NCBI RefSeq assembly: GCF_000020025.1 | Contig: NC_010629.1 | Coordinates: 1 to 26,419 of the forward strand | Source: Nostoc punctiforme PCC 73102 | GTDB lineage: Bacteria > Cyanobacteriota > Cyanobacteriia > Cyanobacteriales > Nostocaceae | Length of the DNA stretch: 26,419 nt | Direction of reading: 5' to 3' | Shown here: positions 1 to 26,419 of the stretch, piece by piece | How the letters are laid out: the number at the start of each line of letters is the position of its first letter | How positions within the stretch are numbered: the stretch's first letter is position 1 | Notes under the pieces: generated by a model | Told to the model about the DNA's origin: nothing | The model's database searches: none | Seen by the model: only the letters and a program-made list of their open reading frames with translations | Translations under genes and position numbers: made by a program

Positions 1-90
1 ATTAATTACAAAAATACATTTATAACTAGAAAATGACCACTTTTACACGGTCTTTGTATCTCAGTAATGTAAAGCTAAATTAATTACAAG
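1..90. repeat. Octad-motif copies (ATTACAAA / TGTAAA) continuing the par operator-like array from the window end
   Basis: ATTACAAA 5-12, AATACATT 13-20, TGTAAA 68-73, ATTACAAG 83-90. If the window ends are joined, tgta(26416-26419)+atta(1-4) makes one more octad, in phase with 26376-26415. Confidence 0.5.
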
Positions 91-178
91 TTTATCTAAT
101 GTCTGTTGTGATCTCAAGGCAGGCTTGTTTGTTATTAGTAGAGTAGATTCTCTCAAGAAACCCAAATTACACGGTTGT

Positions 179-246
179 CGGCTCAATGCCAAAAAAGCGA
201 TCGCGTTAGATCAATATATATAGGCAGTAATTACACGTAATGGCTC
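179..246 (+). repeat. 68-bp direct repeat, copy A (contains a HIP1 octamer)
   Basis: cggctcaatgccaaaaaagcgatcgcgttagatcaatatatataggcagtaattacacgtaatggctc matches 1022-1089 at 61/68 positions, in the same orientation, offset 843 bp. Confidence 0.85.
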
Positions 247-506
247 TTTCATTTTATGCACTCGCAGTTTTGATTCGGAAAAATTCTATATAATCCTACC
301 GTAAAGGGTGATTATACGGAAACTTCCTGTATAATAAATAGTTGGGCGGGGGAAAGGCAGTACATGAGCAGCAATTCTGAGAGATGGCGACGTATGGTTC
401 AAGTGTAAGCGGTACTCGAACGTACTTTGTTGTTAAAACGCGATTCTTTCGCTCTCTTCAATGGAAGGGAGCTTCGTAACATGTGCATTTCAGCAGGGAG
501 GTTCGT

Positions 507-917
507 ATGAAAAACTTTGTTCCAACAAGTATCGCATTGGCAGGTCTTGTGATGCTTGCTGCGTCCGCAGCGCCTATACACGCGCAATGTGCATCGCCGA
601 AGTATGTTAGCGGAGTTTGGAAGGCGAATGATGGGGGCACATACCGCCTTCATGCCATCGGCAGTACCATTTGGTGGGTCGGAATGAGCGGTGACGACGG
701 TCGTTCCTGGACGAACGTGTTCAAAGGTACGCGAAACGGCAATATCATTGATGGGGATTGGGCCGACGTTCGCGGACAACCGTGGGGGCATGGAACGCTC
801 AAGCTACGGATCTCGGGTACAACTTTTATGGAGAAGATCGACGGCACTGGCAGCGGATTCGGCGGGATTCGTTGGGGCCGTGGCGGATGTAACGACACGC
901 AAGGCAACCCGGGGTAG
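507..917 (+). CDS. Small secreted protein of unknown function (136 aa), markedly GC-rich relative to its neighbours
   Basis: ATG at 507 lies 6 nt after the AGGGAGG at 495-501. Signal peptide MKNFVPTSIALAGLVMLAASAAPIHA|Q. Mature part is Gly/Trp-rich with one Cys near each end. G/C-ending codons are unlike the rest of the window. The ORF-track start (GTG 483) is less likely. Confidence 0.7.
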   Translation: MKNFVPTSIALAGLVMLAASAAPIHAQCASPKYVSGVWKANDGGTYRLHAIGSTIWWVGMSGDDGRSWTNVFKGTRNGNIIDGDWADVRGQPWGHGTLKLRISGTTFMEKIDGTGSGFGGIRWGRGGCNDTQGNPG

Positions 918-948
918 TGTGAAGGTAGCTGCAACCAGGGGCAAACTC
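911..948 (+). repeat. Degenerate solo copy of the MITE terminal inverted repeat, overlapping the stop codon of the 507-917 CDS
   Basis: ggggtagtgtgaaggtagctgcaaccaggggcaaactc matches the MITE end at 1719-1756 (ggggtagtgttacggaaagtgtcaccaggggcaaagta) at 29/38 positions. This includes identical blocks ggggtagtgt and accaggggcaaa. Confidence 0.55.
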
Positions 949-1021
949 AACAGTTTAGTTTATATAAATTGATAAATATGTTTTCCGCCCAAGCAGCGAT
1001 CGCTCTTGTTGGGTTAATCTG

Positions 1022-1089
1022 CGGCTGAATGCCAAAAAAGCGATCACGCCAGATCAATATATATAGGCTCTGATTACACGTAATGGCTC
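1022..1089 (+). repeat. 68-bp direct repeat, copy B
   Basis: Matches 179-246 at 61/68 positions. The HIP1 site is degraded to gcgatcac. Confidence 0.85.
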
Positions 1090-1148
1090 AAAGGTGGAAT
1101 AGGCAAAAGTATACTTGAAAAAATCTTTCTCCCCCAGCCTCCCCAGCT

Positions 1149-1178
1149 TGCGAGGCTCGACCTCGCACCTTTATTTCG
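1149..1178 (+). terminator. Possible intrinsic terminator hairpin
   Basis: tgcgagg-ctcga-cctcgca gives a 7-bp GC-rich stem followed by cctttatttcg. Which transcript it would terminate is unclear. Confidence 0.3.
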
Positions 1179-1248
1179 CGGTCGTACCTATTCCCAAAGC
1201 TGATAAATTCAAACCAAAATTCAATAATTTTACATTTAATGGGTGGGT

Positions 1249-1566
1249 TTATTTTAATGCTTTTAAATCATGTAAGGTACAGAGCAAACGAGGCTTTTCA
1301 GGATCAGTCAAATCTAGCTGCTCCCAAGATATTGTATAGCCACTGTGGATCTTGTGTGCCCCAAAAAGGTGTAAGATTCTCAACCCAATTGTCCAAGCAG
1401 ATAGTCTTTCTAACACAGCAATGGTTCCGATCAGATATTCCTGAATAACCCATTCTTCACCTCGTTGTTCGGCACGTACTTCCTCAATGCGTCCGGCGGA
1501 TTTGCCAGTTGAATCCAATACTTGTTTGCCCAGTAGCAGTTCCAGATGAATTTCACGAGTTGCCAT
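1249..1566 (-). CDS. PRC-barrel domain protein (105 aa)
   Basis: MATREIHLELLLGKQVLDSTGKSAGRIEEVRAEQRGEEWVIQEYLIGT... fits the PRC-barrel pattern (LLGKxVxDxxGxxxGxIxE...WxIxEYLxG). I prefer the ATG at 1566. The 167-aa track ORF extends upstream through out-of-frame sequence of the neighbouring disrupted gene. Confidence 0.75.
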   Translation of the reverse strand: MATREIHLELLLGKQVLDSTGKSAGRIEEVRAEQRGEEWVIQEYLIGTIAVLERLSAWTIGLRILHLFGAHKIHSGYTISWEQLDLTDPEKPRLLCTLHDLKALK

Positions 1567-2210
1567 GTTCTGCCCCTGGAATTCGTCCAATAATGTGTTC
1601 CCGAAGCCATTTTTCAGAAGCCAATGCCGGAGTTGCGTCAGCTTCAATCTCGACTTCAACATCGATACCAACATCCCGCACTTTTGACCACGGAATTCTA
1701 AACGGTTCACTTTGTTTAGGGGTAGTGTTACGGAAAGTGTCACCAGGGGCAAAGTAATGAATAAAGTACCGAATTTTATTGAGGAGTTGGAACTTTATCC
1801 ACTTTGATTCTGCTTCAGTGGGTAAAAAGGGTTGAACAGCACATAAAAATCGCTCTTTAGTTCCGACTCCATTTTTTATCGGAACTTTTTAGCAATGGTG
1901 AGTGATCGCTATCCCCAATCATTATAAAAGCTGAAACGCTTGTCTGGTAGTACTTACACGCTACTTTGCCCCTGGTGACAGCTTCCGTAACTTTACCCCG
2001 TTTAGCACCCCAACTACTTTGAATTGCTGCTACCCACCTTCCTAAACGTGGATGAATCCGTCGTGCAAGAGTTGTCATACCAGTTTCGATATAAGAGAGT
2101 CGTGGCGGTTCCCCGTCGCGCAACTCTATGACAATTCCATCGACTTTACCCAGCTTATGCTGATCGCTGTCAACTAATTGGTTATCGAGTACATCTCTAA
2201 TAATGTTCAT
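1553..2210 (-). pseudogene. PRC-barrel domain gene interrupted by a 281-bp MITE
   Basis: The 5' part (2210 down to 2000) encodes MNIIRDVLDNQLVDSDQHKLGKVDGIVIELRDGEPPRLSYIETG...WGAK. The 3' part (1713 down to 1553, a different frame) encodes QSEPFRIPWSKVRDVGIDVEVEIEADATPALASEKWLREHIIGRIPGAEHGNS*. Removing 1719-1999 plus one GTTTA copy restores a 123-codon ORF in frame. Confidence 0.85.
1719..1999. mobile_element. MITE-like non-autonomous element (281 bp, about 38-bp TIRs, 5-bp TSD GTTTA)
   Basis: The TIR at 1719-1756 matches the reverse complement of 1962-1999 at 34/38 positions (core 1727-1756 vs 1962-1991 at 28/30). GTTTA occurs at 1714-1718 and 2000-2004. There is no internal ORF. Internal hairpin agttccga...tcggaact. 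Confidence 0.85.
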
Positions 2211-2530
2211 TTTTTATCACTTCCAGTTGATTATTGATGTATTTAACGTAAACACGCAGCAGCGATCACCCTCCAAGAATTTCTAGTGGAATAGCAACGA
2301 TCGCTTTCATCGAAAGTAGGATAAGCGTGTAGCTGTTACCAGAGACGTGCTGGGGTTAGCCACGACTAACTAAGGCATCTGTGACGAGCAGCTTTTGGTA
2401 AAACAGCTAGGCGAATCCATCCTAACGGGGTTATTTTTCTAGCTAAATTTGTTTAATTAGACTGAAGGCTTATTCCGCTCTCTACGTTGCAATAGAAGAG
2501 GTAAGCTATATCAGCAAACTATAGGACGGC

Positions 2531-2977
2531 ATGAGGACGAATCAAACGAGCAATCGAGAAAGTAAGTTAAATTCACGACAGCGCCTTGTTGGAATCAGGA
2601 TCTTGCTAGTAGAGGATGAGCCAGATATTGCAGACCTGCTCATCTTCGTTCTGGAAACAGCAGGTGCAGAGGTGATGGCTTTGATCAACGCAGAAGCAGC
2701 CTTCGGCATCCTCGAATCGTTTCATCCGAATATTCTGGTATCCAATGTCAAGTTGCCTCATCATAATGGAAATTGGTTGATTGAGCAAATTCGGGGACAT
2801 TCCAGCCCATACTTCCGGCAGTTGCCAGCAATCGCTATTACTTCTTATACACGGGAATTTTCCGAAAGTAAGGCTTTAAATGCAGGCTTTAATCGATTTC
2901 TAGTCAAGCTTGAGAATCTAGAGTCAATAGAGGGTGTGATAGTTGATTTACTATCCAGCCGTGATTATACGGACTAA
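2531..2977 (+). CDS. Single-domain CheY-like receiver with Asn replacing the phospho-acceptor Asp (pseudo-receiver)
   Basis: RILLVEDEPD acidic pocket, conserved Thr/Ser (AIAITSY) and Lys (FLVK). The acceptor position reads NILVSNVKLP, where the neighbouring regulator has DIVISDIGMP. Confidence 0.8.
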   Translation: MRTNQTSNRESKLNSRQRLVGIRILLVEDEPDIADLLIFVLETAGAEVMALINAEAAFGILESFHPNILVSNVKLPHHNGNWLIEQIRGHSSPYFRQLPAIAITSYTREFSESKALNAGFNRFLVKLENLESIEGVIVDLLSSRDYTD

Positions 2978-3067
2978 AGTCAGCAACAAGCGTACTCAAG
3001 TCATGAACCTGTGGTTTACCGCTATCTAATGGCTCTTAAGTTCTAAGGCTATGAGTTGGACTTATCT

Positions 3068-3541
3068 TTATATAGTTTGTCCTGTAAGCCTTGCTACAAC
3101 TGCAACAAGATCATCAGGTTCAAAAGGCTTACAAATAACCTCTTGAAACCCTGCATCTATTGCTTCGCTAATGTCTTCTGGATACGCATAACTTGTTAAA
3201 GCCACAGCTGGAAGAAACCCACCCATTGACGCTTCTTTGTTTCTGATGGAGGTAACTAGTGAGTAACCGTCCTTGTCAGGCATCCCGATGTCGCTGATCA
3301 CAATATCTGGTTTCCACTCTTCAATTGCTTCTATAGCTTCATCCACCGATGTTGCCGTTTTGGTTTGTGCCTGGTAATCTGACAAAATAAACGTAACTAT
3401 ACACAAGCAATCGTCATTGTCATTGTCATCTACCACAAGTACCCTTAAACCATTGAGGGATGGAGATTGACTTTGCGGTATTTGCTCTAAAAACTCTCTA
3501 TCTTTTTGTGGATATGTCACGTTAGAATTTTTTGGCAACAT
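3068..3541 (-). CDS. Single-domain CheY-like response regulator receiver (canonical)
   Basis: VLVVDDNDND..., PDIVISDIGMPDKDGY (acceptor Asp), AVALTSYA, ICKPFEP. AGGAGG lies 8 nt upstream of the ATG at 3541. Confidence 0.9.
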   Translation of the reverse strand: MLPKNSNVTYPQKDREFLEQIPQSQSPSLNGLRVLVVDDNDNDDCLCIVTFILSDYQAQTKTATSVDEAIEAIEEWKPDIVISDIGMPDKDGYSLVTSIRNKEASMGGFLPAVALTSYAYPEDISEAIDAGFQEVICKPFEPDDLVAVVARLTGQTI

Positions 3542-3583
3542 AAAATAACCTCCTACTTGGTGATCTCAATTAGGAGTCTTAAT

Positions 3584-3609
3584 AAGCAGATGGTGGTCGC
3601 CATCTGCTT
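3584..3609. other. Perfect 10-bp stem hairpin in the 5' leader region of the response-regulator gene
   Basis: aagcagatgg-tggtcg-ccatctgctt, followed by tt on the plus strand. Function unknown. Confidence 0.4.
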
Positions 3610-3913
3610 TTAGACATTTTCATTACTAAATCAATAATAGAATAATCTATATAGCCCTATATTTTCAATTACTCTTTCTCTTAAGCTTGTTATAGCAAGC
3701 TTTGACCTCACACACCAAAGACATCACTTGTGTAAAGTAGTACTTATTCCACTAGAATTCTAGGTAATAAAGTAATCATTTATCAGTGTGGTAGTTCAGA
3801 AAAGATTACGATTAATAACCTTATCCTTCTCAAATAAATCTGACTTAACCGACCAGAATCGAGTCGAATTATTACAATCCAAGCAACTCTTAAGTTCTAG
3901 GCGGCGAAGCTCC

Positions 3914-3978
3914 GTGTCTGCCGATGCCTGTAACAATCTGAGTGTCTCAACGAGTGGATTTGTGGCAGTGGCAGACAC
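3914..3978. repeat. Minor cluster of the GTGTCT motif (2 forward, 1 reverse) just downstream of the relaxase gene
   Basis: GTGTCT at 3914 and 3942, AGACAC at 3973. The 10-mer gtgtctgccg is shared with the main array at 10347-10356. Spacings are 28 and 31 bp. Confidence 0.35.
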
Positions 3979-4017
3979 CGACTATTTGAGCGAAGCGGTT
4001 AAGAGTTGCGCCATCAC

Positions 4018-6657
4018 CTAGAGGGAAATTCCTTTACTCTGTCTTCTTTCTTGTTGCCGCTTTTCTTCTATTATTTGTTGCAATATACGCTCTGCTTTTT
4101 GCCAAAGCTGAATATCTTCTCTTTCTATTTCCCCCACATTAATCGGTGAATACTCAAGCTTACCTGAATGGTTTCGGTTAACTGCCACCCGAAAAATTTC
4201 ACCTCGTTCATCATGGGTAAATACCAGTTCTTTCCCCTGCTTTTCCAGAGTGGCACGTTTAAATCTAAGGCTATTCTCACTACTTTCTTTTAATTGCCAA
4301 TTGATGAGTTCAACAGCAATAGGCACAGCTATAGCTAATAATTCTTGCTCTTGACGCTGCTTTTCTGTGAGTGAATTTTCTGGCTCTGACTTTTGAGTTG
4401 CCAGTTGATTGCTAGCGATAAGTACCAATTCTCTGGCTTCATCTTGTGTCCATCCGGCTGGACTGGCTTTGAGAATTTCTTCAACATCTTGGGGTAGTTT
4501 ATTATCTTTGAGCGCCTGTATAGCAATTTCTTTATCTCGGTCAGTCACTAATAAGTTTTGCAAATCGGTGCTGTAATACTCATATAATTCTGCTGTTTGA
4601 TTAGATTTTAGCTTTAGTTTATCTATGGCTAAATTTTGAGCTTTATTAAGAGCAATTGCATCCACTGTTTTTTGCGATCTATGGAGTTGCTCCAAATAAA
4701 CAATCGCTGCTTCCAGGTTGTCGAATATGGTTCTTCCGGCTTCTACCTGCTGCTGATTTTGAGAAAGTTGTTGTGTTAATTCTAATACTGTTTCAGTTAA
4801 TGCTGAAGAGACAGTCGATTGCTCAATATAATCAAAAATTGATGAAATGGCTCTCTTCTCTAGATATGATTGTAACTCATTCGCAAGCACTGCATTCAGG
4901 TCATTAAATGTAGCTTTAGCTGTAACAAGCTGCTCTTTGTATTGAGAAAGTTGTTGCGTTAATTCTAATACTGCTTCAGTTAAGGCTGACTCGACAGTTG
5001 ATTGCTCAATATAATCATATATTGATAAGATAGCTTTCTTCTCTGCATGGGATTGCAACTCAGCCGTCAACGCTGTTTCAAAGTCATTGAATGTAGTTTT
5101 CGCTTCAACTAACTGCTGATGATATTGAGAAATTTGCTGTGTTAATCCTAATACTGTTTCAGTTAAAGCTGACTCGATAGTTGATTGCTCAATATAATCA
5201 TATATTGATAAAATAGCTCTCTTCTCTGGATGAGATTGTAACTCAGCCGTCAATGCTTCATCAAAGTCATTAAATGTAGTTTTCGCTTCAAGTAGCTGCT
5301 GATGATATTGAGACAGTTGCTCTGTTAATCCTAATACTGCTTGGCTTAAAGCAGATTCGATAGTTGATTGCTCAATATAATCAGAGATTGACAAAATGGC
5401 TTTTTTCTCTGCGTGGGATTGCAACTCAGTCGTTAACCCTGTTTCAAAGTCATTGAATGCAGTTTTAGCTCGAAGGAGTTGCTGCCGATAAATAGATAGT
5501 TGTTCTGTTAATTGTGGCAACGTTTCAGCTAAAGTATCATCAACTGCTGACTGTTCAATAAAGTTAGAGATTGTATTTATGAGTTCTGAACTGGCTTGTT
5601 GTTCTGCATCTGATTTAGCTGGATTTATCTGGTGTTTATTTTCAGCTATAGCTTGAGCTTTTTTCGGGAATATGGTTGGTATTAGCTCTTGATTAAGTTG
5701 GCTGTTATCTACAGAATCTAAGAAATTATTTAAGTGTTTAATTTCGCTATCGTCCCGTTTGGGGTCGTAATTTATCCCCAATTCTGTCTGAAGCTTTGTA
5801 AATGAACACTTATATTTATTGAGATTACCTCCCTGTTTCCAGAGGAAACGGGGGCTACCATCTTCATTAACTGAGCCGACATCAATGCCAAACTTGATGC
5901 CCCTTACCCCACCGTGACCGTAATAACTAACGACAGCTTTGACGTGATACTCTCTCCATAACTGCTCAATTAGCTGGGGCATTGTGGGTTTATTTACTGC
6001 CACTTGCTCAATCGCCCGTCGCATTATTTCTTCGCCTGGAAGTCCATCGCATTCGACTCGTTCCAGTTGATTACGAGTCATAGCCTTTTGCTTACTCTCC
6101 CAACTGCTTTGAACTTGGGTTAGCTGAAATTCTCGCTCTAGCAGTCGGGCGGAGTGTTCAGAGTGGGCGTAATTATTCCAAGTGCGGATAGATTTACCAT
6201 CTAGGTTATTGACTCTAGATGCAACGATGTGAGTGTGGTCGTGTTCTTTATCAGAGTGCCGCGCTATAAAGAAGTCATAGGCTGGTAGTTCTGATTCTAT
6301 GAAGTCATCAACTAGCTGTTTTAGTTTGGTATCTGATATTCTTTTTTCTGGCTGTTTAACTTGGGATTCATCACCTTGAAGCCGCGATAGTACAATGACC
6401 GATGCCAAGTGACGTTGAGACAGATTAGCTAATTCGTCATCATTTAGCGTTCTATCACTTTTTGGTACACTAAGCATTAAGTGATAGCATGGGTCTTTTA
6501 GCTGCGGGTTAAGATGGGCTGATAAGGTAAACTGGTCAACCAATTCATTGGTACTTCTCCCGTACATATTCCCGCCAATAATTTTGGCTTTCTCTTTTTC
6601 AAGCACATATTTAGTAGTGCCACGAAATGATTTATTAGCCTTAACTTTGGTAATCAT
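4018..6657 (-). CDS. Relaxase/mobilisation nuclease (MobA/VirD2-type N-terminal domain) with a long repeat-containing C-terminal extension (879 aa)
   Basis: N-terminal KSFRGTTKYVLEKEK (catalytic-Tyr motif region) and the His triad RHSDKEHDHTHIV (HxDxxxHxH). Overlaps the upstream mobC by 17 nt. The middle third is five 61-aa helical repeats. Confidence 0.9.
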   Translation of the reverse strand: MITKVKANKSFRGTTKYVLEKEKAKIIGGNMYGRSTNELVDQFTLSAHLNPQLKDPCYHLMLSVPKSDRTLNDDELANLSQRHLASVIVLSRLQGDESQVKQPEKRISDTKLKQLVDDFIESELPAYDFFIARHSDKEHDHTHIVASRVNNLDGKSIRTWNNYAHSEHSARLLEREFQLTQVQSSWESKQKAMTRNQLERVECDGLPGEEIMRRAIEQVAVNKPTMPQLIEQLWREYHVKAVVSYYGHGGVRGIKFGIDVGSVNEDGSPRFLWKQGGNLNKYKCSFTKLQTELGINYDPKRDDSEIKHLNNFLDSVDNSQLNQELIPTIFPKKAQAIAENKHQINPAKSDAEQQASSELINTISNFIEQSAVDDTLAETLPQLTEQLSIYRQQLLRAKTAFNDFETGLTTELQSHAEKKAILSISDYIEQSTIESALSQAVLGLTEQLSQYHQQLLEAKTTFNDFDEALTAELQSHPEKRAILSIYDYIEQSTIESALTETVLGLTQQISQYHQQLVEAKTTFNDFETALTAELQSHAEKKAILSIYDYIEQSTVESALTEAVLELTQQLSQYKEQLVTAKATFNDLNAVLANELQSYLEKRAISSIFDYIEQSTVSSALTETVLELTQQLSQNQQQVEAGRTIFDNLEAAIVYLEQLHRSQKTVDAIALNKAQNLAIDKLKLKSNQTAELYEYYSTDLQNLLVTDRDKEIAIQALKDNKLPQDVEEILKASPAGWTQDEARELVLIASNQLATQKSEPENSLTEKQRQEQELLAIAVPIAVELINWQLKESSENSLRFKRATLEKQGKELVFTHDERGEIFRVAVNRNHSGKLEYSPINVGEIEREDIQLWQKAERILQQIIEEKRQQERRQSKGISL
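4690..5605 (-). repeat. Five tandem 183-bp (61-codon) repeats inside the relaxase gene
   Basis: The marker gattgctcaatataatca recurs at 4817, 5000, 5183 and 5366, and degenerate at 5549, with an exact 183-bp period. Peptide unit ILSIYDYIEQSTIESALTETVLGLTQQISQYHQQLVEAKTTFNDFETALTAELQSHAEKKA. Central copies are most similar to each other. Confidence 0.9.
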
Positions 6658-7087
6658 TGCGCTGCCCTTCTACCGAAGGTTGAGTGAGTGATTGGCGAGT
6701 CTGTTCTAAAAGTGCTGTCAGTTCTTCAAGAGTTTTCAGATATAATTTCACCTCGTTAGTCAACGGTTGGCTACCAATTTTCACAGCTTCGTTAATAGCC
6801 CTAGTCTGTTGATTCAGGTTGTTACCAATCTTTTTTAACTCATAGATAGCCTGTCGGTTAACTTCGGGAATGACTAATTTAGGATGTGGCAAAGGGTAGT
6901 CAAATAATCTCGCTCTTATATAGTCACTTTGCACCACTCCACTGCAACGCTGCTCTAGTCTAGTTTTCTCGGCATAGCTAGCCCTAAACGTGATGGTTAC
7001 TTCTCGCTTTTCATCTGGTGCTACTGACCGATTGGTTAATGTGTCAGCTAGTTGATTACTAAGATTGGTGCGGGGGTCTGGCTGCAT
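6641..7087 (-). CDS. mobC: MobC-family relaxosome accessory protein
   Basis: RHH-like VTITFRASYAEKTRLEQRC followed by the MobC signature LKKIGNNLNQQTRAINEAV. Located immediately upstream of the relaxase and overlapping it. Confidence 0.85.
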   Translation of the reverse strand: MQPDPRTNLSNQLADTLTNRSVAPDEKREVTITFRASYAEKTRLEQRCSGVVQSDYIRARLFDYPLPHPKLVIPEVNRQAIYELKKIGNNLNQQTRAINEAVKIGSQPLTNEVKLYLKTLEELTALLEQTRQSLTQPSVEGQRNDYQS

Positions 7088-7127
7088 AACTAATTAGGCG
7101 TTTAGCTATTTTTATCTTTATTTTTCA

Positions 7128-7188
7128 CCGGGTTATTCGCTGTAGCTGCTACGGCGCTTTGCGCCGAGCAGGTAGGCGAATAACCCGG
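7128..7188. promoter_or_regulatory. Large compound hairpin; candidate oriT inverted repeat
   Basis: Perfect 13-bp outer arms ccgggttattcgc (7128-7140) and gcgaataacccgg (7176-7188). Inner stems ctgct/agcag and cggcgc-ttt-gcgccg. It lies 41 bp upstream of mobC, between divergent mob operons. Confidence 0.5.
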
Positions 7189-7440
7189 AACCTTTTCTCA
7201 CTTATTAACCCCTTGAAAAGAACGGTTTTCTGGGGGTTTGGGGGACACCCCCAACAAGCAAACACACCGCCTTTCGCTTGCGAAAGGGAGCGCGGTAGCG
7301 CGTTACGGTGTATTGCTTGCCTATGCCCCCACGACAGGTTAGGGCAAACGTGAGCCAGGAGGCACAACGCGAGACTGGGGGAGTACGAGACTTTGGCGAA
7401 CCATGAGTGGCTGTCTGCAATCACCTCGATGTAAGCGAGG
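7189..7440. other. GC-rich, hairpin-dense non-coding island (part of the candidate oriT / leading-region structure)
   Basis: Hairpins ttggggg-aca-cccccaa (7236-7254) and cctttcgc-tt-gcgaaagg, both enclosed by caagcaaacacacc / ggtgtattgcttg pairing. Short ORFs in three overlapping frames have no protein-like sequence. Confidence 0.45.
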
Positions 7441-7638
7441 GTATGGTCTATTGGGCAATGCTGTCCATACTAGTGATACGAAAGATGTTGATTCATGAGT
7501 AACTGCTTTTTTAGACTAGTCTACCTCACGAGGATACAAACCTTTTTCTGTTGATATTCGTCACATCACGACAAGAAACTTAAACTTTTTTTGACCACGA
7601 ATTTTTTACAATTGAATAATTTATTACTAGTGCTGAAT

Positions 7639-8133
7639 ATGTCGCGCAAACCGAAAGCTGTCCCTTTATCAAAAATAGAAGATATTCAAATCAGTCTCAA
7701 ACAGAAAGCCGCGACTCCTAAAACTATCAGCCTGTCAGATTTAGTTCTCAGTTTGGCTAAACCTATTCAAGATATGTTAGACGCTGGCTACTCTTATGAC
7801 GATGTTTCTGATGTGTTTAAAGGTCATGGGGTAGAACTGGCGGCCAGTGGTCTGAAGAGTTTTCATAAAAAAGCTTCGACATCAACTGACAATAATTTGA
7901 GTAGTTCATCATCAGATAAAGCGGTTGAAGAATCAGTTAATTCTGACTCCGAGCCAGAATCAACTGATTCTTCAACCACAACTAATGACTTGGTTTCGCC
8001 AGTAGAGCCGGACAGTTCACCAATTGAGAGTAGTGAACCATCCGGCTCATCATCATCTAAAACTAGTAAACGAAAGAAAACAACTCCTAATACTTCTGCC
8101 CAATTTAATATCACTGATAGGAGTGAATTATGA
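7639..8133 (+). CDS. Hypothetical DNA-binding-like protein with a basic N-terminus, putative HTH and a long Ser/Asp/Glu-rich tail
   Basis: MSRKPKAVPL..., GYSYDDVSDVFKGHGVELAASGLKSF (HTH-like), then about 70 residues of S/D/E/T/P low complexity. The stop overlaps the next ATG (ATGA at 8130-8133). ATG 7639 is preferred to TTG 7591. Confidence 0.6.
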   Translation: MSRKPKAVPLSKIEDIQISLKQKAATPKTISLSDLVLSLAKPIQDMLDAGYSYDDVSDVFKGHGVELAASGLKSFHKKASTSTDNNLSSSSSDKAVEESVNSDSEPESTDSSTTTNDLVSPVEPDSSPIESSEPSGSSSSKTSKRKKTTPNTSAQFNITDRSEL

Positions 8134-8951
8134 AACGTATCGTGATGATACTGGGGGGCAAGGGTGGTACAGGTAAAACTGCCTTTACTCGCTTGCTACT
8201 GGATGTAATGCACAATAAAGGAATTAATTATCTAGCTTATGACGCAGATACAGAGAATCCAGAATTGTACGAGTACTATCAAAACTTTGGCTCAGGGGTA
8301 AGGCTATTAAATTTCCTGGAGGTAGCAGAGGCGAAACGCTTCTTTACGGAAATCAAAGCGGAATCACCGGACTCAATAATAGTAGATATGCCGGGGGCAT
8401 CAAGCAATAAAACCAGGGAGATTATCAGTAAGTTTGGGCTATTTAAGATTGCAGGTGATTTGGGTTATCGAGTAACGCTGGTGACTGTGCTTAACCTTGG
8501 GTATTCAGTCATCACTAGCTTAAAAACTATGGCGGAATTCTGCGGCGCTCAAGCTGATTATGTGATTGTGAAAAATCTATGCTGGGATAAAGGTTCAGGT
8601 TTTCAGCGCTGGGAGAATAGTAAAACGTCGGCAGCGATATCTGAATTGAAAGGCATAGAAATAGAAATGCCAGAGCTAGACTACTCGACCTTTGACACGT
8701 TGACAGAGAAAGGTCTACCTTACTCGGCTGCTACTGAAGAGAATGGTTTTCCTTTTGGAGATTACCTGCTAGTGAGTGGGTTTTTGGATCAGGCTAAACC
8801 AGAGCTTGAAAAAGCTGGGGCTTATCTGGGGTTGCAACAACCAGAGGTTCTGGTTGCTGCTTTAGAAAACACTACGACTTCAAAACAGACAAAAGTTACT
8901 GCGTCTACTTCTCGTCGGGGTCAAAAGAAAACTAATGAGCAACAACAATAA
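8130..8951 (+). CDS. ParA/MinD-superfamily P-loop ATPase (possibly TraL/VirC1-like relaxosome-associated)
   Basis: Deviant Walker A ILGGKGGTGKT at the N-terminus and IIVDMPG Walker-B-like. Translationally coupled to the flanking genes, next to the mob/oriT region. Confidence 0.8.
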   Translation: MKRIVMILGGKGGTGKTAFTRLLLDVMHNKGINYLAYDADTENPELYEYYQNFGSGVRLLNFLEVAEAKRFFTEIKAESPDSIIVDMPGASSNKTREIISKFGLFKIAGDLGYRVTLVTVLNLGYSVITSLKTMAEFCGAQADYVIVKNLCWDKGSGFQRWENSKTSAAISELKGIEIEMPELDYSTFDTLTEKGLPYSAATEENGFPFGDYLLVSGFLDQAKPELEKAGAYLGLQQPEVLVAALENTTTSKQTKVTASTSRRGQKKTNEQQQ

Positions 8952-9678
8952 TGGCAACGGGAATCACAGCAATCCTCACTCTGAAACTGCCAATTTAACA
9001 GAGAGCAGTGAACAAGGTGAGGTCAAGATAGCACTAGGCAGATTATATAGAGAGTTTGAAAATTTTAAGCAATCACAAAAAACTGAACGCGAACGCGATA
9101 GGGCAGAGTTACAAGCATGGGCGCAAACGAATTTAATTCAGAATCAACTCCTCAGCAAAGCGATGGTGACAATCGAGATGCTGACGACCGAATTGAAGAA
9201 TCAGAATCTCTCATCGAACGAGTACGAGAAGAACAACGAAGATTTGAGACAAGAATTAACTCCCTTAATAACGCAGTTAAAGAATATGCCCAAGTCATCA
9301 GCGACATTAGAGAGCTTAGAGTTCAAAGGGCTAAAGAGCGAAGTATTGCAGTTGAAACAGAACGGGAATCAACTGTTGAATCACACGCAGAAGTTGACTA
9401 TGGTTATTCAGGAGTTGAAGAACAGCCCTCCCCCCGAACCCATCACCATAGAGAAAGAGGTTTATCGCGCTGAACCCATAGGTAAATATGGTACGATGGG
9501 GTTGTTTTCTGCATTATTTAGTTTGTTGATTTTCGTTATATTCAATCAATTTATTCCGGTAAAAACCTCGGATGATTTCAATAACTATCTACAAGCTATC
9601 TGGCAGCGTACTGGTTACAGCAATGTCAAGCTACAACGGATAGAAAAGCGTTTGGGGACTGACCGAAATCGAAGATAA
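8935..9678 (+). CDS. Coiled-coil protein with a C-terminal transmembrane helix
   Basis: Overlaps the upstream gene by 17 nt. Long heptad-like Q/E/L-rich region, then MGLFSALFSLLIFVIFNQFI. Confidence 0.6.
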   Translation: MSNNNNGNGNHSNPHSETANLTESSEQGEVKIALGRLYREFENFKQSQKTERERDRAELQAWAQTNLIQNQLLSKAMVTIEMLTTELKNQNLSSNEYEKNNEDLRQELTPLITQLKNMPKSSATLESLEFKGLKSEVLQLKQNGNQLLNHTQKLTMVIQELKNSPPPEPITIEKEVYRAEPIGKYGTMGLFSALFSLLIFVIFNQFIPVKTSDDFNNYLQAIWQRTGYSNVKLQRIEKRLGTDRNRR

Positions 9679-9694
9679 AGGGCAATATATAGTG

Positions 9695-9732
9695 ATTGGG
9701 GCAAACAGGCTTAACGTAATATTTGCCCCAAT
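9695..9732. terminator. Hairpin between convergent genes
   Basis: attggggcaaa (9695-9705) pairs with tttgccccaat (9722-9732), an 11-bp stem with a 16-nt loop. There is no clear T-tract on either strand. Confidence 0.4.
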
Positions 9733-9743
9733 AATAGAAATAA

Positions 9744-9950
9744 TCAAAGGTAAGAATGCACAAGCTTACCTTGAGTTGACCACTTCTCATCTAGAAGGCG
9801 ACAAGCGACGTAAACAACATTTTGAGGATTGCGCTTGTGTCTTCCATTAGTACCCCAAGAACGGACGGTATAATCACCTTCATAACCTAAGACAAGTGAA
9901 AGCTCGTCGTAAGTTAACTGCCATTTTTTCTTAAACTCAATTGGGTGCAT
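9744..9950 (-). CDS. Small conserved hypothetical protein, paralog 1 (68 aa; HTH-like)
   Basis: MHPIEFKKKWQLTYDELSLVLGYEGDYTVRSW... The protein is conserved against its neighbour despite DNA divergence. Confidence 0.65.
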   Translation of the reverse strand: MHPIEFKKKWQLTYDELSLVLGYEGDYTVRSWGTNGRHKRNPQNVVYVACRLLDEKWSTQGKLVHSYL

Positions 9951-10001
9951 AGTATTCAGGTATTTCCATAAATTAATTAGCAGAGACGCAAAGAGAAATT
10001 A

Positions 10002-10208
10002 TCAAAGGTAAGAATCTATAACTTTCCCCTCAGATGACCATTTTTCATCTAGAAGGCGACAAGCTACATAAGCAACTTTTTGAGGATTGCGCCTGTGTCC
10101 TCCATTTATCCCCCAACAACGGACAGTGAAATCATTTTCGTAACCTAAGACGAGTGCTAGCTCGTTGTAAGTTAATTGCCACTTTTTCTTAAACTCAATT
10201 GGGTGCAT
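10002..10208 (-). CDS. Small conserved hypothetical protein, paralog 2 (68 aa; HTH-like)
   Basis: MHPIEFKKKWQLTYNELALVLGYENDFTVRCW... The ATG at 10208 matches the start of paralog 1. The track start at 10226 is a TTG. Confidence 0.65.
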   Translation of the reverse strand: MHPIEFKKKWQLTYNELALVLGYENDFTVRCWGINGGHRRNPQKVAYVACRLLDEKWSSEGKVIDSYL

Positions 10209-10240
10209 AGGATTCAGGTATTTCAATAAATTAATTAGTC

Positions 10241-10415
10241 GTGTCTGGCAGACATTATTAAGACATCAACCCTTACCGTGGTGTCTTGCGGTGTCTGAAC
10301 TGGTGTCCGAGTCGTGTCTAAGCTATGTAAGGGTTTCAGGCTTTTGGTGTCTGCCGTGTCTGGGGTTGATATCTGCCAAAAAAGCCCCGTTTTTAATCAC
10401 AGACACGCTAGACAC
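10241..10415. repeat. Iteron-like array of GTGTCT (7 forward, 2 reverse, plus 2 partial copies)
   Basis: GTGTCT at 10241, 10281, 10291, 10314, 10347 and 10356, and GTGTCC at 10303. AGACAC at 10401 and 10410. Partial AGACAT at 10251 and 10261. Neighbour spacings are 9-12 bp. Confidence 0.85.
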
Positions 10416-10423
10416 CCAAGGGC

Positions 10424-12223
10424 TTAATCTTGGTTTAACTTGATGATTCCTTCACCAATCCAATTGGCTAACCCTGCCCCAACAATCTCGTACATCCAAG
10501 ACTTAATAAGCTCTACAGAGAATCTTTCACCCTGTACTTTAAAGTTGCCCTTAAACTCTCTTACATCAGCTTCAACTCGTTCAGTTCTGATGAAATATTC
10601 ATACAGTTTTTGCGCCTGAGGTGATAATTTATTCGGCTCACTTTGGGTATTATCTGCCTTGCTACCAAGATTGAATTCCAGTTCATAAATGCGCTCTAAA
10701 GTGGCTTTATCGATGGGGGGATTGGGATTAGATTCTGCTGGGAGAGCGTCGCTAAAGTCAGATATTTTCGCTGTCATTTTGGGGAGATTAACATCAAGCC
10801 ATTCGTTGGAACTGTCGAGTTTAACATGAGCAAAACCAGTCGATGAGGGCTGTAGTGTAACTGGATCTACTTCTGCCAAACATTCAACTTGGAGCATCTT
10901 AGAAACAAGATTATGTAATCCCTTAATGCCGAATAAACACGTCTGGGTGTTGTTGTGAGCTACGACAGTAATGGGCATCTCTTGCTTACGGCTTTTGGTT
11001 AGTGCCAGCTTGCCGAATTTGTCTAACAGTTCTGCATCTTTAATGAAATCGCCGTATGTGGTGGCCTCCTCACAGATTAAAGACAAAGCTTTACCTGATG
11101 CCCAAAGTTTCTGCCGCCATTGCGACTCACTCAATGATGAATTATTAAAGGTTTTTAACCGTGATTCTAATTCTTGAACGTAATCGCGGATCTGCTGCTC
11201 TATCTCGTCCCAGGAGTGGTAACTTTCAACTCCTCGCCATTCACTACGGTTCGAGTCGGGGTCAAGGACAATCACACGGTAGCCGGCTTGTTTTTTGAGT
11301 TGGATTACATAACGGGCTAGCCAAGATTTACCGCCCCCTTGGTTGCCCCAAATTAGGGCAGTTTGTTTAATTAGGTTTTGCACCCATGCCGTTTTATTGT
11401 CCTGTGGTGCGATTGCTTGGTTGTCTGCTCCAGTAACCTTGTCGTTCGGGTCAATCGTCCCTTGTAAAGTCTGACTCCCTTGCAGATAGGGCGTTTTCAT
11501 CTCCCGTAGCTGCTTAATGTACTCCGCCTTCTGTTGGTCAGTCATGCCTGCGGTTTGCGCCTCAAAAATGGCATCAGTTGCCTCCATTTGCGTGACTTCA
11601 ATCTCAGTGTGGGCGTAAATCTCGGCTTTTTGGATATCAACGGTGCGATCATTGGCTATCAAATCTAAATCGGCTTGCAATTGGACTTCTGCGATCGCAA
11701 CGTCTCGGTAACTCTCTAGTAGCTCGGAACGTGCAGCCATCTCAGCTTTTGCAGCATCCCGTTTTTGGGCGATGTCTTCAAAAACTGCTCTCTGCTTCTC
11801 CTCATACTGACAATGGCGCAGCATCCACCCAGCTAGAGCAAACCCCAGGAATCCACCAAACGCCCAAAACGGTTTGCATGGGTTAGTCGCTTTTACCAAC
11901 CCATTAACGCCCATAGCTGGGTCACGCACTACTTGGCGGGGCATTCCAGACAGTTTCCATTCTTGCCAGTAGAAGGGGGTCATGCGAAACGGTCGGTTAT
12001 CTTTATCCCGGCACACCAATGCTTTTGAAGGGGTTTTGATGCAGAAGTAGATCCGATCGCTGCTGGTTCCCTGCCACGCCATCGCAGCCGATCCAATACC
12101 CACAGTTAAACTCAATCCAATGGCAACAGCTTTCTTGTCCATCGGCAACTGTCCGAACCACTTCATTAAACCCGATTGTTGTGACTCAGATAACTGTTTA
12201 TGTTTATCGCTTAAATAATTCAT
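10424..12223 (-). CDS. Membrane-anchored P-loop NTPase (FtsK/TraB/T4CP-like by architecture; function unproven)
   Basis: N-terminal hydrophobic helices (AVAIGLSLTVGIGSAAMAW, FWAFGGFLGFALAGWML), a coiled-coil stretch, Walker A GNQGGGKS, VIVLDPD and LSLICEEA (Walker-B-like), and a C-terminal helical domain that looks winged-helix-like. The ATG at 12223 overlaps the upstream stop (ATGA). Confidence 0.7.
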   Translation of the reverse strand: MNYLSDKHKQLSESQQSGLMKWFGQLPMDKKAVAIGLSLTVGIGSAAMAWQGTSSDRIYFCIKTPSKALVCRDKDNRPFRMTPFYWQEWKLSGMPRQVVRDPAMGVNGLVKATNPCKPFWAFGGFLGFALAGWMLRHCQYEEKQRAVFEDIAQKRDAAKAEMAARSELLESYRDVAIAEVQLQADLDLIANDRTVDIQKAEIYAHTEIEVTQMEATDAIFEAQTAGMTDQQKAEYIKQLREMKTPYLQGSQTLQGTIDPNDKVTGADNQAIAPQDNKTAWVQNLIKQTALIWGNQGGGKSWLARYVIQLKKQAGYRVIVLDPDSNRSEWRGVESYHSWDEIEQQIRDYVQELESRLKTFNNSSLSESQWRQKLWASGKALSLICEEATTYGDFIKDAELLDKFGKLALTKSRKQEMPITVVAHNNTQTCLFGIKGLHNLVSKMLQVECLAEVDPVTLQPSSTGFAHVKLDSSNEWLDVNLPKMTAKISDFSDALPAESNPNPPIDKATLERIYELEFNLGSKADNTQSEPNKLSPQAQKLYEYFIRTERVEADVREFKGNFKVQGERFSVELIKSWMYEIVGAGLANWIGEGIIKLNQD

Positions 12224-12759
12224 TTCCTCTGACTTCCACCAAATAGAAAAATCATTAATATCGCTAGAAATATGCCCACTCCTGCACCATCCATCCAACT
12301 TGAAGATTCAGCAGTTTTTGGCTTATAAACCGACTCAATAGAAGTCTTAACTGTACTTGTAGAAGTTCTCGCTTCATTCCATTCACTAATCGGGTCAGAT
12401 AGCGCACACAATAACGCCAGTGATGCACTGCAACCAGTCATTAGATTAGTAACGAAATTGTTAAAGCCTTCACCTGTTGCAGTAGCAGTAAAATACAGGT
12501 GTGCAGTTCCCACAGCAAGAAACATTCCAACAGGGTGAACTTGCAATAGGTGAAAGGTGAAAATAACTGCACTGTTTAAGCAACTGCCAGCGACAACTTC
12601 ACTTGCGTTACCAGCACGTCTAAATGTCCGACCTCTATTGTTTTCTGGGAGTGGTTGCGATGGTTGCTCTTGTTTCTGTTGTTGTGGAGTCTGTGCCAGC
12701 CCTTCCATTAAAAAAGGGCTGACGCTATGAGGATCTTCATTTCGTTTCCTTACTAGCAT
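12220..12759 (-). CDS. Polytopic membrane protein (about 4 TM), unknown function
   Basis: Hydrophobic segments VVAGSCLNSAVIFTFHLLQV, VGMFLAVGTAHLYFTATA, LMTGCSASLALLCAL and GAGVGIFLAILMIFLFGG. Translationally coupled to the ATPase gene. Confidence 0.6.
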   Translation of the reverse strand: MLVRKRNEDPHSVSPFLMEGLAQTPQQQKQEQPSQPLPENNRGRTFRRAGNASEVVAGSCLNSAVIFTFHLLQVHPVGMFLAVGTAHLYFTATATGEGFNNFVTNLMTGCSASLALLCALSDPISEWNEARTSTSTVKTSIESVYKPKTAESSSWMDGAGVGIFLAILMIFLFGGSQRK

Positions 12760-12783
12760 CAGCCTTAACCTTTCAACTAATAG

Positions 12784-13500
12784 TTATCTATCGCCTAACT
12801 TCTGCCACAAATTACCTAACATTGCACCCCAACCGCGAACTGTTCCTGTTGCTGAAACACTAGATGCTGGTGCATGATTTTGGGATTGAACTGGTATTAC
12901 TTCTTGAGGTGTTTGGTTTGGCTCTAATGCTCTGGAACCATACCTCGCACGGGCTAAAAGTTGTTGTCGTTTCTCTCTCAGTCCCGTAGTAATTGCTTGC
13001 CTTTCAGCTTGTACAACTTGCCTGTTTTCGATGCCGCTAATCTTGTTTTCATGCCTCCATAATTCTGCTTGTAAGTCGTGGTGTAATTGGGCTGCAACTT
13101 CGGCTAGTCCGTGCTTACGTTTTTGGTCAATCCGCAACAAGTCGGCTCTATCTTGGGCATCTATCTTGCCCATCTCTGAATCAAATTCCGAATTTAATTT
13201 GCGAATCTTAGCGATAGCACCCGCTACATGAGAGCCGTATTGTTTACGAAGTTCAGTCCAAGTTACCTGCCCTTTGGTTAACTTCTCCATCGCCTCAAAG
13301 ACCACCTTGGCATTGTCCAAAAATGGTTCTAATCGGTCACTTAACTCTTGGGCATTATTCGCATAATCGGCAAATTGTTCAAGCTTGTTTATATCCGAAA
13401 GATAGCCCAAAATATCAGACTCAAACCCTCCCCAAGATTGCGCTTTTTCATCAATATGCGAACTATGACCAACTACCGGATTGCGTATTGCAAAGTCCAT
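12784..13500 (-). CDS. Hypothetical protein with a coiled-coil region (238 aa)
   Basis: AGGAGA RBS upstream of the ATG at 13500. Lies in the operon 12 nt after the preceding gene. Confidence 0.6.
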   Translation of the reverse strand: MDFAIRNPVVGHSSHIDEKAQSWGGFESDILGYLSDINKLEQFADYANNAQELSDRLEPFLDNAKVVFEAMEKLTKGQVTWTELRKQYGSHVAGAIAKIRKLNSEFDSEMGKIDAQDRADLLRIDQKRKHGLAEVAAQLHHDLQAELWRHENKISGIENRQVVQAERQAITTGLREKRQQLLARARYGSRALEPNQTPQEVIPVQSQNHAPASSVSATGTVRGWGAMLGNLWQKLGDR

Positions 13501-13512
13501 TGCGCTATTCTC

Positions 13513-13956
13513 CTAATAAGGTATGTTGTCGTAGTTGATATCGCTGGATTCTTGGGGTAACTCATCCCAGTAACCCATCTCTTCAAATCGGTTATAAATT
13601 CTCGTTGCTAATTGCCTTACGGGGTCGTCCAAATCTTCAGAGATTAAATCAAATCTGTTCTCACCAAATGCCAAAGTATTTGCAATATCAGGGTCAATCC
13701 CATTACCCAAGAATTGACCAAATGCAGCAGAGTATGGATGGTCATCGATAGTTTCATGAGTTGCTAAGAATTCCGTTCCGGTGAAGGGTGGGTAATCTTC
13801 ACTCTCGAAGATTGGTGTGGAGAGTGCCTGAATATCTGCCGAAATCATTGCAGCCCATTGTTCAGGATTTTCCGCTTTGAATTGCTGCTTTCTTAGGGCG
13901 GAGTCGGTCAGAGGTGATTTGCCCCAATCGTTGGGATTTTTGTAATCAAGTGTCAT
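13513..13956 (-). CDS. Strongly acidic hypothetical protein (147 aa)
   Basis: 28 Asp/Glu against 9 Lys/Arg by direct count. AAGGA RBS upstream of the ATG at 13956. Confidence 0.6.
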   Translation of the reverse strand: MTLDYKNPNDWGKSPLTDSALRKQQFKAENPEQWAAMISADIQALSTPIFESEDYPPFTGTEFLATHETIDDHPYSAAFGQFLGNGIDPDIANTLAFGENRFDLISEDLDDPVRQLATRIYNRFEEMGYWDELPQESSDINYDNIPY

Positions 13957-14047
13957 TTGTTAGAATCCTTGTAACGATGTGTACTTGATGCACTTTCGGA
14001 TGAGGCGATTGCACTTACTTTGCTCGGTCAGGGCAATCGCTTTATCA

Positions 14048-14242
14048 TCAGTTCTCACAAAACTCATTTAATTCAAAAACCTCTCTCTGCACTTGGTTTT
14101 GGCTTAGTTCAAAGCGTCTAGCTTTCGAGTCATTGAAAATGAAAGGGGCATTGACTCGACAATTAGAGCGATGGCTGTAGCGCAGTTGTTGACCACGGAA
14201 TTGGTACAGATGATTACGCTGTAAGGCTGTCGTTGAAAGCAT
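14048..14242 (-). CDS. Small basic hypothetical protein (64 aa)
   Basis: In-operon ORF overlapping the upstream gene by 29 nt. No recognisable motif. Confidence 0.4.
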   Translation of the reverse strand: MLSTTALQRNHLYQFRGQQLRYSHRSNCRVNAPFIFNDSKARRFELSQNQVQREVFELNEFCEN

Positions 14243-14489
14243 AAGTTTGTCCCTCGACTTGGGAGTAGAACTCGATATTTAGGATTGCTTCGTGAATCTC
14301 CATCAAAGCTTGCACAGCATCACCCATCTTTAAGTCATTCGATGTACTGAACCGCTCGGACGCTTCGATTTGTTGATAATTTGGGGATGCTTGCACAAAC
14401 CTTAGAGTCTGTTCGCAACCGAGGATGATGGTCATGATTTCGGTTGTTGTTAAGCTTGGTTGCGTCTTTTGGGTGTCTTGGTCGCTCAT
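14214..14489 (-). CDS. Small hypothetical protein (91 aa)
   Basis: GGAAAGAAG RBS-like sequence upstream of the ATG at 14489. Operon context. Confidence 0.5.
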   Translation of the reverse strand: MSDQDTQKTQPSLTTTEIMTIILGCEQTLRFVQASPNYQQIEASERFSTSNDLKMGDAVQALMEIHEAILNIEFYSQVEGQTYAFNDSLTA

Positions 14490-14533
14490 GACTTCTTTCC
14501 TTGACTTTGAGCTTTTATCAGTGCGGTTGGGGC

Positions 14534-14815
14534 TTAAAAGCTACCCATTGGGACAAATTTCTTAGCTTGTGGTGATGGCTGAGGTTTGATAGATGGTGGC
14601 TGAAGAGTGCTGTGTGTAGGCGTTTGAGCTACTAGAGATGACTGTATAGGTAGTTGGTGTGAGTGCTTTAAGCAATTAACTAGACAATCACCGTAATTGA
14701 CCAACAGTAAGGTAAACAGTTGAGAGAGGTTATCAATTCCAGTCGCTTCTAAAATTTCTTCGGCTTTGGGCTTGTACTTGGGATTAAGAACAATTCTTGT
14801 TTGCGTCATTGGCAT
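14534..14815 (-). CDS. Ribbon-helix-helix protein, ParR-like adaptor candidate
   Basis: TRIVLNPKYKPKAEEILEATGIDNLSQLFTLLLVNYG fits a strand-helix-helix pattern, followed by a Pro/Gln-rich tail. The start overlaps the parM-like stop (TAATG). Confidence 0.6.
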   Translation of the reverse strand: MPMTQTRIVLNPKYKPKAEEILEATGIDNLSQLFTLLLVNYGDCLVNCLKHSHQLPIQSSLVAQTPTHSTLQPPSIKPQPSPQAKKFVPMGSF

Positions 14816-15852
14816 TACTCCTGATAAGCCATTGCAATGATGTTGAACAACTGCGGCGATGGGGCAATCTTAAAGCGATCTCCAGAAGTTGCACAGATAG
14901 GGGCGGCGATATCTGCACTTCCACCTACAATCAAGACTTCTCCCAACTCTGGTAGGTGTTGCGCCCACTTCGAGCGAATTTCTCTCCGGGCTGACTCCAC
15001 CCACTGGTCACAGGCTTTTTCAAAGATGGAGGAGAAATCAAGTTTGTCTGTCCCGTAGAGGCAATCACCACGAGCGATCGCGTCCATGATGCCCTGTAAA
15101 CTGGGGCTGTAATCGAGAGAATAAACTTCTTTCATCTCTACCGCTACTTGCTGGGCGAGTGCCTTGGTTCCGGGTAGAATCACCTCCGCATCATGGATCA
15201 TGGTTCCGTTCGGCGTGTAAATTCTGGCTATAGCCGTGCCTCCCCCTAAATCCCAAATCGCGTTCTTCGCTTCGGGGAAGCTGAAAAATCCTTGATTTAA
15301 GGCGTAATGAAATGCTGGCTCAGTCTCATCAACTGGGACAACTTCACCCACGGTATAGGTGATGTATTCGCCATTGCGTTTAAATTCTTTGGTCAGTGGG
15401 TGGTTAGCAATTCGCTTCACTGCGACTACATCATCATCATTGAGAGTATTGGGCAGTGCCACAATCATCTGTTGGATGTGTACTGATGTTTGTCCTGGAT
15501 TTGGCTGGATTGCCGCTAGTGCCAGGATAGATGCTAATTGGCATTTGTCTGTTTGGAAAGTCGGCTCACCACCTAGTTCTTGAGCTAATCGCCCAATTAC
15601 AAAGCGTTTACCATCAATTTCAATCAATACTGACTGGTCATCGGGCTTGAGCCGCTTCCACTGGTATTCACTGACCTCTTTTACAACACTGAGTAAACAT
15701 TGCACAACGTTGTTGGGGTCAATCCACTTCACAAAACGGTTGCCCCCATCAAAAACTACTCGCGGTCTTATCTGTCCGTGCTGTGGACTTACAAACCCGT
15801 TACTTGTCGGATAGGATGAGCCGTAAACTGGCTGAATATATGCGTTTGTCAT
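14815..15852 (-). CDS. parM: Actin-like segregation ATPase (ParM/Alp family)
   Basis: Actin-fold motifs VVFDGGNRFVKW (phosphate 1), IWDLGGGTAIA (phosphate 2) and VLIVGGSA (adenosine). 345 aa. Confidence 0.8.
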   Translation of the reverse strand: MTNAYIQPVYGSSYPTSNGFVSPQHGQIRPRVVFDGGNRFVKWIDPNNVVQCLLSVVKEVSEYQWKRLKPDDQSVLIEIDGKRFVIGRLAQELGGEPTFQTDKCQLASILALAAIQPNPGQTSVHIQQMIVALPNTLNDDDVVAVKRIANHPLTKEFKRNGEYITYTVGEVVPVDETEPAFHYALNQGFFSFPEAKNAIWDLGGGTAIARIYTPNGTMIHDAEVILPGTKALAQQVAVEMKEVYSLDYSPSLQGIMDAIARGDCLYGTDKLDFSSIFEKACDQWVESARREIRSKWAQHLPELGEVLIVGGSADIAAPICATSGDRFKIAPSPQLFNIIAMAYQE

Positions 15853-15990
15853 GGTGCAGATTTTAGAGTTAATCCTTTGATTGATAAGCGTTTGCGGTCA
15901 ATTTTAGGCGGCTACTAAGTCCACTACCTATTTATCCTTGGTGTGGCATTTCACGCGCTTCATCGTCCGTTTTGCGCTCATGTCTATAAC

Positions 15991-16033
15991 TTAGCACATT
16001 AATTCACTTTGCACATTAGTGAAATAGTGAATT
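15991..16033. promoter_or_regulatory. Repeat cluster upstream of the parM-like gene (parC/operator candidate)
   Basis: gcacatta at 15994 and 16011. aattcact (16001-16008) is inverted to agtgaatt (16026-16033), with an extra agtgaaat at 16018. Confidence 0.4.
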
Positions 16034-16109
16034 TACAGCATAGTTACTTATCGATATGCAAAAATGAATAATGAAAATTAATACAATATTTCACTAAATT
16101 AGATTTAAT

Positions 16110-16259
16110 ATGACTGAGAAGCAAGTATTTGTGAGGGGGAAGATAAGTGAATCTCAAAAAGCAAGATTTAAAGCTGCTTGCGCCCTAATAAATAGACCTA
16201 TGGATGAAGTGATGGCAGAGCTTATTGAAGAATGGCTTAAAACTCAAGACATTAAATAG
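16110..16259 (+). CDS. Unlisted 49-aa ribbon-helix-helix (CopG-like) protein
   Basis: MTEKQVFVRGKISESQKARFKAACALINRPMDEVMAELIEEWLKTQDIK* shows the strand/helix/helix pattern typical of RHH repressors. It is below the 60-aa ORF-track cutoff. No strong SD sequence. Confidence 0.55.
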   Translation: MTEKQVFVRGKISESQKARFKAACALINRPMDEVMAELIEEWLKTQDIK

Positions 16260-16825
16260 AAATGAACTAAATCAGTACATACGTATTGACTTTTAGTACT
16301 TTAGTACTGCAAGTCCATTAAAATTGATACTGTTTCAATCTTTATAATGCTTGCAAAATAAGCATAATTCTTAAAAAGACATTGCTAAAAATATTAGTAA
16401 CGTCATGTACTCGTATGGCTTTTAATGTTATTAAAAAGCTTGTAAAAGCTTGTTCTGCCTGGAATTAAAGATAAAAAATAAATTATTTTATTTTGGAAAG
16501 TCGCACATTTACTATTTATTTTTATGGAAGATAAATTACTATGTAATAAGACTATACCCTTAGTCCATCTTTTCTAAGTGTCATGTCACCAGATATACAT
16601 AAGGAAAGAATGCCTCCCCGGACTCAACTTGCTTCTAACAAGTTGTTTAACAGTCCCAGAAGACACCTCTTTGTTTGAATTGATAAATATTCAAATTTCT
16701 TTATAACCTAATGCTAGCAGTTCCGAGAACTTCCTACAACGGGTTTAACAAGAAATTTGATTAAAATTTTGGTGAATCTTCAGGGGAGGTAAAGCCCACA
16801 CAATTTACCTCACAAGGATTTCACA
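16260..16825. promoter_or_regulatory. Long AT-rich intergenic region upstream of the primase-helicase gene; candidate vegetative origin / promoter region
   Basis: Tandem ttagtact x2 (16293-16308) and tandem aaaagcttgt x2 (16434-16453). Nearly pure A/T run at 16463-16494. IR caacttg-N6-caagttg near 16626. Confidence 0.35.
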
Positions 16826-19800
16826 ATGGTAGCCATTTTAAAAGGACAGGAAACTGTTGGCGGTTCCGCTATGCCAGGGGCGTTCGCCTCCTTCGACATC
16901 CGAAATTTTCAAGACCAGCTAGAACCGTCCAAAGAAAAAGGCAAGTACATCTGCCCCGTTTGCGGGGGGCATAACTTATCTATCGTCCCAGAAACCGGAA
17001 AGTATCAATGCTTCAATAATTGTGAGTGCAAGGACATCCGAGAGGCAATCAAACCTTGGGATGAAGTGCTGGCAGAGCGACAAAAAACTAATTTCAGTGC
17101 AGCACCAAACAAAAACCCAATCAGAGTTAAGACGGTCAAGCCCAACCCAACCCCAATTCCAGATGGCGAATTAGGTTTGGTAATGTTGACCGAGCCAGCA
17201 ACCAATATTCCCCAACCTCAAAAATTAAAGAGTAAGCGAAAGGGCATCCCCGGAAACGCAACCGAAACAACCTATCAATACTCCCCAACCCAATGGATTG
17301 ACCGTTACGAATGGGCAGACACCAGTAAAGAGAAAGGTTATGACAAGAGTTTTCGGCAATGGCATAGACTCCCCGACGGCACACCAGAAATGAAGAAGGG
17401 TGATCAACCTTGGGGGGCATATCGCATTGATGAAGCGCTAGCCTGTGCTAAATCTGTGACGGGAACCTCGGCACTACTCCAGCATGAAGGTGAGGGATGC
17501 GTAGAAGTTGGTCGGGAGCATGGTCTTGCTGGGATTACGTTTCAGGGCAGTGCATGGGATAAAAAGACTATCACGCCCGAATATCAACGTGCTTTGGATT
17601 CAGGCATAGGATTAATCGTTTTTCTGCACGATGCTGACGACACTGGCTTAAAGAAACTCCAGACCTGCCAGGACTGTGCCGACGAAGTGGGAATTGCATT
17701 TATTGGAATTAACCCTCACGACATCTGCCCCGATTTACCATATAAATCAAGTGATATCAAAGAAATCTTGGGGCAGATGGAAACACCAGAATTTATCCGC
17801 AGGTTAGAGCAGGAGATCCACGCGGCTGTGGCAGAGCGTGAGCAACTGGCAAAGCTGCAAAATTTTGATGATCCTTTAAATGATCTTGATCCAGTTGTCA
17901 GCTTCATTCAAATTGCTTTCAAAACTCTCTATGGCGATAAGAGTTGGATTTGTGCTGCGGATAGGCTCTACTGGCATACTGGCAACCACTACAAACACTC
18001 TCCTGATGACACAGAGCGTAGACGAATCACCAATTTTTGTAATTCATTTGCAGTTGAAAATGAGCAAGGTAAAAAATCCTATCCTTACGCTTCACCCAGT
18101 TCAGTTAAGAAGGTTCTAGAGTGGGCAAAAATGCGAACGGGAATTGAGGCAGAATTACTCAATCCACCAGGGATTAATTGCACTAATGGGATAGTTAGAC
18201 CCGTTTTGATAGGTAATAAGGTTATTCCACGGCTAGACCCTCATACCCCCGAAGATTACTTTATTTATGAACCGTTGATTGAGTACAATCCAAACGCTGA
18301 TACTACAGATTGCGACCGATTACTTGAGTGTTTGGATAGACCCCAGCAAGAAATTCTTTTAAGAAATCTTGCCGCTTCGATTGACCTTAAAACTGTTAGG
18401 AAGCTCAGAGGAAGAGAGGTAAAAGCAATTCTAGCAGTTGGGCTTGGGTCTAACGGTAAAGATGCTCTGCGCGAGTGTGTATCAATCATTTACGGCGAAA
18501 ATGGACTAACTTCTGTCTCTTTAGCAGACTTCCAATTGTACGACGAAGGCAGGAAGTTTAACTTAGCTCCATTGATGCACAGCAGGGTAAATTGGGCATC
18601 AGAAAACCCACAAACGTCGAGAATCGACAAGATTCAAAGCTTAAAATTATTTGTAACTGGTAACAAGTTGCATTGTGAACGGAAGGGTAAAGACCATATT
18701 GAGTTTACCCCTGAAGCCATAGGTATTTTTAACTTGAATGAAACACCATCATTACAAGGAGTAATGAAAGCAATTCAAGATAGGATTGCAGTTTTAGAGT
18801 TTAAGAAAACCTTTGAAAAAAATCCAGATCCTAACAACCCAAATGAATTACTAGCTGATCCCCGCTTTGCTTACGACAAGGAATTTATCAGAACGAAAGT
18901 AGCCCCAGCATTTCTAAATAAAATGCTGCAAGCACTTAATGACCTGATAGAAGAAGGCATTGATTACGAATGTACAACTGATGCTTTCTACAACCTTCAG
19001 AAAGAAAATAATCACCTATTTGACTTCATAGAAGCCGCAAACTTATGTTATGTCCCTGGTAAGGAACTGACTGCAAAAGAGCTATGGGTAAGACTGGAAC
19101 ATTACTACACTCAAACTGGCACATTAACTATAGATTCCGATAACAACCGCAGAACGTGGAGCGAACAGGTTAGACCCAGTGACAAAAACGTAAAGGGCAT
19201 TAACCAAGTCATCGCCAGAATCGCTCAACTCTTCCCCAAGGCTGTCAAGGGAACTAGGTACTGTGACATTGCTAAAAGAAACATTCCAGTACTCAAAGGC
19301 ATTGGCATTTTGGAAGTTACCCGCACCACATTAGACGAAACCCGCACCACTTCCGCACCACTTTCCGCACCAGAAACAACGCATTATCAGGACTTCCGCA
19401 CCACCCGCACCACTTTTTCAGATTCCCAGGAAAAAAACATTGAAGAGTCAGAAATGAAAATTCAATCGCTTCCTATCCCAATGGAAAAAGAAGAATATGC
19501 CACCTCAACTGGTGCGGGTGATGCGGAACCCTTGCTAGATAGGGAAAACTGCTGCGGGGAGTCCTGCGTCAGTGGTGCGGATCAACTAGAAAGTGGTGCG
19601 GGTATGCCAACTGATGATCAGGCAGCGATCGCCGCGCCAATTGCATCCGATACTGTTTTGGTAAAAGCTGAGGACGAGAACTTATACTCACTGTTGCAGA
19701 TTGAAATCGACGGCGGGAACATTGCAGGGTTTGTTGGTTGCCAAGTTGAGGTGCGATCGCTTAGTGGTGCGGTCAAGTTCGCAGGTGAGATGATTAACTA

Positions 19801-19885
19801 CGACTCTAAGAATGGAATTGTGACTGTGGCCACCTCGCAAGGGAACCGAGATGCATCTCTTTGCGAGACGTTTGTAATTGACTAA
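16826..19885 (+). CDS. Bifunctional replicative primase-helicase (zinc finger + TOPRIM + D5/P4-type SF3 NTPase), 1019 aa
   Basis: CPVCGGHNLSIVPETGKYQCFNNCEC zinc finger. TOPRIM LLQHEGEGC ... VFLHDADDTG. Walker A AVGLGSNGKD and ...NWASENP...LFVTGNKLHCERKGKD...FNLNETP, typical of phage/plasmid primase C-terminal domains. AAGGA lies 9 nt upstream. Confidence 0.9.
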   Translation: MVAILKGQETVGGSAMPGAFASFDIRNFQDQLEPSKEKGKYICPVCGGHNLSIVPETGKYQCFNNCECKDIREAIKPWDEVLAERQKTNFSAAPNKNPIRVKTVKPNPTPIPDGELGLVMLTEPATNIPQPQKLKSKRKGIPGNATETTYQYSPTQWIDRYEWADTSKEKGYDKSFRQWHRLPDGTPEMKKGDQPWGAYRIDEALACAKSVTGTSALLQHEGEGCVEVGREHGLAGITFQGSAWDKKTITPEYQRALDSGIGLIVFLHDADDTGLKKLQTCQDCADEVGIAFIGINPHDICPDLPYKSSDIKEILGQMETPEFIRRLEQEIHAAVAEREQLAKLQNFDDPLNDLDPVVSFIQIAFKTLYGDKSWICAADRLYWHTGNHYKHSPDDTERRRITNFCNSFAVENEQGKKSYPYASPSSVKKVLEWAKMRTGIEAELLNPPGINCTNGIVRPVLIGNKVIPRLDPHTPEDYFIYEPLIEYNPNADTTDCDRLLECLDRPQQEILLRNLAASIDLKTVRKLRGREVKAILAVGLGSNGKDALRECVSIIYGENGLTSVSLADFQLYDEGRKFNLAPLMHSRVNWASENPQTSRIDKIQSLKLFVTGNKLHCERKGKDHIEFTPEAIGIFNLNETPSLQGVMKAIQDRIAVLEFKKTFEKNPDPNNPNELLADPRFAYDKEFIRTKVAPAFLNKMLQALNDLIEEGIDYECTTDAFYNLQKENNHLFDFIEAANLCYVPGKELTAKELWVRLEHYYTQTGTLTIDSDNNRRTWSEQVRPSDKNVKGINQVIARIAQLFPKAVKGTRYCDIAKRNIPVLKGIGILEVTRTTLDETRTTSAPLSAPETTHYQDFRTTRTTFSDSQEKNIEESEMKIQSLPIPMEKEEYATSTGAGDAEPLLDRENCCGESCVSGADQLESGAGMPTDDQAAIAAPIASDTVLVKAEDENLYSLLQIEIDGGNIAGFVGCQVEVRSLSGAVKFAGEMINYDSKNGIVTVATSQGNRDASLCETFVID
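19320..19413 (+). repeat. Six forward copies of CCGCACCAC inside the primase-helicase coding region
   Basis: Starts at 19321, 19342, 19353, 19365 (8/9), 19396 and 19405, with spacings of 21, 11, 12, 31 and 9 bp. The copies fall in two different codon phases (TRTT vs SAPL). Confidence 0.85.
19510..19772 (-). repeat. Reverse-orientation copies (GTGGTGCGG) of the same 9-mer, still inside the coding region
   Basis: Perfect copies at 19572, 19593 and 19764. 8/9 variants at 19509-19517 and 19518-19526. Confidence 0.8.
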
Positions 19886-20025
19886 GGAATGCAACTGGCC
19901 ATCGCTACTGTCGTGACTGCGCTTAATCGAAAGCACTTCTAAATTAGGTTGCTCCATGTCCTGTATGACTACCGAATTACAGGAGATTGCGAGTAAGCCA
20001 TCGTGTTGATTGATACCAATTTTCA

Positions 20026-20138
20026 ATGACTGTCAAAATGCGCCGTAAACTACCCCTAGTATCCCTCTACTGTACCCAATGACAGTCGTTTGACAGTCAT
20101 TGCCCAAAAACCCGATGACTGTCAAACGACTGTCGTTA
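20026..20138. repeat. GACTGTCA iteron / inverted-repeat cluster downstream of the primase-helicase gene
   Basis: atgactgtcaaa at 20026. atgacagtcgtttgacagtcat (20079-20100) carries two 11-bp-spaced copies. Its near-perfect reverse complement atgactgtcaaacgactgtcgt lies at 20115-20136 (21/22). Confidence 0.8.
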
Positions 20139-20246
20139 TACCCCCTAAAGGTGCTTTTGGGCGTATTTTCGCACCAGCCAGTAAGGGCGATTTCTCCCCC
20201 AAAAGTGGATTTCAGGGTTTTGTATAAGTGATACCATACTCACTAT

Positions 20247-20303
20247 GGTTTCATGCCCTGCGGGTGGCTGCGCCATCTCTCGCTCCGCTCGTGACATGAA
20301 ACC
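20247..20303. other. GC-rich hairpin upstream of the MOBV relic (possible relic oriT)
   Basis: ggtttcatg (20247-20255) pairs with catgaaacc (20295-20303) around a 39-nt GC-rich loop. Confidence 0.35.
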
Positions 20304-20365
20304 GCCGTTCGCCTAAAGGGGTTTTTTCGTACTACACTCGCACTGCATTTGTAGCATAATTTTTT

Positions 20366-20742
20366 ATGTCGCCACTAACAATTCTCAGGATTGAGAAACT
20401 AAAAACATTCGGCAACGTTGCGGGAAGTGATGACCATGTTACCAGAAACAGAGAAACACCCAACGCAGATCCAACGCTTATAGAATGTCCGGTTAATTGG
20501 GGGAGAAGACGAACGCGCACTCGAAGAGATAGTTAAAGAAAAAATCTCTACGCTACTGCATCGCCCTCGGCATGATGCAGTGTTATGCACTCTTCATGTT
20601 TCTCTCGGCATCACCTGAATATTTCCGTCCCGTTGATCCATCTCTTTATGGGCAGTGGTCTGATGAGAGGATCAGTATTGAGTCAGCCCTGACTGGCGCT
20701 CACGTCAAATTAGGGTTTTGGGGCGTTAGGCTATCTTCTTGA
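20366..20742 (+). pseudogene. Frameshifted, truncated relic of a MOBV (Pre/Mob) family relaxase
   Basis: Frame 1: MSPLTILRIEKLKTFGNVAGSDDHVTRNRETPNADPTLI (HxxR motif I). A +1 shift near 20483 gives NVRLIGGEDERALEEIVKEKISTLLHRPRHDAVLC. Another +1 near 20611 gives SPEYFRPV... There is no HxDE..PHxH motif before the stop at 20740-20742. Confidence 0.65.
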
Positions 20743-20842
20743 CAAAAGCTAACTTTTCCCCAGGCAGTCCCCCTTTTGGCCAACTGTTCGCTCAACTTTC
20801 TTATAGCGAGGAAACGCACTACATTATTCTATATAATGGGGT

Positions 20843-20881
20843 TTAAAAAAAGAAATGCCCTTACTTTTTAGTAAGAGCATT
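20843..20881 (-). terminator. Intrinsic terminator downstream of the PEP-CTERM gene
   Basis: On the minus strand: aatgctcttact-aaaa-agtaagggcatt followed by tcttttttt. The 12-bp stem has one mismatch. Confidence 0.6.
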
Positions 20882-21014
20882 GAAATTTAGTTATTTAAAT
20901 GTTTAATGGGTAAATCGATACAGCTTGAAATACTTTTCGCTTAAGCTTTATCCAAAATTCTATTACTCACTGAAGATAAATCAAGCTCTATTGCGAATAG
21001 TCTCCACCAAATTG

Positions 21015-21944
21015 CTACGATGATTTCTTGCGTCGCTTGCTACCAGCTAAGGCCAGACCGACAATTCCTAAACCAGCGAGACTAGCAGGCTCAGGAGTCG
21101 ATTGGACAGTACCAGATTTCTTGAATTCAAATGCAATAGTTTGTGTGCCATTAAATTTGCTGGCATCATAACCAGTGGTTAACAACTGCTGCGTTACATT
21201 ACCCTGTGCTAGGAACGAGATTCCACTCAGATATTTTCCAGAGTCGATGACATTAAGATTAAATGTATTGTCCTTGCCATTATTAGTAAAATAACTACTG
21301 GTCAAATCACCATAACCGACAATACCACCACCTTGTTTTACCTGACTTTCGTAAGAATTCCCTCCTCCTGCTAAACCACCATATGTAGCAACAGTATAGC
21401 CCTCTTTGATATTAGTAACTGTCTTTGCCTGAACACCACTATAAACACCTAGTTGTTGTACTCCTGAAGCATTCGCTGAAGCGAAATGAATACCAAACAA
21501 ATCCCCACTGCTCATAGCATTGTCAAAGGTCTTACCGGCCATATTGAAGAATAAATCACCATATCCAATCTGACCGCCGGCAGCACCCTGTTCAGCCTCT
21601 CCTGTTAACTTCATATTGCCATTGATTGCCACAATGATGCTGGTAGCAGTTTCTTTGATAGCCATACCAGAGATATCGTAGGGATTTACTGACCCTGGCG
21701 CAGCACCAACCCAGTAATTTCCGTTCATCCCATCTTTGTTTGAATCAAATGCATACTGCCAGCCATTAGCATCGGTGGAGTTTTGACCCATGAGAAGACC
21801 AGTTGTGTCATTCATACACTCCAAAGATATGCTAAATGCTGTTCCCTTTAAGTCGGAGGCATACGCTCCTTGACTAGCCACAAAGAAGATTCCAAAAGTG
21901 GTAATGCCAATCTTTAGTAAATTGAATAAGTTTTGATTTTTCAT
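21015..21944 (-). CDS. PEP-CTERM sorting-domain (exosortase-dependent) surface protein
   Basis: N-terminal signal peptide (ITTFGIFFVASQGAYA) and a Gly/Asn/Thr-rich beta-type body. The C-terminus TPEPASLAGLGIVGLALAGSKRRKKSS gives PEP motif + TM + basic tail. Confidence 0.85.
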   Translation of the reverse strand: MKNQNLFNLLKIGITTFGIFFVASQGAYASDLKGTAFSISLECMNDTTGLLMGQNSTDANGWQYAFDSNKDGMNGNYWVGAAPGSVNPYDISGMAIKETATSIIVAINGNMKLTGEAEQGAAGGQIGYGDLFFNMAGKTFDNAMSSGDLFGIHFASANASGVQQLGVYSGVQAKTVTNIKEGYTVATYGGLAGGGNSYESQVKQGGGIVGYGDLTSSYFTNNGKDNTFNLNVIDSGKYLSGISFLAQGNVTQQLLTTGYDASKFNGTQTIAFEFKKSGTVQSTPEPASLAGLGIVGLALAGSKRRKKSS

Positions 21945-22004
21945 ATTTTATAACTTGATTGATTTAGAAAATCACAGTTTTCTGTACTTCTCTATTTGTA
22001 ATTG

Positions 22005-22024
22005 GAATTACAAAAACAGAAAAG
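22005..22024. promoter_or_regulatory. 9+9 bp palindrome upstream of the PEP-CTERM gene carrying the par octad motif
   Basis: tttgtaatt-gg-aattacaaa lies 61 bp upstream of the ATG at 21944. The half-site equals the ATTACAAA/TGTAAT unit of the par-flanking arrays. Confidence 0.45.
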
Positions 22025-22328
22025 CGTGATTATTCTGAACATATAATTTGGATAAATTAACGATAATTTTATAAAACTCAAATAAAAAATGGCATATTTA
22101 GTGAAAATTGCTTTTCTCTAACCCAATTGTATTAAAGGTGAAATAGGAGCCAAGCCAAGTAGGTCTAGTAGCCTACGATTTTCTGCACCCATTTAATTAG
22201 ATAGTTTTAAAAAACTTTTGGGTTTGTATAAGCTTAACAAACCATATCCCGCCAGCATCTCCGTACAGGGCATCTAAACCCGCTATCGCTAGAAGTTTTT
22301 TGTCTATATTAATCTACTTTCAGGGGTC

Positions 22329-22577
22329 AAATGAGCATCCGTGCAGAAACTTACGTTAAAGCTGAAAACCTTACTGTATAGGCATTCTGCAAATCGATAT
22401 TTTTGGCAATTCTTGATGTACCAATTAACCTATAGGTTAATTGGTACAGCTTTTTTGTATGGCACTACAAGGATTTGAAGTTCCTAAATTTCAAAGGCTT
22501 TAACTGGTAAACGTTTCCAGGATGTTGAAAACAGGTCATCAAGTCCTTAGCGTAAGTTTCTGAACGGATGCTCATTT
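22329..22577. mobile_element. 249-bp element bounded by 31-bp inverted repeats: candidate invertible switch or MITE
   Basis: aaatgagcatccgtgcagaaacttacgttaa (22329-22359) matches the reverse complement of 22547-22577 at 29/31. It carries a perfect 30-bp internal palindrome. A possible 3-bp TSD (tca at 22327-22329 / 22577-22579) is ambiguous. Confidence 0.7.
22418..22457 (+). terminator. Perfect palindrome plus T-tract inside the IR-bounded element (terminator-like on the plus strand only)
   Basis: gtaccaattaacc-tata-ggttaattggtac (22418-22447), then agc and tttttt (22452-22457). The minus-strand side lacks a T-tract. Confidence 0.4.
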
Positions 22578-22841
22578 CACGCCGTTCTCTAGAAATTGCT
22601 TTGATGAAGGGTGCGATCGTCTACTTTCCGCCAGAACTGAGGGCATCGAGAAGCGATCGCCCTCATCCACGTTGACCAATATCATTAAATGTCGCCACAG
22701 CGATGGTAATGTACTAAAAACAATTGATAACTATTTGCAATAACTTCTTGTTGGCTTGTCTGTCAACGGAGTAATGGGGCTTGTGGCGTAGTAGACTGTC
22801 CATAATACAACGCCTATACCGGACACTAACCCGAAAGCTAA

Positions 22842-23444
22842 ATGAGGCCACCGCCCCCAACTCGTCTACCAAACAAGCATTACAGGTCTAGAGAATACCT
22901 TACACCAAGTGAAGTGCGATCGCTGCTCGATGCCGCACTAGAACGCAAAGCTCGTTATGCTCACCGTGATTATACACTGATGTTACTCATGTTTCGCCAC
23001 GGTCTTAGGGTAGGGGAAGCTGTAGGGGCTAAGTGCGGTTTAAGGTGGGATGCACTGATGTGGGCCGAGCGGCAGATTTTCATCACCAGGGAAAAGGGCA
23101 GTGATTCAGGGGTGCATCCCTTGAGAGATGATGAATTAGTTCTCCTCAAAGAACTCAGAGAGATGTTGCCCGATAGCAAATATATTTTCGTTTCCGAGCG
23201 TGGTGAGGTGATGTCCACTGATGCAGTGCGAAAGCTGCTTGGGCGGCTGGCGGCACAGGCTGGGCTTGATATCAAGGTACACTGCCACATGATGCGCCAT
23301 GCTTGCGGTTACTATCTGGTGAATCAGGGTTATAACACTAGAGAGATTCAGGACTTTTTAGGACACCGCGATATCAAACACACGGAGAAATACACCAAGC
23401 TGAATGCTCGGCGCTTCCTGAATTTTGATTGGGGAGATTTGTGA
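22842..23444 (+). CDS. Small tyrosine recombinase, FimB/FimE-like (200 aa)
   Basis: YLTPSEVRSLL, FRHGLRVGEA (Arg box), HCHMMRHACGYYL (HxxR) and FLGHRDIKHTEKYT (His/Tyr). Size and C-terminal half parallel FimB (HPHMLRHSCGF...YLGHRNIRHTVWYT) as I recall it. Confidence 0.85.
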   Translation: MRPPPPTRLPNKHYRSREYLTPSEVRSLLDAALERKARYAHRDYTLMLLMFRHGLRVGEAVGAKCGLRWDALMWAERQIFITREKGSDSGVHPLRDDELVLLKELREMLPDSKYIFVSERGEVMSTDAVRKLLGRLAAQAGLDIKVHCHMMRHACGYYLVNQGYNTREIQDFLGHRDIKHTEKYTKLNARRFLNFDWGDL

Positions 23445-23571
23445 AATGAAGTTGCCAATTATTTAAATTATGTTCGTACAGGGTTTTCAGACCAGGGTAA
23501 ATTATCCGCGAACAAAAACTTAGGTATGATAAATTCCCCCAGTTATTTTTCAAACTGAATAAAACGGAGTT

Positions 23572-23615
23572 AAACGCCTCAAGCCTAAGAAAATTTACGC
23601 GGCGTTTTGTTTATT
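23572..23615 (+). terminator. Weak hairpin downstream of the recombinase gene
   Basis: aaacgcc (23572-23578) pairs with ggcgttt (23601-23607), followed by tgtttatt. The 22-nt loop makes this weak. Confidence 0.25.
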
Positions 23616-23866
23616 AGGTGTTGATTTTGACGGCTTTTTGACACAGACGGGTGTAACGGGCTAAACGCGTTTGCCTTAGAAAAATTCCCAGGAATTGAAG
23701 ATTTTTTTAAATACTGTAAATTTATCGGTATTGTAAGAATTAAATTTTTTAATTCTCTTTATAAAGAATATTACTAAAAATAATTACGTTATTTTTTCTC
23801 ACTTCTTATCAGTTTTCATCTACAATCAGTTTGTTAATATTTATTGGATTAAAAGGACTTCAGAAA

Positions 23867-24094
23867 ATGGCTAAAATCCTAATTTCTGATCTGCATTCTG
23901 TTGGAGAAAAAGAAGTATTGCTGAGTGAGCTTTCGGATGAAGAAATGGCTACCATTCAAGGTGGTAGTAATGCTCCTGCTGAAGTCTTAGCAGTTTGCGC
24001 TGTTGGAGGAGCGGTACTTGGTGGGCCGGCAGGTTTTCTAGGTGGTGCTTTTGTTGGAGCTATTCTAGCAACAATAGTCGCTAGTCAGGAATAG
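23867..24094 (+). CDS. Double-glycine-leader peptide (bacteriocin-like precursor, 75 aa)
   Basis: Leader MAKILISDLHSVGEKEVLLSELSDEEMATIQGG, then a Gly/Ala-rich hydrophobic core SNAPAEVLAVCAVGGAVLGGPAGFLGGAFVGAILATIVASQE. AAGGA lies upstream of the ATG at 23867. Confidence 0.75.
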   Translation: MAKILISDLHSVGEKEVLLSELSDEEMATIQGGSNAPAEVLAVCAVGGAVLGGPAGFLGGAFVGAILATIVASQE

Positions 24095-24120
24095 GTTATT
24101 CAAGTATCAATTTAATTTTT

Positions 24121-24163
24121 AATTAAGCCTCTAATACATTTATGTGTTAAAGGCTTAATTTTT
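24121..24163 (+). terminator. Terminator-like hairpin after the peptide gene
   Basis: aattaagcct (24121-24130) pairs with aggcttaatt (24151-24160), followed by ttt. The loop is 20 nt. Confidence 0.45.
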
Positions 24164-24214
24164 AGAAAAACGATTTTTGTAATTAATTTTATCTTTTTCG
24201 CTTGATTCAATGAA

Positions 24215-24242
24215 ATGTCGTCTAATGATAGTATGACGACAT
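24215..24242 (-). terminator. Hairpin downstream of the DUF1016 nuclease gene
   Basis: atgtcgtc (24215-24222) pairs with gacgacat (24235-24242). On the minus strand it is followed by ttcattgaat. Confidence 0.3.
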
Positions 24243-24265
24243 CGGCAATTAGGGGGCTGGGAACA

Positions 24266-25282
24266 TCACCCATCATTTACCGACAAAAGCCGTTTTAACT
24301 CCTGCTTTAAAACCTCCGGATCTGGCAAATAAAGTTGATATCTTGACACAAAAAGCTGATTAGAAATACCACCCTTAGCATACTCAACCAAAATCTCATC
24401 TTTATCTCGCGCCAACACAATCCCTATCGGCTCATTGTCATCCTCCATATTCTCCTCAGCCCGAAAATAATTTAGATACATATTCATCTGTCCAATATCC
24501 TGATGACTCACCGCTCGCGTCTTCAGATCGATTAAGACAAAACACTTGAGAATGCGATGATAAAACACCAAATCCACAAAAAAATGCGTGTTGTTTAACG
24601 TAATTCGGTATTGCTGCCCAATAAATGCAAACCCCTTGCCCAACTCAAGTAGAAACTTCTCCAACTCAGCAATTAAACGATTTTCTAACTCACTCTCACG
24701 ATAATTGCGGTCTGGTAAATCCAAAAACTCGAACACATAAGGATCTTTGACCACATCCCGCGCCGACTCGATCCGTTGCCCATCTTTAGCCAGTGCCAAA
24801 ATCTCCGCCCGATCCTTACTCAACGCCACCCGCTCAAACAAAGCCGAATCCTTCTGGCGTTTCAACTCCCGCACACTCCAGCGATCTTGGATGCACTGCT
24901 GCTCATAAAATGACCGCGCCAAATCATCGGAAATAGCTAAAAGCTCCGTATAGTGCGACCAACTCAATTTGCCAGACAGTGTTTGGCAATTCTCATAGTT
25001 CAAATAAAACAGACGCATATACTGCAAATTAGAACGGCTAAACCCTTTACCATACGCCGCTTTCAAATCTCGTGAAAGCACCTGTAACAACTTACTGCCA
25101 TATTCTGCCCGTTCCTTGCCCGCTTGCTCAAACTCGACAATATAACGCCCAATCTGCCAGTAAGTTTCTACTAAAACTGAATTAACCTGCTCAAAAGACC
25201 GTTGTTGCCCTAACGCCAAACACTCACCAATGCGATCTAACAACTGCTGATATGAACCATCATTAACCGTTAAATCACTCAT
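24266..25282 (-). CDS. DUF1016 / YhcG-family PDDEXK nuclease-domain protein
   Basis: YWQIGRYIVEFEQAGKERAEYGSKLLQVLSRDL..., LSWSHYTELL, FYEQQCIQDRWSVRELKRQ. C-terminal nuclease core ELENRLIAELEKFLLELGKGFAFIGQQYRI...FFVDLVFYHRILKCFVLIDLKT. Confidence 0.85.
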   Translation of the reverse strand: MSDLTVNDGSYQQLLDRIGECLALGQQRSFEQVNSVLVETYWQIGRYIVEFEQAGKERAEYGSKLLQVLSRDLKAAYGKGFSRSNLQYMRLFYLNYENCQTLSGKLSWSHYTELLAISDDLARSFYEQQCIQDRWSVRELKRQKDSALFERVALSKDRAEILALAKDGQRIESARDVVKDPYVFEFLDLPDRNYRESELENRLIAELEKFLLELGKGFAFIGQQYRITLNNTHFFVDLVFYHRILKCFVLIDLKTRAVSHQDIGQMNMYLNYFRAEENMEDDNEPIGIVLARDKDEILVEYAKGGISNQLFVSRYQLYLPDPEVLKQELKRLLSVNDG

Positions 25283-25330
25283 AACTCAAACCCCAACGAG
25301 AGCCAACTGCGTCTGAAATCTCCAAACAGT

Positions 25331-25386
25331 TGTAATAATGTAATTATGTAAATAAGTACAAATGTAATAATGTAATTTATTACATT
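25331..25386. repeat. Seven tandem 8-bp units (TGTAATAA type) immediately downstream of the RHH gene
   Basis: tgtaataa|tgtaatta|tgtaaata|agtacaaa|tgtaataa|tgtaattt|attacatt, with an exact 8-bp register from 25331. Confidence 0.85.
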
Positions 25387-25660
25387 AGCTTTTTAGCTCC
25401 TCCTCAACTAGAGCAATCATATATTCCTTAATGGTCATGCCTTTTTTGGTAGCACGGATTTTAATCTCCTGGTGCTGTGCCTCTGTAACTTCAAAAGTAA
25501 CTCGCTTGCTTTTGCCGTTGTTAACTTCTTCTGTGCCTGTAGTACTAGGCGTTTCAGCAGCATTGCGACTTTCTACCCATGCTGCTGCTTCATCTTTTAC
25601 AGGCGTTTTCTGAACACCTGGCCTTAAGCTTAGTTTTTGTGATTTTTTAACTTCTGCCAT
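25385..25660 (-). CDS. RHH centromere-binding / repressor protein (ParG/omega-like partner of ParA)
   Basis: Flexible basic N-terminal half. C-terminal KRVTFEVTEAQHQEIKIRATKKGMTIKEYMIALVEEELK fits the RHH pattern. Overlaps the parA stop by 14 nt. Confidence 0.75.
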   Translation of the reverse strand: MAEVKKSQKLSLRPGVQKTPVKDEAAAWVESRNAAETPSTTGTEEVNNGKSKRVTFEVTEAQHQEIKIRATKKGMTIKEYMIALVEEELKS

Positions 25661-26297
25661 GATTCGTTTCCTCTCTTGCTTCTAATATCTCCTCAACAAC
25701 AGCTCGTACTTCATCACTGGCAGCACTTTTCGGGGCAGCTTCCAAAACAGTACTCCCAATGTTCAAACACTCAGCAAATGCTACCCTTTGACTTATCTGT
25801 GCTTTTAACACTGGAAAGGGGTATTCTCCTAAAACTTCAGTTACTTCTCGCCCAAGAGCAGTGTTCGCTATCTTTCTGTTGATTAGAAATGCTGCTGTTA
25901 GGTCTGGCTTATATATAGTGGCCTCTTGTACCAGTTCTACTACCTCATGCACCGCCCACACATCCAAAGGAGATGGTTGTACAGGAACCAGCACAAAATC
26001 CACTGCCATGATTGCTGATCTGGTTAAGTCAGAAACTCTTGGCGCACCATCAATGAAAACAAAATCATACCCCTGCGCTAGTTTGGGCAATTCTTTATGC
26101 AAGATAGGACGATCCAAACCAATAACGCTAAATGGAGCCTCACCATTACGTGCTGCTGCCCAGTCACGGGTTGAGCCTTGAGGATCAGTATCAACAAGTA
26201 ATACTCGATACCCTATCATCGAAAAAGCATGAGCCAAATGGATAGATACTGTGGTCTTGCCACTGCCCCCTTTTTGATTCAAAACTGCAATTTTCAT
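25647..26297 (-). CDS. parA: ParA partition ATPase (small type Ib-like)
   Basis: MKIAVLNQKGGSGKTT (deviant Walker A), LLVDTDPQGS, FVFIDGAP. 216 aa. Confidence 0.9.
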   Translation of the reverse strand: MKIAVLNQKGGSGKTTVSIHLAHAFSMIGYRVLLVDTDPQGSTRDWAAARNGEAPFSVIGLDRPILHKELPKLAQGYDFVFIDGAPRVSDLTRSAIMAVDFVLVPVQPSPLDVWAVHEVVELVQEATIYKPDLTAAFLINRKIANTALGREVTEVLGEYPFPVLKAQISQRVAFAECLNIGSTVLEAAPKSAASDEVRAVVEEILEAREETNHGRS

Positions 26298-26300
26298 AAA

Positions 26301-26419
26301 TGTGTTTTTGTAAAAATGTAATTCATTAAGTTATGACAAATTCTAGAAAGTAATAATACCAAGCTTAATCCCTAAATTACAAATTTACAAATGCACAAAA
26401 TAGTATTAATACAAATGTA
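26301..26419. repeat. Octad repeats upstream of parA (operator/centromere candidate)
   Basis: tgtgtttt|tgtaaaaa|tgtaattc at 26301-26324 are forward units. attacaaa|tttacaaa|tgcacaaa|atagtatt|aatacaaa|tgta at 26376-26419 are reverse units. Confidence 0.75.

Follow-up and report, generated by a model that had tools for sequence, protein, structure and literature searches.

Introduction

Streptomyces plasmids such as pSVH1 and pIJ101 encode TraB, a membrane-associated FtsK-like ATPase whose gene adjoins a repeat locus (PMC4447253). In this locus, clt, direct 8-bp repeats are recognised by the TraB C termini (PMC4447253). Specificity varies between plasmids, the repeats lie in cis at the 3' end of the translocase gene or immediately beyond it, small, poorly conserved and translationally coupled proteins make up the operon, and the host is filamentous and multicellular. 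FtsK and SpoIIIE are motors of the same type that read short oriented DNA words (KOPS and SRS, respectively) and end in a C-terminal winged helix, called gamma in FtsK; KOPS are found chromosome-wide and set direction. The plasmid-borne TcpA of Clostridium perfringens pCW3, which occurs alongside a relaxase, places two N-terminal transmembrane helices ahead of an FtsK-like domain; to our knowledge, it has neither a sequence-specific winged helix nor an adjacent repeat array. Coupling proteins of the VirD4/TrwB type likewise combine two N-terminal membrane helices and a small outside loop with a cytoplasmic P-loop domain, and occur on mobilizable plasmids. Many short repeats, spaced at about one turn or closer, cooperatively bound and grouped into two blocks with a central core between them, are found in ParR/parC of plasmid R1 and in the omega/heptad sites of pSM19035.

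Small and mid-size plasmids of the Nostocales have been typed merely as mobilizable or non-mobile, for want of a recognised coupling protein or secretion system (PMC8600333). We analysed a window of 26,419 nucleotides from a plasmid of Nostoc punctiforme PCC 73102, in which the gene of a 599-aa membrane-anchored ATPase is followed, 8 nt past its stop codon (10424-10426), by an array of GTGTCT units. Apart from recognition of the repeats by the C-terminal domain, which is proposed here, the TraB/clt features listed above recur at this locus, down to the filamentous host. It differs in that the units are of 6-8 bp and, in type A arrays, stand in both orientations, in the long coiled coil between membrane anchor and core, in the diderm cyanobacterial host, and in the MobC and MOBP or MOBV relaxase of most such plasmids, which TraB systems do not use. 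The two are likened here by their described design, the Nostoc ATPase having no significant sequence match to a curated family or PDB chain. With FtsK and SpoIIIE the locus shares the motor fold and the C-terminal winged helix, both as predicted, and the short words; unlike KOPS, its 8-13 units are packed into ~180 bp at one locus, and unlike FtsK, the ATPase is plasmid-borne, is no cell-division protein and lacks a PF01580 match. Whereas pCW3 encodes a full transfer apparatus, the window does not, and in contrast to VirD4/TrwB the Nostoc core comprises ~210 residues without the all-alpha domain. The two repeat blocks recall parC and the heptad sites, but those are bound by small ribbon-helix-helix proteins rather than by the tail of a membrane motor ATPase, and they lie upstream of the operon that is regulated.

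Results

Between 10241 and 10415 we found eight exact GTGTCT units, six forward and two inverted, and four degenerate ones (GTGTCC at 10303, AGACAT at 10250 and 10261, and ATATCT at 10369). The hexamer is not unusual in the window as a whole, with 15 occurrences against an expected 10.3 +/- 2.9. Its clustering stands out: in 1000 first-order Markov simulations the maximum in any 175 bp was 3, compared with the 8 observed, and the Poisson P(>=8) was ~5e-16 when the background rate was estimated outside the array. An earlier note on this DNA had reported nine units (7 + 2) with helical phasing. The clustering held up, but the count did not, as nine is reached only with the GTGTCC at 10303; phasing was too strong a word, because the common spacings over 53 related arrays span 7, 9, 10, 11 and 12 bp. 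In the window array, the start-to-start spacings are 40, 10, 12, 11, 33, 9, 45 and 9 bp.

The gene-proximal part of the array is an imperfect inverted repeat (Table 1), in which two units at 10401-10415 face two at 10347-10361 across the spacer A6-GCCCCG-T5. This layout of two units, an A/T-flanked spacer and inverted units is kept in array types A and D (lettered after the tail types described below), and in types E and F a spacer likewise separates two units from inverted ones, although the unit differs in sequence between types. Between the unit blocks lies a non-repeat core, whose consensus in the ATPase sense, AAAcCCTTaTacAG, is conserved in type A arrays, and a related core, AATCCTTaTAcAgCAAG, is conserved in type B arrays. 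Type B units extend into the coding sequence, where the repeats encode the tail end QTDGQNGQN. Consensus scans of the array found no sigma-70-like promoter, and a terminator scan gave one weak hairpin, which spans the stop codon on the strand opposite the ATPase gene. The RNA fold of the array was mildly better than that of shuffled sequences (z = -2.1), and no known RNA family was detected within the window.

Table 1. Positions of the ATPase gene, its domains, the array and the upstream operon within the window
Feature	Position	Strand	Basis
599-aa membrane-anchored P-loop ATPase gene	10424..12223	-	ORF translation
N-terminal membrane part: TM1 ~32-50, ~65-residue loop, TM2 ~118-135	11819..12130	-	model and alignment
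Long helical, coiled-coil-like spacer, residues ~136-243	11495..11818	-	AlphaFold model
ATPase core, residues ~280-490	10754..11386	-	AlphaFold pLDDT 70-88
Walker A GNQGGGKS, residues 293-300	11324-11347	-	ATPase translation
Walker B LICEEA, residues 382-387	11063-11080	-	ATPase translation
C-terminal winged-helix domain, type A, residues ~533-599	10427..10627	-	separate structure model
GTGTCT array, proposed clt-like recognition locus of type A tail	10241..10415	.	8 exact and 4 degenerate units
Gene-proximal array part, 33-nt imperfect inverted repeat	10347..10415	.	inverted-repeat search
Central non-repeat core between unit blocks, + strand aagctatgtaagggtttcaggctttt	10320..10346	.	conservation
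Upstream operon, 179 aa, 3 hydrophobic segments	12220-12759	-	ORF, hydropathy
Upstream operon, 238 aa	12784-13500	-	ORF; weak, likely chance PADLOC match
Upstream operon, 147 aa	13513-13956	-	ORF, without family match
Upstream operon, 64 aa	14048-14242	-	ORF, without family match
Upstream operon, 91 aa	14214-14489	-	ORF; one PHROG of unknown function

The modular alignment and the structure models divide the ATPase into three modules, an N-terminal membrane/coiled-coil part, an ATPase core and a C-terminal winged helix. The N-terminal transmembrane helices, coiled coil and Walker motifs listed by the earlier note were all located by translation, model and alignment. Two hydrophobic helices lie at about residues 32-50 and 118-135; the AlphaFold model renders them as a helix at 28-49 and a helix from 117 onward, and C61 and C71 in the loop between them are invariant alignment columns. 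In the same model the spacer appears as a single helix (117-224) followed by a helix at 229-243, with moderate pLDDT of 50-64. E385 and E386 of the LICEEA motif were invariant in 19 homologs. The core also has an invariant R412-K413 pair, a candidate arginine finger. The N-terminal module is 80-94% identical across loci that differ in core and tail. When the tail of the last ~67 residues was modelled separately (pLDDT 82-89), a winged helix of topology H-b-H-H-b-b was obtained, as had been suspected from the sequence; type A tails are ~80% identical to one another.

In order to place the core, we used Foldseek against a PDB copy in which TraB apparently has no solved structure. The best match was TcpA of pCW3 (6o1x, E 1e-6), together with the FtsK motor (6t8b/2ius, E 6e-6 to 1e-5), EccC and STIV2 B204, and no VirD4/TrwB structure was found among the 50 matches listed. 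The TM-scores were modest (~0.4) and the model is of moderate confidence. Because TcpA, FtsK, EccC and STIV2 B204 are its structural matches, the modelled core is assigned at the level of fold to the FtsK/HerA superfamily, in line with the FtsK-like motor that had been suggested, TcpA and the FtsK motor being best among the PDB matches. For the tail, most top Foldseek matches were winged-helix DNA-binding domains (ArsR, Fur, BlaI) at weak E values of 0.02-0.3, and FtsK gamma (2j5p) superposed on it with an rmsd of 2.4 A over 66 columns.

Sequence searches of core and tail against PDB, Pfam and NCBIfam returned matches at the level of the P-loop or of chance only. Pfam hits to the core were all sub-threshold, to DUF87/HerA (19.4 bits, cut-off 23.2), AAA_10 and FtsK_SpoIIIE. 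Hits of this kind to DUF87/HerA occurred in 29 of 40 relatives; the window ATPase is without a Pfam match to FtsK_SpoIIIE (PF01580), for which weak matches occurred in 4 of 40 distant relatives (best E 3.5e-4). Neither Pfam nor NCBIfam matched the window ATPase to T4SS-DNA_transf, TraG-D_C or TrwB_AAD_bind. The last of these matched one of 40 relatives weakly, and TrwB itself aligned with the family profile at the P-loop alone (E 0.26). A type IV secretion coupling protein, which had been put forward as the more conservative reading, is thus at odds with the VirD4 family models, which do not match this ATPase. The sole defence-system signal was a weak HerA match in PADLOC.

We then examined 73 related loci, taking as the motif of each the most frequent downstream hexamers, found de novo. 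Five tail types were each paired with their own repeat unit in 73/73 loci: type A with GTGTCT (53/53), type B with CTGTCY (12/12), type D with ACGGCA (4/4), type E with TCCAAC (3/3) and type F with GTCCCGA (1/1). Each of the 53 type A genes examined has an array of the same build on its 3' side. Where tails are related their units are too, as types A and B, ~38% identical, have TGTCY in common. The recognition logic that the earlier note had drawn from TraB/clt and FtsK gamma/KOPS therefore gains support, since the unit co-varies with the tail type, although tail and array are physically adjacent, so that part of the covariation could be hitch-hiking.

The modules combine freely across these loci. 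Both A and B tails were found on each of two ATPase-core types (~37% identical), and a B tail is also carried by another core, in L073. Some plasmids have the N-terminal module fused to a third core type, annotated in RefSeq as a type IV secretion DNA-transfer protein; the operon is the same, and the fusion comes with a tail and an array of its own. RefSeq names a type D relative 'type IV secretory system conjugative DNA transfer family protein', which our Pfam, NCBIfam and PDB sequence searches did not reproduce. The array is not required by every family member, because no array was found with type C tails, and at least one distant relative (L088), with the same core and a different N terminus and tail, is also without one. 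Orphan or remnant arrays were seen in L083 (12425-12514), L023 and L024.

Pairwise comparisons located the exchange points. L003 and L085 are ~90% identical as far as 1000 nt ahead of the stop, fall to random level through core, tail and array, and return to 95% at ~165-214 nt after the stop, immediately ahead of the next gene. Where both loci of a pair have the same core, similarity breaks off in the linker that precedes the winged helix, 240-340 nt ahead of the stop, and the tail is the sole protein encoded in the exchanged interval. Judged from these alignments, the breakpoints bracket tail and array as one cassette.

Other components of the locus did not follow the motif. Between A and B loci, the upstream operon proteins that the fetched DNA covered share 69-100% identity. 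A LuxR-type response regulator stands downstream of A (21 loci), D (3) and B (1) arrays and is 86-94% identical, except in L004 (67%); being largely unchanged after all three array types, it was rejected as the array binder. Type A arrays occur in more than ten different downstream contexts, and the small HTH paralogs, encoded in the window at 9744-10226 with their start 15 nt from the array, follow 7 of the 53 only. We rejected them as array binders too, and with them the alternative raised earlier that they own the array. Neither ATPase core type, upstream operon proteins nor downstream gene tracked the motif. Because tail and unit co-vary, the other genes do not track the motif and the breakpoints enclose tail and array, the array most likely serves as a clt-like recognition site, cognate to the tail of the ATPase itself.

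Upstream of the ATPase, the genes of the operon (12220..14489, minus strand) have overlapping or closely spaced starts and stops, and their products gave no family matches beyond the PHROG and PADLOC entries of Table 1. A ParM/StbA-type actin-like gene is often first in the ATPase operon; this gene and the 93-aa gene that follows it are not conserved with ATPase and array in most loci. We therefore rejected a ParR/parC reading, in which ParM and its neighbour would co-occur with the array, as it is the ATPase tail that co-varies instead. The window also encodes a ParA/ParG-type pair and a second ParA, a replication gene (CyRepA1) ~6.4 kb from the array, and a MobC/NikA-like protein with a MOBP-type relaxase. 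MobC occurs together with a MOBP or MOBV relaxase on most ATPase plasmids. Neither channel genes nor genes for type IV secretion were found within the window. We found no support for the array as oriT; the MobC/NikA-relaxase pair is 3.8 kb away and is preceded by a GC-rich region of its own that contains an inverted repeat (~7130-7420).

The segment 3914-3978 had been named as a second binding site and was also rejected. It belongs to an unrelated element of ~150 bp just 3' of the relaxase gene, conserved on ~20 plasmids, in which the two outer GTGTCT units form the arms of an inverted repeat (GTGTCTGCCGnTGCC...GGCAGTGGCAGACAC) and the middle unit is not conserved. The arms are unchanged in p057_D, a plasmid whose ATPase tail is of type D (ACGGCA).

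Discussion

Starting from the observed clustering of the units, the fold class of core and tail, the modularity of the protein, the covariation of tail and unit and the boundaries of the cassette, we propose with moderate confidence that the ATPase is the plasmid's own array-recognising coupling or translocation motor for cell-to-cell transfer or spread. It would be a membrane-anchored FtsK/HerA motor of three exchangeable modules, whose winged-helix tail would recognise the GTGTCT array in cis. Through many units 7-12 bp apart, an oligomeric and probably hexameric motor may capture its own plasmid with its tails, after which the motor would load on the captured DNA at the membrane. Movement of plasmid DNA across a membrane or septum is the most likely purpose; this translocation, with its direction, its double- or single-stranded substrate and its role, is inferred, as are the binding of the tail to the array and the oligomeric state. 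The partners may be the small conserved operon proteins and perhaps MobC/relaxase of the plasmid. An array-guided FtsK-like ATPase of this kind resembles, by analogy of design, the double-stranded-DNA pump of Streptomyces and appears undescribed so far in cyanobacteria; our literature searches found no description of the operon or the protein. A full counterpart of TraB/Spd is quite unlikely, that is, an FtsK-like hexamer at septum or membrane that would pump double-stranded plasmid within or between filaments without relaxase or type IV secretion system, guided by the array, with cassette swapping limiting pump competition among co-resident plasmids.

The tail might also bind the array for a purpose other than transfer, as a membrane or septum tether, in centromere-like segregation or in transcription control, which we regard as unlikely but deserving of weight. 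Blocks of short repeats on either side of a central core recall R1 parC, a ParM/StbA-type gene often opens the operon, the window holds no secretion channel genes, and the next gene, often that of the response regulator, begins at a fixed distance of ~225 nt past the ATPase stop. However, the ParM-like gene is missing from the conserved set in most loci, the window already has its ParA/ParG-type pair and second ParA, the array offers neither a sigma-70-like promoter nor a convincing terminator and folds as RNA with a z of just -2.1, and an FtsK/TcpA-like motor on a two-helix anchor exceeds the needs of a tether or repressor. In its transcriptional variants, such a role could be that of a roadblock or terminator for the operon, or of an operator for the next gene.

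We consider it improbable that the covariation reflects linkage only, the array being the site of another binder, a recombination scar or a structural element. Such linkage would be helped by the contiguity of tail and array, with type B units even inside the coding sequence, and would fit the orphan or remnant arrays; but the downstream side of the array is equally adjacent and recombines freely, to judge from the many type A contexts and from the one response regulator found downstream of three array types. Five independent pairs of the same build with different units, the related units of related tails, and an exchanged interval that holds no other protein argue in the same direction. Least probable, and very unlikely, is that the array represents iterons or operators for the small HTH paralogs, the response regulator or CyRepA1, next to an ordinary VirD4-type ATPase. 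The paralogs do begin 15 nt from the window array and one relative does bear a type IV secretion DNA-transfer label in RefSeq, but the paralogs are absent after most type A arrays, the response regulator stays largely the same downstream of different motifs, and the replication gene lies kilobases off, the array being exchanged with the ATPase tail instead. The VirD4/TraG/TrwB models, moreover, do not match, and none of the 50 listed structural matches is TrwB.

Should the ATPase be a DNA pump guided by sequence, small and mid-size plasmids of the Nostocales would carry a transfer or spreading motor of their own, and the view of how genes flow among filamentous cyanobacteria, symbionts of lichens and plants included, would change. 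The five natural tail/motif pairs would provide a ready-made winged-helix specificity code, and possibly orthogonal plasmid-handling parts for cyanobacterial engineering.

The ATPase is widespread. Its 364 close homologs include none with a functional name, and those with named sources are Nostocales; the broader family comprises 482 clusters at 50% identity, for whose distant members the cluster look-up gave no names or taxonomy. The ATPase is present on 50 PLSDB plasmids, including pCC7120delta of the model strain PCC 7120, again without a functional name. Fourteen of these 50 are typed as being without a relaxase, which is suggestive, and no more than that, of relaxase-independent transfer.

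Results

GTGTCT occurs 15 times on the two strands of the window, against 10.3 +/- 2.9 by shuffles. This total is unremarkable; its clustering is remarkable. The array holds eight exact copies, six forward and two inverted, together with one GTGTCC and three one-mismatch units. Markov simulations (n=1000) gave at most three GTGTCT copies per 175 bp, and the Poisson probability of the clustering is about 5e-16. The clustering described in the earlier note was therefore borne out, while its count of nine units is reached only when GTGTCC is included. Successive unit spacings are 40, 10, 12, 11, 33, 9, 45 and 9 bp in the window array, and 7, 9, 10, 11 and 12 bp are the common ones over 53 related arrays. 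The units are tightly packed, without strict helical phase, and the helical phasing claimed before is too strong a reading, as spacings range over 9-45 bp in the window and commonly over 7-12 bp among the 53 arrays. A 74-aa HTH-like ORF, which has a 68-aa tandem paralog, flanks the array on the side away from the ATPase stop. The same small HTH-like protein, single or doubled, also follows some other type A arrays and is found elsewhere on pNe_4.

Features of the ATPase, its array and the surrounding plasmid (window coordinates unless stated)
Feature	Position	Strand	Remark
GTGTCT array	10241-10415		175 bp, after the ATPase stop codon
ATPase gene	10424-12223	-	599 residues
Hydrophobic helices of ATPase	residues ~32-50 and ~118-135		two
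Very long helix of ATPase	residues 117-224		AlphaFold model
Walker A GNQGGGKS	residues 293-300
LICEEA	residues 382-387		E385/E386 invariant among homologs
Compact C-terminal domain	end of the 599-residue protein
N-terminal module fused to other cores	6001-7899 of L085 (plasmid p057_D)		also hits H48, H53
Two receiver-only proteins	2531-2977; 3068-3541	+; -	near relaxase
GTGTCT cluster	3914-3978		three copies, within ~150-bp element (3880-4030) 3' of relaxase gene
MobC/NikA-like protein and MOBP-type relaxase	4018-7087
GC-rich stretch	7130-7420		upstream of MobC/NikA-like gene; long inverted repeat TTATTCGC...GCGAATAA
ParA-type ATPase and unannotated 247-aa partner	8130-8951		first of two ParA-type ATPases
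Tandem 258-bp duplication	9744-10238		copies 94% identical across 80 nt; source of the 68-aa and 74-aa HTH-like ORFs
ParM-like actin	14815-15852
CyRepA1-like replication protein	16826-19885
ParA-type ATPase and ParG-like (ParG/RHH) partner	25385-26297		second of two ParA-type ATPases
Integrase; YhcG-type nuclease	in window

The ATPase was assigned to no curated family in Pfam or NCBIfam. Pfam returned only sub-threshold matches in the P-loop region (DUF87/HerA, AAA_10, DUF815 and ATPase_2), NCBIfam returned zero matches, and PDB sequence searches matched the P loop only. None of its 364 close homologs has a functional name, and all those with a named source are from Nostocales. A profile search of 1.8 billion representatives matched 482 clusters; among 40 diverse relatives, weak matches were to DUF87/HerA (29/40), AAA_10 (15/40) and FtsK_SpoIIIE (4/40). 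The AlphaFold model is of moderate confidence overall (pLDDT 63), with 70-88 for core residues 280-490. The core, or P-loop domain, found its best PDB structural matches in TcpA of pCW3 (E 1e-6), the FtsK motor domain, EccC and the STIV2 packaging ATPase, and TrwB/VirD4 was absent among the 50 structural matches listed. Modelled separately, the C-terminal domain, here called the tail, reached a pLDDT of 82-89 with the topology H-b-H-H-b-b. Its top matches were mostly winged-helix DNA-binding domains (ArsR, Fur, BlaI and PhiH1 repressor-like protein), with weak E-values of 0.02-0.3 that are usual for a 65-residue domain, and the FtsK gamma domain fitted the tail model with an rmsd of 2.4 A over 66 columns. 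Because of these structural matches, the modelled core is placed at fold level in the FtsK/HerA superfamily, and the tail is probably a winged helix. These matches do not establish strict membership of the FtsK, TraB or VirD4 families.

Alignment of the homologs revealed three parts: a highly conserved N-terminal part (residues 1-280), a core of at least two types, GNQGGGKS and GGMGAGKS (about 37% identical to each other), and a tail, several versions of which are unrelated to one another. With the N-terminal module as the sole query, we found the further cores GDPGTGKS, GGTGAGKS and AAPGSGKS, as well as further tails; in the same operon position, this membrane/coiled-coil module is joined to five or more unrelated ATPase cores. 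The AAPGSGKS type is annotated in RefSeq as a type IV secretion DNA-transfer protein, an annotation unconfirmed by Pfam, NCBIfam and PDB sequence searches. A distant relative (L088, 5001-7064) has the core type ANQGGGKS, a different N terminus, a long, acidic tail unlike the winged helices of types A-F, and no downstream array. As it shares the core but not the N terminus, tail or array, the ATPase core is reused in other contexts.

For 80 fetched genomic loci and several complete plasmids, each tail was set against the 320 bp surrounding the stop codon, and the commonest downstream hexamer was the readout. This hexamer depends on the tail type alone.

Tail types and their repeat units
Tail type	Unit	Copies per array	Loci
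A (including window)	GTGTCT	4-11	53/53
B	CTGTCT/CTGTCC	3-8	12/12
D	ACGGCA	6-9	4/4
E	TCCAAC	5-6	3/3
F	GTCCCGA	6	1/1

GTGTCT is present 0-1 times per type B array, and the background density is 0-0.9 per kb. The A and B tails are related to each other at 38% identity; a single base separates their units. Types A and D share one array build despite different units: read in ATPase-gene orientation, the stop codon is followed by two units, a spacer that includes an A-run and a T-run, inverted units (two to four), a core free of repeats (AAACCCTTATACAG is its consensus in type A arrays), further units and the next gene. Arrays E and F follow this order as far as the inverted units (stop codon, two units, spacer, inverted units), and neither a common core nor an A/T-flanked spacer was seen in them. 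Every unit of the type B array has the same orientation, and the first four lie inside the ATPase ORF (last ~30 nt), where they encode the tail end QTDGQNGQN (L001, L057, L073 and others), so that DNA site and protein tail physically overlap.

A and B tails were each found on both main core types, and at L073 a B tail is attached to a third core; core type is thus no predictor of the motif. Upstream operon proteins are 69-100% identical between A and B loci, where they fall within the fetched DNA. Type A arrays are followed by a LuxR-type response regulator in about 21-34 loci, by small HTH paralogs in 7, and by more than 10 other contexts, and one response regulator (86-94% identical, except 67% at L004) lies 3' of A, D and B arrays. 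Sliding identity between L003 and L085 is about 90% until 1000 nt before the stop, at random level across core, tail and array, and back to 95% some 165-214 nt past the stop, just ahead of the response-regulator gene. In same-core pairs the break comes 240-340 nt before the stop, at the linker preceding the winged helix, and the tail is the sole protein encoded in the exchanged cassette. Since the breakpoints bracket tail and array, the array is part of the tail cassette and not of the following gene. Tail and array are neighbours, and linkage therefore contributes to their association. We argue from these comparisons that the pairing is also likely to be functional, because the array recombines freely on its other side, five tail/unit pairs are independent, and tail similarity parallels unit similarity.

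At many loci, such as L003, the LuxR/NarL-type regulator starts at a fixed distance of about 225 nt past the ATPase stop. Response-regulator genes often lie nearby; the window has the receiver-only proteins instead of a LuxR/NarL-type regulator. Orphan or remnant type B arrays were seen in pNPM7 (L083, 12425-12514; seven CTGTCT copies in 90 bp) and 3' of the ATPase gene at L023 and L024. They sit about 1 kb past a type A array, or past a type C tail, and look like fossils of older tail-plus-array cassettes that later ones replaced.

The window is a Nostoc-type plasmid with three partition-type systems; the ParM-like actin among them matches a partition protein of PHROG (E 3e-16). Neither VirB4 nor any other type IV secretion gene was found in the window. 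The ATPase is the last gene in an operon of small proteins that gave no significant match in Pfam, NCBIfam or PADLOC; the 91-aa one matches one PHROG of unknown function, and one has three hydrophobic segments. The three-copy GTGTCT cluster had been put forward as a second site for the tail. About 20 Nostocales plasmids share the ~150-bp element around it at 79-94% conservation, in some cases away from any annotated gene; the element contains a long inverted repeat, GTGTCTGCCGnTGCC ... GGCAGTGGCAGACAC. The outer two GTGTCT copies are the arms of this repeat and are unchanged in p057_D, which has tail type D; conservation does not extend to the middle copy. As the arms are kept beside a type D ATPase, the element is independent of ATPase specificity, which speaks against a second tail site. 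The element may act as a terminator, a structured RNA or a site linked to the relaxase. The MOBP-type relaxase may use the GC-rich stretch as its oriT.

Discussion

Our results show an ATPase of FtsK/HerA type that is anchored in the membrane and has a predicted winged-helix tail, and a matching array that is exchanged together with this tail. In the mechanism we propose, the plasmid would be captured in cis as the tails of an oligomeric motor bind its packed units; the motor would load on the captured DNA at the membrane, and would then move that DNA. Judged from sequence, it is likely that the tail binds the array. The whole statement, in which binding is combined with DNA translocation for transfer or spread, we favour by a narrow measure. 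The main rival keeps the binding and assigns it to tethering, partition or regulation, in line with the ParM-like gene that heads many of these operons and the fixed distance from the ATPase stop to the next gene; yet no promoter or convincing terminator signal was found in the array, the plasmid has other partition systems, and the architecture of the ATPase is pump-like. Relaxase-independent pumping of double-stranded plasmid DNA between filament cells seems improbable, the 14 of 50 carrier plasmids typed as relaxase-free being a weak hint of it.

The C termini of Streptomyces TraB recognise direct 8-bp repeats in the cis-acting locus clt, and TraB works with small operon-encoded Spd proteins (PMC4447253). 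The capture proposed here for tail and array would follow the same logic as TraB with clt and as FtsK gamma with its KOPS words, and TcpA is the nearest structure to the core. Unlike TraB, FtsK and TcpA, the ATPase is without sequence-level membership in their families and has a long coiled coil separating its anchor from its core; in the Nostoc array, units face both ways around a conserved core, the ATPase coexists with a MobC/relaxase pair, and the host is a diderm, filamentous cyanobacterium. Literature searches found no description of this ATPase/array system, and plasmids of this kind are currently typed mobilizable or non-mobile.

Six of the operon contigs come from MAGs with other labels, namely uncultured Acetobacteraceae (L015, L024, L068) and Chroococcales (L007, L018, L066). 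Identity of their ATPases to the window protein is 78-91% at five loci and 61% at L066, and these non-Nostoc labels are probably due to mis-binned plasmid contigs.

Follow-up and report, generated by a model that had tools for sequence, protein, structure and literature searches.

A mirrored array of short iterons inside the rep gene of a Nostoc plasmid is a candidate replication origin

The primase-helicase gene rep of a Nostoc punctiforme PCC 73102 plasmid carries, within its own reading frame, twelve 8-9-bp iterons, six forward and six reverse, in mirror arrangement about a spacer (Table 1). Positions are those of the window, i.e. the whole analysed stretch of 26,419 nucleotides (NC_010629.1, positions 1 to 26,419). 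The repeated 9-mers are very likely binding sites of the plasmid's own primase-helicase, here called Rep, and the array is probably the vegetative replication origin of this Nostoc-type plasmid, or at least its Rep-loading site. On the best reading, the kind of origin is that of the self-loading SF3/D5-type primase-helicases (SaPI Rep, pRN1 ORF904, P4 alpha), embedded here in the rep frame; that Rep binds and melts the array, loads there as a double hexamer and starts replication is our inference. Our literature search returned no description of an origin for this cyanobacterial Rep family.

Table 1. Features of rep and of the iteron array in the window
Feature	Position	Strand	Remarks
rep, 1019 aa	16826-19885	+	ORF
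Winged-helix domain codons, aa ~745-828	19058-19309	+	From the AF2 model
Left arm, six forward iterons CCGCACCA	19321-19412	+	Starts 19321, 19342, 19353, 19365, 19396, 19405
Central spacer, 97 bp, A-rich on the coding strand, 36% GC	19413-19509		Candidate DNA-unwinding region
Right arm, six reverse iterons	19510-19601	-	Steps 9,31,12,11,21; mirror of left arm
Small C-terminal domain, aa ~940-1019	19643-19882	+	Swappable module
Extra unpaired reverse iteron TGGTGCGG	19765-19772	-	Within the C-terminal-domain codons

Start-to-start steps in the left arm are 21,11,12,31,9. The 9-mer CCGCACCAC is exact on the + strand of the window at 19321, 19342, 19353, 19396 and 19405, with an 8/9 copy, CCGCACCAG, at 19365; its 8-mer CCGCACCA is perfect in all six forward sites. 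The reverse 9-mer GTGGTGCGG is exact at 19572, 19593 and 19764 and matches at 8/9 positions at 19509 and 19518. Every position in the original prediction, which listed the six forward copies with these steps and three perfect plus two 8/9 reverse copies, was thereby recovered. As 8-mers, the right-arm sites are TGGTGCGG at 19510, 19573 and 19594 and TGATGCGG at 19519, joined by two degenerate sites of the six that the prediction did not include, TGCTGCGG at 19550 and TCCTGCGT at 19562. With these two counted, the reverse array is an exact mirror of the forward array, so that the whole forms an in-register interrupted palindrome: 21,11,12,31,9 / 97-bp spacer / 9,31,12,11,21. Aligned in register as reverse complements, the 92-nt arms are identical at 62 of 92 positions; this identity is limited to the motif positions, and the segments between motifs are not complementary.

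That the 9-mer exceeds chance had been claimed and is borne out: with at most one mismatch it occurs 16 times in the window, against 2.19 ± 1.54 in shuffles (largest count 7; 0/100 reached 16), and 11 of the 16 matches fall in 19321-19772. The description of the replicon as AT-rich needs softening: at ~42% GC the window is only moderately so, the arms being ~58% GC and the spacer 36%. By 90-bp windows, the spacer falls in the bottom 5% of rep for stability and has the two top-ranking windows on either side; across the entire window, 14% of 90-bp windows are less stable than the spacer. A promoter/terminator scan of 19000-20300 gave nothing above chance within the array. It counts against the origin reading that the spacer is itself only moderately AT-rich (36% GC), and that a 28%-GC intergenic region upstream of rep (16000-16500) is less stable and could hold the true unwinding site.

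As predicted, the forward sites are read in two codon phases, four as T-R-T-T and two as S-A-P. Among motif-sharing sequences, variable columns number 13 of 96 in motifs and 127 of 182 outside them in the same stretch (Fisher 4e-20), and third-codon positions vary at 3/34 within motifs compared with 163/199 in the upstream 600 nt (1e-16). Other lineages show the same base change in all twelve sites whatever the codon phase, a change that replaces T by P when read in one phase and is silent when read in the other. Judged from these comparisons, the motif DNA is evidently under purifying selection. The view that the repeat is conserved as DNA and not as peptide is supported by the nearly frozen synonymous positions and by lineage switches that ignore phase; when we asked whether homologues keep the peptide and lose the motif, the opposite was seen, the peptide drifting while motif and geometry persist. 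On this evidence, the further claim that the sites look like initiator-binding iterons inside rep holds up as a reading of the sequence.

We give practically no credence to the idea that the DNA itself has no function here and the segment is just a peptide repeat or a low-complexity linker generated by slippage. The array does encode a linker of low complexity, with much T, R, P, S and A, ahead of the small C-terminal domain, as had been stated, and AF2 confidence drops where it begins. A peptide repeat is rejected on comparative grounds, by one DNA word being read in two phases and on both strands, by the frozen third positions and phase-dependent lineage switches given above, and by the intergenic arrays of two relatives (L073 and L013).

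The palindrome also gives the array a capacity to fold. As a 321-nt single strand its forward sites pair with their mirror partners (DNA -69.1 kcal/mol, z=-9.0; RNA -130.6 kcal/mol, z=-9.2), and between lineages the arms change in complementary fashion. The repeats could be stems, either in DNA, as a cruciform or a long hairpin with interruptions, or in RNA, within rep mRNA or an antisense RNA; a single-strand initiation signal and a stem-loop origin like that of pRN1 would be examples. pRN1 needs a ~100-bp stem-loop 3' of its primase-helicase gene, and compensatory mutations restore its replication (PMC4234260). We find this explanation improbable: the six helices would all be of one sequence and change in concert, which pairing does not demand. 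Within motif classes, 186 deviations from consensus lack compensation in the mirror partner and 3 are compensated, and 132 of 187 non-complementary cells are unable to pair on either strand. Deviations are thus almost never compensated across arms, pointing to selection on the consensus and not on pairing, and each site is held to the consensus as expected for protein recognition. The segments between motifs are not complementary, unpaired extra copies are present, extruding a cruciform with a loop of 97 nt from duplex DNA is improbable on general grounds, and an Rfam search of the array gave no family match. The hairpin potential is an automatic by-product of inverted iterons, which could still matter once the DNA is unwound.

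The same location and arm-spacer-arm layout occur in ~90 related cyanobacterial loci (Nostocales, Oscillatoriales, Chroococcales). The Rep family is carried by many plasmids of Nostoc, Calothrix, Tolypothrix, Anabaena/Dolichospermum, Microcoleus, Laspinema and Cyanobacterium, with up to five members in a single Nostoc genome. At least ten different motifs are found among these loci, with all sites of one plasmid switched in concert; by lineage they are CCGCACCA, CCGCCCCA, CCGACCCA, CCACACCA, CCACCCC, GTTAACCCA, CGTAACCC, TGACGCA, GACTCAC and others. The window's iteron offsets (11,32,43,55,86,95 nt past the GIGI codons) recur in ~40 Nostoc-clade loci, where the spacer is 94-97 bp long, and its spacings are shared by many loci, including three with motifs unrelated to the window's (L014, L073, L082).

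Some arrays depart from this pattern: (i) Those of C. aponinum and Chroococcus have only rough mirror symmetry, and in L092 the arms are in swapped order. (ii) The L073 and L013 arrays are intergenic, the former beginning at the rep stop codon as in SaPIs; in the window that codon lies 576 nt past the end of the winged-helix domain (WHD), leaving the array inside rep. (iii) An extra reverse iteron like that at 19765 is shared by L001, L002, L015, L016 and L018-L021, while L004, L023 and L024 instead carry 2-4 extra reverse copies in 21/42/63-nt steps. (iv) A simple k-mer census detected no array in L051, L052, L054, L055, L081 and L091, nor within 1 kb downstream of rep in the Laspinema/Oscillatoria clade (L077-L085), where rep ends right after the WHD. 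In the 4.6-kb plasmid pAL20115e, every prominent repeat other than the in-rep array is simply AT-rich. Different motifs are found on plasmids of one strain in Nostoc C057 (L002, L007), FACHB-838 (four classes) and C. aponinum AL20115. The same 8-mer also occurs on two family members within one genome (L016/L020, L030/L037, L022/L036), which is not what one would expect of sites that also determine incompatibility.

Rep comprises, in order, an N-terminal Cys4 zinc-finger motif with a primase-like part, D5_N (Pfam, aa 364-502), an SF3/D5-type helicase (DUF5906, aa 538-642), the WHD, the array-encoded linker and the small C-terminal domain. Residues 20-376 share 36.6% identity with H55, whose annotation is CyRepA1 family. 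The TIGR01613 profile (P4-family primase C-terminal domain) matches aa 530-769 at 71.9 bits (E=4e-20), below its curated cut-off of 108.7, making Rep a relative of the P4 family and not a member by that threshold. An AF2 model of aa 500-835 (pLDDT 88.4) retrieved by Foldseek ASFV C962R (1.7e-12) and SaPI5 PriRep5 (7OLA, 1.8e-10 over 283 columns); according to the model, Rep is a structural homologue of PriRep5. Sequence and profile searches of Rep against PDB reached the helicase core weakly and the WHD never. In the model, the WHD has a helix at 792-800 and a beta hairpin at 807-813 / 818-828, with the wing tip K817-R818-N819 encoded at 19274-19282. The C-terminal domain has no Pfam match, and also ends DUF3987 and 'Primase 2' proteins (H70, H71).

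The WHD is a better candidate binder of the iterons than the C-terminal domain. The array starts 11 nt past the WHD codons, and residue 818, with which the second wing strand opens in the AF2 model, follows motif position 5 in 61 of 61 loci (R with A, K with C), with three coincident changes on the helicase-core tree. The wing codons are only ~40 nt from the array, so recombination could co-transfer both and give the R/K-A/C association without direct contact. The original prediction had assigned binding to the C-terminal domain (aa ~940-1019), which now seems unlikely, and this domain is ruled out as specificity determinant because the module is exchanged between plasmids regardless of motif class. 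By sliding identity, the C-terminal domains of L004 and L005 are 86-100% identical and their motifs differ (CCGCACCA vs CCGCCCCA); that of L007 is ~80% identical to the window's, yet the L007 motif is CCGACCCA. Nor does the N-terminal part of Rep track the motif, being the same in three motif classes.

Could the sites bind some other protein, forming a partition centromere for a ParM/ParG-like system or a target of DnaA or another host factor? Genes for a ParM-like protein and a ParG-like RHH protein adjoin rep, and type II centromeres are arrays of short repeats; the CCACACC class, moreover, resembles the core of the cyanobacterial DnaA box, TTTTCCACA. We nonetheless consider this very doubtful. 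The window, L001 and L002 have identical arrays but RHH proteins with no sequence relationship, for which reason the upstream ParG-like RHH was rejected as binder. A host factor fails to explain the differing motifs within Nostoc C057, FACHB-838 and C. aponinum AL20115, and motifs such as GTTAACCCA or GACTCAC are unrelated to DnaA boxes.

If the array is the origin, the WHD of Rep, encoded just upstream, would read the 8-9-bp iterons, and six opposed sites per side with mirror spacing would position two Rep hexamers flanking the 97-bp AT-rich centre. Melting of this centre would then allow the two helicase-primases to begin bidirectional theta replication. Unlike in SaPIs and pRN1, the rep frame continues past the WHD and through the array, so that the iterons and spacer are also translated, as a linker tethering the exchangeable C-terminal domain. 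The SaPI-like array position in L073 and the lack of a comparable repeat elsewhere in pAL20115e favour the origin reading; the swapped arms of L092, the negative census in the Laspinema/Oscillatoria clade, the same-motif pairs within one genome and the possible co-transfer of wing codons and array weigh against it.

The same Rep-binding evidence fits equally well with sites whose role is regulatory only, either in copy control by titration or handcuffing or as an intragenic transcriptional roadblock autoregulating full-length Rep, with the origin elsewhere, e.g. in the very AT-rich leader at 16260-16560. No DNA near rep is less stable than the intergenic region upstream of it (28% GC), and the unpaired reverse copies (19765 and the 2-4 more in L004, L023 and L024) resemble accessory control iterons. 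We rate a purely regulatory role as rather unlikely. The leader has no iteron array, and it follows the N-terminal primase third in plasmids with a different helicase/WHD module (H7-H11), so it is not matched to the WHD. A mirrored 6+6 array around an AT-rich centre beside the WHD codons is the SaPI origin layout (PMC9371898), and pAL20115e has no other comparable repeat. The co-residence of same-motif replicons in several genomes argues against strong iteron-mediated incompatibility.

Two neighbouring regions were set aside as origin candidates. No repeat array was found in the region upstream of rep (15853-16825), which co-travels with the N-terminal third of rep and not with the WHD. The TGACAGTC inverted repeats at 20024-20137 accompany mobV genes, and in L002 and L003 the DNA downstream of rep lacks them.

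More tentatively, we can envision a translated origin with a readable recognition code, in which a templated double hexamer, wing-set specificity and coupling of expression to firing hold jointly; all three together are a speculative proposition. Each of the six sites per arm would be occupied by one WHD from a Rep hexamer, with the DNA serving as template for a head-to-head double hexamer at fixed offsets (0, 9, 40, 52, 63, 84). Wing residue 818 (R or K), with its neighbours, would set the base at iteron positions 4-5, and plasmid lineages would diversify origin specificity by retuning twelve sites in concert with one or two residues. Ribosomes and RNA polymerase would have to cross the origin to make the C-terminal domain, mechanically coupling rep expression and firing, perhaps through transcriptional activation as in lambda, or through a Rep roadblock that yields C-terminally truncated Rep.

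An origin inside the rep reading frame is best read as a variant of the known SaPI/pRN1/P4-type origins. If rep carries its own origin, a minimal shuttle-vector replicon for filamentous cyanobacteria would consist of rep plus a promoter, and codon optimisation or 3' truncation of rep would destroy the origin. At least ten natural Rep/iteron pairs of differing specificity would then be available as orthogonal replicons, with a candidate specificity residue, and the 6+6 mirror geometry, kept across motif changes, would offer a natural system for studying double-hexamer assembly of self-loading SF3-type helicases. For annotation there is a caution: a segment labelled 'low-complexity linker' can be DNA that acts in cis.

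Among known systems we first compare the SaPI origin, which has 6-12 iterons beside rep with an AT-rich centre and opposite iteron directions on the two sides, read by a C-terminal WHD (Ubeda et al. 2007, 2012, via PMC9371898); how SaPI Reps assemble as double hexamers was left open (PMC9371898). In the SaPI type, Rep recognises its cognate iterons specifically and melts the origin without ATP, and rep with ori replicates autonomously; for such behaviour here, the tracking of the motif by wing residue 818 gives indirect support. Here likewise, six forward and six reverse short iterons are split by a 97-bp, 36%-GC spacer and adjoin the 3' side of the WHD codons, specificity is element-specific, and Rep has D5_N, DUF5906 and a modelled helix plus beta-hairpin wing (aa 792-828), with 7OLA as a Foldseek match (1.8e-10). 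The SaPI origin, however, is intergenic, directly downstream of rep, whereas the candidate here is inside the frame and translated, the relative L073 having its arrays at the SaPI position. Rep here has a further C-terminal domain past the array; its N-terminal primase part is like cyanobacterial CyRepA1 and not the SaPI primase; the iterons are 8-9 bp in a strict 6+6 mirror where those of SaPIs are 5-6 bp; the host element is a cyanobacterial plasmid and not a phage satellite; and sequence similarity is weak (phmmer E=9e-4).

Sulfolobus pRN1 encodes ORF904, a primase with SF3 helicase and winged helix, has a ~100-bp symmetric stem-loop directly 3' of rep, and is the subject of a proposed bidirectional double-hexamer model (PMC4234260). 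The initiator combination is the same here, and again a symmetric element able to fold lies 3' of the WH codons (-69.1 kcal/mol, z=-9.0). The pRN1 element is intergenic, and in it stem pairing matters and no iterons were identified, whereas here the consensus sites are kept and pairing is not (186 vs 3). The alpha protein of P4, from the work of Ziegelin and Lanka, reportedly binds octamer 'type I' iterons, TGTTCACC, direct and inverted, through its C-terminal domain. P4 has ori and crr as separate sites several kb apart, an arrangement of which there is no sign here. What is shared with P4 is a fused primase-helicase-DNA-binding initiator (TIGR01613-related at E=4e-20, below the curated cut-off) and 8-bp iterons in both orientations.

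Origins inside initiator genes have precedents. The lambda origin lies inside gene O, with four 19-bp direct iterons, and lambda needs transcriptional activation (PMC3985674); others are in repC of repABC plasmids (without iterons), pAD1, pLS32 and pSX267 (PMC3155836). The array lies inside rep and, if it is the origin, would be placed as in the lambda O, repC and RepA_N systems, with transcription of the initiator gene crossing the origin; those initiators, in contrast, are unrelated and recruit host DnaB, and both the 6+6 inverted array and a self-loading SF3 helicase are missing from all of them. CyRepA1 and CyRepA2 are Reps of cyanobacterial plasmids (Slr7037 of pSYSA, ORF B of pCC5.2), and pSYSA is under antisense RNA control (PMC9978351, PMC10079941). 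Like Rep, they initiate replication of cyanobacterial plasmids and begin with a primase-like part (over its first ~360 aa, Rep is 36.6% identical to H55), but they have DUF3854 and a DEXDc helicase in place of D5_N/DUF5906. The papers on them (PMC9978351, PMC10079941) describe no iterons. Classical iteron theta plasmids (Rep_3/RepA/pi/TrfA) differ in having ~17-22-bp one-way tandem repeats by an AT-rich region and DnaA boxes, where we find 8-9-bp inverted arrays with irregular mirrored spacing; their Rep_3-fold initiators are tandem winged-helix proteins without helicase, whereas Rep is a 1019-aa primase-helicase.

The 3′ part of rep, the gene for a 1019-aa primase-helicase (Rep), carries an array of 8-9-bp sites, six forward (left arm) and six reverse (right arm), on either side of a 97-bp spacer. 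The original prediction had read 9-mer repeats here as iterons or autoregulatory sites, and its coordinates and counts are correct: CCGCACCAC occurs in five exact forward copies and one 8/9 copy, spaced by 21, 11, 12, 31 and 9 and falling in two codon phases, and in three exact and two 8/9 reverse copies. With at most one mismatch allowed, the motif has 16 matches in the window; shuffled sequence gives 2.2 ± 1.5. When two degenerate reverse sites (TGCTGCGG and TCCTGCGT, in that order) are included, the reverse spacings become 9, 31, 12, 11 and 21, so that the reverse array mirrors the forward one exactly. The 92-nt arms, aligned in register as reverse complements, are identical at 62 of 92 positions, the identity being located in motif positions. 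The spacer has 36% GC and the arms ~58%; the spacer is among the least stable 5% of rep and is flanked by the two most stable segments of the gene; elsewhere in the window there is less stable DNA.

Coordinates of features in the window
Feature	Position	Strand	Details
ParM-like gene	14815-15852	divergent	neighbour of the ParG-like RHH gene
Leader of rep and N-terminal primase third	16000-17850		82-88% DNA identity with plasmids H7-H9
ParG-like ribbon-helix-helix (RHH) gene	16110-16259		49 aa; between the divergent ParM-like gene and rep; Pfam ParG, 25.2 bits
rep	16826-19885	+	1019 aa; Pfam D5_N aa 364-502, DUF5906 aa 538-642
Wing codons	19274-19282
Forward copies	19321-19413
Reverse copies	19509-19772
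Degenerate reverse sites	19550; 19562
HIP1 palindromes	19625-19632; 19753-19760		both in the 3′ part of rep
C-terminal module	19643-19882		last ~80 aa of Rep
Extra unpaired site copy	19765
Segment downstream of rep	19891-20664
Inverted-repeat cluster	20024-20137		directly downstream of rep
Repeat arms	20078-20100 / 20115-20137		96% complementary

Selection at the DNA level was assessed by comparing the window with five loci that have the same motif (L001-L004 and L008, the last with protein identity down to ~52%). Variable columns make up 13/96 of motif positions and 127/182 of non-motif positions in the same stretch (Fisher 4e-20), and third codon positions vary in 3/34 cases within motifs vs 163/199 in the 600 nt upstream (1e-16). 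The encoded peptide drifts, from TRTTLDETRTTSAPLSAP in the window to TRPTLESTRPIPAPLPAP in L005 and TRPSLTETRPSYDPVTDP in L007.

A less likely alternative is that base pairing is the selected feature: the strand folds as a long interrupted hairpin with mirror partners paired (z ~ -9, DNA and RNA parameters alike) and the two arms change in complementary fashion between motif classes. Inverted copies of one binding site are expected to do both, however, and three findings argue against selection for pairing. The six "helices" are one sequence, changing in concert. A count over three classes (38 distinct arrays) gave 186 cells departing from consensus in one arm only vs 3 that are compensated, these representing one event, and 132/187 non-complementary cells are unable to pair on either strand. 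Extra site copies without a partner also occur, in the window and in L004, L023, L024 and L042. No Rfam family matched the window.

We compared 14 plasmid loci, 80 genome loci and two plasmids of 4.4-4.6 kb. The position of the array is constant across the family (in the Nostoc clade it starts 11 nt past the conserved ...L-x-G-I-G-I domain end of Rep), the arm-spacer-arm layout is common to the family and the spacings are kept in many loci; the motif depends on lineage, and all twelve sites of a plasmid bear its variant.

Array motifs among the compared loci
Motif	Loci
CCGCACCA	window, L001-L004, L008, L015-L026 and others, L072, L089
CCGCCCCA	L005, L006, L028-L030, L033, L034, L037, L038
CCGACCCA	L007, L031, L032, L035, L039, L043, L047, L094
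CCACACC	L009-L011, L057-L062, L066-L068, L074, L076, L086, L092
CCACCCC	L013, L056, L071, L075, L090
GCACCCC	L063, L065, L069
GTTAACCCA	L014
CGTAACCC	L073
TGACGCA	L082
ACATAGCC	L088
GACTCAC	L095, pAL20115e
ATACCCA	L096, pAL20115f

L014, L073 and L082 keep the ...12,31-33,9 / ~100 / 9,31-33,12,... geometry with motifs unrelated to that of the window, and mirroring is only rough in the Cyanobacterium aponinum (L095) and Chroococcus (L088) arrays. Some arrays are peculiar: (i) In Rhizonema (L073) the mirror arrays start exactly at the rep stop codon, 281-578 nt past the end of the winged-helix domain (WHD), a SaPI-like position, with a very AT-rich spacer. (ii) Calothrix NIES-4101 plasmid4 (L013/L071) has, besides its in-gene arrays, a second, intergenic mirror array of AAACCACAT at 5808-6381, with spacings 33,21,20,20 / 20,20,20,21,33. 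(iii) In Limnofasciculus baicalensis (L092), 30-263 nt past the WHD end, the arm order is swapped: six reverse sites (9,31,12,11,21) precede the forward sites (21,11,12,32), with arms 57 bp apart, 9-bp doublets facing outward and no AT-rich centre between them. Apart from simply AT-rich repeats, the 4.6-kb pAL20115e has no prominent repeat other than its in-gene array. A simple census found no array in the Laspinema clade, where rep ends directly after the WHD, or in a few other loci. The metagenome-assembled Nostoc JTS-RE202 (L025) has a second complete six-site forward arm ~1385 nt downstream of the first, suggesting that its rep 3′ region is duplicated or rearranged. Single Nostoc genomes hold up to five family replicons (e.g. 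L021+L030+L037+L043+L062), mostly of different motif classes. Sometimes two members in one genome have the same 8-mer (L016/L020, L030/L037, L022/L036), so the 8-mer alone is not an incompatibility barrier.

A host factor is unlikely to read the sites, because motif classes differ among plasmids of one strain, as in Nostoc C057 (L002 vs L007), FACHB-838 (four classes) and C. aponinum AL20115. The ParG-like RHH protein was rejected: its sequence is essentially unrelated in the window, L001 and L002, where the arrays are identical and rep near-identical. As for Rep itself, L004, L005 and L007, which represent three motif classes, share 100% identity over aa 68-180, and the C-terminal domain (aa ~940-1019), the binder originally suggested, is exchanged irrespective of motif class; this leaves the central part as candidate reader.

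The C-terminal module, swapped among family members, has no Pfam match; it is also found at the C-terminal end of DUF3987 and "Primase 2" proteins of other cyanobacterial replicons (H70, H71), and other family members have different small modules.

An AlphaFold2 model of Rep aa 500-835 (33 sequences, pLDDT 88.4) places a winged-helix-like unit (helix 792-800, beta hairpin 807-813 / 818-828) after the ATPase core, and matches ASFV C962R (1.7e-12), SaPI5 PriRep5 (7OLA; 1.8e-10, 283 columns) and MPOX E5. Its confidence drops sharply at aa ~832, at the onset of the array-encoded segment. Residue 818, which opens the second wing strand, is R where motif position 5 is A and K where it is C, in 61/61 loci. 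Wings KRN and KRS go with CCGCACC, KKQ with CCGCCCC, KKD and KKS with CCGACCC, KRK and KRS with CCACACC, and KKT and KKG with CCACCCC; Cuspidothrix L072 (KRN, CCGCACC), examined separately from the 61, fits. On a neighbour-joining tree of the helicase core, wing excluded, residue and motif position each change three times, on the same branches. The wing codons and the first site are separated by ~40 nt, a distance over which recombination could co-transfer both. From this covariation, residue 818 is a candidate specificity residue.

By sequence, the window is a segment of a Nostoc-type plasmid: Nostoc plasmids are its best DNA matches, and it contains HIP1 (GCGATCGC) sites. Besides its one replication gene, it has an integrase, a relaxase and partition genes of ParA-like and ParM-like type. 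Against TIGR01613, the P4-family primase C-terminal model, Rep reaches E=4e-20, under the model's cut-off, and its first ~360 aa resemble H55, annotated as CyRepA1 family. Plasmids H7-H9 share the leader and N-terminal third despite a different helicase/DNA-binding part; rep is thus a mosaic of exchangeable modules. The second in-gene HIP1 palindrome is the sole invariant block in an alignment (A1) where two unrelated C-terminal domain types meet, and may be a recombination junction marker or a chance alignment anchor. Upstream, short tandem repeats particular to each plasmid occur in L001 and L003 (CATGAAAC and TAATCCTA); they are likely RHH or centromere sites. The inverted repeats TGACAGTC/GACTGTCA belong to a segment that other Nostoc plasmids carry beside mobV relaxase genes and that L002 and L003 lack downstream of rep. 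The segment is probably what remains of a MobV-type oriT, with no intact mobV ORF following the repeats in the window.

In SaPIs, Rep is a self-loading helicase and its C-terminal WHD recognises 6-12 iterons adjoining rep; the SaPI origin has an AT-rich centre with oppositely oriented iterons on its two sides, and two hexamers are proposed to load, one on each side (PMC9371898). The pRN1 origin is symmetric, ~100 bp, and directly 3′ of a primase-SF3-WH gene (PMC4234260). Ori-lambda, located in mid gene O, depends on transcription across it (PMC3985674), and several plasmids have oriV within the initiator gene (PMC3155836). The Rep array appears to combine features of all these. It would be a SaPI-like origin of 6+6 inverted iterons, sharing with SaPIs the placement straight after the codons of the WHD (here aa ~745-828); in the window the array is kept in frame, so that it also encodes the linker to the exchangeable C-terminal domain. 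Six sites per arm would fit one WHD per hexamer subunit. This reading sits less easily with the swapped arms of L092, with the Laspinema clade and the few other loci in which the census found no array, and with the genomes in which two members have one 8-mer. In the literature searched we found no description of an origin for this cyanobacterial D5_N/DUF5906 Rep family. Iteron origins of self-loading SF3-type initiators, and origins inside initiator genes, are already known; new are their combination as a translated 6+6 mirror array, a putative origin, in a primase-helicase gene, and the keeping of one geometry across at least ten presumed motif specificities, together with a candidate specificity residue.
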